This document shows, one piece after another, positions 1-64,000 of a stretch of DNA of 64,000 bases. Origin of the DNA: Desulfonatronospira sp. (GTDB taxonomy: Bacteria; Desulfobacterota; Desulfovibrionia; Desulfovibrionales; Desulfonatronovibrionaceae); contig PUMA01000181.1 of assembly GCA_003551155.1 (NCBI GenBank), forward strand, positions 800 through 64,799. The letters are read 5' to 3'. The notes beneath the pieces are model-generated. The model had not been told where the DNA came from. It ran no database searches and saw only the letters and a list, made by a program, of their open reading frames with translations. The stretch's first letter is position 1, and the number at the start of each line of letters is the position of its first letter. A program made the translations under genes and the position numbers.

Positions 1-476
1 TAGGATTCGTCCCGATTGTCCCCCAGCACGAAATAACTGTCCTCCGGAACAGAAAAAGGGCCGAAGTTGTCGCGTTCATCCACGACACGCCTGTCTGCGT
101 AACGTACATATTCTTCAGCAATCTTTTCTCCGTTAACAAAAAGCTGCTTGTCTCTTATCTCGATTTCGTCCCCGGGAGTACCGATAACCCTCTTAATAAA
201 ATCCTTGGAGGGATTTTCCGGAAACTCAAATACTATTATATCCTGAAATTCAGGCCCGTCAAATTCAAATATGAATCTGTCCATAAAGGGCATCCTGACT
301 CCGTAACTGAATTTGTTCACCAGCAGATGATCTCCGATCTCCAGGGTCGGGAGCATGGATCCGGAAGGAATCTTAAAGGCCTGCACCACAAAGGTGCGGA
401 TAAATACTGCCAGAATCAGCGCAATTATAAGCGCTTCTGCATACTCCTTCAACAGTTTGTGCCATCTGGGGTTCAT
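1..476 (-). CDS. lepB: Signal peptidase I (partial, runs off window start)
   Basis: Manual translation from ATG at 476: MNPRWHKLLKEYAEALIIALILAVFIRTFVVQAFKIPSGSMLPTLEIGDHLLVNKF (catalytic Ser in PSGSM), later DFIKR-type box; follows lepA. Confidence 0.93.
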   Translation of the reverse strand, partial: MNPRWHKLLKEYAEALIIALILAVFIRTFVVQAFKIPSGSMLPTLEIGDHLLVNKFSYGVRMPFMDRFIFEFDGPEFQDIIVFEFPENPSKDFIKRVIGTPGDEIEIRDKQLFVNGEKIAEEYVRYADRRVVDERDNFGPFSVPEDSYFVLGDNRDES

Positions 477-572
477 CTATAAGCCATCCTCTGATTATAG
501 TCCCTGTTGTTAACAAGGCCCGTTTTGCTGGCTGATGCTCGTCAGACCGGTCAGCCGGGAAAAATCGACTAG

Positions 573-2375
573 TTAATCATCAGCACTGAGGGCCGCCAGA
601 AAGGCCTCCTGGGGAATCTCCACGCTCCCCATTTTTTTCATGCGCCTTTTGCCTTCTTTCTGCTTTTCCAGAAGCTTTCTCTTGCGGGTTATGTCTCCGC
701 CGTAACATTTGGCTGTAACATTCTTGCGCAAGGGAGCGATACGCTCCCTTGCGATAACTTTATTTCCAATGGTGGCCTGAATGACAATCTCAAAAAGCTG
801 CCTGGGAATGAACCTTTTCAGCTTCAGGGCCAGTGAACGGCCTTTGTGGTAGGCCTTTTCCCTGTGGACGATCACGGACATGGCGTCCACCGGTTCAGAG
901 TTGATCAATATGTCCATGCGCACCAGATCAGCCCGGCGAAAATCCAGGATCTCGTAATCCAGGGAGGCATAGCCCCGTGTAAGGGACTTGAGGCGGTCAA
1001 AAAAGTCAAAGACAATCTCGGCAAAGGGAAGTTCATAGGTTATGATAACCCTTGTGGACGAAAGATAGCGCATATCCCTCTGTCTCCCGCGCTTCTCCTC
1101 GCACAGGCTCAGGACATTGCCCACAAACTCGTTGGGGACATGGATCTCCATACGCACATATGGCTCCATTACCTCTGATATTTCCTGAACCGGGGGAAGT
1201 CTGGCCGGATTGTCCACCTCCATCACCGTCCCGTCCAGCTTGTTTATTCTGTAAACCACGGATGGTGCCGTGGCTATCAGGTTGACCTTAAACTCTCTCT
1301 CCAGACGTTCCTGAATGACGTCCATGTGCAGAAGACCCAGAAAGCCGCAGCGAAAACCGAATCCCAGGGCCTGAGAGGTCTCGCTCTCGTATTCCAGGGC
1401 TGCATCGTTTAATTGCAGCCTTTCCAGAGCATTCTTGAGATCCTCGTAATCATCCGAATCCACAGGGTACAGCCCGCAGAAGACCATGGGCTGCACTCTC
1501 TTGAAGCCTGGAAACGGCCTGTCAGCAGGCCTGGACGGGGTGGTGACGGTATCACCCACCCTGGCGTCCTTGAGGTCCTTGATCCCTGCGCAAAGGAACC
1601 CCACCTCGCCGGTACTCAAAAATTCCGTATACTTGGGTCCGGGAGAAAAAACACCCAGCTTGGCCACTTCAAACTTCTTTCTGTTGGAAAACATCATGAT
1701 TTCCTGGCCCTGTTCAATCCATCCCTCCAAAACGCGGAACAGGACCATGACCCCGAGATAGGAATCATACCAGGAATCAAAGATCAGGGCCTTTAGCGGC
1801 GCCTTTATGTCCCCTTTTGGCGGAGGAATGACCCGAACTATCTTTTCCAGGAGCTCCTGCACTCCCTTGCCTGTCTTGGCACTGACCAGAGAGATGCCTG
1901 AACAGTCGAGACCCACAATTTCCTCTATTTCCCGGGCCATGCGCTCCGGATCTGCACTGGGCAGGTCAATCTTGTTCAACACCGGAATAATTTCCAGGTC
2001 ATGATCCAGGGCCAGGTAAACATTGGCCAGAGTCTGGGCTTCCACCCCCTGGGTGGCATCCACTACCAGCAAGGCCCCGTCGCAGGCGGCCAGGCTCCTG
2101 GAGACCTCATAGGAGAAATCCACGTGGCCGGGCGTGTCTATGAGATTGAGAATATATTCTCTCCCGTCTGCAGCTGTGTAGGGGATGCGTACACTCTGGG
2201 CCTTGATGGTGATTCCGCGCTCGCGCTCCAGATCCAGGCGGTCCAGATACTGCTCCTTCATGTCCCGGCCGGTGAGCAGCCCGGTAAGTTCCAGAATCCT
2301 GTCTGCCAGGGTGGACTTGCCATGGTCAATGTGGGCAATTATGCTGAAATTACGGATAGTTTCCTGGTTTACCAT
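573..2375 (-). CDS. lepA: Elongation factor 4 / GTPase LepA
   Basis: [52 protein letters not shown]; likely start MVNQ at 2375. Confidence 0.97.
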
Positions 2376-2566
2376 TGTCTGCTGCTGCAAAAAATCCAAT
2401 GCCCGGCCAATACCCCGGGCTCTTGGCAATTATTTAATCCTGCAGCGAACTTCATTATCATTCACAGCCCATTTATCAGCTCCTGGCGCAGAAGGCCCGG
2501 ATATTTAAACTGTCAGCAGCAGGCAGGCACATGAAGTTCTGCTGAAGTATTAACCCGGGATTGCCA

Positions 2567-3058
2567 TTATGCCCTGGTCAGTTCTTTTATCTTGTTTACC
2601 ACATGGGGCAGGGCCTCCTGCACCTCCCTGCTCAGGCCTTCCTGCATTTTTTCCGGAATATGGGCGGCCCTGACCACAATTATGCTCAACCTGATATCAG
2701 TGGCCTCCTGGAGTTCCTTGAGCAGGTTGGTAGTGGGGAACTGATGCATGGAGAAATCAGCGATTTTCTTGGGGTCCACCTCATGGATATCTATTTCTTT
2801 GACCTGACCGGGGTAGAGATCTTCATCAGTGGTGATATCGACAATTATTACCCTCTGGGGATGCCTGTCGCTGAGGATAAGGTCAAACAAAAGAGGTCTG
2901 ATGGATGTGCCTGCGTCTATGAGAGTCACATCCGGACCAGGTCCGTTCTCTTCCTGCAACTTACTGATAACCATGGGTCCGAGCCCGTCATCCCCATAAA
3001 GGGTATTGCCGCATCCGAAAACCACCACCCTGGAATTGAACATCCTGGACCAGTCCAT
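2567..3058 (-). CDS. Hydrogenase maturation protease
   Basis: GCGNTLYGDDGLGP, DAGT, SMHQ motifs; directly downstream of the hydrogenase large subunit. Confidence 0.9.
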   Translation of the reverse strand: MDWSRMFNSRVVVFGCGNTLYGDDGLGPMVISKLQEENGPGPDVTLIDAGTSIRPLLFDLILSDRHPQRVIIVDITTDEDLYPGQVKEIDIHEVDPKKIADFSMHQFPTTNLLKELQEATDIRLSIIVVRAAHIPEKMQEGLSREVQEALPHVVNKIKELTRA

Positions 3059-3154
3059 AACCGGCGATTAACTCCCTGCGTCAAAAAATTAAGCCGTCTC
3101 CACCAAAAGGGTAGAGACGGCTCCTTATAAACAATTTATCGAGTTCTGTCTAAC

Positions 3155-4603
3155 CTATTTGCCCATGGTCTCCAAAACATTGCCAGAGGCATCCAAAATG
3201 CTCACCTCTACGTTCAGACCGCCGTCCAGGCGGTGAGTAGCACAGCTCATTCACGGGTCGTAGGCGCGTATGGCCATCTCCACCCGGTTCAAAAGCCCCT
3301 GATCGTAGTTTCCGTCCTTGATCACAGCCTTGGCCGCCTGCCTGACAGAGAGGTTCATGGGTGCATTGTTGTGCGTGGTGCCCACGATAAGATTGGCCAT
3401 GGTCACAAAACCGTTGTCATCGGTCTTGTAGTGATGGATCAGTGTACCCCTGGCAGCCTCGACACATCCGACCCCTTCACCGGCCCTGGGCTGGATGTCT
3501 TTGCACCTGATTTCGCGTCCGGTGATCTCCGGATCATTCAGGAGCTCCTCGGCCCGCTCGCAGGCCTGGACCAGTTCGATCAGCCTGGCCCAGTGGTACA
3601 GAAGGGTCAGATGTGTGGGCCGGCCGAATTCCTTGCGGAAAATGTCCAGTTCTTCCTGGGCCATGGGGGTGGCCATTTTGTCGCAGACATTTATGCGCGC
3701 CAGGGTGTTGGCCCGGTATACGCCCACTGGGTCGTTCTCGTCCAGCTTGAGGGCTCCCCATTTCCTGGCGTAGGGGAATTTCATATAGGACCACGGTTCG
3801 GTATGCTCTCCGATATAATTCACGTATTCGGAATACTTGAACTGGTCGAATTCTCCGTTCTGGTCCATGAGCCTGAGTTCGCCGTCGTACAGCTCCAAAG
3901 CGCCGTCCGAGGGACGAACAGTGCCCAGGTAGCCGGAAGGAAATACTCCCAGGACCTTGACTGCGTCCAGATACTTGGGAAAGACCTCTTCCCGGGCGAA
4001 CTTGATGGTGAACAGACTGAACTCCTTGAGTTCCTGGATGCCTTCCAGGATCTCCCTGCGTTCATCTTCTTTCAAGGGTTTGGAAAATCCCCCCACCACC
4101 CCGGCTATGGGATGAATCACCTTGCCGGCGAATTTTTCCAGCATCATCTGGCCCTTGTAGCGCATATGCACCACTTTCTTGGCCAGTTCCGGGTTCGCTC
4201 CGACAATGCCCACAACGTTGCGCACGGAATAGTCCGCATCCGGTCCCAGGACGAAATCCGGGGCAGCCAGAAAGTAAAAGTGCAGGATTTTGTCCGGGAT
4301 ATAGGCCATCATCTGGCACAATTCCCTCAGTTTTCTACCCGTAGGGGGCAGTTCCAGGCCCAGACACTCGTCTGCAGCCTTGTTGGCAGCCAGGTGGTGC
4401 TGCCAGGGACAGATCCCGCATATACGGGTTACTATCCTGGACACCTCCTCCACCGGCCGGCCCAGCACAAACTGTTCAAACCCGCGCAGAGAAAGAACGT
4501 GCAGCCTGGCGTCTGCTACATTTCCGGAATCATCCAGATGTATGGCCACGCTGGCGTGCCCCTCAATGCGGGTTATAGGAGCTATATTCAGTGTCTTACC
4601 CAT
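3155..4603 (-). CDS. mvhA: Mvh-type (group 3c) [NiFeSe] hydrogenase large subunit, selenoprotein, 482 aa with UGA read-through
   Basis: TRIEGH and RICGIC (L1 motif). The ORF 'stop' TGA at 3251-3253 continues in frame as AYDP-U-MSCATH-RLDGGLNVEVSILDASGNVLETMGK-TAG(3155-3157), i.e. the L2 motif plus a cleavable C-terminal tail. Confidence 0.93.
3218..3234 (-). promoter_or_regulatory. SECIS-like hairpin of mvhA
   Basis: ACCGCC-TGGAC-GGCGGT, perfect 6-bp stem starting 16 nt after the UGA. Confidence 0.8.
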
Positions 4604-4605
4604 AT

Positions 4606-5544
4606 CTACCTCCTGACCGGTCTTTTCAAAACGCCGTGGGCCCCTGAAAAACGGGCCAGGTACCCCCGGCGGTCTGGCATCTTGTTCGGATCAAAACCCA
4701 CCGAAGCCAATGCTCCCATGTAGTCCACCAGGGGCTTGGCGCCTTTTCTGACGGGGCCGTAGCATCCTCTGCACGGAACCCGGGCGGCAATACACCTGGG
4801 TGCCCCCTTGTGTCCGCCGCAACCGACCCCGGTCACCGGGCCCAGGCAGAGCAGACCCTGCTCCAGCAGGCAGCGCATCTCATCCAGGGGTCTGTCCGGA
4901 TCATATTCCGGGGAAGCCAGCATGCGCTTTATGTCTGACAGCCCCTTTTTGCTTTCCCTGATGGTAGGGCAGGCGTCGCACACGGACTTCTCCGGCATCC
5001 TGTATTCGGTTTTGCCTTCCAGGAGGGCCAGCACGGCCCCGGTAATCCAGTCCGGATGAGGTGGGCAGCCAGGCAGATACAGGTCGACATTGACCAGCTC
5101 ATCCAGGGCATAACACTGATCCAGCAGGGGCGGAATGTGCTCCGTGGGGTAATCCGCAGGATCGGTGGTGGGTGAATCCTTGTAATAGAACTGCTTCAGG
5201 TCTTCGTCGGAATACATGTTGATCATTGCCGGAATACCACCGTCAGTGGCGCATGTCCCAAGGGCGATGAGAATCTGGCATTTTTTACGCATTTCCAGAA
5301 GCACCTCCCTGTGCTCTTCGTTGCGCACGCCTCCGGAAACAATGCCCACCACAGCTTCCGGGATGCTCAGCTCCTTTTCCTCACCGGTCTGTCCGAAATA
5401 CTTCTTGTCCAGAATGACCGGGATGTGCACGAATTCCAGGTTGTTGACCAGAAGATCCACCAGGACATCTCCCACGTTGAGTATGGCGATTTCACATCCG
5501 GCACAGGCGTTAAGCCATTCTTCGGCTACAGTTACTTTAGTCAT
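4606..5544 (-). CDS. mvhG: Mvh-type hydrogenase small subunit
   Basis: WLNACAGCE, ALGTCATDGG, YLPGCPP, CLGPVT, CRGCYGP Fe-S motifs; upstream of mvhA. Confidence 0.92.
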   Translation of the reverse strand: MTKVTVAEEWLNACAGCEIAILNVGDVLVDLLVNNLEFVHIPVILDKKYFGQTGEEKELSIPEAVVGIVSGGVRNEEHREVLLEMRKKCQILIALGTCATDGGIPAMINMYSDEDLKQFYYKDSPTTDPADYPTEHIPPLLDQCYALDELVNVDLYLPGCPPHPDWITGAVLALLEGKTEYRMPEKSVCDACPTIRESKKGLSDIKRMLASPEYDPDRPLDEMRCLLEQGLLCLGPVTGVGCGGHKGAPRCIAARVPCRGCYGPVRKGAKPLVDYMGALASVGFDPNKMPDRRGYLARFSGAHGVLKRPVRR

Positions 5545-5567
5545 ATAAGTACCTCCATTAAGGACGA

Positions 5568-6020
5568 TTAGGCCCGGGCTGCCTGTCGGACGTTAACTGC
5601 CCCCTGGCGGGCCTTAAGCGGATTAGGCCCAAGAGACCTGATCTTTTCCGTAAACTCGGTGACCAGTTTGGCGAACCTGGGAGCCTCTGCCGAAGATACC
5701 CAGTCAATCCTGAACCTTTCCGGGTCGATTCCCAGATCCTCCAGCACCAGTTTTACGGCCTCTCCCCGGGCGTATGCCTTGTGATTACCTTCCAGGTAAT
5801 GACATTCACCCAGGTGTCAGCCCAGAACCAGTACGCCGTCGGCACCCTTTTCCAGGGCCTCCACAACCAGGTTGGGATGCACCATTCCCGAACACATTAC
5901 TCTGATGGCGCGCATGTTGGGTGGATACTGCAGCCTGGATACTCCGGCCAGATCCGCTCCTGCATAAGCGCACCAGTTACAGAGAAATCCGATAATGACG
6001 GGTTCTTTATTTTCAGCCAT
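5568..6020 (-). CDS. mvhD: MvhD [2Fe-2S] subunit, selenoprotein, 150 aa with UGA read-through
   Basis: FLCNWCAYAGAD...RVMCSG...GADGVLVLG-U(TGA 5817-5819)-HLGECHYLEGN...GIDPERFRIDWVSSAEAPRF...TAA(5568-5570); U sits in the first Cys position of the GCHxGxCHY motif. Confidence 0.93.
5784..5800 (-). promoter_or_regulatory. SECIS-like hairpin of mvhD
   Basis: ATTACC-TGGAA-GGTAAT, perfect 6-bp stem starting 16 nt after the UGA; same geometry as the mvhA hairpin. Confidence 0.8.
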
Positions 6021-6037
6021 GAAACCTTCTCCTTTTT

Positions 6038-9000
6038 TTAAACATTCTCCAGAGCCGCATGCACCTGGGCTCTGAGCTGCTCATTGGTGAAGCCGTGCAC
6101 GAAAACGCCCTGCTTGGGACAGGTGGCCTCACAGATGCCGCAACCCTTGCACAGGGCTTTGTTGGTCTCGATTTTCTTGTGCATGGCCTCGTCACGCTCG
6201 TAATCTGTCAGGGTTATGGCCCCATAAGGACACGTGTCCACGCAGATGGCGCAGCCGTCACAATTTTCAGTAACAAAGGACTTGATGGAATCCAGGGGCA
6301 TGACCGCCCTTGAAAGTATGGTGGAGGCCCTGGAAACGGCTGCCTGGGCCTGGGCGATGCATTCATCCACTGGCTTGGGGTAATGGCACAACCCGGCCAG
6401 AAACATGCCGTCCACGCTCATGTCCACTGGGCGCAGCTTGGCGTGGGCTTCCTGCAGGAAGCCATCACTGTTCAGCCCGCACTTATAGAGCTCAACAAGG
6501 TTCTTATGGTCAGCCGGAACAACAGCAGAGGCCAGAACCAGATAGTCCGGCCTGATTTCAACATCCCGGAAAAGCACGTGATCGCGGGCCACAACCAACA
6601 GATCATCTCCGTCCCTGGACACCCTGGGCTTATTTTCCAGATCGTACTGAATAAAAATTACTCCCATTTCCCGGGCTTTCTGGTATAAATCCTCCCGGGC
6701 ACCGTATGTTCGTATATCGCGGTAAAGCACGTATACCGGCATTCTGGGACTGGCTTTTTTCAGCTCAATGGCCGAATGCACGGTATGGGTGCAGCAGATC
6801 CGACTGCAGTACGGACGTTCAGGCTCCCGGGACCCGACACACTGGATGAACACGGCTCCTTTGGCCTTTTCCAGGGCCGGCCTGTGCTCAGAGATTTCCC
6901 TGTCAAACTCAAAGTGGGTGAACACCCGGTCGTCCTGACCGTATAGATATTCCTGGGGCTTATATTCCTTGCCTCCGGTGCAGACCACGGCAATGCCGTA
7001 CTTGATTGCCTTTCTTTCTCCATTTACCTCGATTTCGCTGACAAAATCACCCACAGAGCCCTTGTTGGTCTTAAGCTCGGCATTTTTGTAGACTTTGATT
7101 CTGGAATGGTTTTCCACCCTGGCAATGAGATTCTCCAGATAAGGACGGATCTCTTCCCCCCGCCAGGTTGTGACCAGGCTCCAGGCATTGCCGCCGAGCC
7201 TGTCCGACTTTTCCAGGAGATAGGTTTCATAGCCCTGGTCTGCCAGCCCAAGGGCAGTGACCATGCCGGAAATTCCACCGCCCACCACCAGTGCACTCTG
7301 ATTCACATTGACCGACAAATGTTCCAGGGGCTCCAGCATAGAAGCCTTGACCACTGACATGCGCAGCTGGTCCCTGGCCTTTTCAAGAGCCTTTTCCGGC
7401 TCTTTGCCGTGAACCCAGCTGTTCTGGTTGCGGATATTGGCCATCTCAAACAGGTATTCATTGAGCCCGGAATCCTTCATGGTTTCCCTGAAGAGAGGCT
7501 CGTGGGTCCTGGGTGTACAAGCGGCCACAACAACCCGGTTCAGATTGTGTTCCTGGATCTTTTCCTTGATCATGACCTGGGTATCCTGGGAACAGGAAAA
7601 GAGATTGTTTTCCACAAAGACCACATTGGGCAGCCCCTTGGCGTATTCCACCAGCTCCTTAACATCTATGGTCCCGGCAATGTTGATGCCGCAGGAACAG
7701 ACGAAGACACCTACCCGCGGCTCTTCCCGGGCAACATCTCTTTCAGGCGGGAAGGTTCTCTCATGGGTCAAAGAGCCCCTCTGGTTGATAAGGGCTATGG
7801 AGGCCGAAGCTGCTGCTGAAGAAGCCTCGGTAACTGACTGGGGGATATCCTTTGGACTCTGAAAACATCCGCTGGCGTAAATCCCGGGCACATTGGTGGC
7901 CGCAGGAGCAAAACTGGAGCTCTGGGCGAAATGGTACTTGTCCAGTTCCACACCCAGGGCTCTGGCCAGCTCCATGGAGCCCTTGGTCACTTCCAGGCCC
8001 ACGGACAGAACAAGCATATCAAAGTCTTCCTTAACTCTCTCCCCGGTCTGGTCGTTGAAGTATTCCACGACAACTCCCCCCTTCATTTCCGGGATAAGCC
8101 GTGTGGATGCGGCTCTGGATAAAACGGATCCCTTTTTCCCTGGCCTGCTCATAGTATTTGTCAAACTCTTTGCCGTGGGTGCGGATGTCCATGTAGAAAA
8201 TCGCCTGGTCCATATCCCCGGTGGTATGCTCGGAAGTAACCAGGGCCTGCTTGATGGCGTACATGCAGCATACAGAGGAACAGTATCCATTGTCGCACTT
8301 GTTGATGTTTCTGGAGCCCACGCACTGCAGCCAGGCGATTTTCCTGGGCTCCTTTTCGTCCGAGGGACGGACCAGGTGACCCATGCACGGACCATTGGAG
8401 GAAAGAAGCCTCTCATATTCCATGCTGGTAACCACGTCCTTGAACTGGGAATAGGCATAGGTGTCGAAAACCGAAGGATCAAAAGGCTTGAACCCGGGAG
8501 TCAGGATGACTGAGCCTACGTTAATCTCCTTGATCTCATCATCGAATTCCTGGTCCAGATCAATGGCCCCGGTGGGGCAGTACTTTTCACAGGCCCTGCA
8601 TTTGCCCTTGCCCTTGACTCCCTTGTTGCCGCCCTTGACAAAGAAGATACAGGTTTTCTTTTCAATGACTTACTTCAAAGGCACTGTCTGGCCGTACTTG
8701 ATATAGGCCGACTTGCGCTTGTCCAGGCCTTCGTTGAATTCATCCGGAACCTTTTTGGGACATTTTTCAGCACAGAGATTACAGGCTATGCATTTGTCCA
8801 TGTCCACAATACGCGGCTTCTGGCGAACCCTGACAGAGAAGTTGCCTTCCTGTCCGCTGATGCCCTCCACCTCGGCCAGAGTGAGAAGCTCAATATTTAA
8901 GTGCCGACCGCACTCAACCAGTTTGGGCGAGATGATTCACATGGCACAGTCATTCGTGGGAAAAGTCTTGTCCAGCTGGGCCATGGCCCCGCCGATACCG

Positions 9001-9116
9001 GATGTCATTTCCACCAGGTACACATAGTATCCTGCGTCAGCCAGATCCAGGGCAGATTGAATGCCGGCTATTCCTCCGCCGACAACCATGACTGCGCCAA
9101 CTTTTTCTTGTGACAT
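6038..9116 (-). pseudogene. hdrA: Large (~1025 aa if repaired) HdrA-like flavoprotein with two FAD modules; Sec codon plus one nonsense codon and one frameshift
   Basis: ATG at 9116 gives [18 protein letters not shown]...[12 protein letters not shown](TGA 8937-8939)-IISPKL. In-frame TAA at 8670-8672 after VPLK, with the same frame continuing VIEKKTC...CRACEKYCPTGAI...QCVGSR...CSSVCC. Frame change at the C6 run 8076-8081 into the 6038 ORF, which carries a second VVGGGISG and QCVGSR module and the C-terminal ferredoxin. Confidence 0.85.
8898..8916 (-). promoter_or_regulatory. SECIS-like hairpin of hdrA
   Basis: TGAGTGC-GGTCG-GCACTTA, 7-bp stem with one G-U pair, starting 20 nt after the UGA. 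Confidence 0.6.
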
Positions 9117-9158
9117 ATTTACCCCCTTTCTTAGCAGCGGTTAAAATAAATAAACTCG

Positions 9159-9173
9159 AATCAAGCCTTGATT
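9159..9173. promoter_or_regulatory. Candidate transcription-factor operator upstream of hdrA
   Basis: Perfect 7-1-7 palindrome AATCAAG-C-CTTGATT in the AT-rich divergent intergenic region. Confidence 0.4.
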
Positions 9174-9370
9174 AGATATGCACATCCTCAATTTATAGAA
9201 CAATTATCATCATTATTAGAAGAAGAACTTTAGTACATGTTTATAAAGTAAAAAGCTAGACCCTAACAGCATTTTTTTTCTTAAGAACACTAAATAGTTG
9301 GTCCAGATGGCTTGCCCTGTGCGCGTTTATCAAATAAAAAGAAAGAAACCATGTAGGGAAGATCGCAAAA

Positions 9371-10138
9371 ATGAATATCTGTCTTCGCTGCTGTCTGGCT
9401 GTACTCTTGATAATAAACCTGGCTGCCCTGTCGGCAGGGTGCGCTAAAAAGGTTTACCCACCTGCCCCTCCAAGGCATGAGCTTCCAGTGCCTGAAAAAC
9501 CATCCGAGCCCGAAGTACGGAAAGATTATGAACAGGCTCCAGGGACTTATACCGTGCTGGGACAGACCTATACCCCTCTGCCCACGGCCAGGGGATTCCA
9601 GGAGGAAGGCATAGCTTCCTGGTATGGCCCCAAATTCCACGGCAAAAAAACCGCCAGCGGGGAAGTTTTCAACATGTATGAAATGACTGCAGCTCACAGG
9701 CTGCTGCCCATGCACACCAAGGTTGAGGTAACCAATCTGGAAAACCACAGGAAAGTTACCCTGCGCATCAATGACCGCGGACCCTTTGTGAATGACCGGG
9801 TCATTGACCTTTCTTTCGCTGCAGCCAGGAAGCTGGAGATGATAGGACCAGGCACTGCCCCTGTGCGGGTCAGGGCTGTGGGAAGTGTTTCCAGGGATGA
9901 ACTGCCCGGCATTTTCTTTGTTCAGGTGGGTTCTTTTTCCAACAGGGAAAACGCCCTGAGAAAACAGGAAACTATGAAGAAACAGGGATACCGGGACACA
10001 AGGCTTCAGGAATACCGGATAAACGGGCAGAATTTCTGGCGGGTGCAGGCCGGAAGATTCTATAGCGTCGGCGCTGCAGAAAAAGCCAGGGATACTCTGG
10101 CCAGCAATTATTCAGAAGCCTTTATCATTGCTGATTGA
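9371..10138 (+). CDS. rlpA: Septal ring lytic transglycosylase RlpA lipoprotein with SPOR domain
   Basis: Lipobox SAGC, GIASWYGPKFHGKKTASGE, RINDRGPF, IDLSFAAA, C-terminal SPOR domain. Confidence 0.95.
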   Translation: MNICLRCCLAVLLIINLAALSAGCAKKVYPPAPPRHELPVPEKPSEPEVRKDYEQAPGTYTVLGQTYTPLPTARGFQEEGIASWYGPKFHGKKTASGEVFNMYEMTAAHRLLPMHTKVEVTNLENHRKVTLRINDRGPFVNDRVIDLSFAAARKLEMIGPGTAPVRVRAVGSVSRDELPGIFFVQVGSFSNRENALRKQETMKKQGYRDTRLQEYRINGQNFWRVQAGRFYSVGAAEKARDTLASNYSEAFIIAD

Positions 10139-10415
10139 TTTCTGACCTGAATTTCCTGGAAAGTCTGAACACCACCACCTTCCGGCCGGGAAGAATAATG
10201 GCTTCGCTTGTCTGGGGGTTTCGTCCCTTTCTTGGTTTTTTTTCATAGGTTTCAAATTTTCCGAAACCGCTGATCAGCAGGGCATGATCCTTTTTTATGG
10301 CCTTCTTGACGATCCGCAGAAGATGTTCAATCTGGTCCTTGACTTCTGAGCGGTTGCGGTCGCTTTGTTCATAAATCTTATCCACCAGATCCGCCTTGGT
10401 AAGAGTGCTGACCAT
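10125..10415 (-). CDS. ihfA: Integration host factor alpha-like / HU-family protein
   Basis: TLTKADLVD, ISGFGKF, RKGRNPQT. Confidence 0.85.
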   Translation of the reverse strand: MVSTLTKADLVDKIYEQSDRNRSEVKDQIEHLLRIVKKAIKKDHALLISGFGKFETYEKKPRKGRNPQTSEAIILPGRKVVVFRLSRKFRSEINQQ

Positions 10416-10516
10416 ATTCTTCCTCCCGTTTTCCTTTTCCCGGCCTGAATATGGTCATTCAGGCCGGGGATCCATTGATTTAAATGATTGACACACTCCG
10501 GCATGAGCCTGAAAAA

Positions 10517-10927
10517 TCATGATGATGCGCTTAGTTTCCGGGCTATGGAAAGCATTTCCTGTTCATTGTCATATTTGCCCTGCGGCCACAGCTGCAGCCC
10601 GTCACCCTCAAAGCGGGGAATCACATGCCAGTGGGCGTGCATGACCAATTGTCCTGCAGCCTGGAAATTGTTCATGCCCACGTTGAAGCCCTGTGCACCC
10701 AGCCCCTGGAGCATGCCCTGAGCAACCCTGCGGACAGCTTCATGGAGCTCTCCGGCCTGCTGAGAAGGCATTTCCAGGATATTTTCAACATGTTTCTTGG
10801 GAATGACCAGACAATGTCCCCTGGTGACCGGGGCAATGTCCAGAAAACACAGGACTGCTTCATTTTCATAAACTTTGGCACTGGGTATTTCTCCCCGGAC
10901 AATTTTGCAAAAGATGCACTCCTGCAT
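10517..10927 (-). CDS. HIT-family nucleotide hydrolase
   Basis: CIFCKIV, HAHWHVIPR histidine triad. Confidence 0.93.
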   Translation of the reverse strand: MQECIFCKIVRGEIPSAKVYENEAVLCFLDIAPVTRGHCLVIPKKHVENILEMPSQQAGELHEAVRRVAQGMLQGLGAQGFNVGMNNFQAAGQLVMHAHWHVIPRFEGDGLQLWPQGKYDNEQEMLSIARKLSASS

Positions 10928-11188
10928 ACTACCTCCTTTGCAATTTAAAGCTGTGGCAACAGGATTTCAGATCGCCAAACGGCGAACGCGACGTAATATT
11001 GCTGTTGAAAGCTGCGGTTTTCCGATAAATAACTGGCCCGGGTGCAGGGCTGACAAATTGTGTTTCTTCCTGTGGATCCAGGATCTGGAACACGCACAAA
11101 CGCGAGCAAGACAAAATACGGATTGAACCTGAAGAAATCTACTAGCCAAATAATTTGGTTTTTGCAACCCCTTTGTATTTTTTAATTT

Positions 11189-12283
11189 ATGAATTCAGGA
11201 CAGTTAACCTTCAGACATCCCGAGCCTGAAAGATCCAGGATATCGCTTTACCCGGTATTTATCCCCTTTGCAGGCTGTCCCTACAGATGCATATATTGCT
11301 CGCAGCAGAAGCAGACGGGAAAAGCCATGGCCCCTTCAAAGCTCATTGCACAAGAACTGCACGCAAGCATTTCTGCAGGTTTTGCCAAAAAAGGCAAACA
11401 GGTTTCTCTTGGTTTCTTCGGAGGCACATTTACAGCCATGCCTGCCGAAGACCAAAGGATCCTGCTGGATACAGCCCGGCACCTGAAAGAAATTGGAGCT
11501 GTTGAACATATTCGCTGCTCCACCCGGCCGGATTGTATAGACGAGGGAACTGTTGAATTTTTAAAGGATTATCAGGTGGATATGGTAGAGCTGGGCATTC
11601 AGAGTTTTGACGACCGGGTGCTCTCCCTTTCAGGACGGGGGTACACAGGGCGGCAGGCACATATGGCCGCCGCAAACATACAAAAACACAGGCTGGAGCT
11701 TGGCATTCAGCTTATGCCGGGCCTGCCCGGCTCCAACACTTCTACATTTATCCGGGACATTGAAATCACTGCCTCCTTGAAACCAGCCGGGGTGCGCATC
11801 TATCCCTGCCTGGTTCTAAGAAATACCCCTCTGGCCCTGCTTTGGTCCAGACAGACATACCAGCCCTGGAGCCTGGACAAAACCCTGAGTGTTGTTTCCC
11901 ATGCTTTTCTGCGTCTCTGGCGCATGGACATACCGGTCATCCGTGCCGGGCTGGCTCCCGAGGGTGCGCTTCTGCAGCAGATAACCGCCGGTCCCTGGCA
12001 CCCTGCTCTTGGCTCCTTATGCCGCGGCAGGGCTCTGGCATATTATGTGCTGAATCTCCTCGACAGGATGGATGCAAGGATAAGAAGGATATATGTCCCG
12101 CATAAATACCAGGGCGACTTCTGGGGTCACAGAAAAGAAAATGCACCTCTGTACCTGAAGAAAGGAATAGGCATAGAACAGGTTGAAATATGGCAGAGTC
12201 ACTTGTTCAGACTGGTCTGGCAGCCGGTCAGTTTCCCTTCAAGCCAAGCAGCCGGACCAGCTCCTGGGAAGCAGTCCTGGTGA
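11189..12283 (+). CDS. Radical SAM protein, Elp3/YhcC-like
   Basis: FIPFAGCPYRCIYC (CxxxCxxC), FFGGTFT, STRPD, ELGIQS. Confidence 0.85.
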   Translation: MNSGQLTFRHPEPERSRISLYPVFIPFAGCPYRCIYCSQQKQTGKAMAPSKLIAQELHASISAGFAKKGKQVSLGFFGGTFTAMPAEDQRILLDTARHLKEIGAVEHIRCSTRPDCIDEGTVEFLKDYQVDMVELGIQSFDDRVLSLSGRGYTGRQAHMAAANIQKHRLELGIQLMPGLPGSNTSTFIRDIEITASLKPAGVRIYPCLVLRNTPLALLWSRQTYQPWSLDKTLSVVSHAFLRLWRMDIPVIRAGLAPEGALLQQITAGPWHPALGSLCRGRALAYYVLNLLDRMDARIRRIYVPHKYQGDFWGHRKENAPLYLKKGIGIEQVEIWQSHLFRLVWQPVSFPSSQAAGPAPGKQSW

Positions 12284-13673
12284 ACTCCTGTGCATCCATG
12301 CTTTTCTTCTGCTCAGGACTCAGTACCTGCCTGGGCTGATTCATGAACTCTTCCCTGGGGGTAATATCATAGCCCTGGGGAAAAGAGTTGTTGAAATACA
12401 TATCCTGAAAGCCGCTGAACTTGAGAGCGTGGGCAGTAGCATTGAGAATGGCCTGTTCGCTTTTTTCCACAAGCCCCGACTCCCTGGCCCGCAGAAGCCC
12501 GGCCAGGCACTCACCCCCCTGGGTGCAGGAAATATGCCCATTGCGGTTGGCCAGGAGCATGGATTCAATAATTTCCTGTTCCTCCACCAGGACCACGTTA
12601 AAAAATCCCCGGCCCTGCTCCTGCTCAAAACGCCGGGCAAGGTCCCTTACCCTGGGAAACGAGACCGGGTTGCCGATCATGGCTGCCTGGGCCACGCTGG
12701 GTCTGACCTGCACCGGAACAAAGCTTCTTTGTTCGGGGTCTTGACTGTAGTACCTGTAAACCGGATCAGCATTCCTGGACTGGACACCGAATATTCTTGG
12801 AAGGGAGCTTATCACCCCGAGTTCTTTCAATTTCAGGAAGCCGCTCATGACAGCGGTAATATTCCCTGCATTGCCAACGGGAATAAACAAAACCCTGCCG
12901 GACATGTCCCAGTCACACCACTGGGCCACCTCAAAGGCATAACTTTCCTGGCCCAGGATGCGCCAGGCATTCTTGGAATTCAGAAGGGCCACCCTGAAGT
13001 TGTCCGCCAGATACTCCACCACCCGCATGCAGTCGTCAAAGACTCCAGGCAGCTCCACCACCGCGGCTCCGCTGCCCAGGGGCTGGGAAAGCTGCTGGCT
13101 GGTCACCTTTCCCTGGGGCAGCAAAACCACTGATTTGACAGGTCCGTTCACATACGCGGCGTAAAGGGCTGCAGAGGCTGATGTGTCACCTGTGGAGGCG
13201 CAGATGGTAATGACCTGGTCCCAGCCCTTTTGGCGGATCAGTCTCTGCAGGTAACTGAAGGCGCAGGCCATGCCCCGGTCTTTGAAGGATGCGCTGGGAT
13301 TCTGACCCTCGTTCTTGAAGGCCAGCTTCTGGCCTACAAATCTCTGGAGTCTGCTGGAAGCAAGTATCAAAGGGGTGTTGCCCTCCCCGGCGTAGACAAT
13401 ATCTTTTTCTTCGACTACCGGGGCTATGAACTCATAAAACCTGAATATCCCCCTGAGAGCGTTGATCCTGCTCCCTGCTCTGGCATCAAAAATAAACCGC
13501 CATTTTTCTCCAGGGATTTTTTTCAGCTCGGAAAAGTTGTGATCCCTGAGCAAAAAAACTCCGCCGCAGTCCGGACAGGTATAATGAAGTTCAAGCCCTG
13601 GGTATTTTTTCTGGCAGCCCAGGCAGTGGTATCTCAGATCCCCCCTGTAGGAGGGGAATTTATCTTCCAGCAT
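12228..13673 (-). CDS. thrC: Threonine synthase
   Basis: KNEGQNPSASFKDRG PLP lysine, CASTGDTSAS, PVGNAGN. Confidence 0.93.
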   Translation of the reverse strand: MLEDKFPSYRGDLRYHCLGCQKKYPGLELHYTCPDCGGVFLLRDHNFSELKKIPGEKWRFIFDARAGSRINALRGIFRFYEFIAPVVEEKDIVYAGEGNTPLILASSRLQRFVGQKLAFKNEGQNPSASFKDRGMACAFSYLQRLIRQKGWDQVITICASTGDTSASAALYAAYVNGPVKSVVLLPQGKVTSQQLSQPLGSGAAVVELPGVFDDCMRVVEYLADNFRVALLNSKNAWRILGQESYAFEVAQWCDWDMSGRVLFIPVGNAGNITAVMSGFLKLKELGVISSLPRIFGVQSRNADPVYRYYSQDPEQRSFVPVQVRPSVAQAAMIGNPVSFPRVRDLARRFEQEQGRGFFNVVLVEEQEIIESMLLANRNGHISCTQGGECLAGLLRARESGLVEKSEQAILNATAHALKFSGFQDMYFNNSFPQGYDITPREEFMNQPRQVLSPEQKKSMDAQEFTRTASQELVRLLGLKGN

Positions 13674-13708
13674 GAAAACCTCTTTCAGTGTCTGTCTTGT
13701 ATTTACGG

Positions 13709-14605
13709 TCAGCTGCCCTGACCCAGGAAAACATGGCCCAGGGCCCCGGCCAGCAAAAGAACCGAGACCAGACCGTTAAGCGTAAAAAATGACACATTGA
13801 GCTTCTCCAGGTTGTCCGGAGAAATCATCCTGTGTTCCAGATACAGTATTGCTGACACAAACATCCATGCCAGGTAATAGGGCCATGTGGCCTGCACCGC
13901 CACTCCAGCCAGGAGAAAGAAAAGAGCAGCATTGACATGGGAAAAACCGGCCAGGGCAAAAGCCGTATGCAGTCCTGATCCGGCTGGAATGGACTTGAGT
14001 CCTGCCTGCTGATCAAAATCCGCATCCTGGCTGGCGTAAAGGATGTCGAATCCGGCCACCCAGAACAGTACTCCCAGAAAAAGAAACACTCCTGGCAACG
14101 TCAGCTCCGGAGCGTATGCTATCCATCCTGCAAGGGGCGCCAGCGCCAGCACAGAACCCAGAAAGAAATGACACAGGCTGGTCAGCCTCTTGGTGTAGCT
14201 GTATAGGGCGGACCAGGCCAGTGCGAAAAAGGACAGGTAAAAAGCCACCTGATTCAGGAATGCACAGGAAACTACAAAAAACAGTCCGCTCCCTATGAGA
14301 AAATAATAGGCATCCCTGACCCGTATCTCTCCGGTGACCAGTTCACGGTTGCGTGTCCTGGGATTCCTGGCATCCAGGGATATATCGGCCAGGCGGTTAA
14401 AGGTCATGGCAAAGGAACGAACAGCCACCATGGCCAGGCTCAGAAAAATGAAAACCCTCCAGCCGGGCCACCCTCCTGCGGACCAGAAAAGGCCCATATA
14501 AGCAAAAGGCAGGGCAAAGACAGAGTGCTCTAACTTGATCATCCTGGACCAGGCCATGGCTGATCCAAAAAAAAATCCAGGCCCTGCAGATTTTCTATCC
14601 AGCAT
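13709..14605 (-). CDS. ubiA: UbiA-family polyprenyltransferase (MqnP-like)
   Basis: IKLEHSVFALPFAY, NRLADxxLDARNPRT, YSYTKR, GFDILYASQD; hydrophobic. Confidence 0.85.
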   Translation of the reverse strand: MLDRKSAGPGFFFGSAMAWSRMIKLEHSVFALPFAYMGLFWSAGGWPGWRVFIFLSLAMVAVRSFAMTFNRLADISLDARNPRTRNRELVTGEIRVRDAYYFLIGSGLFFVVSCAFLNQVAFYLSFFALAWSALYSYTKRLTSLCHFFLGSVLALAPLAGWIAYAPELTLPGVFLFLGVLFWVAGFDILYASQDADFDQQAGLKSIPAGSGLHTAFALAGFSHVNAALFFLLAGVAVQATWPYYLAWMFVSAILYLEHRMISPDNLEKLNVSFFTLNGLVSVLLLAGALGHVFLGQGS

Positions 14606-14617
14606 GAAGAAACACCC

Positions 14618-15820
14618 TTAATCTACATCGAGCTTCAAAAACCTTTTCTTGCCCACCCTTAGAGTATATTCACCCGGGGCAAAAACATGCTCGGGATCGG
14701 TGAGCTTTTCTCCGGGATAAAGACCTACCGCCTTCTGTCTGCACAACCTCTTGGCCTCGCTGCGGGAGGGGCAAAGTCCGCTGTCCAGCAGGATATCTGC
14801 AAGCCTTCTGTTTTCCGCTGCCGGCACCCGAATTTTTTGCATATCCCTGGGCAGCTCATGGGCAGAAAAGACGCGGTTGAACGCATCCTTCTCCTTTTCT
14901 GCAGCGCGTGGACCATGAAAACGGGTGGTGATTTCCACAGCCAGCATTTCCTTGCAGGACTTGGGGTGTTGCACCCCCTGCCGGACATCCTGTTTCATCC
15001 GCTCCAGTTCCTTTAAGTCCCTGTCCGATAACAGCTCGAAATAGCGCCACATCAGTTGGTCAGAAATGGACATGAGCTTGCCGTACATATCCCTGGCAGG
15101 CTCTTCTATTCCGATATAATTGCCCAGGGATTTGCTCATCTTCTGCACGCCGTCCAGGCCTTGCAGTATGGGAACGGTCAGAATTACCTGGGGCTCCAGT
15201 CCGTATTCGCGCTGCAGATCCCGCCCCACAAGCAGATTGAATTTCTGATCAGTGCCTCCGAGTTCCACGTCGGCTTCCAGCACCACCGAATCATACCCCT
15301 GTATAAGAGGATACAGAAATTCATGTATGGCTATGGAACGGTTCTCCCTGAAGCGCTTATCAAAATCATCTCTTTCCATCATCCTGGCTACGGTATATTT
15401 GGAGCACAGCTCCACGAAATCAGAAGCTTTGAACCTGTCCATCCAGGCAGAGTTGAAGACCAGCTCTGTCTTATCCGGATGCAGGATCTTGAATATCTGT
15501 CGTCTGTATGTTTCTGCATTGTGCATCACCTCTTCCCGGGTGAGTTTTCTGCGGGTTTCGGATTTTCCTGAAGGATCCCCGATCATGCCTGTGAAATCTC
15601 CGATAAGAAAAAACACCTTATGCCCCAGCTCCTGAAAATGCTTGAGCTTTTGAATAAGCACGGTATGTCCAAGGTGCAGATCAGGGGCAGTGGGATCAAA
15701 ACCGGCCTTGACCTTCAAAGGCCTGTTTCTTCCCAGCTTGGTCACCAGTTCCTGCTCACTGATAATCTCATGGCTGCCGCGCCGGATAAGATCCATTGTT
15801 TCCTGCTGCTCACGGATCAT
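14618..15820 (-). CDS. tyrS: Tyrosine--tRNA ligase
   Basis: [29 protein letters not shown]-terminal S4 domain; likely start MIREQQ. Confidence 0.97.
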
Positions 15821-15934
15821 TTCTTCTCCGCCCGGATACATTGTAGTCCGATGTTCTCCTGTATTTTCCTGACAGATCCGGAAAGTGACCTCCAGGTCTT
15901 AATCCCTGCCCGGTAATCCTCTGTAACACAATCA

Positions 15935-17494
15935 TTACTTGGCATAGTTCACTGCTCTCTTTTCCCGGATTACAGTAATCTTGATCTGCCCCGGATAGGT
16001 CATGTTTTCTTCGATTTTACCGGCGATCTCCTTGCTCAAAAGATGGGTGGCATCATCGTCAATCAGATCACAGTCTACTATTACCCGTAGTTCCCGGCCG
16101 GCCTGTATGGCGAAAGAACGGTGAACACCCTCAAAACCGGTGGCAATTTTTTCCAGCTCTTCCAGCCGGTTGACATAATTCTCCAGCAATTCTTTTCTGG
16201 CTCCTGGCCTGGCCCCTGAAAGGCTGTCCGCTGCCTGGACAAGCACTGCCAGTAGTGATTCAGGGGGCACATCCTCATGATGGGCAGCAATGGCGTGGAT
16301 TATTTCCCTGGATTCATTGTGCTTCTTGGCCAGCTCAGCACCAATGGCTGCGTGCGAACCTTCCACCTCGTGATCCACTGCCTTGCCCAGATCGTGAAGC
16401 AGACCGGCCCGTTTGGCCTTTTTCTGGTCCAGACCCAGTTCGGCAGCCATCACTCCGCACAAAAAGGCCACTTCAATGGAATGCTGGAGCACGTTCTGGG
16501 AAAAGCTTGTGCGGTAATGCAGGTGCCCCAGCAGGCGGATAAGTTCGGGATGGATGCCGTATACTCCCACGTCGAATGTGGCCTGCTCGCCAATTTCTCT
16601 AAGCTTGACGTCAAGCTCCTTCTTGACCTTGTCCACAATATCCTCGATGCGGGCGGGATGAATACGGCCGTCGCTTATGAGTCTCTCCAGGGACTGCTTG
16701 GCCACCTCCCGGCGCAAGGGACTGTAAGCAGATAAAACAACGGTTTCAGGAGTGTCATCTATTATCAGATCCACGCCTGTTGCCGCTTCAATGGCCCGTA
16801 TGTTCCGGCCCTCCCTACCGATGATCCTGCCCTTCATGTCTTCACTGGGAAGCTCCACGGCCGAAACAGTGTGTTCGGATACATAATCACCGGCATAGCG
16901 CTGGATGGAGAGAGCCAGTACTTCCTTGGCCTTCTTGGCTGCAGTCTCCTGTGCTTCCATCTCTATCTGACGGATCATCTTGGCTGCTTCATGCCTGGTC
17001 TTGCTTTCAACGTCAGTCATGAGCCTGTCTTTGGCCTCCTCTCTGGTCATCCCGGAAATCTCCTCCAGCTTTCTGCTCTGCTGCTCAATCAATTGCTGCA
17101 GCTGCTCTTCTTTTTCGGTAAAAGTACGTTCCTGTCTGGACAACCGGTTTTCCCAGGCAACCACCTCACTTTCTTTTTGAGCCACCTTTTCCAGTTTGCT
17201 TTCCAGACGTTCTTCCTTCTCCTGAAGCCTCTGCTCCTGCTTCTTAAGCTCCTTTTCCCTGTCCCTGGCTTCTTTCTCCAGCTCCTTTTTCTGCTTGAAG
17301 GCCTCGTCCTTGGCCTGAAGCAGGATCTCCTTTTTTTGAGCAGAAGCCTCCTTCCTGGCCTCCTCCAGGATCCTGTCAGCCAGCTTCTGATTTTCAAGTA
17401 CTCTCTTGCTGATGAAATATTTCTGGGCCAGAAACCCCGCCAGAATGCCCACGCCCAGGGCGATAATTGCTGTTATGACTATGCTGCTCCACAT
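15935..17494 (-). CDS. rny: Ribonuclease Y
   Basis: N-terminal TM helix and coiled coil, KH domain ([13 protein letters not shown]), HD domain (LLHDLGK). Confidence 0.97.
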
Positions 17495-17717
17495 GGCTTA
17501 CTCCTTATATGATAAACTCTGGCCAACCCGCGGCCCTTTCAGAGACACTGAGCAAATCCGTTGCCATGCCATGAGCAGGCTGAGGATTTCATGCAGTGCA
17601 CGGAAAAGACCCGTGAGCCGGAGAACAACCAAGTCTGCTGGTCTGAATGGGCTTAGTTAAGGAAAAGACATTTTACCGGAGAGGAAATGGAGGAGGCAAG
17701 GATGGCTGAAAACTATA

Positions 17718-17898
17718 TTACCCCGGCAGGCCGTGTGGTAACTTATCTTGAACCTCGTTTATACAGGTGGGCGCCAAAGCAGCTTCTTCAGGCTTCCCCG
17801 CGACGTCAGGGGCATGCACACCAAAGCTGCGCAGCGGCTCCCTTGAGGTTACTGTTGGCTCAAAATAAATTATCTCCATCACGCACCTGCCAGGAATT
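17718..17898 (-). ncRNA. ssrS: 6S RNA
   Basis: Canonical position between zapA and rny; ends pair (TTCCTGGCAGG / CCTGCCGGGG); contains TTGAGCCAA, AAGGGAGCC, GGGAAGCCTGAA, CCACCTG and GGTTCAA segments typical of deltaproteobacterial 6S; ~180 nt. Confidence 0.85.
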
Positions 17899-17924
17899 AT
17901 TTAAAGCTATTTTTTACTGATAGA

Positions 17925-18200
17925 TTAACTGTCTGACTCGGGACCGCCTATCTTTTGCACCAGCCGGTCAGCCCTGCTCTGCAGGTCCACAAGTTTTCTA
18001 TCAGATTGAAGATAATCATCAGCCAATCCAAGGGCAAGGAAAACAAGCAATCTTTCCCTGCTCAGCTTATTTCCTCTTTTCTCCAAGTCGGCAAAACGCT
18101 TTTCCAGAAAAGCCCGTGCCTGTTCGACCCTTTCCGGGCCTGCATCCGTCTTAAAGCTCAAATCCAGACCCAGAATATTTATGTTGTACTCAGGCATCAA
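17925..18200 (-). CDS. zapA: Cell division protein ZapA
   Basis: YNINILGLDLSFKT...LVFLALGLADD; upstream of 6S RNA. Confidence 0.85.
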   Translation of the reverse strand: MMPEYNINILGLDLSFKTDAGPERVEQARAFLEKRFADLEKRGNKLSRERLLVFLALGLADDYLQSDRKLVDLQSRADRLVQKIGGPESDS

Positions 18201-18385
18201 AAAGATGTTTCTTCATCAATTTTCTGGAGCAGTTCGTCAACCTTGTTCAGGACCAGGCTGTTCTTCTGCCTTTCGGCTTCCAGCTCCTGCTTCAGAGTTT
18301 GATTTTCCTGTTCCAGTCTGTTTTTATAATCCAGAAGCTTGTCAAGCTTTTCAGCCAGCCTGGCTATGACATCCATATTTTCCAC
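18197..18385 (-). CDS. zapB: ZapB-like coiled-coil protein
   Basis: 62-aa heptad-rich protein overlapping the zapA start by 4 nt. Confidence 0.7.
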   Translation of the reverse strand: MENMDVIARLAEKLDKLLDYKNRLEQENQTLKQELEAERQKNSLVLNKVDELLQKIDEETSF

Positions 18386-18388
18386 TGA

Positions 18389-19819
18389 TTATGCTTTATT
18401 ACTGTCTTTGAGGTTCTTAAGGGGGTTTTTGCCTTCCAGATTCTTCTGTCTTGCCCGGGCGATACTCAGACTGCCCTCTGATACATCTCTGGTTATGGTC
18501 GATCCTGCCCCGACCATGCTGTTCTTGTGCAGGCATACCGGAGCCACGAGGGCTGTATTGCTGCCTACGAAAACTCCGTCCCCGATAGTGGTTCTGTGTT
18601 TTTCCCGTCCGTCATAATTGCAGGTAATGGTCCCGGCGCCCACATTAGCTGACCGGCCGATCCAGGTATCTCCTATATATGATAAATGATTGATCTTGCT
18701 TCCTGAGCCTACAGAGGAATTTTTTATTTCCACAAAATTGCCCACTGCGGCCTTCTCATGAACCTCAGCTCCTGGTCTCAGCCGGGCAAAAGGGCCAATT
18801 TTTGTTTTATCTCCGATAACAGATTTTTCTATGTGAGAAAAGGAAAAAACATGGGCCTCGCCGATAAAGCTGTCCTGGATATAGCAATTGGAAGCAATCC
18901 TGCATCCGGATGCAAGCCTGGTTCTGCCGTATATTTCCGCAGGACCGGTTACCTCAGCACCGGGCCCGATCTGTACCCCTGCCCCGATGCGCACTGAATC
19001 CTTAGTCCGTATATATACACCCTTTTCAATGTGTTTGTCTACTATCGCCGCCCTGATCCTTTCCTCCTGCCGCAACAGTTCTCCAGGTGTATTGATGCCC
19101 AGAAGTTCCGGGCAGTCACCTGCATTAACTGCCGTTACACGCATTCCTTCCCTGGCAGCCAGAGACACGAGCTGAGTGATGTAAAATTCCTTCTGGGCAT
19201 TGTCTGCATCGAGCTGAAACAGGATCCTCTGAAGCGACAGGGTTTTGAAAGCATAAATACCTGAATTTACTTCATAAACATCATGGCCATGTGTGGCTGG
19301 ATCAAAATCTTTGGCTTCGATTATAGCCAGGGGTTCACCGCCGGCCTGGCGCAGAACCCTTCCGTAGCTGCCCGGATCAGGCATGGACAGGGTTATGAAA
19401 CCCATGTCTGCGTCTTGGTTCTTCAGATGCTCAAGGAGCGTACATAGATGCTCAGCACTGACCAGCGGGGTGTCTCCGTTAATCACCAGCAGCCATTCCA
19501 GGCCGCTTTCCTTTACAGCAGGCCATGCCTCCTGAAGAGCATGTCCAGTTCCCAGCTGCTGACTCTGATAAACAAGCTCCAGTTTTCTTGACACCATGCT
19601 CTGCTTGACCTGCTCATACCCATGACCGGCCACTAATATCTGTCTGGATGCAAAGATCCTGTCCAGTGTTTCCAGAATATACCAGAGCATGGGCTTATCC
19701 AGAAGCTGATGCAGAACCTTGGGCAGAGGAGAATGCATCCTTGTACCTTTACCCGCAGCCAGTACTAATGCTGCTGCATCTGAAGCCTCATGCCTTGAAG
19801 TCTTTTCGTTATCCTCCAT
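18389..19819 (-). CDS. glmU: Bifunctional UDP-GlcNAc pyrophosphorylase / glucosamine-1-P acetyltransferase
   Basis: LAAGKGTRMHSPLPKVLH, hexapeptide repeats, HLSYIGD, TITCNYDG. Confidence 0.96.
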   Translation of the reverse strand: MEDNEKTSRHEASDAAALVLAAGKGTRMHSPLPKVLHQLLDKPMLWYILETLDRIFASRQILVAGHGYEQVKQSMVSRKLELVYQSQQLGTGHALQEAWPAVKESGLEWLLVINGDTPLVSAEHLCTLLEHLKNQDADMGFITLSMPDPGSYGRVLRQAGGEPLAIIEAKDFDPATHGHDVYEVNSGIYAFKTLSLQRILFQLDADNAQKEFYITQLVSLAAREGMRVTAVNAGDCPELLGINTPGELLRQEERIRAAIVDKHIEKGVYIRTKDSVRIGAGVQIGPGAEVTGPAEIYGRTRLASGCRIASNCYIQDSFIGEAHVFSFSHIEKSVIGDKTKIGPFARLRPGAEVHEKAAVGNFVEIKNSSVGSGSKINHLSYIGDTWIGRSANVGAGTITCNYDGREKHRTTIGDGVFVGSNTALVAPVCLHKNSMVGAGSTITRDVSEGSLSIARARQKNLEGKNPLKNLKDSNKA

Positions 19820-19903
19820 CTCCCGATCCCGTACCATATTCACCAAAAGCTGATTCATGCTTAGGATATCAAATTATAGAAATATAAAGTGCATGTCCAG
19901 ACA

Positions 19904-20022
19904 AAAAAACCCCTCACCTATTTTAAACAGGTTCCATCCGCATTCTGTAGCGATCAAGGACTGATCGGAACAGAATCTGCAGGACAGGTCTCACTGGTTT
20001 TAAAATAGGTGAGGGGTTTTTT
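19904..20022. repeat. 119-bp hairpin element with 24-bp perfect terminal inverted repeats (terminator-like or MITE-like)
   Basis: AAAAAACCCCTCACCTATTTTAAA (19904-19927) is the exact reverse complement of 19999-20022; the interior holds a second stem. Confidence 0.8.
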
Positions 20023-20043
20023 AAAGCCCGGGTCAAAAATCGA

Positions 20044-20472
20044 TTACATGCTGATAGTGCCGGCGCTGGACGCCTCCTCTCTGACCCGCATACGCTGCAT
20101 GGCTCTGGCCAGGGCAATTTTGGCCCGGACGTAATCTATACGTTCTCGTTCCTGCTGCAGACGCTGCTCAGCTCTTTCCTTGGCTTTCCTGGCTCTCTCC
20201 AGGCTGATCTCTTCCGCCTTCTCCGCCACCTCGGCAAGTACCGACACCTTGGTCGGGGTAACTTCGGTAAACCCCCCGGAAACAAATACATAGTATTTGC
20301 GGCCGTCCTTTTTATAAAAAAGACTGCCGATACTCAGGGCGGTCAGAAATGGAGTGTGATTGTGCAGCACCCCGAAATCACCGCTTACACCGGGCGCTCC
20401 CACATACTCCACGTCTTCGCTCAGAAGGTTCCTGTCCGGAGTGACGATTTCCAATTTTATCAAATTAGCCAT
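20044..20472 (-). CDS. atpC: F1F0 ATP synthase epsilon subunit
   Basis: [28 protein letters not shown]. Confidence 0.95.
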
Positions 20473-20646
20473 AATACCCCCTTGTATCCAGCAGACTGTT
20501 GAGAGGGTTCTGTAGCCCTGAGTCTAGTTGCTCGCCGGGGCAGAACCCGATTACATGACCGGCACGATGTCACGCACCCGGCTTGCTTGTTTGCGCAGAC
20601 TGCCGCGGGACATCCTGCCCATAAAACATTCGGCAGTCAAATCAGG

Positions 20647-22059
<1,413 letters not shown>

Positions 22060-22083
22060 TTATTTGCCCCCTTTTATCATTTT

Positions 22084-22953
22084 TTATCTTAATGCTTCAG
22101 CGCCGCCGACTATGTCCATCAGCTCAGAAGTGATCGCCGCCTGCCTGGCCTTGTTGTATGCCAGGGTCAGCTGGTCAACCATTTCGTCGCAGTTCCTGGT
22201 GGCGTTGTCCATGGCCGTCATTCTGGCTGCATGCTCGCTGCAGGATGTGTCCAGCAGCCCTCTGTACACCTGGACCTTGATGTATCTGGGCAGAATCTCG
22301 GCCAGCAGGCCTTCCACTGACGGCTCAAACAGATATTCGCTTTGCGGGCCGCCTTCGACTGGTGCTTCCGCCTGGACCACCGGCAGGACCTGTGCAGCCT
22401 GCGGCACCTGTCTGACCATGGAAACAAATTCGGAATAGACTATGTGCACCTCATCCATTTCCTGATCCAGATATCTGTTGATCACCTTGGTGCCGATTTC
22501 ATTGGCCAGCTGAAAGTCAAAGCTGCCCATGACCTCCCGATAGGAATCAGCAATATTCTGCTTCCTTCTTCGGAAAAAATCATAGCCTTTTTTCCCAACA
22601 CAGATCAGCTGGACCTCTTTGCCCTCAGCCGCCTTGTTCCGGGCCAGAGCGTTACACTTGCTGATCAGATTGCTGTTGAAAGCGCCGCAAAGTCCTTTGT
22701 CCGATGTTATCAGAATTATGCCTACATTTTTGATCTCCTCCCGCTTTTCCAGAAGTGGGTGGATACCGGGGTCAACCCGGGCGGAAAGGTCGGAAAGGAT
22801 CTCGAAGTATTTCTCGGCATATGGCCTGAAGCGTTCAATGCGGTCCTGGGCACCGCGCAGTTTGGCCGAGGCCCCCATGTTCATGGCCTTGGTGATCTGC
22901 TTGGTTTTTTTGACCGCGCCGATCTTTCTCTGTATCTCCCTGAATGATGCCAT
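22084..22953 (-). CDS. atpG: F1F0 ATP synthase gamma subunit
   Basis: KTKQITKAM, DKGLCGAFN, SEHAARMTAM, NKARQAAITSEL. Confidence 0.97.
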   Translation of the reverse strand: MASFREIQRKIGAVKKTKQITKAMNMGASAKLRGAQDRIERFRPYAEKYFEILSDLSARVDPGIHPLLEKREEIKNVGIILITSDKGLCGAFNSNLISKCNALARNKAAEGKEVQLICVGKKGYDFFRRRKQNIADSYREVMGSFDFQLANEIGTKVINRYLDQEMDEVHIVYSEFVSMVRQVPQAAQVLPVVQAEAPVEGGPQSEYLFEPSVEGLLAEILPRYIKVQVYRGLLDTSCSEHAARMTAMDNATRNCDEMVDQLTLAYNKARQAAITSELMDIVGGAEALR

Positions 22954-22967
22954 GTGCTGCTCCCGCT

Positions 22968-24476
22968 TTATGCTTTAAAGGTCTTTTTGAACTCGTCCAT
23001 GGCAGCAATAATTTCTTTTTCCAGTTCGCTGCTGAAATCTCCTGTTTCCTTGATTTCATTGAGTATGTTGGGCTTCTGGCTTCTGAAGTATTCCAGCAGT
23101 TCAGATTCGAATCTGCTCACAGCTTCTACAGGCAGATCATCCAGGTACCCTTTGGCGCCGCAGAACTGGGAGATAACCTGTTCCTCCGCGGGCATGGGCA
23201 TGTATTGGGGCTGTTTTAACAGTTCAACCAGCCTTTCTCCCCTGACCAGGCGTTTCTGGGTGGCGGCATCCAGTTCGGATCCGAACTGAGCAAATGCTGC
23301 CAGCTCTCTGTACTGGGCCAGGTCCAGGCGCAGGGTTCCGGCCACCTTCTTCACCGCCTTGATCTGGGCTGCGCCACCCACCCTGGATACGGAAAGACCC
23401 ACGTTGATGGCCGGTCTGACACCGGCATAGAAAAGCCCTGGTTCCAGATATATCTGGCCGTCAGTAATGGAAATTACGTTGGTAGGGATGTAGGCGGATA
23501 CGTCTCCGGCCTGGGTTTCAATTATGGGCAGTGCAGTAAGGGATCCTCCGCCGAGCTTGTCACCCATCTTGGCCGCCCTTTCCAGGAGCCTGGAATGCAG
23601 GTAAAAAACGTCTCCAGGATAGGCCTCGCGACCGGGAGGGCGCCTCAAGAGCAGGGACATCTGCCGGTAGGCCTGGGCGTGCTTGGAAAGGTCGTCATAC
23701 ATGATCAGGGCATGTTCACCCTTGTCCCGGAAATATTCCCCCATGGTGCACCCGGCATATGCAGCGATATACTGCAGGGGAGCCGGTTCTGAAGCCGTGG
23801 CTGAGATAACCGTGGTATAGTCCATGGCTCCGTATTTTTTCAAGGTATCCACCACCTGGGCCACTGTGGATTTCTTCTGACCGATGGCCACGTAAATGCA
23901 GTGGATATCAGTTTCTCTCTGGGCCAGGATTGCGTCAATGCAGATGGCGGTCTTGCCTATCTGGCGGTCACCGATGATGAGCTCGCGCTGGCCCCGGCCT
24001 ACAGGGGTCATGGCGTCAATGGCCTTCAGACCGGTATACATGGGCTCATTCACCGGCTTGCGCACCACAACACCCGGAGCTATGACCTCCACATTCCTGG
24101 TCTGCTTGGTTTCGATGGGCCCCAGACCGTCAAGGGGATTGCCCAGAGGGTCTATTACCCGGCCCTGAACCGCCTCTCCCACCGGAACCGAGGCTATGCG
24201 TCCGGTCCTTTTGACCAGATCCCCCTCCTTGATGTGCACGTCCTCACCAAGCAAGGCGCAGCCCACATTGTCTTCATCCAGGTTCAAAGCCAGGCCCATG
24301 ACCCCCCCAGGGAACTCCAGCATCTCCAGGGACTGGGCATTTTCCACCCCATACACCCGGGCTATGCCATCGCCCACTGACAGGACCACACCGGTTTCGC
24401 TCATTTCTACGCGTTTTTCGTAATCCTTGATCTGACCTTCAATAATCTGGCTGATTTCTTCTGCTTTTATTTGCAT
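22968..24476 (-). CDS. atpA: F1F0 ATP synthase alpha subunit
   Basis: [31 protein letters not shown]; start MQIKAEE. Confidence 0.98.
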
Positions 24477-24480
24477 AGCC

Positions 24481-25032
24481 CTACTCACCCCTTTTGATGT
24501 TTTCTTTCAAAATTTGCAGTTGCGCCCTTATGCTGGCATCCAGAACCTTATCACCGACCTTTAATACCAGTCCGCCCACAATTTCCGGATCAACCTTATA
24601 ATCCAGAACCACTTGCAGGCCGGCCTGTTTTTCCAGTTTGTCCACTATATCCTGCCTGACATTCTCGGCTAGCTTAATGGCGGTCACCACTTCTCCACGT
24701 AGAACTCCCTGGTAATCATCCAGAAGCTTGGCATAATAAACCTGGATCTCGGCTAGCTGATCCAGTCTTCCCTTATCCGCTAGCAGATAACAAAAATTGG
24801 CTACCACTTTGTTGGGCTTTATTTTGCCCAGAAGCTGTTTTACGACCTCTTTCTTCTCGTTCACGGAAATGACCGGATTGCGGAAAATCCTGATCAAATC
24901 CGGATAGCCCTCCAGGACATCAACGAACCTGGCCAAATCATCACCGTAGGCCTTGAGCTCTTTCTCGCCCTGCTTCTGTGCCAGGGCGAAAAGGGCGCGG
25001 GCGTATCTTCTGGCAACTATACTTCCTATCAA
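24481..25032 (-). CDS. atpH: F1F0 ATP synthase delta subunit
   Basis: [25 protein letters not shown]. Confidence 0.94.
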
Positions 25033-25592
25033 TTTAGCACCACCCTTGTTAGACTGTCATTAATAAGAGTCTTGTGGTCCTCGGCCTTCAGTTTTTTCTT
25101 GATCATGGCCTCGGTAGCCTCAGCCACCTTGTCCGCCAGCTCGGCCCGGATTTCCTGCAAGGCCTGCTTGGCCTCCTGCTGGGCTGAAACTTGAGCCTGC
25201 TCCTTGATCTGAGCAGCCTGGGCTTCGGCCTTGGCAATGATCTGCTTTTTCAGGTTTTCGCCCTGAGCTTTTGCCTGTTCAAGAATCTGTGCCCTTTCCT
25301 GCTCCAGATTAGCTATGCTCTTCTGTACATTCTCAAGTTTTTGCTCAGCTTCCTTTTTCCTGGAGCCCAGATCCTTGAGTTCGGTTTCGATTTCACTGCT
25401 GCGGCTGGGAAAAAATTCAAACAGCTTATATCCACCTGCATAGTAGAGAATGGTCAAGAAGATGATAAAATTGATCACCCTCCAGATCTGGTCCCTGGCA
25501 TCCTCGGGCAGATTGAAGGGATCTGCAATATTGAAAATGGCAGCAGCCAGCAGAACGACCCCCAAAATCAGCAACTTTGTTTTTGTGTTCAC
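25029..25592 (-). CDS. atpF: F0 subunit b
   Basis: N-terminal hydrophobic segments followed by a long coiled coil; operon position. Confidence 0.88.
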   Translation of the reverse strand: MNTKTKLLILGVVLLAAAIFNIADPFNLPEDARDQIWRVINFIIFLTILYYAGGYKLFEFFPSRSSEIETELKDLGSRKKEAEQKLENVQKSIANLEQERAQILEQAKAQGENLKKQIIAKAEAQAAQIKEQAQVSAQQEAKQALQEIRAELADKVAEATEAMIKKKLKAEDHKTLINDSLTRVVLN

Positions 25593-25614
25593 CGCTTGAG
25601 CCTCCCTTTAATTT

Positions 25615-26037
25615 TTAGGCTTTGCCCAGAATCTTCTCTGCTGCCAGCCCCGCAAATTTATCCACCTGTTTCTTAAGCGCTGCCAGTGCGCTTTCCTTCT
25701 CTGACTTTGCCTTTTCCCGGGCCGTCTGAAGTATGCCCATTGCTTCCTGGGAAGCAGACTGAACTATCTGTTTTTCCTCCTCAAAGCCTTCCCCTTTCTT
25801 TTCCTGCCTTATTTCCTGAGCTTTGAGCCGGGCCTGCTCCAGTTCCTGCTCATAAGATCTGAGCTTTTCCTCAGCGCTGGCGTTGAAACTCTCGATATCT
25901 TCCACCTTTTGGTGCATAATCTCAGCCCGCCTGCGCAGCATTCCTCTTATGGGCTTGTACAGAATAAGATTGAGCAGCAACAGGACAATAAAAAAATTGA
26001 CCAGCTGAATAAAAAAGGTGATGTTTAGTTCAATCAT
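25615..26037 (-). CDS. F0 subunit b' (second b paralog)
   Basis: MIELNITFFIQLVNF...LYKPI; first gene of the atp operon (atpB/E are not in the window). Confidence 0.88.
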   Translation of the reverse strand: MIELNITFFIQLVNFFIVLLLLNLILYKPIRGMLRRRAEIMHQKVEDIESFNASAEEKLRSYEQELEQARLKAQEIRQEKKGEGFEEEKQIVQSASQEAMGILQTAREKAKSEKESALAALKKQVDKFAGLAAEKILGKA

Positions 26038-26520
26038 AGGCCCTCCCGAGAATGTGAATTTTTGTTCAAAGTTGGCTTTGCCGGATAAATTTCTATCTGT
26101 CCTTAGTCAATTTGCCATCCTGTGTCAAAGCCTTTTTCCTGTTTTTCTGGGAACAGAAAAAATATTGATACGCTATAACAAGTCTGTTTTATAGCAATTT
26201 TATTTTGTACTTTAAAAATCGGCTGTTTTATTGTTGATGATTTCGCACCAAATTTCACATATGTTTTGAAATTTTGTTCCAGAGACCATTGCAAGGCTCA
26301 TGAAGATTTGTGTCTCAGGCCCCTTTTATTCTGGGGCTCTTCGACGTATGCTTTGGAATTGTTATGGCACTATACTATATCTTTCCAGCTCCGGGGTGTT
26401 GGCAAAAGCGGCTCAAACTGTCTGAAACGAGCCCTTTTGCCAAAACCCCGGAGCTGGTATTCTGGATAAGGCTCTTAATTTTTAACTGTATATAAAATCC
26501 ACACGTTGCGTCGAGGAGCC

Positions 26521-26925
26521 TTATTCTGAATCATGACCCTTCCCGCTGGAACCGACTCCCTCCATATCAATCTCGCCTTTGATTGTGGCGCCCTCCTCGA
26601 CTACAAGGGAGGGGGTCAGTATCTTGCCCTGAATACTGGCCTGTTTGTATATCGTGACTCTGCCCTGAGCCTTGATCTCCCCCTCAAGGGACCCGCTCAG
26701 CACCAGATGCCCTACATTAATCGTGCCCTTGACTCTGGCATCCTGGCCAACAATCAGTGTTCCCTCCGATTCTATCTCTCCTTCAAAATCGCCGTCTATG
26801 CGCACTGTCCCCTGGAACACCAGTTTTCCATTATAAGCTGTACCGGTGCCCATGAAGGCATTTATTTCATCCTTGCCCATGTCTGCTCCTTTATCCTTGA
26901 ATATGAATCTCAACGCACCAGGCAT
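26521..26925 (-). CDS. Bactofilin / polymer-forming cytoskeletal protein
   Basis: NAFMGTGTAYNGKLVFQGTVRIDG beta-helix repeats. Confidence 0.9.
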   Translation of the reverse strand: MPGALRFIFKDKGADMGKDEINAFMGTGTAYNGKLVFQGTVRIDGDFEGEIESEGTLIVGQDARVKGTINVGHLVLSGSLEGEIKAQGRVTIYKQASIQGKILTPSLVVEEGATIKGEIDMEGVGSSGKGHDSE

Positions 26926-26928
26926 TAA

Positions 26929-28035
26929 TCAGCCCTTGAACATGAATCTGCGCATGGACACGTTCAGGACCAGGCCGACCATGATAAAGTTGACCATGGC
27001 TGAAGTCCCACCATAACTGATAAATGGCAGGGGTATGCCCACAACAGGCACAAGGCCCAGAACCATTCCCATGTTAACCAGGATCTGCCAGAAAAAATAG
27101 AAAAACACTCCGACGCACAGCAATGATCCAAACCTGTCCTTTGCTTCCTGGGAGACAATAAGGATCTGATACAGAAAAACACAGAACAATAGAAGCAGAA
27201 TCACAGAACCCGCAAATCCCCATTCTTCGCCGAATACTGCAAATGCGAAATCAGTATGTTTTTCAGGAAGAAACCGCAGCTGGCTCTGAGTACCCTCCAT
27301 GAATCCCTTGCCCCAGAATCCTCCCGAACCCACAGCGATCTGGGACTGGATCACGTGATAGCCTGAACCCAGCGGGTCCTGTGCGGGATTAATGAAGCTG
27401 AGCAGTCTGGTCTTTTGGTAGTCATGAAGAAAAAGCCATCCCAGAGGCAAAATAACGGGAACCAGGGCCAGCATAATTTTCATCAGTTTTTTGGCTATTC
27501 CGTGATACAGAACAATCCCGCCAGTTAGCAGTATGATTATAAGCCCTGATCCCAGGTCCGGCTGTTTGATTACAAGGACCGCAGGAACCATGACCATTGC
27601 AGACACTTTAAGCAGATCTCTCAATTCAAGAGGATGCTGGATCCGGGACAAAAAATGCGCAGTAAGAATCACCATGCCGATCTTGACCAGCTCGCTGGGC
27701 TGAAAACTGACAAATCCAAGACTCAGCCATCTCTGGGCACCATAAATGGGTACTCCGAAAAAATAGACCGCCAGCAGCAGCAACAGGAAGAACATGTAGA
27801 TATACCATGAAACTGCCTTGAAATGCCGGTAATCAACGAGCATGAACCCGAGCATGGCCAGAAAGCCCACTGCTCCCCAGATCAGCTGCTTACTGTAGAA
27901 TGGAGTCAGTGTGGTCCCCTCGCCGATCCGGTACGCACTGGCTGAATAAAGATTGAGTACTCCTGCGGCAAAAAGCAGGAGCACGACTCCCAGCATGGCC
28001 CAGTTGATATGCAGTATCATCTGCCTGTCGATCAT
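26929..28035 (-). CDS. rodA: Rod shape-determining protein RodA (SEDS family)
   Basis: GAQRWL, FQPSELVK, QPDLGS, FLPEKHTDF, PLPFISYGG. Confidence 0.96.
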   Translation of the reverse strand: MIDRQMILHINWAMLGVVLLLFAAGVLNLYSASAYRIGEGTTLTPFYSKQLIWGAVGFLAMLGFMLVDYRHFKAVSWYIYMFFLLLLLAVYFFGVPIYGAQRWLSLGFVSFQPSELVKIGMVILTAHFLSRIQHPLELRDLLKVSAMVMVPAVLVIKQPDLGSGLIIILLTGGIVLYHGIAKKLMKIMLALVPVILPLGWLFLHDYQKTRLLSFINPAQDPLGSGYHVIQSQIAVGSGGFWGKGFMEGTQSQLRFLPEKHTDFAFAVFGEEWGFAGSVILLLLFCVFLYQILIVSQEAKDRFGSLLCVGVFFYFFWQILVNMGMVLGLVPVVGIPLPFISYGGTSAMVNFIMVGLVLNVSMRRFMFKG

Positions 28036-29837
28036 GGATCATGTCCTGTGGTTTGTTCCTGATCCTGGGGGAACAGATAGTCAAAAACCGCCTTGACCAC
28101 AGGACCGGCTGCGGCACTGCCGGAACCTCCGTGCTCCACCAGTGCCGCTACTGCATATCTTTGACTGCCGCTGACAGCAAAGCTGATCATCCAGGCATGA
28201 TGCCTTAACCAGTAATCCACAGCCTCGGGATCATCCTCGGTATGTTCAGGCATCAGCCTTACAACCTGTGCAGTCCCGGTCTTTCCTCCGACATCAGCAC
28301 CCCTGGTGCGCAGCCTCCTGGCGGTACCGCGCTCCTTTTCCACGGTATCCAGCATGGCCTGATAAATGAATTCCCTGGTCCCGGCACTCCACGGCAGAGG
28401 CTCCGGGTCCAGCTTTTTCTCCTCCAGAAACAGGCTGGGTCTGTACAGGTGCCCTCCATTGGCTATGGCTGCAGTCAGTCTGGCCATCTGCAAAGGGGTG
28501 ACCTGGATAAATCCCTGTCCAATGGCCAGATTAAGATTGTCTCCTCCCCGCCAGGCATCATTAAATCGCTGCCTCTTCCATTCCCTGGTGGGCACCAGTC
28601 CTGCCCTTTCATGGGGCAGATCTATCCCGGTCCGCCGGCCAAAACCGCTGGCCACGGAAAAGCTGCTGATCTGATCCACGCCCAGCCTCTCCCCCAGCTG
28701 ATAAAAATAGGTGTCGCACGACTCCACCAGGGCCCGGTTCATATTCACCCGCCCATGAGAGCGCCAGCACCTGAAGACCCTGTCTCCCAGCCTGTATCTT
28801 GCGGTACACGAAACCTCTTGGCCAGGAGAAATTTCCGGGTTTTCAAGGCCCAGGGCGGCCATCAGGGGTTTGAACACTGAACCCGGGGGATATGCGTTCT
28901 GGATGCTGCGATTCTGCAGGGGATGATGCGGATTTTCCAGAAGGTTTCTCCATTGATCCCTGGAAACGCCGAAAACGAATTTGTTGTTGTCATAGCCCGG
29001 AGTGCTCACCAGAGCCAGGACCTGCCCTGTATCCGCATCCAGGACGACTACTGAACCTGTCCTGCCTTCCATTAATGAATAAATATAGGTCTGCAGCTCC
29101 AGATCAATACTCAACTGCAGATCCTTACCAGGCTGGGGGGGAGCCAGCATATATTCACGCAACACCCTTCCTGCGGCATCCACTTCAAGCTGTTTCAGCC
29201 CCCTGCTGCCCCGCAGAATCCTTTCCATGGTGTATTCAAGACCATGCTTGCCCACATTGTCTCCAAGCCGCAGCCCGGGGTCTGCAGCCAGCTCCTGCTC
29301 ACTGGCCTGAGCCACATACCCGAGAACATGGGACATCACCTCTCCCTGCAGATACCTGCGCCTTGGCTGAACAACCACTTTAACTCCGGGCCAGTAGGGA
29401 GCTTCTGTTTCCACCCTGGTCAGAAGCTCAAAGGAAAGATTGGATACCAGGATCTGATTTTCAAAGGACCGGACCATGCTCCGGCCCCGTTCGAAATCAG
29501 CCCTGAGCTCATCCAGAGACTTGCCGGTCCATTTGCTGATCTGCTTTAATGTCCGATCCATATCCGGGGTGTCCTCGCGCACCAGGGCCAGGCTGTACGA
29601 AGGCTCGTTCACAGCAAGAAGCCTGCCCTCCCGGTCCAGAAAAAGTCCCCTGGGAGCATATACATGCTGCCTGCGCTGCAGGTTTTCCTGGGCTTTCTGA
29701 AAATAAAACTCCCCCTTGTATATCTGAAGAAACCAGAGCCTGAAGGCAAGCACAAAGAAAAGAGCCGCAACCAGGACCAGGAGAAAATGAGAGGCTGGCC
29801 TGTCGCTGAAAAAGCTATTTTCCCTGAACTGGTTCAT
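28032..29837 (-). CDS. mrdA: Penicillin-binding protein 2
   Basis: PPGSVFK (SxxK), ESCD, GKTGTAQ. Confidence 0.96.
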   Translation of the reverse strand: MNQFRENSFFSDRPASHFLLVLVAALFFVLAFRLWFLQIYKGEFYFQKAQENLQRRQHVYAPRGLFLDREGRLLAVNEPSYSLALVREDTPDMDRTLKQISKWTGKSLDELRADFERGRSMVRSFENQILVSNLSFELLTRVETEAPYWPGVKVVVQPRRRYLQGEVMSHVLGYVAQASEQELAADPGLRLGDNVGKHGLEYTMERILRGSRGLKQLEVDAAGRVLREYMLAPPQPGKDLQLSIDLELQTYIYSLMEGRTGSVVVLDADTGQVLALVSTPGYDNNKFVFGVSRDQWRNLLENPHHPLQNRSIQNAYPPGSVFKPLMAALGLENPEISPGQEVSCTARYRLGDRVFRCWRSHGRVNMNRALVESCDTYFYQLGERLGVDQISSFSVASGFGRRTGIDLPHERAGLVPTREWKRQRFNDAWRGGDNLNLAIGQGFIQVTPLQMARLTAAIANGGHLYRPSLFLEEKKLDPEPLPWSAGTREFIYQAMLDTVEKERGTARRLRTRGADVGGKTGTAQVVRLMPEHTEDDPEAVDYWLRHHAWMISFAVSGSQRYAVAALVEHGGSGSAAAGPVVKAVFDYLFPQDQEQTTGHDP

Positions 29838-30291
29838 GAATCAAAAATTTCCTGTACATGTGAGAGGTGATCAGCCAGATCCCGAAATACGCTCCAAACT
29901 GGATCAGAAAAGACTCCGGTTCCATATGAACAGCAGGAGCCAGATCCTGTACAGAGGACATTATCCGGATAAGAGCTGACTTGAATCCGGCAAGAAAGAG
30001 AAAAAATACAGCGGAAAATAAAACGTTTCTGGCCTCAAAAAAAATTGCAGCCCAGTAAAACGCAGATACAAGGCCTGCATAAAAAAGCATGGCCGTGCCG
30101 AAAGCCAGAGTTCCTGTCCCCTCCTGAATTAGGATCCAGGCCAGGCACAGCCAGAAGGCCGGCTTAAGGCTTTTAACCTGCAAAAGCACCACCAGACCCG
30201 GACTGAAGAAGTCCACTCCAGGCAGGAGAAACTGCCCCCAGACGCCCAGCAGGGTGTAAACAAGCCAGAAAACCACCTGCTTAAGCTGCAA
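29815..30291 (-). CDS. mreD: MreD-like membrane protein
   Basis: Highly hydrophobic 158 aa between mreC and mrdA. Confidence 0.7.
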   Translation of the reverse strand: MQLKQVVFWLVYTLLGVWGQFLLPGVDFFSPGLVVLLQVKSLKPAFWLCLAWILIQEGTGTLAFGTAMLFYAGLVSAFYWAAIFFEARNVLFSAVFFLFLAGFKSALIRIMSSVQDLAPAVHMEPESFLIQFGAYFGIWLITSHMYRKFLIHEPVQGK

Positions 30292-30437
30292 TGAAACCCC
30301 GCATGTTTGTCCTCAGACTATTGACAGACATCTCTGCTGCTCAAGACAGGAAATGGCTGCATAAGGAGAGTCCCGCGTCCTGTGCTTTTTCTGCCCCAAA
30401 TGAACAATAATGCAGAGCCGGCAGATTGACCATGCTT

Positions 30438-32391
<1,954 letters not shown>

Positions 32392-32493
32392 TTAAGTCCG
32401 CACCCGGCTGCCGGCAATCAGGGTCTTGCATCCGGGAGTTGAGGTTTTCAGACAAGTCAATCCGCGGCGTGACAACAGGTGCAGGCCTCCAAA

Positions 32494-32522
32494 TTGACCC
32501 GGGGCGAAAAGAATCTTATCAT
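32494..32522 (+). promoter_or_regulatory. Sigma70-type promoter for the radical SAM-truA unit
   Basis: TTGACC-N17-TATCAT. Confidence 0.6.
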
Positions 32523-32664
32523 AAAAAATATTCTGGCAGGCAATCTGTTTTCCGCCATGTCGGGCTGTGTTTTCAGGACAGATCAGGCCCGCTGCATGGC
32601 CTTAATTGGCTGTTATTAACAGAAGAACATCTGACAGGCAACATGGCTGATCTTTGTTTTTTGC

Positions 32665-33624
32665 ATGAACCGCTACAATAAGCTCTCTCATTACTGGAAA
32701 CACGTTTTCGGCACCAGGATACAGAAAATCCCACTGGATGCCGGATTTGACTGCCCCAACCGCGATGGCGGCATTTCCGGATCTGGCTGCATATTCTGCA
32801 ACACCAGAGGTTCGGGCACCGGTCTGGGCTGCTCAGGCATGTCTTTGCAGGATCAGTACCTTTACTGGAAAAGCAGGCTGGAGATCAGGTACAAGGGATG
32901 CAGATTCGCTGCATACCTGCAGTCCTTCAGCAACACCTACGGGCCGTTAAGCAAACTGGAACATGCTCTGGAACAGCTCATGGACCTTCCGGAGCTGGCA
33001 GCGCTCTGCGTGGGCACCAGGCCGGACTGTCTGGATCCTCACAAGGCTGGAAAGCTGGCCGGCTTTCCCGTAAGAGAGACATGGCTTGAACTCGGGCTGC
33101 AGAGCTCTGATGAAGGTACCCTTTGCCTCATCAACAGAGGGCATACAGCAGATGATTTTGCCAGGGCATGCCGCCTGGCTTCGGCCCATGGGCTCAGGGT
33201 CTGCGCTCATGTGATTGCCGGGCTTCCTGGCGAGGACCTGAATAACTTTCTGAGGACCATTGATTTCATTAACCGTTTGCCGGTTCACGGTATCAAGTTT
33301 CACAACCTGTATGTATGCAGACACACCACTCTTGCTGTCTGGTGGAGCCAGGGCCGGTACACCCCCTTGAGCCTGAGGGAATACTCGTGCTGGATTGCAG
33401 CTGCCATCGGCTGTCTGCGCCCGGACATCACAGTGCACAGGCTCACCGGAGATCCCTCAGGGGATGAATTGCTGGCACCGCTCTGGGCCCGGGGAAAAAA
33501 CACTGTCATCAGTACAATTCACGAAATTCTGGAAACCCGGGACCTTAGGCAGGGAATGAACTATCAGACAACCAAATCCCGGGAGAATCTGAGCCTTGCG
33601 CATCAAGCTAGTTCTGGCATATGA
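32665..33624 (+). CDS. Radical SAM protein, TIGR01212/YhcC family
   Basis: KIPLDAGFDCPNRDG, GCIFC, GTRPD, ELGLQS, IKFHNLY, VHRLTGD. Confidence 0.9.
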   Translation: MNRYNKLSHYWKHVFGTRIQKIPLDAGFDCPNRDGGISGSGCIFCNTRGSGTGLGCSGMSLQDQYLYWKSRLEIRYKGCRFAAYLQSFSNTYGPLSKLEHALEQLMDLPELAALCVGTRPDCLDPHKAGKLAGFPVRETWLELGLQSSDEGTLCLINRGHTADDFARACRLASAHGLRVCAHVIAGLPGEDLNNFLRTIDFINRLPVHGIKFHNLYVCRHTTLAVWWSQGRYTPLSLREYSCWIAAAIGCLRPDITVHRLTGDPSGDELLAPLWARGKNTVISTIHEILETRDLRQGMNYQTTKSRENLSLAHQASSGI

Positions 33625-34333
33625 TGGAACCACCTACCACGGCTGGCAGATTCAAAAAAAGGAGCCCACCATCCAGCAGATGCTGGAGGACTCTCTGGCC
33701 AGGATCTGCAACAGGCATATCCGCATACACGGCGCAGGCCGAACAGATGCCGGGGTCCATGCCCTGGGTCAGGTCGCCCACTTCGACCCTCCCCCGGAAA
33801 ATACCGGAATCCCCTGGCAGCAGGCTCTTAACTCTCTTCTGGCCTCGTCTATCCGCATTGTCAGATACCAGCAGGTGACCGGATCTTTTCATGCCCGCTT
33901 TTCTGCCAGAGTCAAGCATTACTCCTATTCCTTCTGGACGGAAAAATTCTTTGTGTATCCCCAGAGGAGAAACTTTGTCTGGCACGCCGGACCATTGAAT
34001 ATTGAAGCCATGAGTGCCGCCGCAGATCACCTGGTGGGCCGCCACGATTTCTGTTCCTTCATGAATAAAGGCACAGAAACAAGGGACACGGTAAGACATG
34101 TATGGAACATAAATTTTCGTCAGGGCTGCTTTCCCCAGGAGACAGTCATGCACATAAGGGCTGACGGCTTCCTGAAACAGATGGCCAGAAACATTGCCGG
34201 AGCCCTGGTTCAGGTGGGCCGGGGCAAATTAAGACCCCAGGAAATGGAAAAAATCCTGCAGCACAGGGACCGTTCCCTGGCTCCGGCTACAGCGCCTGCC
34301 CGGGGGTTGTGCCTTGAAGCTGTTGAGTATTGA
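33596..34333 (+). CDS. truA: tRNA pseudouridine(38-40) synthase
   Basis: AYDGTTYHGWQ, GAGRTDAGVHA, FHARF, GFLKQMAR, APARGL. Confidence 0.96.
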   Translation: MRIKLVLAYDGTTYHGWQIQKKEPTIQQMLEDSLARICNRHIRIHGAGRTDAGVHALGQVAHFDPPPENTGIPWQQALNSLLASSIRIVRYQQVTGSFHARFSARVKHYSYSFWTEKFFVYPQRRNFVWHAGPLNIEAMSAAADHLVGRHDFCSFMNKGTETRDTVRHVWNINFRQGCFPQETVMHIRADGFLKQMARNIAGALVQVGRGKLRPQEMEKILQHRDRSLAPATAPARGLCLEAVEY

Positions 34334-34384
34334 TCAGGGAAGTGATTTATGTTAAATGGAAAATAATCCAAAAAGGATAGAACA

Positions 34385-34412
34385 TTGACTTTCGGCCAAA
34401 AATTATTAGCCT
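34385..34412 (+). promoter_or_regulatory. Sigma70-type promoter of clpS-clpA-aat
   Basis: TTGACT-N16-TAGCCT ending 8 nt before the clpS ATG. Confidence 0.5.
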
Positions 34413-34420
34413 AACTGTCT

Positions 34421-34735
34421 ATGAGTAATGAACTAACCGGTCCTCTACCCTCCCCCGGCACCGTGGTGGGAGACGAGCTCAAGGAGCCTCAGCGCTACAA
34501 GGTTCTTATGCACAATGATGACTACACCACCATGGAATTTGTCGTGCACGTGCTCAGGGAAGTGTTTCACAAGAACGAAGGAGAGGCGGTGCAGATCATG
34601 CTCAATATTCATAAAAACGGAATGGGTGTTTGCGGGGTATACACCGGTGAAGTAGCTGAAACCAAGGTGGCCCTGGTGACAAGAATGGCCAAGAAGGAAG
34701 GTTTTCCCCTGAAATGCACCATGGAAGAGGTATAA
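34421..34735 (+). CDS. clpS: ATP-dependent Clp protease adaptor
   Basis: YKVLMHNDDYTTMEFV, PLKCTME. Confidence 0.96.
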   Translation: MSNELTGPLPSPGTVVGDELKEPQRYKVLMHNDDYTTMEFVVHVLREVFHKNEGEAVQIMLNIHKNGMGVCGVYTGEVAETKVALVTRMAKKEGFPLKCTMEEV

Positions 34736-36967
34736 ATGTTAAGCAAGGAATTGGAAAGAATTATTGCCCGGGCTATTCGCGAGGTTAAAGTCCGGCATCA
34801 CGAATTTCTGACTCTGGAACATATACTCTACGCCTATATTCTGGATGACAAGGGCAAAGAGGTGCTTTCCGACTGTGGGGTTGATCTGTTCAAACTCAAG
34901 AACCAGCTGGAAAGATTCTTTGCTGACCACATGGAGGTTATGCCTCCGTCCGGAGACAGGGAGGTGGTCCAGACCATCGGGGTACAGCGGGTCATGCACA
35001 AGGCCCTGTCTCAGATTCAGTCCTCAGGCAAAAGCATGATTCAGGCGGGAGACCTGCTGGCAGCCATGTTTGAAGAGGAAGAGGCCTTTGCTGTTTATTA
35101 CCTGCAGTCCCACGGCCTTACCCGGCTTGATGTGCTGGAGTACATATCCCACGGCATGGAGAGGGATCAGCCCGGATCAGCCTGCCCCGGGTGCAAGCCC
35201 AAGGAGAAAAGTGAAAAAAGCTTTCTGGCACTATATACTGTGGATCTGGTGGACAAGGCCCGTAAAAAACTCATTGATCCCCTGGTGGGACGTGAAGAGG
35301 AGCTGAAAAGAGTCGTCCAGATCCTTCTCAGACGCCGGAAAAACAATCCCATCTTTGTAGGTGACGCAGGTGTGGGCAAAACAGCCATGGCTGAAGGCCT
35401 GGCCCTGCAGATCGCTGAAAGGAAAGTTCCCGAACCCTTTCTGAATACTTTAATTTTTGCTCTGGACATGGGGGCTCTGCTCGCCGGCACCAAATTCCGG
35501 GGAGATTTTGAAACCAGGCTCAAGGGTGTAATCAAGGAAGTAAAGGCTATTCCCGGGGCCATTCTGTTCATTGACGAGATTCACACTATTGTCGGAGCAG
35601 GCGCCACCAGCGGAGGATCCATGGATGCCTCCAACATCCTGAAGCCTGTTCTGGCCTCGGGCGAGATCCGCTGCATCGGTTCCACCACATATGAAGAGTA
35701 CAAGAATCACTTTGAAAAGGACAAGGCACTGTCCCGCAGATTCCAGAAGATCGAGCTCCCCGAGCCCAGCCTCAGGGAAAGCCTGGAGATTCTCAAGGGA
35801 CTGAAACCCTATTATGAGGAGTTTCATCATGTAAAGTATATGCCCTCGGCCCTCAAGGCTGCAGTGGAACTCTCGGCCCGCTACATAAACGACCGCTTCC
35901 TGCCGGACAAGGCCATTGATGTCCTGGACGAAGCAGGTTCCATCTTTGTCCTTTCAGACTCCGGCAAGATAAAAAAACAGATTACTCCCAGAGATATTGA
36001 AAGTGTGGTTTCCAGGATGGCCAGAATTCCATCCAGGCAGATTTCTTCTTCGGACAAGGACAGGCTGTTTAAGCTTGATACAGAACTGAAAAACACCATA
36101 TTCGGACAGGACCAGGCCATTGAGGCCCTGACCAGGGCTGTGAAGCGATCCAGGGCAGGACTAAGGGAAGAGAGCAAGACCGTGGGCAACTTCCTGCTCA
36201 TCGGGCCTACCGGGGTAGGGAAGACTGAACTGGCCCGGCAGATGTCCCAGGTCATGGGCGTGAGCTTTATCCGCTTTGATATGAGCGAATACATGGAAAA
36301 GCATGCTGTGGCCCGGCTTATAGGGGCTCCACCGGGATATGTGGGTTTTGACCAGGGCGGGCTTCTGACTGAGGCTATCCGCAAGAATCCTTACAGTATC
36401 CTGCTCCTGGACGAAATCGAAAAGGCTCATCCGGATATGTTCAATATCCTGCTGCAGATAATGGACTATGCCACCCTGACCGACAACAGCGGGCGCAAGG
36501 CTGATTTCCGGCATGTCACCCTGCTTATGACCTCCAATGCCGGGGCCAGGGAAATGAGTTCTCCGAGCATAGGGTTTGCCCAGGACAGCCACGAGGACCT
36601 TACCGCCAAGGGGATCAAGGCTGTGGAAAATATGTTCAGCCCGGAATTCCGTAACAGACTGGACGCAATCATCCCCTTCAACCCCTTGAGCAGGGAAGTG
36701 ATGCAGCAGATAGTGGACAAGAACATCCGGGAACTCAACCAGCAGCTGCAGAACAAGAAGATCACCGTGGAGCTTTCCTGGCCGGCCAGATCCTGGCTGG
36801 CGGAAAAGGGTCATGACCCCTCATTCGGGGCCAGGCCCCTGGCCAGACTGATTCAGGAGCAGATCAAGGACCCCCTGGCCGAGCGGCTGCTGTTCGAACA
36901 GGTGGACAGAAAATCCGTGGTCAGGGTGGAACTGGACAAAAAGAAAGATCAGCTCAGGATTAAGTGA
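34736..36967 (+). CDS. clpA: ATP-dependent Clp protease ATP-binding subunit ClpA
   Basis: Two AAA+ modules ([16 protein letters not shown]), no M-domain, follows clpS. Confidence 0.96.
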
Positions 36968-37689
36968 CCATAACCTTTCTCTCCCAACGCCTGGAATTTC
37001 CCCATCCGAGCCAGGCCGGACCCGACGGACTACTGGCTGTGGGCGGAGATCTATCTCCTGAACGCCTGCTGGCAGCCTATAAGCAGGGCATATTTCCCTG
37101 GTACGGTCCAGGATCGCCCATATTGTGGTGGTCTCCCGATCCCAGGCTGGTTCTTTATCCGCATAATATCCGCATATCCAGAAGACTGCGCCGGGTTTTA
37201 AACTCCGGCAGGTTTCTGATCACAGCAGACCTGGCTTTTGAAAAAGTCATAGAATACTGCGCCCGTACACCCAGAAAGGGAGCATGGGGAACCTGGCTGG
37301 TCCCGGAAATGATCGATGCCTACATCCGGCTGCACCATATGGGCATTGCCCACTGCTTTGAGGCCTGGGATCAGGGCAGGCTGGCAGGAGGAATATACGG
37401 AGTGGCCCTGGGGCGGGGATTTTTCGGAGAATCCATGTTCTACAGGGTTGCCAACGCCTCCAAGGCAGCCCTGGTTCACCTCTGTTCTTTCCTCGAAGAA
37501 CAGGGCTTTTTGTTCATGGATTGTCAACAGACCACCGGGCATATGCTGCGACTTGGAGCAGTGCAGATAGACCGGGCAGTCTTTCTTGATCAACTGGAAG
37601 CAGGCATGAGGTCCGGCCCGGGTCCTGGCAGATGGAGTTTGAGCAAGGGTGTCCACGAAATGAAACATAAGGCCTGCAGCAAGGACTGA
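36964..37689 (+). CDS. aat: Leucyl/phenylalanyl-tRNA--protein transferase
   Basis: GLLAVGGDLS, GIFPW, WWSPDPR, FFGESMF, ASKAAL. Confidence 0.96.
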   Translation: MTITFLSQRLEFPHPSQAGPDGLLAVGGDLSPERLLAAYKQGIFPWYGPGSPILWWSPDPRLVLYPHNIRISRRLRRVLNSGRFLITADLAFEKVIEYCARTPRKGAWGTWLVPEMIDAYIRLHHMGIAHCFEAWDQGRLAGGIYGVALGRGFFGESMFYRVANASKAALVHLCSFLEEQGFLFMDCQQTTGHMLRLGAVQIDRAVFLDQLEAGMRSGPGPGRWSLSKGVHEMKHKACSKD

Positions 37690-37740
37690 AAACGGACAGA
37701 CCTGTTTCAGAGGGCACCCGTTTTCTGCTGCCCTTTGTGC

Positions 37741-37758
37741 CTGTTTCGGCCGAAACAG
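37741..37758. terminator. Hairpin between convergent aat and the hypothetical gene
   Basis: CTGTTTCG-GC-CGAAACAG perfect inverted repeat. Confidence 0.45.
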
Positions 37759-37763
37759 CTGTT

Positions 37764-38276
37764 CTAGTCCTGCTCATCCTCCAGGATGGGAGGATGGTCG
37801 CTCAGGTCGTAATATCCGTGAACTGAAAAATCCAGGGTATAATTGGGGACTTTCTCCAGCCGGATGCGGCCGTGGTTTTCATCCTCGGGCATAAGGTGCA
37901 GGGGAATGAGTCCCTGGGGTATGGGAAAAGGCAGAGGAGCGCTGTTGATAGCTGAAATCTTCTGGGCGTATCTGGTCTTGAGGTATCGCACCAGCTCATC
38001 CCGCTCAAAACGGTCGAAAGACTCCATGATCACTTTGATGGCGTCTTGTTCTTCCAGGGACATCTGTTCCGGAGTTTTTCCAAGTATGTTCTCCCAGTCG
38101 TAGGCCGCTTCTTCTTCAGGATCCCAGGCGCTGCGGTACAGATGCACCTCAACGTCTTTTCTGCCCTTGAAAGACTTTATGACCATGTTGACCACGTAAC
38201 CCCGTTCCAGCGGCAGGTTCTGACTCAGAGGAACAATATTTATTTCCATCTGCTGCTCCAGGGGAATCATATTCAA
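37764..38276 (-). CDS. Hypothetical protein, acidic, 170 aa
   Basis: Long ORF filling the gap downstream of adk with normal composition; family not recognised. Confidence 0.75.
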   Translation of the reverse strand: MNMIPLEQQMEINIVPLSQNLPLERGYVVNMVIKSFKGRKDVEVHLYRSAWDPEEEAAYDWENILGKTPEQMSLEEQDAIKVIMESFDRFERDELVRYLKTRYAQKISAINSAPLPFPIPQGLIPLHLMPEDENHGRIRLEKVPNYTLDFSVHGYYDLSDHPPILEDEQD

Positions 38277-38288
38277 AACAAAAGATTA

Positions 38289-38324
38289 TCAGGCAGGGAC
38301 AGGACCTGGCTCGTCCCTGCCTGA
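38289..38324. terminator. Strong hairpin between adk and the hypothetical gene
   Basis: TCAGGCAGGGAC-N12-GTCCCTGCCTGA perfect 12-bp stem. Confidence 0.5.
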
Positions 38325-38437
38325 GCTGTGAAGCACTGCTGTTTTTTTGCGGGGTGCTTTCGCGCCGGACTGTCGGCTCTGCCGCCCCGCTATCGAACTT
38401 TAGGATATGCGGTGCCCTGCGGGCAAGGTCACTGAAA

Positions 38438-39109
38438 TCAATCCAGCTGTTTCTGCAAAGTATCTTTAACCTCTTCGATACTCCCGCTGCCGTCCAGCTC
38501 AATATATTTGAAACCTTCCTTGTCAGCCAGTTCCTTGAAAAAGTAGGCCGCGGCCAGAGTGCCGTTTTCTGCATCATAGTAGATGTCATGCCTCTTATCT
38601 ATAGCCGCTTCGTCCTGATCGTCTGACCTGGTTTTGAGATCTCCGCCGCAGACCCTGCACTTGTCTCCATCGGGCTTTATGGCCTCGACATAGATGTTAT
38701 TGGGATGGTTGGGATCATTGGAGCACAGCCTGCGGCCCATGATTCTCTTTTTGGCCGTATCTCTGGACAGCTGAACCTCGATGACGTAATTGAGCTTCAT
38801 ACCCTCTTTCTGCAGGGCATCCCAGAGCATTTTCGCCTGAGCCACATTGCGGGGGAAACCGTCCAGAAGCCAGCCTCCCTGACCTTCCTTCTTCAAGGTT
38901 TCCAGCACCATGGGCACAGTAATCTCGTCAGGCACCAGCTCACCCTTGTCGATGTAAGACTTGGCCTTCTGGCCAAGTTCGGTTCCCTGTTTGATATGCT
39001 CCCTGAAAATTGCTCCTGACTCAATATGCGCCAGGTTGTATTTATTTTTGACCAGAGAACCCTGGGCACCTTTACCGCTTCCGTTGGGACCAAAAATCAA
39101 GCTGTTCAA
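38438..39109 (-). CDS. adk: Adenylate kinase
   Basis: GPNGSGKGAQG, LLDGFPRN, RSDD; TTG start at 39109 after GGAGG. Confidence 0.95.
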   Translation of the reverse strand: MNSLIFGPNGSGKGAQGSLVKNKYNLAHIESGAIFREHIKQGTELGQKAKSYIDKGELVPDEITVPMVLETLKKEGQGGWLLDGFPRNVAQAKMLWDALQKEGMKLNYVIEVQLSRDTAKKRIMGRRLCSNDPNHPNNIYVEAIKPDGDKCRVCGGDLKTRSDDQDEAAIDKRHDIYYDAENGTLAAAYFFKELADKEGFKYIELDGSGSIEEVKDTLQKQLD

Positions 39110-39375
39110 TTTTGACCTCCTTGTTTTATACATTTTTTCTGGCACAAATAGCCCTAAACGGATAGTCATGTCAATCAGGCTGCTCTCCTTTCTCCTGCCC
39201 GGCCTGCAGGCCTTTCAGCCGGGACTTGGCAAACAGGTCCTCCTTGGGATATATTTTTCCTGGTGCAGGTTGAAAAAAACGGATCCGGCTGTCAGGATTT
39301 GGTCCGAGCCGGGCTGAACCGCACTTCATATGCCCGGACGTATTGTGAACCATAATTAAACCATACGGAAGAATT

Positions 39376-41073
39376 ATGAAGACCAAGTTTATTTTTATCA
39401 CCGGAGGCGTGCTTTCTTCACTGGGCAAGGGCCTGGCCGCCGCCTCCATAGGAGCCCTGCTCAAGGCCCGCGGCCTGAAAGTGACCATTCAGAAACTGGA
39501 TCCCTACATTAATGTAGACCCGGGAACAATGAATCCCTTCCAGCATGGTGAGGTTTATGTCACGGATGACGGAGCTGAAACAGACCTGGACCTGGGCCAT
39601 TATGAGCGCTACCTGGATCAGCCCATGAGTCAGATCAACAACTTCACCTCGGGCAGCATCTACCATTCGGTGATAACCAAGGAAAGAAGGGGAGACTACC
39701 TGGGGGGTACGGTTCAGGTCATTCCTCATGTGACGGATGAAATCAAAAGTGCAATCCTGAGCGTGGCCCGGAAAGAGGAAGATGTAGCCATCATCGAGAT
39801 CGGCGGAACCGTGGGTGACATCGAAAGCCTGCCCTTTCTGGAAGCCATCAGGCAGCTTAGAAGCGATCTGGGCAAGGAAAACGTGCTGTACATCCATCTG
39901 ACCCTGGTCCCCTATATAAAAGCTGCCGGCGAGATCAAGACCAAGCCCACCCAGCACAGTGTCAAGGAGCTTCGAAGTATCGGCATTCAGGCCGATATTA
40001 TTCTTTGCCGCTGCGAAGTGGATCTGGACCAGGAGATCAAGGCCAAGATAGCCCTGTTCTGCAATGTTGATCCGGACGCGGTGTTCACGGCCAAAGATGT
40101 GCAGAGCATTTATGAAGTTCCACTCATGCTTTATGATGAGGGCCTGGATCAGAAAGTCGCCATCCTGCTCAAGCTCCCGGCCAAGAACCCCAACCTGCAG
40201 GACTGGAAAAACCTTGTCCACCGTCTTCATCATTTCAAGCGCCAGGTACGAATTGCCATCGTGGGCAAGTACGTGAATCTGAAGGAGTCATATAAGAGCC
40301 TTCACGAGGCCATTGTTCATGCCGGGCTGGAGAGCGAGTCGCATGTTGCCCTGAGCTACGTCAATTCTGAAGAATTGACTGAGCAGAACCTGAAAAAAAA
40401 GCTGGAGGGTGCACACGGCATCCTGGTCCCTGGAGGGTTCGGAGCACGCGGCATTGAGGGCAAGCTGATGGCTGTCAGACATGCCCGGGAAAACAGGATT
40501 CCTTTTCTGGGAATCTGCCTGGGAATGCAGTGCGCTGTAATCGAGTTTGCCAGGAACGTGCTTCTGCTCCAGGATGCCGATTCCCAGGAGTTCAACCCAG
40601 ACACCGCCCATCCGGTTATCTACCTGATGACTGAATGGTATGATTTCAGAAATCAGGCCGTTCAGACAAGGGACACATCCAGCCACAAGGGGGGAACCAT
40701 GCGTCTGGGGGCTTACCCGTGCGTGCTCAGGGCTGACACCAGAGCCATGCAGGCCTACAGGACCCGGCAGGTGACTGAACGGCACAGGCACAGGTACGAG
40801 TTCAACATGAAATTCGCAGCTGATTTTGAAGCGGCAGGCATGCTGCTCAGCGGGCTGTCTCCGGATGAAAAACTGGTGGAAATAATTGAGCTCAAGGATC
40901 ATCCCTGGTTTCTGGGATGTCAGTTTCACCCGGAATTCCGCTCCAATCCCATGCGTCCCCACCCTCTTTTCCGGGATTTTGTCCGGGCCGCAGAACTTAT
41001 GACTGCCTCATCAGAGGGACGGGATTCCCTTGCTGAACAGGCAGAGGACGTTGAATTTGATGGAGCTGCTTGA
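39376..41073 (+). CDS. pyrG: CTP synthase
   Basis: [35 protein letters not shown]. Confidence 0.98.
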
Positions 41074-41094
41074 CCGATTCAGGACGTAAGGGTT

Positions 41095-41898
41095 ATGGAA
41101 GACATTTATACTGACAGCAGAAACAAACTTTTTTTCATTCTGGGTCCCTGCGTCCTGGAAAACAGAGACATGGCGCTGACAGCAGCTGAACAGCTGGCGG
41201 CGATGGCTGGCAGGCTTGGCGTAACCGTGGTTTTTAAAAGTTCATTTGACAAGGCCAACCGCACTGCAAAAGACGGCTTCAGAGGCCCCGGGATGGAACA
41301 GGGCCTGCTTTGGCTGCAAGAGATCAAAAGAAGAACCGGTCTGCCTCTGATTACAGACATACATTTGCCGCAGCAGGCTCAAGCTGTGGCTGAAGTGGTG
41401 GATGTAATTCAGATCCCCGCTTTTCTGTGCCGCCAGACTGATTTGCTGGTGGCTGCAGCTGGGACTGGAAAAATTGTGAACATTAAAAAGGGTCAGTTCA
41501 TGGCCCCCTGGGATATGTCCAGTGTAGCTGAAAAGGTGGCCCGAAGCGGAAACCGGCGGATCTGGCTTACAGAACGCGGCTCCGCCTTCGGCTATAATAA
41601 CCTGGTGGTGGATTTCAAGTCCATCCCGGTCATGGCCCGTTTGGGGTATCCGGTTATAATGGACGCCACCCACTCGGTCCAGCTGCCTGGAGGTCTCGGA
41701 GCATCTTCAGGCGGAGAACGCGAATTTGTTCCGGTGCTGGCCAGGGCCGGAGTGGCTGCAGGCTGCCATGGTGTGTTCATGGAGGTGCATCCTGACCCTC
41801 AAAACGCTTTATGTGACGGTCCTAATTCCTGGCCTCTGGCTGAGACCTTTTCCCTGCTGCAAAATCTTTTAAGAATCCGACGAGCAGTGTATGCCTGA
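41095..41898 (+). CDS. kdsA: KDO8P synthase
   Basis: FKSSFDKANRT, QIPAFLCRQTD, NIKKGQF, DATHSVQ. Confidence 0.97.
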   Translation: MEDIYTDSRNKLFFILGPCVLENRDMALTAAEQLAAMAGRLGVTVVFKSSFDKANRTAKDGFRGPGMEQGLLWLQEIKRRTGLPLITDIHLPQQAQAVAEVVDVIQIPAFLCRQTDLLVAAAGTGKIVNIKKGQFMAPWDMSSVAEKVARSGNRRIWLTERGSAFGYNNLVVDFKSIPVMARLGYPVIMDATHSVQLPGGLGASSGGEREFVPVLARAGVAAGCHGVFMEVHPDPQNALCDGPNSWPLAETFSLLQNLLRIRRAVYA

Positions 41899-42427
41899 AG
41901 ACCCCAAGCGTGCTGCCCGGAACGTAAAACTGTTTATTCTGGACGTGGACGGAGTGCTTACTGACGGAGGACTGTACTATGACCATGACGGCCGTATAAG
42001 CAAAAGATTCAATGTGCAGGACGGGATGGGTCTCAAGATGGCCCAGTCTGCCGGTCTGGATGTGGCCGTGATCAGCGGTCTCGATTCCCGTGCAGTGGAA
42101 GCAAGAATAAGGGAGCTGGGCATAACCGATTATTTTCCCGGATATATCCGGAAAATGCCCTTGCTGCACAAGCTGGCTCAGGATAAAAACCTGTCTTTCT
42201 CTCAAATGGCTTATCTGGGAGATGACTGGGTGGACGCCCAGGCCATGGCCAGCGTAGGGCTGCCCATGGCCGTGGCCAATGCCCAGCCGGAAATAATCCA
42301 GCTGGCCCTCTGGACCTCCTCTGCCAATGGAGGACACGGGGCAGTGCGCCAGGCTGTGCGCTTTATTCTGCAGGCCCAGGGCAGGCTTGATGAACAGTGG
42401 GCCAAATGGATCAGTGGTCATGTATAA
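41891..42427 (+). CDS. kdsC: KDO8P phosphatase (HAD family)
   Basis: LDVDGVLTDG, FNVQDG, YLGDD. Confidence 0.93.
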   Translation: MPEDPKRAARNVKLFILDVDGVLTDGGLYYDHDGRISKRFNVQDGMGLKMAQSAGLDVAVISGLDSRAVEARIRELGITDYFPGYIRKMPLLHKLAQDKNLSFSQMAYLGDDWVDAQAMASVGLPMAVANAQPEIIQLALWTSSANGGHGAVRQAVRFILQAQGRLDEQWAKWISGHV

Positions 42428-42995
42428 AAGGCTTGCTCCTGCGGGACTCGGCCTGCTTTTGCTTGCTCTTCTGCTGAGCATGCTGCTGAGGAATACCCCC
42501 GGCCCCGGAAGAATAGGCTTTGACCCGGATATGCAGGTTGATTTAAACATCCAGGCCCTGACCCTGATACAGGGAGTTGAAGGCAGAAGCCTCTGGGAAC
42601 TCAAGGCCAGGGAGGCCGGCTTTCTGCGCAGGGAAAACCAGATCCTGCTCAATGAACCCGTTTTTACCTATTTTGGAGATAATGACGCAGATACCCTTAA
42701 GATATGGTCTTCTCAGGGCAAAGTGAGCCAGGATGATCAGGTGGTGCACATGTGGCCCGATGTCAGGGCACAGTCAGGAGAATTACACGCCAAAGCCGAC
42801 AGTGCCGTGTACATGGAAAAAGACGGCCGGATTCTGCTGGAGGATAACGTGGTTTTCTCTGGCAGGGGAATGGTGATAAGGGCTCCAAGGGCCACGATTT
42901 TCCTGGAAAAGGACATGATTGTAGCCACTGGAGGTGTAGGCACAAGTATCCCGGGATCCACTGCAGGAGATTCTGGGCGGAACAATCAACCATGA
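42420..42995 (+). CDS. lptC: LPS export protein LptC
   Basis: N-terminal TM anchor and beta-rich body; operon position; likely start MYKRL. Confidence 0.8.
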   Translation: MYKRLAPAGLGLLLLALLLSMLLRNTPGPGRIGFDPDMQVDLNIQALTLIQGVEGRSLWELKAREAGFLRRENQILLNEPVFTYFGDNDADTLKIWSSQGKVSQDDQVVHMWPDVRAQSGELHAKADSAVYMEKDGRILLEDNVVFSGRGMVIRAPRATIFLEKDMIVATGGVGTSIPGSTAGDSGRNNQP

Positions 42996-43010
42996 ACAGG
43001 CAGTAAACGT

Positions 43011-43526
43011 ATGCTACACAAGATATGCTTTCTGATCCTCACATGCACTCTGGCGGTAGTGCTTCAGCCCGCCCTGGGGGCAGGGGCCCAGGCGGGAAAA
43101 AAGGGTACTGAAATTACATCCCGGGAGATGACCTACACCGGAGAACAGAACCTGGTGGTCTTTTCCGGGGATGTCCATGTCCTGCGTCCGGATTTTGAAC
43201 TTTGGTCTGACGAGCTTCATGTCTTCCTGAAGAACGGCGCTGACCTGGAACAGAACAGCACAGGAGAGGACGAAAACATAGAAAAAATTATCGCCAGGGG
43301 CAGCGTGCGCATAAAAGGAGACGGCCGGGAGGGCCGCAGCGGTCTTCTGACCTATTTTCCGGATACCGAAACCGTACACCTGGAAGATCAGCCCAGGCTC
43401 CTGGAGAACAGAAATACTGTGGAGGGAGAAACCATAATCCTGAACCTGAGGGATAATACATCGCAGGTGCTGGGTGGAGACAGGCAAAGGGTACGGGTTA
43501 TTTTTTATCCTGACGGGGATGAATAG
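43011..43526 (+). CDS. lptA: LPS export periplasmic protein LptA/OstA
   Basis: Signal peptide, VVFSGDVHV, IIARGSV, RVRVIF. Confidence 0.88.
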   Translation: MLHKICFLILTCTLAVVLQPALGAGAQAGKKGTEITSREMTYTGEQNLVVFSGDVHVLRPDFELWSDELHVFLKNGADLEQNSTGEDENIEKIIARGSVRIKGDGREGRSGLLTYFPDTETVHLEDQPRLLENRNTVEGETIILNLRDNTSQVLGGDRQRVRVIFYPDGDE

Positions 43527-44248
43527 TGGAAACCCTCCGGGCCGTGGATGTTTACAAGCAGTACGGCAAAAGGCTGGTGGTCAGGGGGATTTCCCTGGAC
43601 ATATCCCGGGGTGAAATCATCGGTCTGCTGGGCCCCAACGGTGCCGGCAAAACCACCACCTTCTACATTCTGGTGGGAATAATCTCTCCCGGCAGGGGCC
43701 GGGTGATCTTTGCGGGGCAAGATATAACTAGACTTTCACTGCCCAAAAGGGCAAAGTTGGGTATGAGCTATCTGCCACAGGAAAGCTCGGTTTTCAAAAA
43801 GCTTACTGTTTTTGAAAACCTGATGCTGATTCTGGAATATACGCTTAAAGACAGAAAAGCCCGGCGGGAAAAGGCGGAATACCTGATGGATGAGCTGGGC
43901 ATATCCAGGCTGGCAGGACAGAAGGCATCCCTTTTGTCAGGAGGGGAAAGCCGGCGGCTGGAAATTGCCAGATCCCTGATCAAGGATCCCAGATTCATCC
44001 TACTGGATGAGCCCTTTGCGGGCATCGATCCCATTGCTGTGGACGATATCCAGAAAATCATTCTGAAACTTAAGGAAAAGAACATAGGCGTGCTCATATC
44101 GGACCATAATGTCCGGGAAACACTCAAGATTTGTGACCGGGCTTCAATTGTTTATGACGGTCAGGTTATTCTTGACGGCACTCCCGGAGACATTGCCCAG
44201 GATGCCCGGGCCAGGAAGGTATATCTGGGTGAATCTTTCCAGCTCTAA
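43526..44248 (+). CDS. lptB: LPS export ABC ATPase
   Basis: GPNGAGKTT, LSGGESRR, LLDEPFAGIDP, VYLGESF. Confidence 0.96.
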   Translation: METLRAVDVYKQYGKRLVVRGISLDISRGEIIGLLGPNGAGKTTTFYILVGIISPGRGRVIFAGQDITRLSLPKRAKLGMSYLPQESSVFKKLTVFENLMLILEYTLKDRKARREKAEYLMDELGISRLAGQKASLLSGGESRRLEIARSLIKDPRFILLDEPFAGIDPIAVDDIQKIILKLKEKNIGVLISDHNVRETLKICDRASIVYDGQVILDGTPGDIAQDARARKVYLGESFQL

Positions 44249-44263
44249 TCAGGTCAAGTCAGT

Positions 44264-45706
44264 ATGTCCCTGGAACTGAGACAACAACTCAAGCTCTCCC
44301 AGCAGCTGGTCATGACTCCACAGCTGCAGCAGGCCATAAAGCTTCTGCAGCTTTCCAGGGTGGAGCTTCTGGAAGTGATTCAGCAGGAGCTGCTTGAAAA
44401 TCCCATGCTGGAGGAAATCCAGTTCCAGGAAGACGAGCAGAGCAAGAGGGATTCTCAGGATGAAACAAGGCGCGCCAGCAGTCTTAGCAGTGAAGAGCAG
44501 TCGTTGATAAGAAATGCCGACTGGGAGGACTACCTGGGAGAATTTTCCTCCAGTTCCAAGCACTCAGCCTATCAGGAGCGGGAAAGCCCTGAAGAAATGC
44601 AGAGTTTCGAGGCCAGGTACTCTTCCAGGCCCTCCCTGCAGGGACATCTGTTCTGGCAGCTGCAGCTGCAGAAGTTTTCCCCAGAGGAAATGCATGTGGG
44701 TGAAGAGATTATCGGCAACCTGGACTCCCGGGGGTATCTACAGGCCACTGCAGGGGAAATAGCAGCCTCTTCCGGAGTTGATCAGGAAAAGGTGGAATCT
44801 GTACTTAAACGCATCCAGCAGTTTGATCCCGTAGGCGTGGCGTCCAGAGACATCAGGGAATGTCTCATGGTACAGCTTGAGGCCCTTAACGAGGATGATC
44901 CCGTTCTGACCTCCCTGGTCCGGGATCACCTGGAAGACATTGAAAAAAACAGGATCGGGCCCCTGCTTAAAAAATTCAGAGTGAGCAAGGAGCTGATGCT
45001 TGAGTACATCCAGATGATAAGAAGCCTGGATCCGTTTCCCGGCTCCAGTTTCGGCAGCGAGGATGTCGTCTATATCAGCCCGGATATTTATGTGTATGAA
45101 TATGAAAATGATTTTGTTATTATGCTTAATGAAGACGGGCTGCCCGCTCTTCAGCTCAACTCCTTTTACATCGGCACGGACAGGAGCCAGAAAAACAAGG
45201 CCTGCAAGCAGGAGAACGACTACATTCAAGAAAAAACACGCTCTGCTGTTTGGCTGATGAAGAGCCTGCACCAGAGGCAGCGCACGCTGTACAAGGTCAT
45301 GCAGAGCATACTCAAATTCCAGAAGGAATTTTTTGAGCAGGGGGTCAGCCGGTTAAAGCCACTGATTCTCAAGGAGGTGGCAGAGGACATCAACATGCAC
45401 GAATCAACGGTAAGCAGAATAACCACCAATAAATACGTCTCCACACCCCACGGCATCTTTGAGCTCAAGTTCTTCTTCAACAGCGCCCTAAGCATGGATG
45501 GCGGAGGACACATGGGTTCCGAGAGCGTCAAAGCGGCCATAAAACAGATGATCAGCCGGGAAGACCCGCAAAAGCCCCTGAGTGACGAGGCCATCTCTTC
45601 CCTTCTCAAGGAAAGGCTGGATGTGAACATCGCCCGCAGGACCGTGGCCAAGTACAGAATAGCCCTGAACATCCCCTCTTCTTCCCAGAGAAAAAAATTT
45701 TTTTAA
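44264..45706 (+). CDS. rpoN: RNA polymerase sigma-54 factor
   Basis: MTPQLQQAIKLLQL, MHESTVSR, RpoN box ARRTVAKYR. Confidence 0.98.
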   Translation: MSLELRQQLKLSQQLVMTPQLQQAIKLLQLSRVELLEVIQQELLENPMLEEIQFQEDEQSKRDSQDETRRASSLSSEEQSLIRNADWEDYLGEFSSSSKHSAYQERESPEEMQSFEARYSSRPSLQGHLFWQLQLQKFSPEEMHVGEEIIGNLDSRGYLQATAGEIAASSGVDQEKVESVLKRIQQFDPVGVASRDIRECLMVQLEALNEDDPVLTSLVRDHLEDIEKNRIGPLLKKFRVSKELMLEYIQMIRSLDPFPGSSFGSEDVVYISPDIYVYEYENDFVIMLNEDGLPALQLNSFYIGTDRSQKNKACKQENDYIQEKTRSAVWLMKSLHQRQRTLYKVMQSILKFQKEFFEQGVSRLKPLILKEVAEDINMHESTVSRITTNKYVSTPHGIFELKFFFNSALSMDGGGHMGSESVKAAIKQMISREDPQKPLSDEAISSLLKERLDVNIARRTVAKYRIALNIPSSSQRKKFF

Positions 45707-45740
45707 TCTTAGTGATCTATCCAAATTCAAGGAGGTCCAC

Positions 45741-46286
45741 ATGCACATCAAGTTCAATTTCAAGAATTTTGAACCTTCGGAGCATCTGAAAAAATATGCC
45801 CGGGATCGGTTTGAAAAGCTTTCCAGATATATGACCGACAACCATGCTGCTGAACTTCAGGTGAACATGGAGGTCGAGAAATTCAGGCACATTTCCGAAT
45901 GCATACTTACAGGCAAGGACATTCATATCTCGGCCAACGAAGAGACCGAGGACATGTACTCCACAGTCGACCTGAGCCTGGACAAGCTGGAGGCGCAGCT
46001 CAAGAAGCAGCGGGACAAAAGCAAGGACAAGAAAAAAAAGGCCAGGGAAAAGCAGGTGCGCATGGACATTGTCAGCTTCACCTCTTCCGAGGAGGGGGAA
46101 AGAGAACAGCGGATCGTGGCCACAGACCAGTACGAGCCAAAACCCATGGACCTGGAAGAAGCTGCCATGCAGCTTGAAACCCTTGGGTATGACTTTCTGG
46201 TCTTCCTGAACGCAGAAACTGAAAGGGTTAACGTGGTTTACCGGCGCAAGGACGGCGACTTCGGTTTTATCGATCCGGGAGTCTGA
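45741..46286 (+). CDS. hpf: Long ribosome hibernation promoting factor
   Basis: DMYSTVD, KPMDLEEAAMQL, NVVYRRKDG. Confidence 0.93.
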   Translation: MHIKFNFKNFEPSEHLKKYARDRFEKLSRYMTDNHAAELQVNMEVEKFRHISECILTGKDIHISANEETEDMYSTVDLSLDKLEAQLKKQRDKSKDKKKKAREKQVRMDIVSFTSSEEGEREQRIVATDQYEPKPMDLEEAAMQLETLGYDFLVFLNAETERVNVVYRRKDGDFGFIDPGV

Positions 46287-46396
46287 CCATGGCAAACAAC
46301 AGGAACAGGAATTTTTTTCCGGATAAGAATGTCAGGACTTCCTTGCGGCCCCTGAAAATTAATTGTTAATTATATTTGCTGTTTGCAGGAAATTAA

Positions 46397-46846
46397 ATGC
46401 ATCTTGGAGATTATCTGAGCCCGGACCAGATTATTGCCGGGCTGGAATCCAGAACCAGGTCAGAAGTTCTTACCGAGCTGATAAAACCACTCATCAGGAA
46501 ATACAGTTTTCTTGATGAGCAGGCGGTCCACCAGGCACTGATCAGCCGGGAAAATCTGGGAACTACAGGCATTGGAGAGGGTGTGGCCATTCCTCACGGC
46601 AAGCTCAGAGACCTGGACGATATCCTGCTCACTGCAGGCCTGAGCAGAAACGGCGTCGATTTTGCAGCCCTGGACCACAAACCAGTGCACATTTTTTTCC
46701 TTGTTCTGGCTCCTGAAAAGAGCGCCGGAAAGCATTTGAAGATACTGGCCTTTATTTCCCGGCTGCTTCAGGATCCGGACTTCAAGAACTCTTTTCTCCA
46801 CGCAGGATCCAGGGAAGAACTATGGAAACTGATCAGCAGGGTTTAA
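46397..46846 (+). CDS. ptsN: PTS EIIA-Ntr
   Basis: TTGIGEGVAIPHGK, DHKPVHIFFLVLAP; follows rpoN-hpf. Confidence 0.92.
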   Translation: MHLGDYLSPDQIIAGLESRTRSEVLTELIKPLIRKYSFLDEQAVHQALISRENLGTTGIGEGVAIPHGKLRDLDDILLTAGLSRNGVDFAALDHKPVHIFFLVLAPEKSAGKHLKILAFISRLLQDPDFKNSFLHAGSREELWKLISRV

Positions 46847-47754
46847 ACCCGGCCTTTATGTTCTCAGACAGGGATGAAGCCGGCTCCTGTCCGGTGATAG
46901 TTGTTACCGGACTTTCCGGAGCAGGGAAAAGCACCGCCCTGAACGTGTTTGAAGATCTGGGTTTTTTCTGCGTGGACGGCCTGCCTGTAAGCCTTACTCA
47001 CACGATAATGGAACTCTTTGCCAGAGAAAATCCCAAGAATTTCAGGGGGCTGGCCCTGGGCATGGATCTGAGGCAGAGCAACTTTGCCCGGGAATGGTCC
47101 GGATTCAGAAACAGACTGCAGCAAAACAGGTTATATCTGCAGATAATCTTTCTGGAGGCAGGGAGCAGCGTGCTGGTCCGCAGATACGCCACCAACAGGC
47201 GCCCTCATCCCCTTGAGAGCGAAGGCATGGGCCTGGAACAGGCGCTGGAAAAAGAAAAACTGCTGCTGGAGCCTGTGCGGAACGATGCACATCTGGTCGT
47301 GGACACTTCTGACTTCAGCATTCACGATCTGCGCCGGGTGATAAAGGAGAAATGGGAATGCCTCGACCAGGTGTTCGCCGGGATAAGGGTGCATCTGATC
47401 TCTTTCGGCTTTAAATACGGGGTCCCGTCAGAGGCGGACATGGTCCTGGACCTTCGCTTCCTGCCCAATCCCTTTTTCGTGCCGCATCTCAAGGGGCTTT
47501 CAGGCAAGGACAGCGCCATTGGCCGCTATGTTCTCGAGGATGATCAGGGCCGGACGTTTATGGTCCGCACGCGAGAATATCTGGACTTTCTAATCCCTCA
47601 GTTTCAAAAGGAAGGACGTTACCGTCTGACCCTGGCTTTCGGCTGTACCGGGGGCAGACACAGGTCGGTGGCTGTAGTTGAGAGCATGGCCCGGTTTTTA
47701 AAGGATAAGGGGTATCTGGTATCGGTTGAACACCGCCATTTCCAGCTGGGATGA
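46822..47754 (+). CDS. rapZ: RNase adaptor / P-loop protein RapZ (true start may be 46858)
   Basis: TGLSGAGKS, SFGFKYG, RFLPNP, GCTGGRHRSV. Confidence 0.95.
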   Translation: METDQQGLNPAFMFSDRDEAGSCPVIVVTGLSGAGKSTALNVFEDLGFFCVDGLPVSLTHTIMELFARENPKNFRGLALGMDLRQSNFAREWSGFRNRLQQNRLYLQIIFLEAGSSVLVRRYATNRRPHPLESEGMGLEQALEKEKLLLEPVRNDAHLVVDTSDFSIHDLRRVIKEKWECLDQVFAGIRVHLISFGFKYGVPSEADMVLDLRFLPNPFFVPHLKGLSGKDSAIGRYVLEDDQGRTFMVRTREYLDFLIPQFQKEGRYRLTLAFGCTGGRHRSVAVVESMARFLKDKGYLVSVEHRHFQLG

Positions 47755-47860
47755 GCGCTTTTTTCCTTTCATGTATTGTCTTTGGAAAATTCCGGGTTTA
47801 ATATGCTCATAACTGTTGACCTTGATCCATTGATTGCTCATGCAGAAAACCAGGGTGTGT

Positions 47861-48286
47861 ATGATAGGGATAATTATAGTAACTCACAATGACTTTGGAA
47901 GCAGGCTGCTGGAAGCTGCGCATCTCATAACCGGAGATGAGCGCAACTGCTGCTCCATCGGAGTCGATGTCTCAAAGCCCATGGAGGATATCATCCAGCA
48001 GCTCAAGAAAAAGGTCCAGGAACTGGATACAGGCAGCGGGGTGGTTATTCTTACGGACATGTTCGGGGGCACCCCCACCAACTTAAGCCTGTCCCTTCTC
48101 AATCACGGCCGGCTGGAGGTTATAACCGGCGTGAACCTGCCCATGATTTTGAAGGCCCTGTCCAATAGAGAGCACAGGCTCAGCGACCTGGCCCAGGAGG
48201 TCAAGGCGGCCGGCAAACAGGGGATTCTGGTGGCCGGGGACCTGCTCAAACGTCAGGTGTCCAGTCACGGAAAAAAAGGCGAGTAA
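47861..48286 (+). CDS. PTS mannose/fructose-type EIIA
   Basis: IIIVTH, LTDMFGGTP, TGVNLPM. Confidence 0.92.
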   Translation: MIGIIIVTHNDFGSRLLEAAHLITGDERNCCSIGVDVSKPMEDIIQQLKKKVQELDTGSGVVILTDMFGGTPTNLSLSLLNHGRLEVITGVNLPMILKALSNREHRLSDLAQEVKAAGKQGILVAGDLLKRQVSSHGKKGE

Positions 48287-48288
48287 TT

Positions 48289-48753
48289 ATGTTCTGGGTG
48301 CGAATAGACAACCGTCTGGTGCACGGACAGGTAATCGAGACCTGGCTGCCATACACCCGGGCCAGATCACTTCTGGTGGTCAATGACGACCTGTCCAGTG
48401 ATCCGGTCCGCCAGGAAATCATGAGCCTGGCCGTGCCGGATAATATCGATATTTCCTTCAGCTCAGTAAAACAGAGCCCGCAGCTTTTCATCTCCACATA
48501 CAGCCAAAATCCATCGTCCCTGTTCATTCTTTTTGCCGGATGCCTGGATGCCAAGACTGCCTTTGAACGCGGCCTGCTCTTCAACTCCCTGAACATCGGC
48601 AATATCCACTACGGACCCGGCAAAAAACAGATCTGCGCGCATATCGCCCTGAGCCCCGACGACAGCCGTTGTCTGCATTACTTCTTCAGTCGCGGCATCA
48701 GACTCGATTTTCGCTGCGTACCTCACAAAAAGGTCCAGGTAGAAACATGGTAG
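48289..48753 (+). CDS. PTS mannose/sorbose-type EIIB
   Basis: VRIDNRLVHGQV, NIGNIH. Confidence 0.92.
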   Translation: MFWVRIDNRLVHGQVIETWLPYTRARSLLVVNDDLSSDPVRQEIMSLAVPDNIDISFSSVKQSPQLFISTYSQNPSSLFILFAGCLDAKTAFERGLLFNSLNIGNIHYGPGKKQICAHIALSPDDSRCLHYFFSRGIRLDFRCVPHKKVQVETW

Positions 48754-49450
48754 CCCTGAATGAGCTGAGCCTTATGGGAGTGATTCTGCTGGGCGGTTTT
48801 TTTTTGCTGTATTTTCGCTGTTTCGTTTTTCCGCTCCCATAGGTCTGGTGGATCGGCCTCTGGTGGTGGGTTTTTTCCTGATTCTGCTCACCGGAGATGT
48901 GTTTCCCACCATTTATATAGCTGTCTTTTTTGAACTGTTGTGGCTCGATCTTATTCCCGCGGGCACTTTTATACCCCCCAATGCCGTGTTCTGCCTGGTG
49001 GCCGCCACCGCACTCACAATGTTCTTTCAGCTTGAGTACCCGGCACAGATATTTATGATGATGCTTTTGACCCTGCCCGGAGCATACCTTCTGGCCCGCT
49101 TCGAGGGCTGGCACCGGGTCAGGCAGAACAGGAACTACAATCTCATCCTGCGCCAGAGCAGGGACAAGTTCAGTTCCTTCCATCCCGAAAAAATGATTCT
49201 GAGTTCGCTGGGCGAAACTTTCGCAATAAATTTTCTTGCCGCCTGCCTGGGCATCTATCTTTTAAGCCTCATCTATCCGCTGATTGACAGTCTGCTGCAC
49301 CCGCTCCAGGATATTCTCACGTGGCCTCACCTGCTCATGGCGGCCGGCATAAGTGCCCTGGCAGCCCTGCGCATCAGAAAGGCCTATACCTCGCTGGTGA
49401 CTGCCATGATGCTGATCCTTGTCTTTCTGGCCTGGCAGCAGTTTTTCTGA
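48747..49450 (+). CDS. PTS mannose-type EIIC-like membrane protein, split by a frameshift at a T9 tract
   Basis: ATG at 48747 overlaps the EIIB stop; its frame ends at TAG 48840-48842. The downstream frame (AVFSLFRFS...DRPLVVG...ELLWLDLIPAG) joins across T9 at 48797-48805; one extra T restores a 234-aa protein. Confidence 0.75.
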
Positions 49451-49517
49451 TTGTCTCCGGACTTCTCCTGATATCCACTTGTGCTGGCAGATCATGCCGG
49501 GAATGCCTGTAACAGGC

Positions 49518-49841
49518 CTATTCCTCCTGCAGGCCGTCACCACTGCCCAGGATGTATTCCACGGACATTACAGCAACCCGCATATGAGCGTGGGCTGTTT
49601 TCTGTTTTCTGAAGGCCTGCAGCCTGGCTAAAAGAGTCTCTATCCGGGCATCCTCCACCAGGGCCTGACAGACTGTTACACTGCCCGGAAAAACCTGGGT
49701 TCCGAAATGCTTGCCGTCAATGTCCTTCCCCGCCACCATGGGATAGCACACATAATCCCCAATGCCCTCTGCATCAAGGATCCTTTCCACATGGTCTATA
49801 TACTCAAAACGAAAGCTGATGTGTACAAACTTCATGCTCAA
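49518..49841 (-). CDS. P-II/GlnB-like transporter-associated protein
   Basis: 107 aa, GKHFGTQVFPG segment, overlaps the RND gene stop by 4 nt. Confidence 0.65.
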   Translation of the reverse strand: MSMKFVHISFRFEYIDHVERILDAEGIGDYVCYPMVAGKDIDGKHFGTQVFPGSVTVCQALVEDARIETLLARLQAFRKQKTAHAHMRVAVMSVEYILGSGDGLQEE

Positions 49842-52800
49842 CCCTTAACGCCTTTGGGTCCGGTCCTGAAAAGACCCAGGATATATTTCTGCAGTTGGTC
49901 GTAAAGGGTGAACACCACCGGTATGACCAGAAGGGTCAGGGCCGTGGAGGTAAACAGGCCAGCAGCCACTGCCACGCCCAGGGGAGCTCTGGCTTCGCCG
50001 CCCGCTCCGTAGCCCAGGGCAATGACTGAAACCCCCAGGATAGTGGATATGGCCGTCATGACCACCGGACGGAAGCGTTCCCGGGCAGCTTCCTGAGCCG
50101 CCAGCATCGGGGGTCTCCCCCTGGCCACCAGGACATTGGTATAATCCACCAGCAGAATTGCGTTCTTGGTCACCAGGCCCATGAGCATAATCAACCCGAT
50201 AAAGGCGTATACGCTGAAATTCAAACCCAGAAGCCACAATGCGCCGAAAGCCCCCACAGTGGCCAGGGGCAGGGCTGACATGATGGTCAGGGGGTGAACG
50301 AAGGACTCAAACTGGGCCGAGAGGACCAGGTAGATAAAAATAACCGCAAACACCAGGGCTATGGCCAGGTAGTAAAAAGACTCCTCAAACACCTCGGACA
50401 TGCCGGCCATCTGATAATCGGTTCCAGGAGGAAGTTCCGCCTCCAGGTATCTTTCAAGTTCATCCACGGCATCGCCCAGGGCCCCCCCCGGCGGGGTGGA
50501 AGCTGTAACTGAAGCCGACCGGATCCGGTCGAAACGATGGATCTCGCTGGGTCCGATGGTCTCCTGGATATGAACCAGGCTATCCAGGGAAATGAGCTCG
50601 TCACCATGGTTGCGCAGGTATACGTTGCGCAGGGCGTCCGGGGTGATCCGTCCCCGGCCCTTTACTTCGGTAATCACATCGTACCTGCGGGCCTCCCGGT
50701 CCACATGGGAAATATCCACTTCTCCGAACAGATAGCGCAGGGCCCGGGAAATCTCGGTAGCCGAGATCCACATTTCCGCGGCCCTGTCCCGGTCAATGGT
50801 CACATCCACCTGGGGCCTGTCCAGCTCCAGGTTGGAACGTACTCCCACGTAATACTCCGGCCTGGACTGCATCCAGGCCACCACCTGTTCCTGGACAATG
50901 TCCAGCTCCTGCAGGTCCGGATTCTGCAGGACAACCTCAACAGGATCTCCGCCCACACCGCCTGGAGTCAAATCCACGGCAAAGGCCCTGCCGTCGGGAA
51001 TCCGGGCCAGGTTCTGCCGGTACTGGTGCATGATCTGGCTCTGGTGCAGATCGCGCTCGTGCCTGGGCACCAGGGTGACAAAGGCAACGCCCTCGTTGGG
51101 ATGGCCCGGACCCCCGCCCCGGCTGAGCCCGATGCCCAGAAAGACCTGGTTGACGTTGGGGTCCTCTGCCAGCATTTTCTCGATTTTCCGGGCGAATGCG
51201 TCTGTTTCCTGCAGGGTGGCTCCCTGCGGTGTTTCAAAGACTATCATCATCCTGGAACGATCCTCGTCCGGAGCAAATTCCTTGGGAATGTTCATATAGG
51301 CCATAATACCCAGGGCAAAAGCCAGAAGCCCGATGACCACCACCAGACCCCTTCTTTTGAAGGCTTTGGCCAGAATCCAGGCGTAAGCCGCTTCAATCCT
51401 GTTCAGGTGCCTCTCGGACATCTGAAACAGAAAGCTCTTGCGTTCCTTGTATTTCAAAAGCCTGGAACAGAGCATGGGGGTCAGGGTCAGGGCCACGAAA
51501 GTGGAGGCAAAGACCGTTGCTGCAACGGTCAGGCCGAACTCATAAAAAAACCTCCCGATTATGCCCGCGGTAAAGGCTACCGGGATAAAAACAGCTCCCA
51601 GGGACAGGGAATTGGCTATGGCCGGAAAGGCCATCTCCGTCGTACCCACCCGGGCTGCAGGCAAGGCATCAGCCCCCTGTTCCATATGCCGGAAATTGCG
51701 CTCCAGGATTACAATGGCGTCATCCACCACTATCCCGATGACCAGGATCAGGGCCAGCATGGTCAGGACATTGATGCTGAATCCCAGGACATTGATCACC
51801 GCCAGGCCGGTTAGCAGGGAGGTGGGAATGGCCAGGCCCACGATCAGTGTTCCCCTGCCGCTGCGCAGGAAAAAGAGGACCACGAAAACTACCATGGTGG
51901 CGGCTATCAGTATGGTGATCTGCAGGTCCCGGATGTTCTCCTCGATAAATTCCGAGGCATCCATGGCCTGCTGATACCTGAGACCCGGGGGAAAGTCCTC
52001 TGATGCACTGCGCATGCTCTTCCTGGCCGCTTCAGCCATTTCCACGGTATTGGCCCCTGTCTGCCGGACCAGGCCCAGTCCCACCGTGGGTTCGCCGTTG
52101 AAGCGGGCCAGACGTCTGTAGGACTCTACTGCGTCAACCGCCTCCCCCACATCCGAAAGCCGTACAGGGGAGCCCTCGCGGTAAGCAATTACCAGGTCAT
52201 TGAATGGAGCGGCCTCGGAAAAACGGGCCCTGGTCCTGATGGTGAACTCCCTGGTCAGGCCTTCGATGCGGCCCGAAGGGATGTCCACGTTTTCCATCTG
52301 GACGGTATTCACCACGTCCTGAATGGTCAACCGGTGCGCGGCCAGCAGCTCGGGATCAATCCTGATCCTTACGGCATAATTCCTGGATCCGCCCACTATC
52401 ACCCGGCCCACTCCCCTCAGGGTTTCCAGTCTGGGCTTGAGCACATCTTCAGCATATTCGGACATGCTCATCTCATCCCAGCGCTCGTCCCCCTGCAGGG
52501 TGAACCACATTATAGGCCCGGCATCCATGGCCATTTTTCTGACCACCGGGGCTTCGGCATCCCCTGGCAGATGCCGCCTGGCGCGTTCCACTGCGTCACG
52601 CACGTCCTGGGCGGCCAGATCCTGATCCCTCCAGAGTTCGAACTCTGCTGTAATCGTGGCTGATTCCTGTTCAGCAGTGGAAAAAATGTTATTCAGCCCT
52701 TCGATGGTGCTTATTTCCGCTTCAATGGGCTCCACCACCTCCCGCTCCAGGATCTCCGGAGCAGCCCCGGGCAGGACCACCAGAACGCTGACCACTGGAA

Positions 52801-52921
52801 ATTCCACGTCGGGATATTCCTGCACGGGCATCTGGGTAAATCCGAACACCCCGAAAATACCCAAAACCAGAAAAATGACTATGGTCAACGCCGGCCGGCG
52901 GATGCACAGGTTCCAGATCAC
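49838..52921 (-). CDS. RND efflux permease (AcrB family)
   Basis: 1027 aa, GIVVDDAIV, KNAILLV, RFRPVVMT. Confidence 0.96.
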   Translation of the reverse strand: MIWNLCIRRPALTIVIFLVLGIFGVFGFTQMPVQEYPDVEFPVVSVLVVLPGAAPEILEREVVEPIEAEISTIEGLNNIFSTAEQESATITAEFELWRDQDLAAQDVRDAVERARRHLPGDAEAPVVRKMAMDAGPIMWFTLQGDERWDEMSMSEYAEDVLKPRLETLRGVGRVIVGGSRNYAVRIRIDPELLAAHRLTIQDVVNTVQMENVDIPSGRIEGLTREFTIRTRARFSEAAPFNDLVIAYREGSPVRLSDVGEAVDAVESYRRLARFNGEPTVGLGLVRQTGANTVEMAEAARKSMRSASEDFPPGLRYQQAMDASEFIEENIRDLQITILIAATMVVFVVLFFLRSGRGTLIVGLAIPTSLLTGLAVINVLGFSINVLTMLALILVIGIVVDDAIVILERNFRHMEQGADALPAARVGTTEMAFPAIANSLSLGAVFIPVAFTAGIIGRFFYEFGLTVAATVFASTFVALTLTPMLCSRLLKYKERKSFLFQMSERHLNRIEAAYAWILAKAFKRRGLVVVIGLLAFALGIMAYMNIPKEFAPDEDRSRMMIVFETPQGATLQETDAFARKIEKMLAEDPNVNQVFLGIGLSRGGGPGHPNEGVAFVTLVPRHERDLHQSQIMHQYRQNLARIPDGRAFAVDLTPGGVGGDPVEVVLQNPDLQELDIVQEQVVAWMQSRPEYYVGVRSNLELDRPQVDVTIDRDRAAEMWISATEISRALRYLFGEVDISHVDREARRYDVITEVKGRGRITPDALRNVYLRNHGDELISLDSLVHIQETIGPSEIHRFDRIRSASVTASTPPGGALGDAVDELERYLEAELPPGTDYQMAGMSEVFEESFYYLAIALVFAVIFIYLVLSAQFESFVHPLTIMSALPLATVGAFGALWLLGLNFSVYAFIGLIMLMGLVTKNAILLVDYTNVLVARGRPPMLAAQEAARERFRPVVMTAISTILGVSVIALGYGAGGEARAPLGVAVAAGLFTSTALTLLVIPVVFTLYDQLQKYILGLFRTGPKGVKG

Positions 52922-52926
52922 TTGAA

Positions 52927-54168
52927 TCAGCCCTCCCGGCCTTTTTCCGCTGTCCTGGATTCACCCGGCGGAAAGAAATTTTCCATTTCCCGGGCCCATT
53001 CTTCCGACCACTCCTCCACTATCTCCACCTGTGAGCCGTCCTCCAGCTGCATGTGCCCGGCAGCAACCACTGTATCGTTCCGGGAGACTCCGTCCAATAT
53101 CTCCACCAGGCCGGGCCTGCGCATACCGATGCTCACCCTCTGGGTCCGGGCCCGGTTATTTTCTTTGTCCACGGTGAAGACCATGTACCCGTCCCGGATG
53201 GGAACCAGGGATTTTTCAGGAACCACCACAGATTCTTCCCGTAATCCCAGGATCAGTACTGCCCGGGCAAAGAAACCGGGTCTGAGCTTTTGTTCCGGAT
53301 TTGCAATGTTGGCCCGGATTCTGAACTTCCGAGTGGACTCGTCAATGGAGGGACTAATATATCCCACTTTGCCGGAAAAGGTCTCATCCGGATAGGCGGA
53401 TACGGTGATCCGGACTTCCTGCCCCAGGGAAGTCCGGCCGGCATATTTTTCCGGGAGAAAAAAGGAAATCTTCAAGGGATCCACCTGGTATAGCACCGTC
53501 AGGATCTCACCCTTAGAGACGAACGTCCCCGGATCCACCAGGCGTTCGGAAACATACCCGTCAAAGGGTGCCCTGATTATTGTGTCATGGATTTCCTCCC
53601 GGACATGTTCCACCTCGGCCCTGAGCCTGCGGACCCGGGCCTCGGCTGCATCCAGATCGGTTCTTATCCGGTCGTATTCTTCCTCAGAGATCACCTCCTG
53701 CTGGCGGAGCATGGAAAAGCGCTGGTAGTTACGGCGCAGGTTGTCCGCTTCGGCCCGGGCTTCCTCCAGGGCCGCTTCCTGAGCTGACAAGCGCCTCAAA
53801 AGCTTCTGCTCCTCCAGCTCAAACAGAAGCTTGTTCTCACTGACAAAGCCGCCTTCCTGAAAGTGCACCGCCTTGACCTTGCCGCTGGCTTCGGGCTTGA
53901 TCTCGACCTTCTGCACAGGTTCAAGAGTCCCCCCCCCCCGGACCGTATCCAGAAGATTGACCGTGGCCGCCGGAGCCAGTTCCACCGCCACCGGGGGCCG
54001 CTCACGCCGATCTTCCCTGTCTTCCAGGGGTTCATCCCTGTATATGTAGACCAGGATCGCCCCGGCAAGAATCAGGATCAGAAAGGTCCACGGACCCAGA
54101 AGGCGTCTTCTCGGGCCTTTGGGCCTCTCATCTCCGGGGCCTGAAACCTGCTCATCTGCACTGCCCAT
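52927..54168 (-). CDS. RND periplasmic adaptor (membrane fusion protein)
   Basis: TM anchor, lipoyl halves flanking a coiled coil, IRAPFDG, LRPGFF. Confidence 0.94.
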   Translation of the reverse strand: MGSADEQVSGPGDERPKGPRRRLLGPWTFLILILAGAILVYIYRDEPLEDREDRRERPPVAVELAPAATVNLLDTVRGGGTLEPVQKVEIKPEASGKVKAVHFQEGGFVSENKLLFELEEQKLLRRLSAQEAALEEARAEADNLRRNYQRFSMLRQQEVISEEEYDRIRTDLDAAEARVRRLRAEVEHVREEIHDTIIRAPFDGYVSERLVDPGTFVSKGEILTVLYQVDPLKISFFLPEKYAGRTSLGQEVRITVSAYPDETFSGKVGYISPSIDESTRKFRIRANIANPEQKLRPGFFARAVLILGLREESVVVPEKSLVPIRDGYMVFTVDKENNRARTQRVSIGMRRPGLVEILDGVSRNDTVVAAGHMQLEDGSQVEIVEEWSEEWAREMENFFPPGESRTAEKGREG

Positions 54169-54362
54169 TCCTGTTTCTCCGATTTATTCCTGTTTTTACT
54201 TGATACTTATCTGCACAGATCTGCAGCTCAAATGCAACATTCTATAATCTTTCCTTGGCTTCTCGACACAAAGAGAGGATTTTATGTTCATTCAGCCTAT
54301 ATTTAGAAGGCACAGCCCATGAATACAGGCTCAAGTGAAAAAGGCTGAACTACTCGAAGGAT

Positions 54363-55013
54363 TCAATCCAAAATACCGGCTTTGCCTGAAGAATCCATCA
54401 AAATACCGTTAAAAACAACATCCAGGATCTCCTCGGCCTGTTCCTCCCCAGGCTTGGCATTGCCGGCAAATTGAGCCGAGAAGATGGTACCGTACACCGC
54501 GAAGCTCATGACGTCGACTATCCGGTCTACAGGCATTCTGCGGACCACACCCCGATCCATGAGCTCTGCAAACAGCTCGCGCCATCTCTGGATGTTGGCC
54601 TCCCGGTATACAAAATACGTAGGTTTCTGGCGGTCCTTGAATTCGCTGCGCTCCTGAATAAAAAGCTCAATTATTTCAGGGTTATGGTAGAAGAAATCCA
54701 GATAGGCCCGGGTGGCTGTTCTGACCTGTACCAGAGGGTCTCCGGAATTTTCTATGACTGACTCGATCCTGATCTTCAGGTCATTCATTCCCTGATCCAC
54801 TGCAGCCAGAAAAAGCTCCTCCTTGCTTGGGAAATATCGATAGACGGTTCCCTTGCCGATACCCAGACTGTCTGCGATATACTGAACATCTGTCTGGCGG
54901 TAGCCATATTTGGCAAAAAGCCTGGTGGCCGCGCCCAGGATTTCTTGTTTGCGACGCAGGACCGGATCGTTGTCCATGACTTGTTTCAAACCTCTCCCTT
55001 CATGCCCCATCAC
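54363..55013 (-). CDS. TetR/AcrR-family regulator (start uncertain: 55013, 55010 or 54977)
   Basis: ILGAATRLF...IADSLGIGKGTVYRYFPSKEELF. Confidence 0.95.
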   Translation of the reverse strand: MMGHEGRGLKQVMDNDPVLRRKQEILGAATRLFAKYGYRQTDVQYIADSLGIGKGTVYRYFPSKEELFLAAVDQGMNDLKIRIESVIENSGDPLVQVRTATRAYLDFFYHNPEIIELFIQERSEFKDRQKPTYFVYREANIQRWRELFAELMDRGVVRRMPVDRIVDVMSFAVYGTIFSAQFAGNAKPGEEQAEEILDVVFNGILMDSSGKAGILD

Positions 55014-55015
55014 CA

Positions 55016-55031
55016 GACGGACCAGTCCGTC
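55016..55031. promoter_or_regulatory. Putative TetR operator
   Basis: Perfect GACGGAC-CA-GTCCGTC palindrome between the promoter and the tetR start. Confidence 0.7.
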
Positions 55032-55043
55032 ATCTGAGGAACA

Positions 55044-55073
55044 ACACTAAGATAGATCTGAAATCCAGGTCAA
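55044..55073 (-). promoter_or_regulatory. Sigma70-type promoter of tetR-RND
   Basis: TTGACC-N18-TAGTGT on the minus strand. Confidence 0.5.
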
Positions 55074-55151
55074 GAAAAAAGATCTCTGCCGGCAGAAACT
55101 GTGAGGCATGCTGCACTGTCTGCCAGCTTACGGCTTGTATGCGGGAAAGGT

Positions 55152-56849
55152 TCAGGTTCGGCCGGCCATTGCCTGGCGGCATGCCCGGGCATACTCATTC
55201 ATACGGACGGATCCGGGGAATCTCCCGGTGAGCTCCAGGGCCTGGCCGTACCAGCCGAGGTTCATATATGTGATGCACAGACATGCAGCCAGGTCCTCGC
55301 TCCCTGGAAAAAACACGACCCCCCTGGAGAGCACCCCGGCTGAGTCTTCGTATCTGCCCTGCTTCTGCATGATAATACCCAGGCCCAGATAGGCCCTTTC
55401 ATTGGGATGATAAGCCAGGGAACGCCGGTAAAGGTGTTCAGCAGTTTCTTCTTTTTTTGGTATGGCCTCCAGTCCGGCGTAGTCCCCGTGGCTGAAGGTC
55501 ATGCCCAGCCTGGAGAGAAAATCGGCATGGCCTGCATAAAGCTCAGGAAGGTCCTGCAGACGGATGGAAGCGGCGAACTCCGGCAGGAGACGGTAATACT
55601 CCGTCCTGAGCATGCGTCCGAATTCTATGACCATGTCCGCGCTCAGGCCGGGATCTGTTTCAAAATAATTGATATGTTCGATTCTCTGCAGCCAGATATC
55701 ATCATCTGCTCCGGTCATGCGCCTGAAGTCATTGTACAGGGCTGTGCCGGGGAAGATCTCCAGGATATAAAAAATGGCGCTTAACGGTTTAATTTCCTTC
55801 ATCAGGCTGATGCTCTCCCGGATGGTGGATCTGCTTTCCCCGGGAGACCCGTAAATAAAATAGGCCCTGGCCAGAATGCCGTGGCTTACTGTCAGATCAA
55901 AGGCCTTCCTGATATCATTATTTTCAATTTTTTTGTTCAGGGCTTTTCTTATCCTGGGTGAGCCGCTCTCCACCCCGTAGCTGATCTGGATGCACCCCGC
56001 CCTTCTCATCCACAGGAGAATCTCCTCATCCACGCAGTTGACCCTGGATATGGCGAACCAGGTGATCCTTAGTCCTCGCTGGATTATGTCCCTGCATATG
56101 TCTATGACCCGGTCCTTCCTCAGGGTGAAGGTGTCATCGGAGATATAAAAAAAGCTGACCCCTTTTTCCCGGAGCTGCTGCAGCTGGTCCACGAAATATC
56201 GCGGCGAGTGAAACCTTACCTTTCTTCCCCAGAATGCAGGAGATCCGCAAAAGGCGCAGTTGGCAGGACATCCTCTAGAGGAGACCAGGTGCTCAAAGGT
56301 GAAATACCTGGAAGGGGGGGGCAGACTGTCCAGGTCGCGGATGTGTTCAGCCGGACCCGTGCTAAGAATCTGTCCGCCCTGTCTGTAGGCCAGGCCCCTG
56401 ATTCCCGAGATTCCAGGCCCGTCTCCCTTTTCCAGCCTGGTGACCAGCTCCAGAAAGGTATGCTCCCCTTCGCCCAGAGCCACATAGTCGATTTCAGGAT
56501 AGTGTTTAAGCAGATGCCTCCATAAAAATGTGGCTCCGATACCGCCGAAAACCGTCTTTATTCCGGGCAGGACCTCCCTGGCCGCCCTGGCCGTCTCAAT
56601 GCCGCCGAAACGGTTGGCATTGACTGTGGACAATCCCAGCACCCCTGGATTCTTTTCCCTGAGCATGTCCCTGATCTCCAGGGGGTCCCCCTTGAGGTTA
56701 TACCTGTTGATGATCTCCACTTCATGGCCGTTTTCCCTGAGCATGGCTCCTATGTAGTACAGGCCGATGGGAGTCACAGAGGCGTCACTGCTGAAAATCT
56801 TGTGACCTCTGACCTCCAGACAGTGCGGGTAGACAAGGATTATCTTCAT
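55152..56849 (-). CDS. Cobalamin-binding radical SAM protein with C-terminal TPR-like helices
   Basis: PIGLYYIGA and GLST B12-binding domain, SSRGCPANCAFC, YGVESGS, helical repeat tail. Confidence 0.88.
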   Translation of the reverse strand: MKIILVYPHCLEVRGHKIFSSDASVTPIGLYYIGAMLRENGHEVEIINRYNLKGDPLEIRDMLREKNPGVLGLSTVNANRFGGIETARAAREVLPGIKTVFGGIGATFLWRHLLKHYPEIDYVALGEGEHTFLELVTRLEKGDGPGISGIRGLAYRQGGQILSTGPAEHIRDLDSLPPPSRYFTFEHLVSSRGCPANCAFCGSPAFWGRKVRFHSPRYFVDQLQQLREKGVSFFYISDDTFTLRKDRVIDICRDIIQRGLRITWFAISRVNCVDEEILLWMRRAGCIQISYGVESGSPRIRKALNKKIENNDIRKAFDLTVSHGILARAYFIYGSPGESRSTIRESISLMKEIKPLSAIFYILEIFPGTALYNDFRRMTGADDDIWLQRIEHINYFETDPGLSADMVIEFGRMLRTEYYRLLPEFAASIRLQDLPELYAGHADFLSRLGMTFSHGDYAGLEAIPKKEETAEHLYRRSLAYHPNERAYLGLGIIMQKQGRYEDSAGVLSRGVVFFPGSEDLAACLCITYMNLGWYGQALELTGRFPGSVRMNEYARACRQAMAGRT

Positions 56850-57046
56850 TGGAAAAAAACAGGCTGGTTCCGGTTATTGGATTGCTAGTCCCTGCTTTGC
56901 TGATTCAGGGCAGGCATAAAATCTGCTGCCCGGCAGGGCAGTGCAGGCTTATTTGCAGCCGGGAACTGACATTGCAGAACCCATTCATCCCGGGCCAGGC
57001 CATACCCTGCATTCAGGCTGTCTCCCAGAGCCAGGAGAGTGATCAT

Positions 57047-59272
57047 TCACTGCCCTTGAATCAGGCTGGCTTCCCGCACCGGACGGCCGGTGCTGGCTCC
57101 CCCCTTGGCCTGGCGGCGCCTGGCGTGCAGTATGGGCTCGGTATAACCGCCGGGCTGCAGGCGTCCCTTGAACACCAGATCGCACGCAGCCTGGAAGGAT
57201 GCACTGTTTTCAAAATCCTCAGCCATGGGGCTGTACCCTGGATCATGGCCATTCTGACGGTCCACAATCCGGGCCATGCGCATCAGGGTCTCCAGGACCT
57301 CTTCCCGGGTGCATACCCCATGGTGCAGCCAGTTGGCTATGTGCTGGCTGGAGATGCGCAGGGTTGCCCTGTCCTCCATCAGGCCCGTGTCATTTATGTC
57401 CGGAACCTTGGAACAGCCTATGCCCTGCTCCACCCAGCGCACAACATAACCCAGAATGCTCTGGGCATTGATCTCCAGTTCCTCGCGGATTTCCTCCGCA
57501 GAAGGTACACCCTCTCTCAGCAGGGGCAGGATCAGAAGATCGTCCAGACCGGTTCTGCGCTGCCTCTGCAGCTCTTCCTGACGGGCAAGCACATCCACCT
57601 GGTGGTAGTGGGTTACATGCAGGGTGGCTGCAACCGGCGAAGGCACCCAGGCGCAGCTGGCCCCGGCCAGGGGATGGGCCAGCTTGTCCCTTACCATTTC
57701 CAGCATCTCGTCAGGCTTGGGCCACATACCCTTGCCTATCTGGGCCCGCCCGCTGAATCCGCAGGCCAGGCCCACGTCCACGTTTTGATCCTCATAGGCC
57801 TGCATCCAGGGTTCTTTTTTCATGTCGCCTTTGCGCACCATTGCTCCAGCCTCCATGCCGGTGTGTATCTCATCCCCGGTGCGGTCCAGAAAGCCGGTGT
57901 TGATGAAAATGATCCTTTCCCGGGCCGCCCGGATGCATTCCTTGAGATTGAGGCTTGTGCGTCTCTCCTCATCCATTACCCCGATTTTAACAGTATTACC
58001 GGGCAGACCAAGAAGCTCTTCCGTCCTGGCAAAAAGATCGCAGGTAAATGAGGTCTCTTCTGGTCCGTGCAGCTTGGGCTTTACAATGTACAGACTTCCG
58101 CAGCGGCTGTTGCGGTACCTGCCTGTGCCTTTCAGGTCATGCAGGCCTGCCAGGGAGGTGATCAGGGTGTCCAGGATGCCTTCGGGAATTTCCCGGCCCC
58201 GGGAATCCAGGACAGCATCCGTGGTCATCAGGTGGCCCACAGTGCGCACCAGCATCAGGCTGCGCCCAGGCAGTTGAAAGTTTTTGCCCTGAGGGGAAAT
58301 GTAGTGTCTGTCCGGCTTGAGCACGCGCCTGACCAGCCTGCCCCCCTTTTCAAATGAAGTCTCCAGGTCGCCCTTGAACAGACCCAGAAGGTTGCGGTAG
58401 ACTAGGACCTTGTCCATGGTGTCCACTGCAGCCACTGAATCCTCCAAATCCAGAATAGTGGTTATGGCCGCCTCCAGTACCACATCACTGACTCCGGCCG
58501 GGTGGTTCCGGCCTACGGGATCCTGAGGGTCTATGCTGATTTCCATGTGGAGCCTGTTATTGCAGAGCAGAATTGCTTCCAGGCTGTTCTTTTTCCCGGC
58601 ATAGCCGGCAAACTGCCGGGGTTCCCTGAGCCGGACAACTTTTCCGTCCTTGAGGCTCACCAGCAGCTCAAACAGCCCTGATCCGGCTGTCAGCTCAAAA
58701 CCTGCAGCCTCATTATACGAGCCCACCTCGAGAGGAGCAGCCCGGTCCAGGAATGCTGCTGCGGAATGGACAACAATGGCCCCGCGCACCGGATTGTATT
58801 CCTGTCCTTTTTCCGCACCTTTGATCGCAGGAATGACATCAGTTCCGTAAAGTGCATCATAGAAACTCCCCCACCGGGCGTTGCACGCATTCAGGGCATA
58901 ACGGGCATTGTCCACCGGCACCACAAGCTGAGGTCCGGGAATGGAGGATATTTCCCGGTCCACATTCTCCGTCTCTATGGTGAAATCCTCTCCTTCAGGC
59001 TCAATATACCCAGTATCGTATAAAAAGGATTTGTATGCTTCAGGATCATGCTCCTTTCCCTTCCTTTCCATGTGCCACCGGTCAATGGACTCCTGCAGTT
59101 CCTGCCTCTTCTGCAGCAGCCGGGCATTGGCCGGCCCGAATTCCAGAACGATTTTTTCCAGGGCCTGCCAGAAGTCGTCAGGATCAACGCCGGTTCCAGG
59201 AGCCATCTCGCCATCCACCAGCTCAGCCAGAGGCCTGGCTGCCTGCAGCCCTGCCCTGCGTAGGTATTCCAT
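57047..59272 (-). CDS. glcB: Malate synthase G
   Basis: [73 protein letters not shown]; GGAGG before ATG 59272. Confidence 0.96.
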
Positions 59273-59468
59273 TAAAACCTCCCTTTTCAGATATGTTGCA
59301 TCTGCAGCACATGTCTGCTGCATTACCGGCATGCACTCCACACAGTTTCAGGACATGCGCCGGTCTTAAGCCCCCGGACATCACTGCAGGGCTGCACTTA
59401 TGCAGCCCGGCCAGGATTGCCCGGACTCGATGCGCCCTGAAAGACGGTCCTTCCGGGTATCCTGAGAA

Positions 59469-61007
59469 TTATGCCCGGTCCATGACCGGGCCGTAGATCT
59501 TTTCTATGTATTCACCCGCTGATGAGGCCCAGAGGAATCTTTCCCGGAAACCGTTCAGCTGCAGTGCATGAAAACGCTTTTTGTGGTTTTTGTAAAGTTC
59601 AAGTGCCTCCCTGACACAGCTGATCAGGTTCTGCAGCACTTCCCTGCGGGTGGAGCCGTCAAAGCCGAAACCGGTGCCCTTGGCCTGAGTATGCGGTTTC
59701 ACTGTGTCAGCCAGTCCCCCGGTCCAGCGCACCAGGGGAGGCGTGGCGCAGCTGAGGGATTCCATCTGGGCGATCCCGCAGGGCTCAAAAAGACTGGGCA
59801 TGAGAAACAAGTCGCAACCCAGGCTGATCTGCCTGGCCCTGGCCGCATCAAAGGCAATATCCGCGCACAGGTTGGGCCAGCCTGACAATCCTGTGAGGAA
59901 ATCCTCATATCTCTTCTCTCCGGTTGCCAGCACAGCCACATTCACCCCGGGCAGGGCCAGTATGTGTTCCAGGACGCTTGTGCCGTCAAGCTCTTCAGCC
60001 AGAAGCCTGAACTTCTGTTCCACCGCCCGTCCGACAAAGCCGAGAAGAAAGCCTGCCGGGTCAGGAAAGTCTCTGGCCAGCTTCGCCTTCATCCCGGCCT
60101 TTTCCCTGAGCAGTGCCTCAAACCGTGATTCGTCAGGATGGAACCCGTATTCAAATCCGTTGAGGATGCCATACATCATGCCCAGGCTGTCAAGGCGGGC
60201 AGTCACCTCATGCAGGCCCTGGCCCCCCTCGAAATAGCGGGACTGATCCCGGGGCCGGGTGAGCTCACTCTTGTATGTGGGGCTTACCGTGTTTGTCCTG
60301 TGGGCGAGTTCCATTGCCAGCCGCAGACAGTTGACGCTTTCCCATTCCGGGCGCGGATCGGCAAACAAAGGACCCAGCTCCTGGTGATCAGCCACCTGCT
60401 CCATATTCCAGCCCCGGATCAGCCGCCGGTGGATATTGCCCTGATAGCCTGCGTTGTGAATGGTGAGCACCCTCTTCTGGGGCATTTCCCTGCTCTTCAA
60501 CAAAGCCATAAGATATCCGGACACCCAGTCATTCACATGCACTATATCCGGCGCCTTTTCCTCAATCAGGGGAATACAGGCTTCAGCAAGGAAGGAAAAC
60601 CTGAAGGCGTCATCGTAAAAGGGAATCTCGCCTCTGCTGACATAGGGAGATGAATAGTCATTCCTGAAGAGATACATGTCTTCAAATGTGGCTTTGCCTG
60701 AATCCCTGGAGTAGTCCTTCTCAAAATAGGTGGAATTCTTCACCAGATTGACAGGAACGTCCTTCACTCTGGTATGCAGGATGTTCACATGCTCCTGCAC
60801 ACCGTGGAATTCAATGGCCAGTTCCCTGACGGACCGGGCCCCCGGGAGCACAGGAGAGCCCCTGAGTGTGTGGCCGTAGCAGGGGGTGATGATCTCTATA
60901 TCAATCCCCTCTGCCTTCAGTGCAGCAGGAAGCTCTCCAGCTACATCTCCTACGCCGCCTGTCTTGGAAAAGGGTTTGCATTCTGCAGCAATATACAAAA
61001 CTTTCAT
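59469..61007 (-). CDS. glgA: Glycogen/starch synthase-like GT5 glycosyltransferase
   Basis: KTGGVGDV, HVNDW, TIHN, MPSLFEPCG, TGGLADTV. Confidence 0.85.
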   Translation of the reverse strand: MKVLYIAAECKPFSKTGGVGDVAGELPAALKAEGIDIEIITPCYGHTLRGSPVLPGARSVRELAIEFHGVQEHVNILHTRVKDVPVNLVKNSTYFEKDYSRDSGKATFEDMYLFRNDYSSPYVSRGEIPFYDDAFRFSFLAEACIPLIEEKAPDIVHVNDWVSGYLMALLKSREMPQKRVLTIHNAGYQGNIHRRLIRGWNMEQVADHQELGPLFADPRPEWESVNCLRLAMELAHRTNTVSPTYKSELTRPRDQSRYFEGGQGLHEVTARLDSLGMMYGILNGFEYGFHPDESRFEALLREKAGMKAKLARDFPDPAGFLLGFVGRAVEQKFRLLAEELDGTSVLEHILALPGVNVAVLATGEKRYEDFLTGLSGWPNLCADIAFDAARARQISLGCDLFLMPSLFEPCGIAQMESLSCATPPLVRWTGGLADTVKPHTQAKGTGFGFDGSTRREVLQNLISCVREALELYKNHKKRFHALQLNGFRERFLWASSAGEYIEKIYGPVMDRA

Positions 61008-61094
61008 GGGCAGTACCCTGTTTTTTTACTGGGCAGCTTTGCTCCGTTCATTCAGGGATGCCGACTGATAGCCCGCTGTTCAGGAAGGCCATGG

Positions 61095-62945
61095 TCAGCT
61101 AAATAATTGCTCCTGCTCATGCATTCTTGATACCGCGCTCCTGGCCCAGCTGCTGAGCTGGGTGATGGCATTGGAATTGACGTCAGGACGGGCGTCAGCT
61201 GCATTGAACCACAGTTTGCCTTCCACGGGAATTCCCAGGGCACAGATATGGGGGTGGGGCCGGCCGTTCTTGTCCATGAGGTGAAAATCCCTGGTGACAT
61301 CCAGCCCGCCCGTCTCCAGGGTCCCGGTGTCATCGGCATTGGTATATGTGCGGATCATTTCGCGCCTGAACATGTTCTGAATCAGAGACGAGGTATCATT
61401 TTTATTGTCCACGCTGTGGATACGGCCATTGATAATGTGGTGAACCTGCCTTTTGGAGCCGGGAACCTCGGGACTGGATATTTCAAAGATTCCGTCTTGT
61501 TCATTAAAACCGATCCGGGGAGAAGGGCCGGAAAAGGAAACAAGCCCCTGGTCTGCCAGGATCAGCAGTTCCTGCACGCTCTGAATGGGAGGACCCACAG
61601 CGACTCGGTTATTGGTGCGTTCGAATCTTTTTTTCAGGTATCCATGAGAAGAAGCGGTCAACCCCCCGTGATCCACGGCGTATCTCAATACATCTCTGAG
61701 ATCCCGCAGCACTGAATCCACGGCGTTTTTCAGGGGACTGCGCATGTTTCCCCTGCCGGCTTCACGGAGATCATTCCGGATCTCATCCATTACAAAGTCT
61801 GTGTATTCCTTCATGGATGCAAAAAGAGGGCTACCAGGGGTTCTTTGAGCTTCAAGCCGCCACAGGGGATTTTCCAGATCCTGCCAGCAGAAGCGGTCTT
61901 CTGCATCAAACCTGTTTTCCACCAGAACCTGCCGCTGGGAGGAATCTCTGCACTCCAGGTACTGCTGAGCAAAATCATCCCCGGCAAGGGTCTTATAATA
62001 CACGTATTCCATTTCCTGCAGGATCAGGGGCAAAAGCTCCTTTTCAAAGTCAATCTTGCTTTTGTCCTGTTTCATCCTGTGCACAAGATCACGGGAAAAT
62101 ATTCTGCCCTGGTACTGTTCGGTTTTTTGGTTGAATCCGCGTGCGCAGTAAGGAAGTCCCAGCCTGGAGCCGATGATGATGTGCGGTTCGCTCCCGCCTG
62201 GTATGTATTCGCCGGATCTGAAAACTCCGCCGCGGCCATAGGTGAAGCCCTTGATCACGTCTGTGGCAGTAAGGCCCATGCCGATGACATAGACTGTCTG
62301 ACCTGCCTGTATGTGCGAAAGCTTTTCAGGAATGGGATAGGCCAGATGAAGGTAGGAAACAGGCCTTCCTCTCTGCTTCTGGACTTCTGCGAACTGATTA
62401 CACGAATCCTCGATGGAGCCGGGTATTATCCTGTTTATTGAATGGCCGGTGAGCAGAATGATCTCCCGGGCGTGTATGGCTGTATTGTCATCCAGATAAA
62501 CTGTCGGTGTATCTCCGGAACAGACGATATCCAGGGCTTCCGAGCTGTGGCGGTGAAGAAAGACCTTCTCAGGCAGATTCTGTTCGGTCCAGTCAAAACA
62601 TTCAGCCAGGTACCAGCCATGGAGGGCTCTGGGCGGAAAGTCGTTGGGGCCGATGGAGTAGCCCTGTTCCTGCAGATAGCCGTAAAGCGTCTTCCTGGAC
62701 GAGGAAGCACGTGCCTGGCTGTCATCATCACCAAAAGCGGTGATCTGGCTGGCAACGGTATTCAGCAGCAGGTAATGGGGCTGCTTGACGCTGTGGACTC
62801 CGCCTCCGCCGAAGCTTCCTGATTTTTCTATTACATGAATATGAACTTCTTTTTTGAGTGGCCTGTCCGCAAGGGCCATGGCCAGGCGCCGGAAACAGTA
62901 GGTGCCGCGGGGTCCTGCCCCGATTATGACCATATTGTGTTTCAT
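61095..62945 (-). CDS. FAD/NAD(P)-binding flavoprotein resembling CreE/FzmM (L-aspartate N-monooxygenase) family
   Basis: IGAGPRG, LLLNTVASQIT, PPRALHG, LTGH, GRGG, GSRLGLPY.ARG, LRDLRD.LR..VDHGGL, GPP, ETGGLDVT, GIPVEG..W..A.ARP; ATG 62945 after GAGGTGAGG. Confidence 0.75.
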   Translation of the reverse strand: MKHNMVIIGAGPRGTYCFRRLAMALADRPLKKEVHIHVIEKSGSFGGGGVHSVKQPHYLLLNTVASQITAFGDDDSQARASSSRKTLYGYLQEQGYSIGPNDFPPRALHGWYLAECFDWTEQNLPEKVFLHRHSSEALDIVCSGDTPTVYLDDNTAIHAREIILLTGHSINRIIPGSIEDSCNQFAEVQKQRGRPVSYLHLAYPIPEKLSHIQAGQTVYVIGMGLTATDVIKGFTYGRGGVFRSGEYIPGGSEPHIIIGSRLGLPYCARGFNQKTEQYQGRIFSRDLVHRMKQDKSKIDFEKELLPLILQEMEYVYYKTLAGDDFAQQYLECRDSSQRQVLVENRFDAEDRFCWQDLENPLWRLEAQRTPGSPLFASMKEYTDFVMDEIRNDLREAGRGNMRSPLKNAVDSVLRDLRDVLRYAVDHGGLTASSHGYLKKRFERTNNRVAVGPPIQSVQELLILADQGLVSFSGPSPRIGFNEQDGIFEISSPEVPGSKRQVHHIINGRIHSVDNKNDTSSLIQNMFRREMIRTYTNADDTGTLETGGLDVTRDFHLMDKNGRPHPHICALGIPVEGKLWFNAADARPDVNSNAITQLSSWARSAVSRMHEQEQLFS

Positions 62946-63166
62946 ATCCCTCACCTCAAAGATACGGCTGCCGGATTCCCGGCAGGCTCAAATTCAACTG
63001 TCCCTCTGTTCCTGATCTTTATTCTCACGGTTCCTTGCCGGAAGCAAGCTTATCGTGATCAAACCTCATCCACGGAATGCTTGAAAGCGCTATCCCCAGA
63101 GCCGGCTGACGGTAAAGACCCCAAAACCGGTGAAACAGGCTTCCAGCACAAAAGTTCCACTGCAGG

Positions 63167-64000
63167 CTACCCAAGAAAGCCGCGCAGCAGGGCAGCCCTC
63201 AATACCAGATCCCTGGCCTGGACCGAATCGCTGCTGTCCATGGCGCGGCCGAGCCTGCGGACAATGTCCAGATGATCCCTGCAGGCATTACATCCAAAAC
63301 CGGACGCATTCAGTGCACTGCGCAGTGATGCAGTCATTAAAGGCCCGTCAAAATCCGTAAAGCCCATGGCATATTCAATTTTAGCCCTGTAAGAGGGATA
63401 GGCTTCAAGAACGAATGCCAGGTCTGTTTTGCTCAGGGCATCGAACGCGATCAGTTCCGGAGGCATTCCTAGGGAATACAGGGCACAGGTGAACGAGATG
63501 GCTCGGGGAAGCCTGATTTTGCCCAGATCGCGGGCATAGCCGAAAAGACCGATATGCAGCTTGCGGGCGCGACGCGGGGGAACAAAACCGGCCATGCGGG
63601 AGATATGCGGCGCCAGTTCCAGAATGCGTCCTCGATAAGCCTCGCTGTAGCGCTCGATTACGGACAGGGCCCTTTCAGTATCCATGGGCGATGCAGGTCC
63701 TGCAGTGCGGCCCTTGAGATGTTCGCACGCGGCCCTCACCTCGTTGACCGGATAATCGAACTTGAAGGCCGACTGAATGGTGAAGGTAACCACGCTGGGG
63801 TATTCGCGGCCCACCCTCTCGGCGCTGCCCGGGGTTAGTCCCCCGCGGAAAGGCGCTGATCCCATGCCCAGGATGGGGTGAATGCGCACCCCGGTCCTGG
63901 CCGAAAGTTCATCGAACTGCGCCAGGGCGATCTTGTTCGCAAGTGCCGCCGAAACAAGGCCGAAGTTCATGGCTGTATCCGACCGCGCCAGAAACACCCG
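63167..64000 (-). CDS. ppcA: Archaeal-type phosphoenolpyruvate carboxylase (partial; 5' end beyond the window)
   Basis: VFLARSD.AMNFG, PILGMGSAPFRG, FTIQSAFKFD, RARKLHIGLFGYAR, LPRAISFTCALYSLGMPPE. Confidence 0.92.
   Translation of the reverse strand, partial: RVFLARSDTAMNFGLVSAALANKIALAQFDELSARTGVRIHPILGMGSAPFRGGLTPGSAERVGREYPSVVTFTIQSAFKFDYPVNEVRAACEHLKGRTAGPASPMDTERALSVIERYSEAYRGRILELAPHISRMAGFVPPRRARKLHIGLFGYARDLGKIRLPRAISFTCALYSLGMPPELIAFDALSKTDLAFVLEAYPSYRAKIEYAMGFTDFDGPLMTASLRSALNASGFGCNACRDHLDIVRRLGRAMDSSDSVQARDLVLRAALLRGFLG

Follow-up and report, generated by a model that had tools for sequence, protein, structure and literature searches.

The DNA analysed here, a stretch of 64 kb that we call the window, encodes hdrA–mvhD–mvhG–mvhA followed by a maturation protease gene, all on the minus strand, and hdrA, mvhD and mvhA each contain an in-frame TGA which, judged by comparison with homologues, is a selenocysteine (Sec) codon at a Cys position; Sec insertion itself we infer. 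The operon, which is from a Desulfonatronospira-like haloalkaliphilic sulfate reducer, very probably belongs to the known 'methanogen-type' selenoprotein operon class of Deltaproteobacteria. As written, only the hydrogenase genes are intact and hdrA is broken, which may mean that the complex is absent in the source strain.

A sequence-only reading had placed the three TGA codons at 8937, 5817 and 3251, and minus-strand translation confirms them together with their motifs. The codon of hdrA (8937–8939) gives U60 in the motif NDCAMU, that of mvhD (5817–5819) lies in the motif G-U-HLGECHY (translated as VLVLG-stop-HLGECHY) and that of mvhA (3251–3253) falls at the Ni ligand in the C-terminal motif DPCxxCxxH (AYDP-stop-MSCATH). 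The ORF list has frames terminating at each of the three sites. At the hdrA position, TGA is present in 10 of 10 orthologues and in three paralogues, and Cys is found in L008–L011 and L016 (compared loci are given by L numbers). The mvhD position has TGA in L001–L007, L014 and L015 and Cys in L008–L010, L013 and L016, and the mvhA position has TGA in L001, L005 and L007 and Cys in L016. Over the three sites together, TGA is seen in L001–L007, L012, L014 and L015. Alignment with Cys-containing orthologues, for which the earlier reading had asked, shows TGC or TGT at the Sec positions in the distant homologues (L008–L011, L013 and L016), and the PDB homologues of HdrA and MvhD carry Cys at the Sec-aligned sites. 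For example, U60 of HdrA aligns with Cys197 of 5ODC_A, the residue corresponding to Sec197 in M. maripaludis HdrA (PMC13518236). Since TGA is kept in close orthologues and replaced by Cys in distant homologues, and since the protein sequence 3′ of each TGA is conserved among homologues, the three TGAs are beyond chance. By itself, a stop flanked by open frame in both directions was worthless as a Sec criterion; a permissive scan for such stops gave 202 stretches in the window.

The TGAs could instead be ordinary stops, with split or decaying genes that yield only truncated products. Gene callers do split the genes at these codons, and the Sec machinery is not visible in the window: selA, selB, selD and tRNA-Sec (the last searched with ARAGORN in the window) are absent from the 64 kb and from the loci compared, so that we infer the machinery rather than see it, and SelA/SelD motif scans over the window and 17 loci gave no match. 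Nevertheless, we regard ordinary stops as very improbable, because TGA is maintained at three sites over lineages with 50–87% protein identity and Cys stands there elsewhere, protein conservation past each TGA is strong, and the essential CxxH Ni–Fe ligands are encoded past the mvhA TGA. Conserved hairpins with compensatory change and peaks of synonymous-site conservation at the TGAs also argue against this explanation; third-codon-position conservation peaks around the TGA and SECIS in hdrA and mvhD, and is among the highest in mvhA.

Regarding the SECIS elements, we took as the criterion a hairpin directly 3′ of the UGA, with its apical loop 16–37 nt away and G or U in the loop. All three UGAs are followed by a predicted hairpin of this kind, with loops that begin 22–27 nt after the UGA (GGUCG, UGGAA and UGGAC). 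The hdrA hairpin (8897–8917, minus strand) has an 8-bp stem, and its GGUCG loop begins 27 nt after the UGA. Over 10 sequences, 100% of its cells are paired compared with 25–44% in slid controls, and one pair switches from CG (five sequences) to UA (five sequences) via two synonymous changes. The mvhD element is a two-part hairpin (5765–5814, minus strand), the upper helix of which (5784–5800; AUUACC/GGUAAU, loop UGGAA) is invariant in nine sequences. Its fold has a minimum free energy of −25.4 kcal/mol (z = −4.0), which none of 200 shuffles equalled. In the lower helix, 82% of cells are paired and one pair is compensatory, and neither this helix nor the mvhA hairpin surpasses shuffle or slide controls. 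Covariation support amounts to one pair per element. The mvhA hairpin (3218–3234, minus strand; ACCGCC/GGCGGU, loop UGGAC) is present in four of four sequences, which are too few for covariation, and is spaced from its UGA as in mvhD; the 60-nt fold is no better than shuffles (z = −0.98). Rfam at gathering thresholds detects no SECIS family in the window, the sole match being 6S RNA.

The hydrogenase genes were identified by domain and structure matches, with all NCBIfam scores under the equivalog cut-offs. First, mvhD (5568–6020, minus strand) encodes a [2Fe–2S] adaptor subunit of 150 aa with Sec68, which matches Pfam FlpD (1e-54), PDB MvhD/VhuD chains (E from 1e-44 to 1e-47) and NCBIfam VhuD. 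The small-subunit gene mvhG (4606–5544, minus strand; 312 aa) matches Pfam Oxidored_q6 and NCBIfam VhuG (1.7e-61), and the N-terminus of its product, MTKVTVAEEWLNACAGCE, begins directly at the Cys motif, with neither an RRxF motif nor a Tat signal. The large subunit MvhA (3155–4603, minus strand; 482 aa, Sec451) carries RICGIC at 60 and DPUMSCATH at 449, and joins VhuA (residues 2–429) and VhuU (residues 434–460) in one chain, with an NCBIfam score of 475 against a cut-off of 800 bits. A terminator-like hairpin with a 14-bp stem and a T run lies 3′ of mvhA (3091–3123, minus strand), and beyond it is the gene of an FrhD/HycI-like hydrogenase maturation endopeptidase (2567–3058, minus strand; Pfam HycI 1.5e-20, NCBIfam hydrog_prot 4e-32). 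In the PDB, MvhA matches 5ODC_F with an E value of 1.5e-125, compared with 4e-39 for periplasmic NiFeSe enzymes. By its RxCGxC and DP(C/U)xxCxxH motifs, its closeness to MvhA/VhuA, the lack of a Tat signal and the presence of MvhD, the hydrogenase is assigned to the cytoplasmic Mvh/Vhu type, group 3c, and not to the periplasmic group 1 [NiFeSe] enzymes, as the earlier reading had held.

The hdrA gene (6038–9116, minus strand) encodes an HdrA homologue that would be about 1025 aa if repaired, as judged by translation, Pfam domains (Pyr_redox_2, NAD_binding_8 and Fer4) and three stretches matching 5ODC_A (E 8e-180). Residues 10–390 match the FAD domain, 464–637 the N-terminal domain and 883–1019 the C-terminal ferredoxin domain; the NCBIfam HdrA2/HdrA match is below cut-off. 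In the alignment to 5ODC_A, the C57/U60 pair, K289 (the Lys of CCMYAxK), the FAD and ferredoxin domains and the Cys clusters are all present. GxGxxG sites are found at 13 and 612, and the second domain has no NDCxxC. HdrA is accordingly predicted to be a fused HdrA dimer and not a canonical single HdrA, and its likeness to BamE is taken from a text description of that protein.

The coding frame was said to continue after each TGA. Conserved protein does follow each of them, but the hdrA frame stays open for only 88 codons past its TGA, so that hdrA has three interruptions, not one: besides the Sec-UGA there are two lesions that the earlier reading missed, a TAA and, farther along, a +1 frameshift. 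The TAA nonsense codon (8670–8672, minus strand; codon 149) is TAC (Tyr) in L001–L007, and Tyr is also found in 5ODC_A. The metagenome runs X1–X4 have T>G at 8670, with a depth of 138/138 in X1. The second lesion is a one-base insertion in a G6 homopolymer (8076–8081, C6 on the plus strand) near codon 345, which moves hdrA into the +1 frame. The closest orthologues, L004–L006, are one base shorter here and have the frame restored, and L001–L003 and L007 have in-frame length variants; X1 is one base short at 8076 (124.5/124.5 depth), and X2–X4 likewise at 8078–8079. Neither lesion is present in any of seven orthologues or in X1–X4. The reading frame of hdrA is therefore not intact in the source sequence, its translation needs two frames, and in the source contig it is called as a fragment of 676 aa (P0018). 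The TAA and the frameshift would prevent full-length HdrA from being made even with Sec insertion, and thus an intact bifurcating complex is not encoded by the sequence as it stands. Programmed recoding, by read-through of the TAA and +1 frameshifting, was considered and rejected for want of conservation; hdrA is already a recoded gene and the G run looks slippery, but both features are absent from all orthologues and metagenome populations and folding finds no hairpin 3′ of the TAA, so that the probability of this explanation is negligible.

Whether hdrA is a real recent pseudogene, which we hold to be about an even chance or slightly better, was weighed against X1, a near-identical metagenome population. 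The window differs from X1 at 37 sites in 60 kb, of which 16 are synonymous, 10 nonsynonymous coding and 9 intergenic; the ratio of synonymous to nonsynonymous changes is the pattern of natural variation. The exact MvhG sequence was matched in one metagenome contig only (SRR490150), which is no second assembly of the source genome. Alternatively, both lesions arose in sequencing or assembly or were introduced after sampling, with Sec-HdrA intact and the complex functional as in the relatives, which we consider somewhat below an even chance. The frameshift, the sole coding-region indel relative to X1, is in a homopolymer of six bases and the sole other indel is in an A7 homopolymer, and both fit sequencing error as well as slippage. 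Furthermore, hdrA is intact in every relative and in four metagenomes, mvhD, mvhG and mvhA do not differ from X1 and show no decay, and neutral decay would hardly be expected to give two disabling changes when overall divergence is 0.06%. However, elsewhere in the 60 kb no reading frame is damaged, the differences from X1 resemble natural polymorphism, and the change from TAC to TAA is a substitution, unlike homopolymer errors. The two disabling changes also fall in one gene, which is 5% of the sequence, and 7 of the 37 differences are within hdrA (binomial P = 0.0025).

In the proposed mechanism, each UGA would be read as selenocysteine, aided by the bacterial SECIS hairpin that closely follows it. 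Sec would replace the terminal Ni-ligand Cys of DPCxxCxxH in MvhA, the first Cys in GCxxGxCHY in MvhD and the second Cys of the flavin-adjacent CxxC pair in HdrA (Cys197/Sec197 in the methanogen protein). From homology, H2 would be oxidized in the cytoplasm by MvhAG, and MvhD would hand the electrons to the FAD of the fused-dimer, putatively BamE-like HdrA. There they would be divided, some going to ferredoxin and the others to a high-potential acceptor whose gene is not in the window. Bifurcation and its acceptors are thus predicted from homology. Of the earlier proposal of a bifurcating [NiFeSe] complex, the cytoplasmic type, MvhD and an HdrA homologue in the operon hold, but the intact complex is not encoded as written. 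That no hdrB or hdrC lies in the cluster, as the same reading noted, was borne out for the whole 64 kb by a CCG-domain ORF scan and by Pfam on about 50 ORFs, and the match to a canonical HdrABC–MvhAGD complex is therefore incomplete.

In this lineage, the fused-dimer Sec-HdrA and Sec-MvhDGA module could also work without canonical soluble HdrBC and pass its high-potential electrons to a partner encoded elsewhere, hdrA having been knocked out in the sequenced strain; we think this unlikely, if by no means negligible. Were it true, the intact selenium hydrogenase genes next to a disabled hdrA would mean that the hydrogenase is kept for some role independent of HdrA. In L005, membrane HdrC-like and HdrB-like genes lie just upstream of hdrA, and no such pair lies upstream of hdrA in the closer relatives L002, L003, L004 and L006. 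A membrane-anchored HdrC/HdrB-like pair of the L005 type would be a candidate partner, through which cytoplasmic H2 oxidation would be coupled to DsrC or to quinones. The high-potential acceptor of HdrA–Mvh modules lacking HdrBC is a question already recognized in the sulfate-reducer literature, and the window makes it no more testable.

The main import of these results is for annotation, as the UGA codons lead gene callers to truncate all three genes. In databases, most homologues of the present HdrA are 935–960 aa long and are missing the FAD-binding N-terminus, compared with about 1010 aa for the Cys forms. Read correctly, the genes again give a complete cytoplasmic [NiFeSe] hydrogenase. 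The broken hdrA is also a caution: metabolic reconstruction of the source genome should not presume an H2-dependent bifurcating complex unless both lesions are checked.

The operon type is not new. Desulfobacterium autotrophicum has a Sec-containing MvhA2DG clustered with a Sec-containing HdrA1 (PMC2702500), and a 2026 review presents the three-selenoprotein 'frhA–frhD–hdrA selenoprotein operon' of Deltaproteobacteria as a textbook example (PMC13188914). The present operon resembles that of D. autotrophicum HRM2 and the Deltaproteobacteria in its sulfate-reducing host, its cytoplasmic Mvh-type hydrogenase, its three selenoproteins (large subunit, MvhD and HdrA) and its bacterial-type SECIS, located within the coding sequence. 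It differs in its Desulfonatronospira-like source from soda or salt lakes, in the lack of an adjacent periplasmic HysAB and of a fourth, GlpC-like selenoprotein gene, and in the broken hdrA copy.

The subunit families are also those of Methanococcus Hdr–Vhu (HdrABC–VhuAUGD; 9SFI, 8RVU; PMC13518236) and Methanothermococcus HdrABC–MvhAGD (5ODC), with which the present system shares a presumed H2-driven flavin-based bifurcation. Methanococcus has its HdrA Sec at position 197, its hydrogenase Sec in DPUxxCxxH and MvhD as the adaptor. The suggestion that the same Sec positions are used there is borne out by alignment in the case of HdrA and by motif in that of VhuU; for VhuD, however, two Sec residues are given (PMC13188914), compared with one in the present MvhD. 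MvhA is a single chain in which VhuA and VhuU are fused, HdrA is a 1025-aa fused dimer in place of a 650-aa homodimer-forming chain, HdrB and HdrC are missing, and the SECIS lies within the ORF and not in the 3′ UTR. The periplasmic [NiFeSe] HysAB of Desulfovibrio/Desulfomicrobium (group 1) also has a Sec as Ni ligand at this place in its large subunit, but is a distant, Tat-exported family without MvhD or HdrA partners.

Lastly, we compared the operon with BamE and BamF of class II benzoyl-CoA reductase as described (bioRxiv 10.64898/2026.04.10.717634). BamE, at about 1000 aa, is described as a fused HdrA dimer, the architecture predicted for HdrA here, with an N-terminal TrxR-like domain that bears a CxxC/U pair (Cys59–Cys62, corresponding to C57–U60 here) and the Lys of CCMYAxK, and a selenoprotein MvhD-like adaptor comes next. 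In contrast, electrons would enter here through the NiFeSe hydrogenase and not BamGHI, and neither BamD (HdrBC-like) nor BamBC is present. The Sec of BamF is near the N-terminal CxxC, whereas that of the present MvhD lies in the GCxxGxC motif.

The genes hdrA (9116-6038), mvhD (6020-5568), mvhG (5544-4606) and mvhA (4603-3155) lie on the minus strand with intergenic gaps of 17, 23 and 2 nt, respectively, which places them in a single operon. A 180-nt AT-rich spacer precedes hdrA, and beyond it the genes are divergent and unrelated (rlpA-like, radical SAM). A strong terminator-like hairpin with a 14-bp stem (3123-3091, minus strand) lies 3' of mvhA and separates it from a hydrogenase maturation endopeptidase gene (3058-2567, minus strand), which is followed by lepA; the protease gene may thus be transcribed separately or depend on read-through.

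Three of the four genes contain an in-frame TGA on the minus strand, exactly where the sequence-only reading had placed them: 8939-8937 in hdrA (NDCAM-U-IISPK), 5819-5817 in mvhD (VLG-U-HLGECHY) and 3253-3251 in mvhA (YDP-U-MSCATH). The predicted Sec residues are U60 of HdrA, U68 of MvhD and U451 of MvhA. A permissive scan of the window finds 202 stops with an open frame on both sides; the pattern is common by chance, so the weight of the Sec case rests on relatives. The comparison covered 16 related loci taken from genome collections; the nearest are Desulfonatronospira MAGs with 83% nucleotide and 86-88% protein identity. TGA occupies all three sites in every orthologue covering them (L001-L007) and is also found in the more distant homologues L012, L014 and L015, while Cys codons stand at the same positions in L008-L011, L013 and L016 (Desulfobacula, Thermoplasmatota, Bathyarchaeota and others). 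This predicted Sec/Cys alternation is the classical selenoprotein signature. The 64-kb window holds no sel genes and no tRNA-Sec. According to a 2026 review, frhA-frhD-hdrA is a typical selenoprotein operon that occurs in archaea and in 'some bacteria, particularly Deltaproteobacteria', with horizontal transfer between archaea and bacteria proposed for it (PMC13188914). The kind of operon is therefore already known and the window is another instance, so its novelty had been overstated.

A SECIS-like hairpin lies 3' of each UGA; its apical loop starts 22-27 nt downstream of the codon and opens with G or UG. The hdrA hairpin has an 8-bp helix with a GGUCG loop, and 100% of the cells are paired across 10 sequences, compared with 25-44% pairing in slid controls. 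One pair of this helix is C-G in five sequences and U-A in the other five; both of the substitutions involved (GTC/GTT and TTG/TTA) are synonymous. The mvhD fold lies far above shuffles (z = -4.0), and its upper helix is invariant even among paralogues at ~50% protein identity; the lower helix shows one compensatory pair, yet it is not above controls. The mvhA hairpin has the same geometry as that of mvhD and is found in 4/4 sequences, which are too few for statistics. Among the orthologues, third-codon-position conservation is at its maximum in the TGA/SECIS region of hdrA and of mvhD, and in mvhA this region ranks among the highest. An Rfam search returned no family matching these hairpins at the gathering score.

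Read from 9116, hdrA runs into a TAA at 8672-8670 (codon 149), and its frame is then lost near 8080, with the remaining protein encoded in the +1 frame; the sequence-only reading had missed both. The gene call stored for the source contig (P0018) comprises 676 aa from the C-terminal part of HdrA. Where the window has the TAA, all seven orthologues read TAC (Tyr). In the G run at 8081-8076, the closest orthologues (L004-L006) are one base shorter, and L001-L003 and L007 show in-frame length variants. Programmed recoding is ruled out, since the lesions are not conserved. A salt-lake metagenome (X1; SRR490150 by contig name) contains a near-identical population at ~125-140x depth, from which the window differs over 60 kb by 35 substitutions and two single-base indels. 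X1 has a Tyr codon at 8670 and one base fewer at 8076, and three further metagenome runs (X2-X4) are concordant. The only other indel is in the A7 run at 39273-39279 of the adk/pyrG intergenic spacer, where the window is one base longer than X1 and an A>C difference lies at the end of the run. Of the 37 differences, 7 fall in hdrA, which makes up 5% of the sequence (P = 0.0025), and both disabling ones are among them; mvhD, mvhG and mvhA show none. Coding differences elsewhere comprise 16 synonymous and 10 nonsynonymous changes, as is typical of natural polymorphism and not of random error. The two lesions are about equally likely to be real strain mutations or assembly errors, with a slight leaning towards real mutations.

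With both lesions mended for searching, HdrA has ~1025 residues. In the alignment to HdrA of the Methanothermococcus HdrABC-MvhAGD structure (5ODC_A), residues 10-390 cover the FAD/TrxR region with its inserted ferredoxin (5ODC_A 147-511), residues 464-637 the N-terminal domain and residues 883-1019 the C-terminal ferredoxin domain; a second Rossmann-type domain begins at residue 609. This layout is that of a putative fused HdrA dimer, as recently described also for BamE of class II benzoyl-CoA reductase (bioRxiv 10.64898/2026.04.10.717634). U60 is aligned to Cys197 of 5ODC_A; the M. maripaludis structure has Sec197 at the equivalent position, where it pairs with a Cys close to the flavin (PMC13518236). 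More than 7,900 database proteins score at E <= 1e-50, which makes this a very large family. Among the matches listed, most homologues have 935-960 aa and 91-94% query coverage; gene callers have truncated these at the Sec codon, so that the FAD-binding N-terminus is missing. A few of the matches listed reach ~1010 aa, with 98-100% query coverage, and are presumably Cys forms. The large HdrA is a very common protein that is systematically mis-annotated.

For MvhA, the E value is 1.5e-125 against the MvhA chain of the Methanothermococcus structure and only 4e-39 against periplasmic [NiFeSe] large subunits. NCBIfam models place VhuA at residues 2-429 and VhuU at residues 434-460, which marks MvhA as a predicted VhuA-VhuU fusion. 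No twin-arginine signal was found in MvhG, and MvhD is a full-length FlpD/MvhD domain. By homology, the proposed cytoplasmic bifurcating [NiFeSe] complex is broadly right, except that hdrA as written is not intact.

The 64-kb window contains no hdrB/hdrC (CCG-domain) genes. The Desulfonatronospira MAGs share upstream synteny with the window and are likewise devoid of hdrBC in that upstream region. In an uncultured Desulfovibrionales MAG (L005; HdrA 83% identical), two genes (182-2757 of that locus) lie directly upstream of hdrA-mvhDGA. One product, HdrC/DsrK-like, has 583 aa and carries membrane helices at its N-terminus as well as two Cys motifs of the ferredoxin type; the other, HdrB-like, has 274 aa and two CCG domains. 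No such pair occupies that place in the window, L002, L003, L004 or L006. The L005 pair offers a starting point for tracing the missing high-potential branch.

The remaining window (20647-26037, 26929-32379 and 41095-49450) is housekeeping, with no gene tied to selenium or hydrogen metabolism: F1Fo ATP synthase atpF'FHAGD, mreBCD-pbp2-rodA, and kdsA-kdsC-lptCAB-rpoN-hpf-rapZ with mannose-type PTS components. Further genes encode an AcrB-type efflux pump with a TetR regulator, malate synthase G and glycogen synthase. A full-length 6S (SsrS) RNA gene (17716-17899, minus strand; Rfam RF00013, 101 bits) is flanked by RNase Y and glmU-like genes. Finally, a 73-nt near-perfect palindromic hairpin (26385-26457; MFE -56 kcal/mol for 111 nt, z = -9.8) sits in the spacer that separates an atpF-like gene from a bactofilin-like ORF. 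It is single copy in the window, and the word depth of its bin in X1 is ~2700 compared with ~125 elsewhere, which suggests that the element is multi-copy or widely shared.

Follow-up and report, generated by a model that had tools for sequence, protein, structure and literature searches.

A Desulfobacterota-specific branch of FzmM-fold flavin monooxygenases with an altered predicted substrate pocket

Enzymes of the CreE/FzmM type are the entry point for biological nitrite, for diazo and N-N chemistry and for the toxin 3-nitropropionate, and to our knowledge they have so far been known from aerobic actinomycetes and fungi. The presence of a gene resembling creE and fzmM in a 64-kb stretch of DNA from a sulfate-reducing lineage (the window) raises the question of which reaction such an enzyme could carry out in a presumed anaerobe. 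A sequence-only reading of the locus had offered two answers, either a horizontally acquired N-oxidation chemistry or a new substrate or role, such as O2 scavenging. No study of the clade to which the window protein belongs was found in the literature on PF13454/NAD_binding_9 and on CreE, FzmM and PcxL.

Gene, fold and domain organization

The coding sequence and its features are listed in Table 1. The mechanical open reading frame spans 61095..62954 on the reverse strand and encodes 619 aa from a GTG at 62954; the N-termini of homologues agree with the ATG at 62945, which yields 616 aa plus the stop codon, and comparable Shine-Dalgarno sequences lie upstream of the homologues too. The hairpin further upstream could terminate the PEP carboxylase gene that lies upstream, or form a structure in the 5'-UTR, and a sigma-70 scan upstream of the gene returned no promoter-like site.

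Table 1. Features of the window gene (residue numbers are those of the 616-aa protein unless 8CP2 is named).
Feature	Coordinates	Strand	Remarks
CDS of predicted FzmM-fold class B flavoprotein monooxygenase, 616 aa	61095..62945	-	Stop codon 61095-61097
Shine-Dalgarno GAGGTGAGGG	62948..62957	-	Two bases 5' of ATG 62943-62945
Hairpin, CTGCCGGGAATCCGGCAG then CCGTATCTTT	62968..62985	-	10 nt upstream of the Shine-Dalgarno
FAD-binding GxGxxG motif GAGPRG, residues 9-14	62904..62921	-	Includes Arg13; within PF13454 domain
NTVASQ with predicted catalytic Asn62	62745..62762	-	In 8CP2, Asn62 lies above C4a of the flavin
Second dinucleotide (NAD(P)H) motif GMGLTA, residues 222-227	62265..62282	-	Aligns with GLGLNF of 8CP2
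Helical substrate-binding domain, residues ~267-451	61593..62147	-	Corresponds to 8CP2 residues 264-447
Loop SRLGLPYCARGFNQKTEQY, residues 260-278	62112..62168	-	Arg269 (Arg266 of 8CP2) kept; Gln277 replaces Arg276
Arginine-cluster helix VLRDLRDVLR, residues 412-421	61683..61712	-	Arg414/417/421 (Arg409/412/416) kept; Asp418 replaces Asn413
Tunnel/entry-chamber segment WFNAADARPD, residues 579-588	61182..61211	-	Arg586 (Arg577) kept

The gene had been described as encoding a full-length flavoprotein of ~616 aa with a colinear series of motifs, and this description holds. All eight motifs (GAGPRG at residues 9-14, NTVASQ at 62-67, GRGG at 237-240, GSRLGLPYCARG, LRDLRDVLRYAVDHGGL, GPP, ETGGLDVT and GIPVEGKLWFNAADARP) were found, in the same linear order as in the crystallised enzyme 8CP2, in agreement with the Pfam match (PF13454, E 2.4e-31, residues 6-168), with the sole hit of a phmmer search against the PDB (8cp2_A, E 1.3e-77, query 4-604 on chain 4-595) and with the AF2 model (pLDDT 94.2, pTM 0.91). 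Foldseek matched this model to 8cp2_A with E 1.9e-54 and TM 0.88/0.91, and the two analyses concur in a three-domain fold, with a large helical domain lodged between the pair of dinucleotide domains. The structure 8CP2 is that of the L-aspartate N-hydroxylase of Streptomyces sp. V2, an enzyme 54% identical to FzmM, and its panel-mate from S. cremeus, the source organism of CreE, is 50% identical to FzmM (PMC10404684). The window protein shares this fold with the V2 enzyme (8CP2/8CP5; TM 0.88-0.91) and aligns with it colinearly over the full length, whereas its identity to CreE, FzmM and 8CP2 is 31-34% and its helical domain carries an insertion of ~9 residues. Siderophore-type class B N-hydroxylases (SidA, PvdA, DesB, DfoA) share the FAD and NADPH domains and likewise retain NADP+, but they are only ~10-13% identical. 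They are PF13434 rather than PF13454 proteins with a far smaller domain for the substrate, and in their siderophore clusters they act on diamines or on basic amino acids; their TM scores against the model, like those of BVMOs, reach only ~0.4.

Taken together, the Pfam and PDB matches, the 149 homologues recovered at E<=1e-10 and the AF2/Foldseek match exclude a chance match. About 100 of the relatives (clusters at 90% identity) are 49-71% identical to the window protein, share ~150 invariant columns and come from Desulfobacterota MAGs only; among them are P0002 (71% identical) and P0015, a Desulfonatronospira protein (69%). This conservation, the Shine-Dalgarno sequences ahead of the homologues and, as a weak indication that is too little to address regulation or level, a single 197-nt contig from a soda-lake metatranscriptome that falls inside the gene at ~96% identity show that the gene is real, intact and maintained.

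Phylogenetic placement, host and gene neighbourhood

The position of the protein within its family was assessed in a neighbour-joining tree of 161 sequences and in 100 bootstrap replicates. The family as a whole runs to ~585 clusters at E<1e-30, and its biochemically characterised members include CreE, FzmM, PcxL, AzpE and GrbE. The Desulfobacterota clade is monophyletic in 100/100 replicates and is excluded from the Asp-hydroxylase group (hereafter the Asp clade) in 100/100, and the two are never paired exclusively (0/100). The sister group of the Desulfobacterota clade receives a bootstrap support of at most 19%, and the next relative outside the clade is 36% identical. The window clade is a separate, deep-branching, Desulfobacterota-specific orphan branch among uncharacterised PF13454 proteins, and not, as membership of the CreE clade would imply, a part of the Asp-hydroxylase group. 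The reported likeness to CreE/FzmM is consequently retained in one sense, since the protein is a full-length homologue whose sole relative with known structure is an enzyme of that type, and lost in another: the window protein is an FzmM-fold flavin monooxygenase and a CreE/FzmM homologue, but it belongs to a different clade and is not an orthologue.

Whereas the hosts of CreE/FzmM enzymes are Actinomycetota and fungi, AtpD is 84-89% identical to that of Desulfonatronospira, Desulfonatronovibrio and Desulfohalobiaceae, and the sequence occurs in salt/soda-lake metagenomes only, in line with the Desulfobacterota host assumed at the outset. The gene was found in 27 species representatives; all carriers are MAGs or a SAG from presumed strict anaerobes, some of them from permanently anoxic settings. 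Its GC content (0.529) equals that of the window (0.532), its GC3 (0.61) is close to that of the neighbours (0.64-0.67), and it lies on the core chromosome among core housekeeping genes, so that recent horizontal transfer was rejected. Since the clade is moreover deep-branching and Desulfobacterota-specific, the horizontal acquisition of N-oxidation chemistry put forward for this locus is left unsupported.

The second half of the CreE/CreD pathway was sought in the neighbourhood of the gene. An adjacent or fused CreD/FzmL lyase would be expected of a CreE or FzmM orthologue, whereas no CreD-like gene was detected, by signature motif or by tblastn (best E 0.6), in the 64-kb window or in 27-28 loci of the clade (419 kb together with the window), extending the earlier remark that the window contains none. 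CreD-like genes at least 48% identical were found in Actinomycetota only, and the CreD hits in Desulfobacterota, which lie in other assemblies, reach 28-30% identity, the level of PurB. One fumarate-lyase signature, GSAAMCSKPNP, was noted upstream of a homologue in Desulfovibrio sp. (locus L024); it is off-frame, inside a DUF523/DUF1722-type ORF, and was discarded as a chance match.

A search for other partners gave a similar picture. None of eight neighbours of the window gene used as tblastn queries (among them PEP carboxylase, a GlgA-like protein, malate synthase G, a B12-radical SAM protein, TetR and AcrAB) was found in the 27 clade loci, and all-versus-all clustering of flanking ORFs recovered an SDR, an RNase H-like exonuclease, AsmA and YchF in 3-5 loci each, all of them housekeeping genes, so that no neighbour is conserved across the window and the 27 loci. 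Because the window neighbours are absent from the clade loci and the recurrent ORFs are few and housekeeping, the C4-dicarboxylate flavour of the surroundings (PEP carboxylase, malate synthase) was treated as a coincidence rather than as a clue. Genes of phosphonate clusters (PEP mutase, phosphonopyruvate decarboxylase, AEP transaminase) are likewise missing near the window gene and from the 27 loci. In 26 upstream regions, inverted-repeat and k-mer enrichment analysis detected nothing beyond Shine-Dalgarno sequences, and no sigma-54, Rex, CRP/FNR/HcpR or PerR/Fur-like pattern was seen.

Substrate pocket and candidate reactions

The geometry of the substrate pocket was inferred from the alignment to 8CP2 alone, whose numbering is used from here on except where the residues of the window protein are named. 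All 59 clade members examined keep Asn62, Arg13, Arg266, Arg409, Arg412, Arg416 and Arg577, residues that the window protein shares with CreE, FzmM and 8CP2 together with the FAD and NADPH motifs. Arg13, an entry-chamber residue, is conserved across all clades, and Asn62 is found wherever a sequence of the 161-sequence family alignment has a residue at this column, the PcxL-type branch included. The five entry-chamber ligands of L-Asp are Arg13, Arg276, Asn413, Arg416 and Arg577, and only three of these (Arg13, Arg416, Arg577) are kept in the window protein, contrary to what would be expected of a CreE-type enzyme. The other two are lost throughout the clade: Arg276 is replaced by Gln in 56 of 59 members, in a loop two residues shorter than its Asp-clade counterpart, and Asn413 by Asp in 59 of 59, whereas Arg and Asn occupy these positions in 15/15 Streptomyces and fungal proteins.

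Altogether, 57 positions discriminate the window clade from the Asp clade. Relative to 8CP2, the window protein shows Trp51His, Arg276Gln (with the two-residue loop deletion), Asn413Asp, Val571Phe, Thr572Asn, Gly575Asp and Gly579Asp, the last four being Phe580, Asn581, Asp584 and Asp588 of the tunnel segment. Asp584 is unique to the Desulfobacterota clade and Asp588 nearly so, as it also occurs in one Asp-clade and four 'other' sequences. Trp51His and Val571Phe, considered for a time as oddities of the clade, were set aside when the family-wide table showed His51 and Phe571 to be the common family state, the PcxL-like branch included, so that they mark non-membership of the Asp clade only. The prototype of that branch, PcxL, acts on 2-AEP (PMC10404684), and His51 and Phe571 are therefore no argument against oxygenase chemistry. 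A 13-position signature, RWNRRRRNRVTGR, is present in 11/11 genuine creE-creD operons recovered; the signature of the window protein, RHNRQRRDRFNDR, matches it at 7 of the 13 positions and differs at 6.

Since the two dinucleotide motifs, the arginine cluster and Asn62 are all preserved, our preferred reading, to which we assign a probability of about 55%, is that the window gene encodes an O2- and NAD(P)H-dependent N-oxygenase that acts on a small anionic amine other than L-Asp, outside the CreE/CreD pathway. Separation from the aspartate-nitrosuccinate (ANS) pathway is indicated by the exclusion of the clade from the Asp group in all replicates, by the divergence of RHNRQRRDRFNDR from RWNRRRRNRVTGR, by the lack of CreD-like genes at the clade loci and by the actinobacterial distribution of CreD. 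A change of substrate is suggested by the loss of one cationic ligand (Arg276 to Gln) and the gain of up to three acidic residues (Asn413, Gly575 and Gly579, each to Asp). According to this N-oxygenase model, a single-component, stand-alone enzyme with one domain each for FAD and NAD(P)H and a large helical one for the substrate would have its FAD reduced by NAD(P)H, and the reduced flavin would react with O2 to form a C4a-hydroperoxyflavin, presumably stabilised by bound NADP+ and Asn62. The arginine cluster would hold the small anionic amine, which would then slide to the flavin and be N-oxygenated, possibly repeatedly as in FzmM. The pocket would favour a substrate that has one carboxylate less, or whose distal group donates H-bonds and is neutral or cationic; Asn, 2,3-diaminopropionate, 2,4-diaminobutyrate, beta-alanine and aminosulfonates such as taurine are among the candidates. 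Turnover would be confined to times at which O2 enters the cell. Two considerations weigh against this model: an obligately O2-dependent reaction is physiologically awkward in presumed strict anaerobes, and, with neither a conserved neighbour nor a regulatory motif, no pathway is corroborated.

The pocket bears most directly on the alternative that the enzyme is, after all, a functional L-aspartate N-hydroxylase, yielding nitrosuccinate that in the absence of a lyase would decarboxylate spontaneously to 3-nitropropionate, a poison of succinate dehydrogenase and fumarate reductase, or slowly give nitrite. We hold this to be improbable. The sole structural relative is indeed an Asp N-hydroxylase, and the window protein retains three of the five Asp ligands and, in full, the arginine cluster that binds sulfate. 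Nor is the missing CreD decisive in itself, since the top-scoring Streptomyces homologues (P0116 and P0120) have the full Asp-type signature and are stand-alone genes with no lyase within 8 kb, and 3-nitropropionate is the main in vitro product when the lyase is omitted (PMC10404684). Against it stand the clade-wide fixation of Gln276 and Asp413, the two further acidic residues of the tunnel segment, the 100/100 exclusion from the Asp group and the departure, at 6/13 positions, from a signature that verified creE-creD operons all keep in full. In the Streptomyces enzyme, N413E abolishes Asp hydroxylation while NADPH oxidase activity is retained, and the Km rises above 1 mM with N413A and above 4 mM with V571F (PMC10404684), figures carried over here from a protein only 31-33% identical, and with an Asp at 413 that is shorter than the Glu tested.

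That oxidase activity leads to a second alternative, in which an uncoupled cycle turns O2 into H2O2, to be cleared by rubrerythrin-type enzymes, as an O2 defence with no organic substrate. The Streptomyces enzyme has an NADPH oxidase side activity of 0.13-0.19 s-1 that survives mutations of the substrate site (PMC10404684). The window gene, moreover, stands alone without pathway partners, and an anaerobic host lineage would meet O2 as a stress, not as a resource. The family is slow as an oxidase, however, and the conservation of six pocket arginines and of the whole helical domain in 59/59 members is difficult to account for unless a substrate is bound. No PerR-like or other regulatory motif is shared upstream, no oxidative-stress genes are adjacent, and recovery in only 27 species representatives differs from the wider spread of the usual oxygen-defence genes of sulfate reducers. 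Oxygen defence is thus an unlikely role, and from the earlier suggestion of a new substrate or role it is the new substrate that we favour over O2 scavenging.

A third alternative dispenses with O2 altogether: the scaffold may have been repurposed as a flavoprotein reductase, linked to NAD(P)H, whose acceptor at the arginine cluster would be an oxyanion or an N-O/S-O compound, for instance a sulfur oxyanion or a nitro, nitroso or hydroxylamino acid. The carriers are without exception Desulfobacterota MAGs, some of which, judging in part by record titles, come from anoxic seep or enrichment communities, and the clade has its own pocket residues in Asp584, Asp588 and Asn581. Furthermore, in 8CP5 the arginine cluster, which does not vary in the clade, holds two sulfate ions beside the FAD, and the Streptomyces enzyme is inhibited by 5-10 mM sulfate (PMC10404684). 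A reductase has no precedent in the FzmM-fold family, however, and is quite improbable given that Asn62, a residue linked to C4a-(hydro)peroxyflavin chemistry, shows no variation, that the predicted cofactor arrangement is of the class B monooxygenase type, and that no electron-transfer or sulfur-metabolism partner is adjacent at any locus.

Related branches and significance

Two other branches of the family bear on the N-oxygenase model. PcxL-type 2-aminoethylphosphonate N-oxidases, from phosphonocystoximate/hydroxynitrilaphos clusters, belong to the same PF13454 family with the same architecture, have His51, Phe571 and Asn62 in common with the window protein, and their substrate is likewise a small anionic amine. 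They are nonetheless more distant (tblastn E 1e-33 to 1e-45, 25-34% identity, ~700 aa), with the signature S-N-R-E-R-R-x-A-F-Q-A-R and pocket residues Ser13, Glu276, Ala416 and Gln572 in place of Arg13, Gln277, Arg421 and Asn581 of the window protein. Their homologues (L030-L058) lie beside PEP mutase, class-V aminotransferase and TPP decarboxylase genes, none of which occurs near the window gene.

Several uncharacterised clades, by contrast, share Gln276, Asp413 and His51 with the window protein (signature RNRQRRDR...). Represented by proteins of Pseudomonas tructae (WP_130266142.1), Legionellaceae (MDF1827408.1), Planctomycetaceae and Salinisphaera, they are 33-38% identical to it and differ in having Tyr rather than Phe at 571 and Leu, Val or Ala rather than Asp at 575. 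Several have, directly downstream, a gene for a conserved membrane protein or one of the PF03060 nitronate-monooxygenase family, whereas the Desulfobacterota clade has neither: these partners (nitronate monooxygenase, a PNP_UDP_1 protein and the conserved membrane protein) are absent from the window and the clade loci. The nitronate monooxygenase genes adjoining sister clades with Asp at 413 would also be compatible with a route from Asp through nitrosuccinate to 3-nitropropionate.

A bolder proposal, which we regard as rather unlikely, is that the clade performs a new reaction in an anaerobe-restricted branch, either N-oxygenation of a non-Asp amine or a reaction with an oxyanion that is driven by NAD(P)H and needs no O2. 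The former, with a diamino acid, beta-alanine or an aminosulfonate as example amines, would mean that sulfate reducers form a hydroxylamine, nitro or nitrite-releasing metabolite only under O2 intrusion; the latter, more radical, would place an oxyanion next to the flavin, in the sulfate-binding cluster of conserved arginines.

The significance of the locus is limited, as no pathway context or phenotype points to a product. In the present data set, the 13-residue signature, above all Arg276 and Asn413, separates ANS-pathway enzymes from look-alikes, and the rule should be useful for genome mining. The FzmM fold also forms a tight, well-conserved Desulfobacterota clade with a systematically altered pocket and no lyase, which widens the substrate map of the family and raises the question of a predicted O2-activating N-oxygenase in sulfate reducers.

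Identity and setting of the flavoprotein gene

The minus strand carries an unbroken open reading frame. Its ATG at 62945 follows GAGGTGAGGG and agrees in position with the N-termini of all homologues; the start was therefore placed there, giving the 616-aa product described in the sequence-only reading, and every motif listed in that reading was found in the stated order. The sole Pfam match is PF13454 (E 2.4e-31), an FAD/NAD(P)-binding domain at the N-terminus, and an NCBIfam search of the protein returned nothing significant. A phmmer search against all PDB sequences gave a single match, 8cp2_A/8cp5 (residues 4-604 aligned colinearly, E 1.3e-77). This entry is the L-aspartate N-hydroxylase of Streptomyces sp. 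V2, which is 54% identical to FzmM; the panel enzyme from S. cremeus, the source organism of CreE, shows 50% identity to FzmM (PMC10404684). Foldseek with an AlphaFold2 model (pLDDT 94.2, pTM 0.91; input alignment of 77 sequences) placed 8CP2 at the top (TM 0.88/0.91); DesB, PvdA, SidA and BVMOs came next, at TM ~0.4. The likeness to CreE and FzmM noted in the sequence-only reading is thus borne out for homology and fold. The gene is intact and maintained, and its product is an FzmM-fold flavoprotein in which the cofactor and catalytic motifs are complete.

The gene content of the 64-kb window is that of ordinary core chromosome (LepA, TyrS, RNase Y, F1-ATPase subunits, RodA/PBP2/MreB, Clp ATPase, CTP synthase, KdsA, RpoN, RapZ and an AcrAB-TetR module). 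The GC content of the oxygenase gene is 0.529, versus 0.532 for the window, with GC3 slightly below that of its neighbours, and nothing in its composition indicates recent acquisition. The ATP synthase beta subunit (identity of 89% to a Desulfonatronospira MAG, 85-87% to Desulfonatronovibrio and 84% to Desulfohalobiaceae) and the finding of oxygenase gene DNA only in salt-lake and soda-lake metagenomes identify the host as a haloalkaliphilic member of the Desulfovibrionales; a word depth of ~140 for the contig in a salt-lake metagenome of 2012 indicates that it was abundant in that sample. Its description as an anaerobic sulfate reducer derives from taxonomy plus Hdr/Mvh-type genes, a set resembling the bifurcation-type modules that are typical of anaerobes; the window contains neither dsr nor apr genes.

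None of the window's neighbour genes was found beside the 27 homologues in any locus, the PEP carboxylase/malate synthase G arrangement is not conserved in relatives, and flanking families recur in 5 loci at most, the recurrent ones being housekeeping. Homologues share no upstream motif beyond the ribosome-binding site, and the gene behaves as an orphan accessory gene. The 210-nt intergenic region upstream yielded no sigma-70-like promoter; the hairpin located there may serve either as terminator for the PEP carboxylase gene or as a translational/5'-UTR element. A 197-nt contig from a soda-lake sediment metatranscriptome matches the inside of the oxygenase gene (8 mismatches, about 96% identity), which is weak evidence of transcription; another short contig from this run matches the 5' end of the GlgA-like gene.

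Features of the window and of loci carrying related oxygenases
Feature	Position	Strand	Remarks
Mvh-like NiFe hydrogenase, large subunit	3251-4603		
ORF overlapping large subunit	3233-4723	plus	Longer; probably spurious
NiFe hydrogenase, small subunit	4606-5544		
Whole hydrogenase/HdrA-like module	3251-8482		814-aa HdrA-like flavoprotein with 4Fe-4S domains adjoins hydrogenase
TetR gene		minus	Downstream of oxygenase
B12-binding radical SAM protein	55152-56849	minus	565 aa, C-terminal TPR repeats; downstream, between malate synthase G and TetR/AcrAB efflux module
Malate synthase G	57047-59341	minus	Two genes downstream of oxygenase; database call in locus L061 is 741 aa, i.e. start ~59272
GlgA-like glycosyltransferase		minus	Downstream of oxygenase
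Metatranscriptome match, GlgA-like gene	60803-60941		
Oxygenase	61095-62945	minus	ORF 61095-62954
Metatranscriptome match, oxygenase	62207-62403		
Hairpin	62968-62985		GC-rich, weak T tail; ~10 nt before oxygenase Shine-Dalgarno
Archaeal-type PEP carboxylase	63167-64000 and beyond (L061:3459-4916)	minus	PF14010 PEPcase_2, 485 aa; directly upstream
PcxL-type clusters	L030-L058, e.g. L033:10001-15049, L056:7736-12127		
Oxygenase and PF03060 gene	L147:6447-11201, L149:1792-6639, L066:8001-11193		
Stand-alone Streptomyces oxygenases	L062:8001-10452, L064:8001-10452		
Membrane protein after oxygenase	L065:10037-11188, L148:9899-11176		383-425 aa

A Desulfobacterota clade with an altered substrate chamber

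A word-indexed search of 5.8 billion proteins returned about 100 clusters at 49-71% identity to the window protein, the named ones all being Desulfobacterota (Desulfobacterales, Desulfonatronospira, Desulfovibrio sp., Thermodesulfobacteriota); beyond this clade identity falls to 36%, and then to 31-34% for Streptomyces and fungal proteins. The same gap appeared in an exhaustive HMMER search of 1.84 billion 50%-cluster representatives (585 family clusters at E<1e-30), where the sole full-length representative of the whole clade scored 809 bits and the next protein 360. Scanning of GTDB species genomes recovered 27 clade loci, from MAGs or one SAG of Desulfobacteraceae, Desulfonatronospira, Desulfovibrionales or Syntrophobacteraceae, with no cultured isolate among them. 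A neighbour-joining tree of 161 family members (597 columns, 100 bootstrap replicates) resolved five groups: the Asp-hydroxylase clade, its close sisters, a large Gln276/Asp413 group, a PcxL-like branch and, on its own deep branch, the Desulfobacterota clade. The latter was monophyletic in 100/100 replicates and was shut out by the Asp-hydroxylase group plus sisters in 100/100; the two were exclusive sisters in 0/100, and the best support for any sister of the Desulfobacterota clade was 19%.

Residue numbering of 8CP2 was rebuilt from the HMMER alignment and reproduced all 12 residues named in PMC10404684. Arg13, Asn62, Arg266, Arg409, Arg412, Arg416 and Arg577 are kept in 59/59 clade members, and Asn62 is present in every one of the 161 family sequences with a residue at that column; the class B oxygen-activating machinery and the anion-binding arginine cluster are therefore retained. 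Arg276 is replaced by Gln in 56 of the 59 members, with a two-residue loop deletion, and Asn413 by Asp in all 59, both residues being retained in 15/15 Streptomyces and fungal sequences. In the characterized enzyme Arg13, Arg276, Arg416, Arg577 and Asn413 are the L-Asp ligands of the entry chamber, N413E stops hydroxylation yet spares NADPH oxidase activity, and N413A raises Km above 1 mM and V571F above 4 mM (PMC10404684). The chamber substitutions thus leave the aspartate-recognising part less cationic and more acidic. Altogether, 57 positions tell the Desulfobacterota clade from the Asp clade, and further clade residues are His51, Phe571, Asn572, Asp575 and Asp579. A family-wide table showed Gln276/Asp413 to be common to this clade and a large uncharacterised group, Asp575 (Asp584 in the window protein) to be unique to the clade, Asp579 (Asp588) nearly so, and Asn572 (Asn581) to be uncommon elsewhere. 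His51 and Phe571 were dropped as clade oddities, being the common state family-wide, PcxL-like proteins included.

Given the exclusion from the Asp-hydroxylase group and the replaced Asp-binding residues, "CreE/FzmM-like" stands in the sense of the same fold and a similar way of working, not of membership: a genuine homologue was correctly spotted, and its specific function was over-interpreted. Genuine aspartate hydroxylation, with which the conserved arginines are compatible and the changes at 276 and 413 are hard to reconcile, is unlikely.

Lyase search and partner genes of relatives

The window and 28 clade loci (419 kb in all) do not contain the fumarate-lyase signature; a lone match in one locus (L024) was off-frame and spurious. 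The natural oxygenase-lyase fusions P0184 and P0188, whose C-terminal domain carries GASSAMP[QH]KRNP, served as positive control for the motif and, as tblastn probes, found nothing in the window or clade loci (best E 0.6). Relatives of these lyase domains at 48% identity or more in GTDB genomes were all actinobacterial, and the few Desulfobacterota matches (28-30%, in assemblies without the oxygenase) sit at a level typical of housekeeping lyases. According to reviews, the aspartate-nitrosuccinate pathway has adjacent or fused creE and creD as its hallmark (PMC11705231, PMC7347517); the oxygenase signature RWNRRRRNRVTGR was present in 11/11 recovered loci where a CreE-type gene adjoins a CreD-like gene, and that of the window protein is RHNRQRRDRFNDR. 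The window gene belongs to a clade that is specific to Desulfobacterota and lies outside the CreE/FzmM orthologue group; its chamber is altered systematically, and no lyase accompanies it.

The best-scoring Streptomyces homologues (L062, L064) carry the full Asp-hydroxylase signature and stand alone between PhoD (upstream) and a DoxX gene (downstream); no lyase lies closer than 8 kb, so a lyase is not obligatory even for Asp-type enzymes. About 20 distant homologues of ~700 aa lie in PcxL-type phosphonate clusters of Actinomycetota, Solirubrobacterales and a few others, next to PEP mutase, a class-V aminotransferase, a TPP decarboxylase and, in many cases, a PNPOx-like gene. In three loci a sister-clade oxygenase (Asp at 413) is directly followed by a gene of the PF03060 nitronate-monooxygenase family, the three being orthologous (40-44% identical to each other), with a 628-648-aa PNP_UDP_1 protein next in two of them; the pair may form a lyase-independent module converting an N-oxygenated amino acid to nitrite. 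P0246, a nitronate monooxygenase-oxygenase fusion with an Asp-type signature, suggests such a lyase-independent route as well. In Pseudomonas tructae and one metagenomic contig, a Gln276/Asp413-type oxygenase precedes a predicted membrane protein; the two proteins are homologous (33% identical) and lack any Pfam domain. Across the natural fusions (P0246, P0166, P0174, P0230, P0201, P0184, P0188), which point to functional couplings, the partners are nitronate monooxygenase, Met_asp_mut_E (glutamate mutase E subunit, n=3), the PLP enzyme PALP and CreD-like lyase (n=2; SpiED-like), the mutase and PLP fusions hinting at further substrates such as 3-methylaspartate.

Predicted activity

The NADPH oxidase activity that survives N413E in the characterized enzyme would suit a role mainly as NADPH oxidase or in O2 scavenging; set beside a chamber that keeps its anion-binding cluster, this is unlikely. 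A reductase-type role that needs no O2, at the oxyanion site of the arginine cluster, would fit an anaerobic host and leave the conserved class B machinery without its use, and is also unlikely. Some weight is left for an activity outside all these readings. With a probability of slightly over one half, the window protein would use NAD(P)H and O2 to N-oxygenate a small anionic amine that is not L-aspartate.
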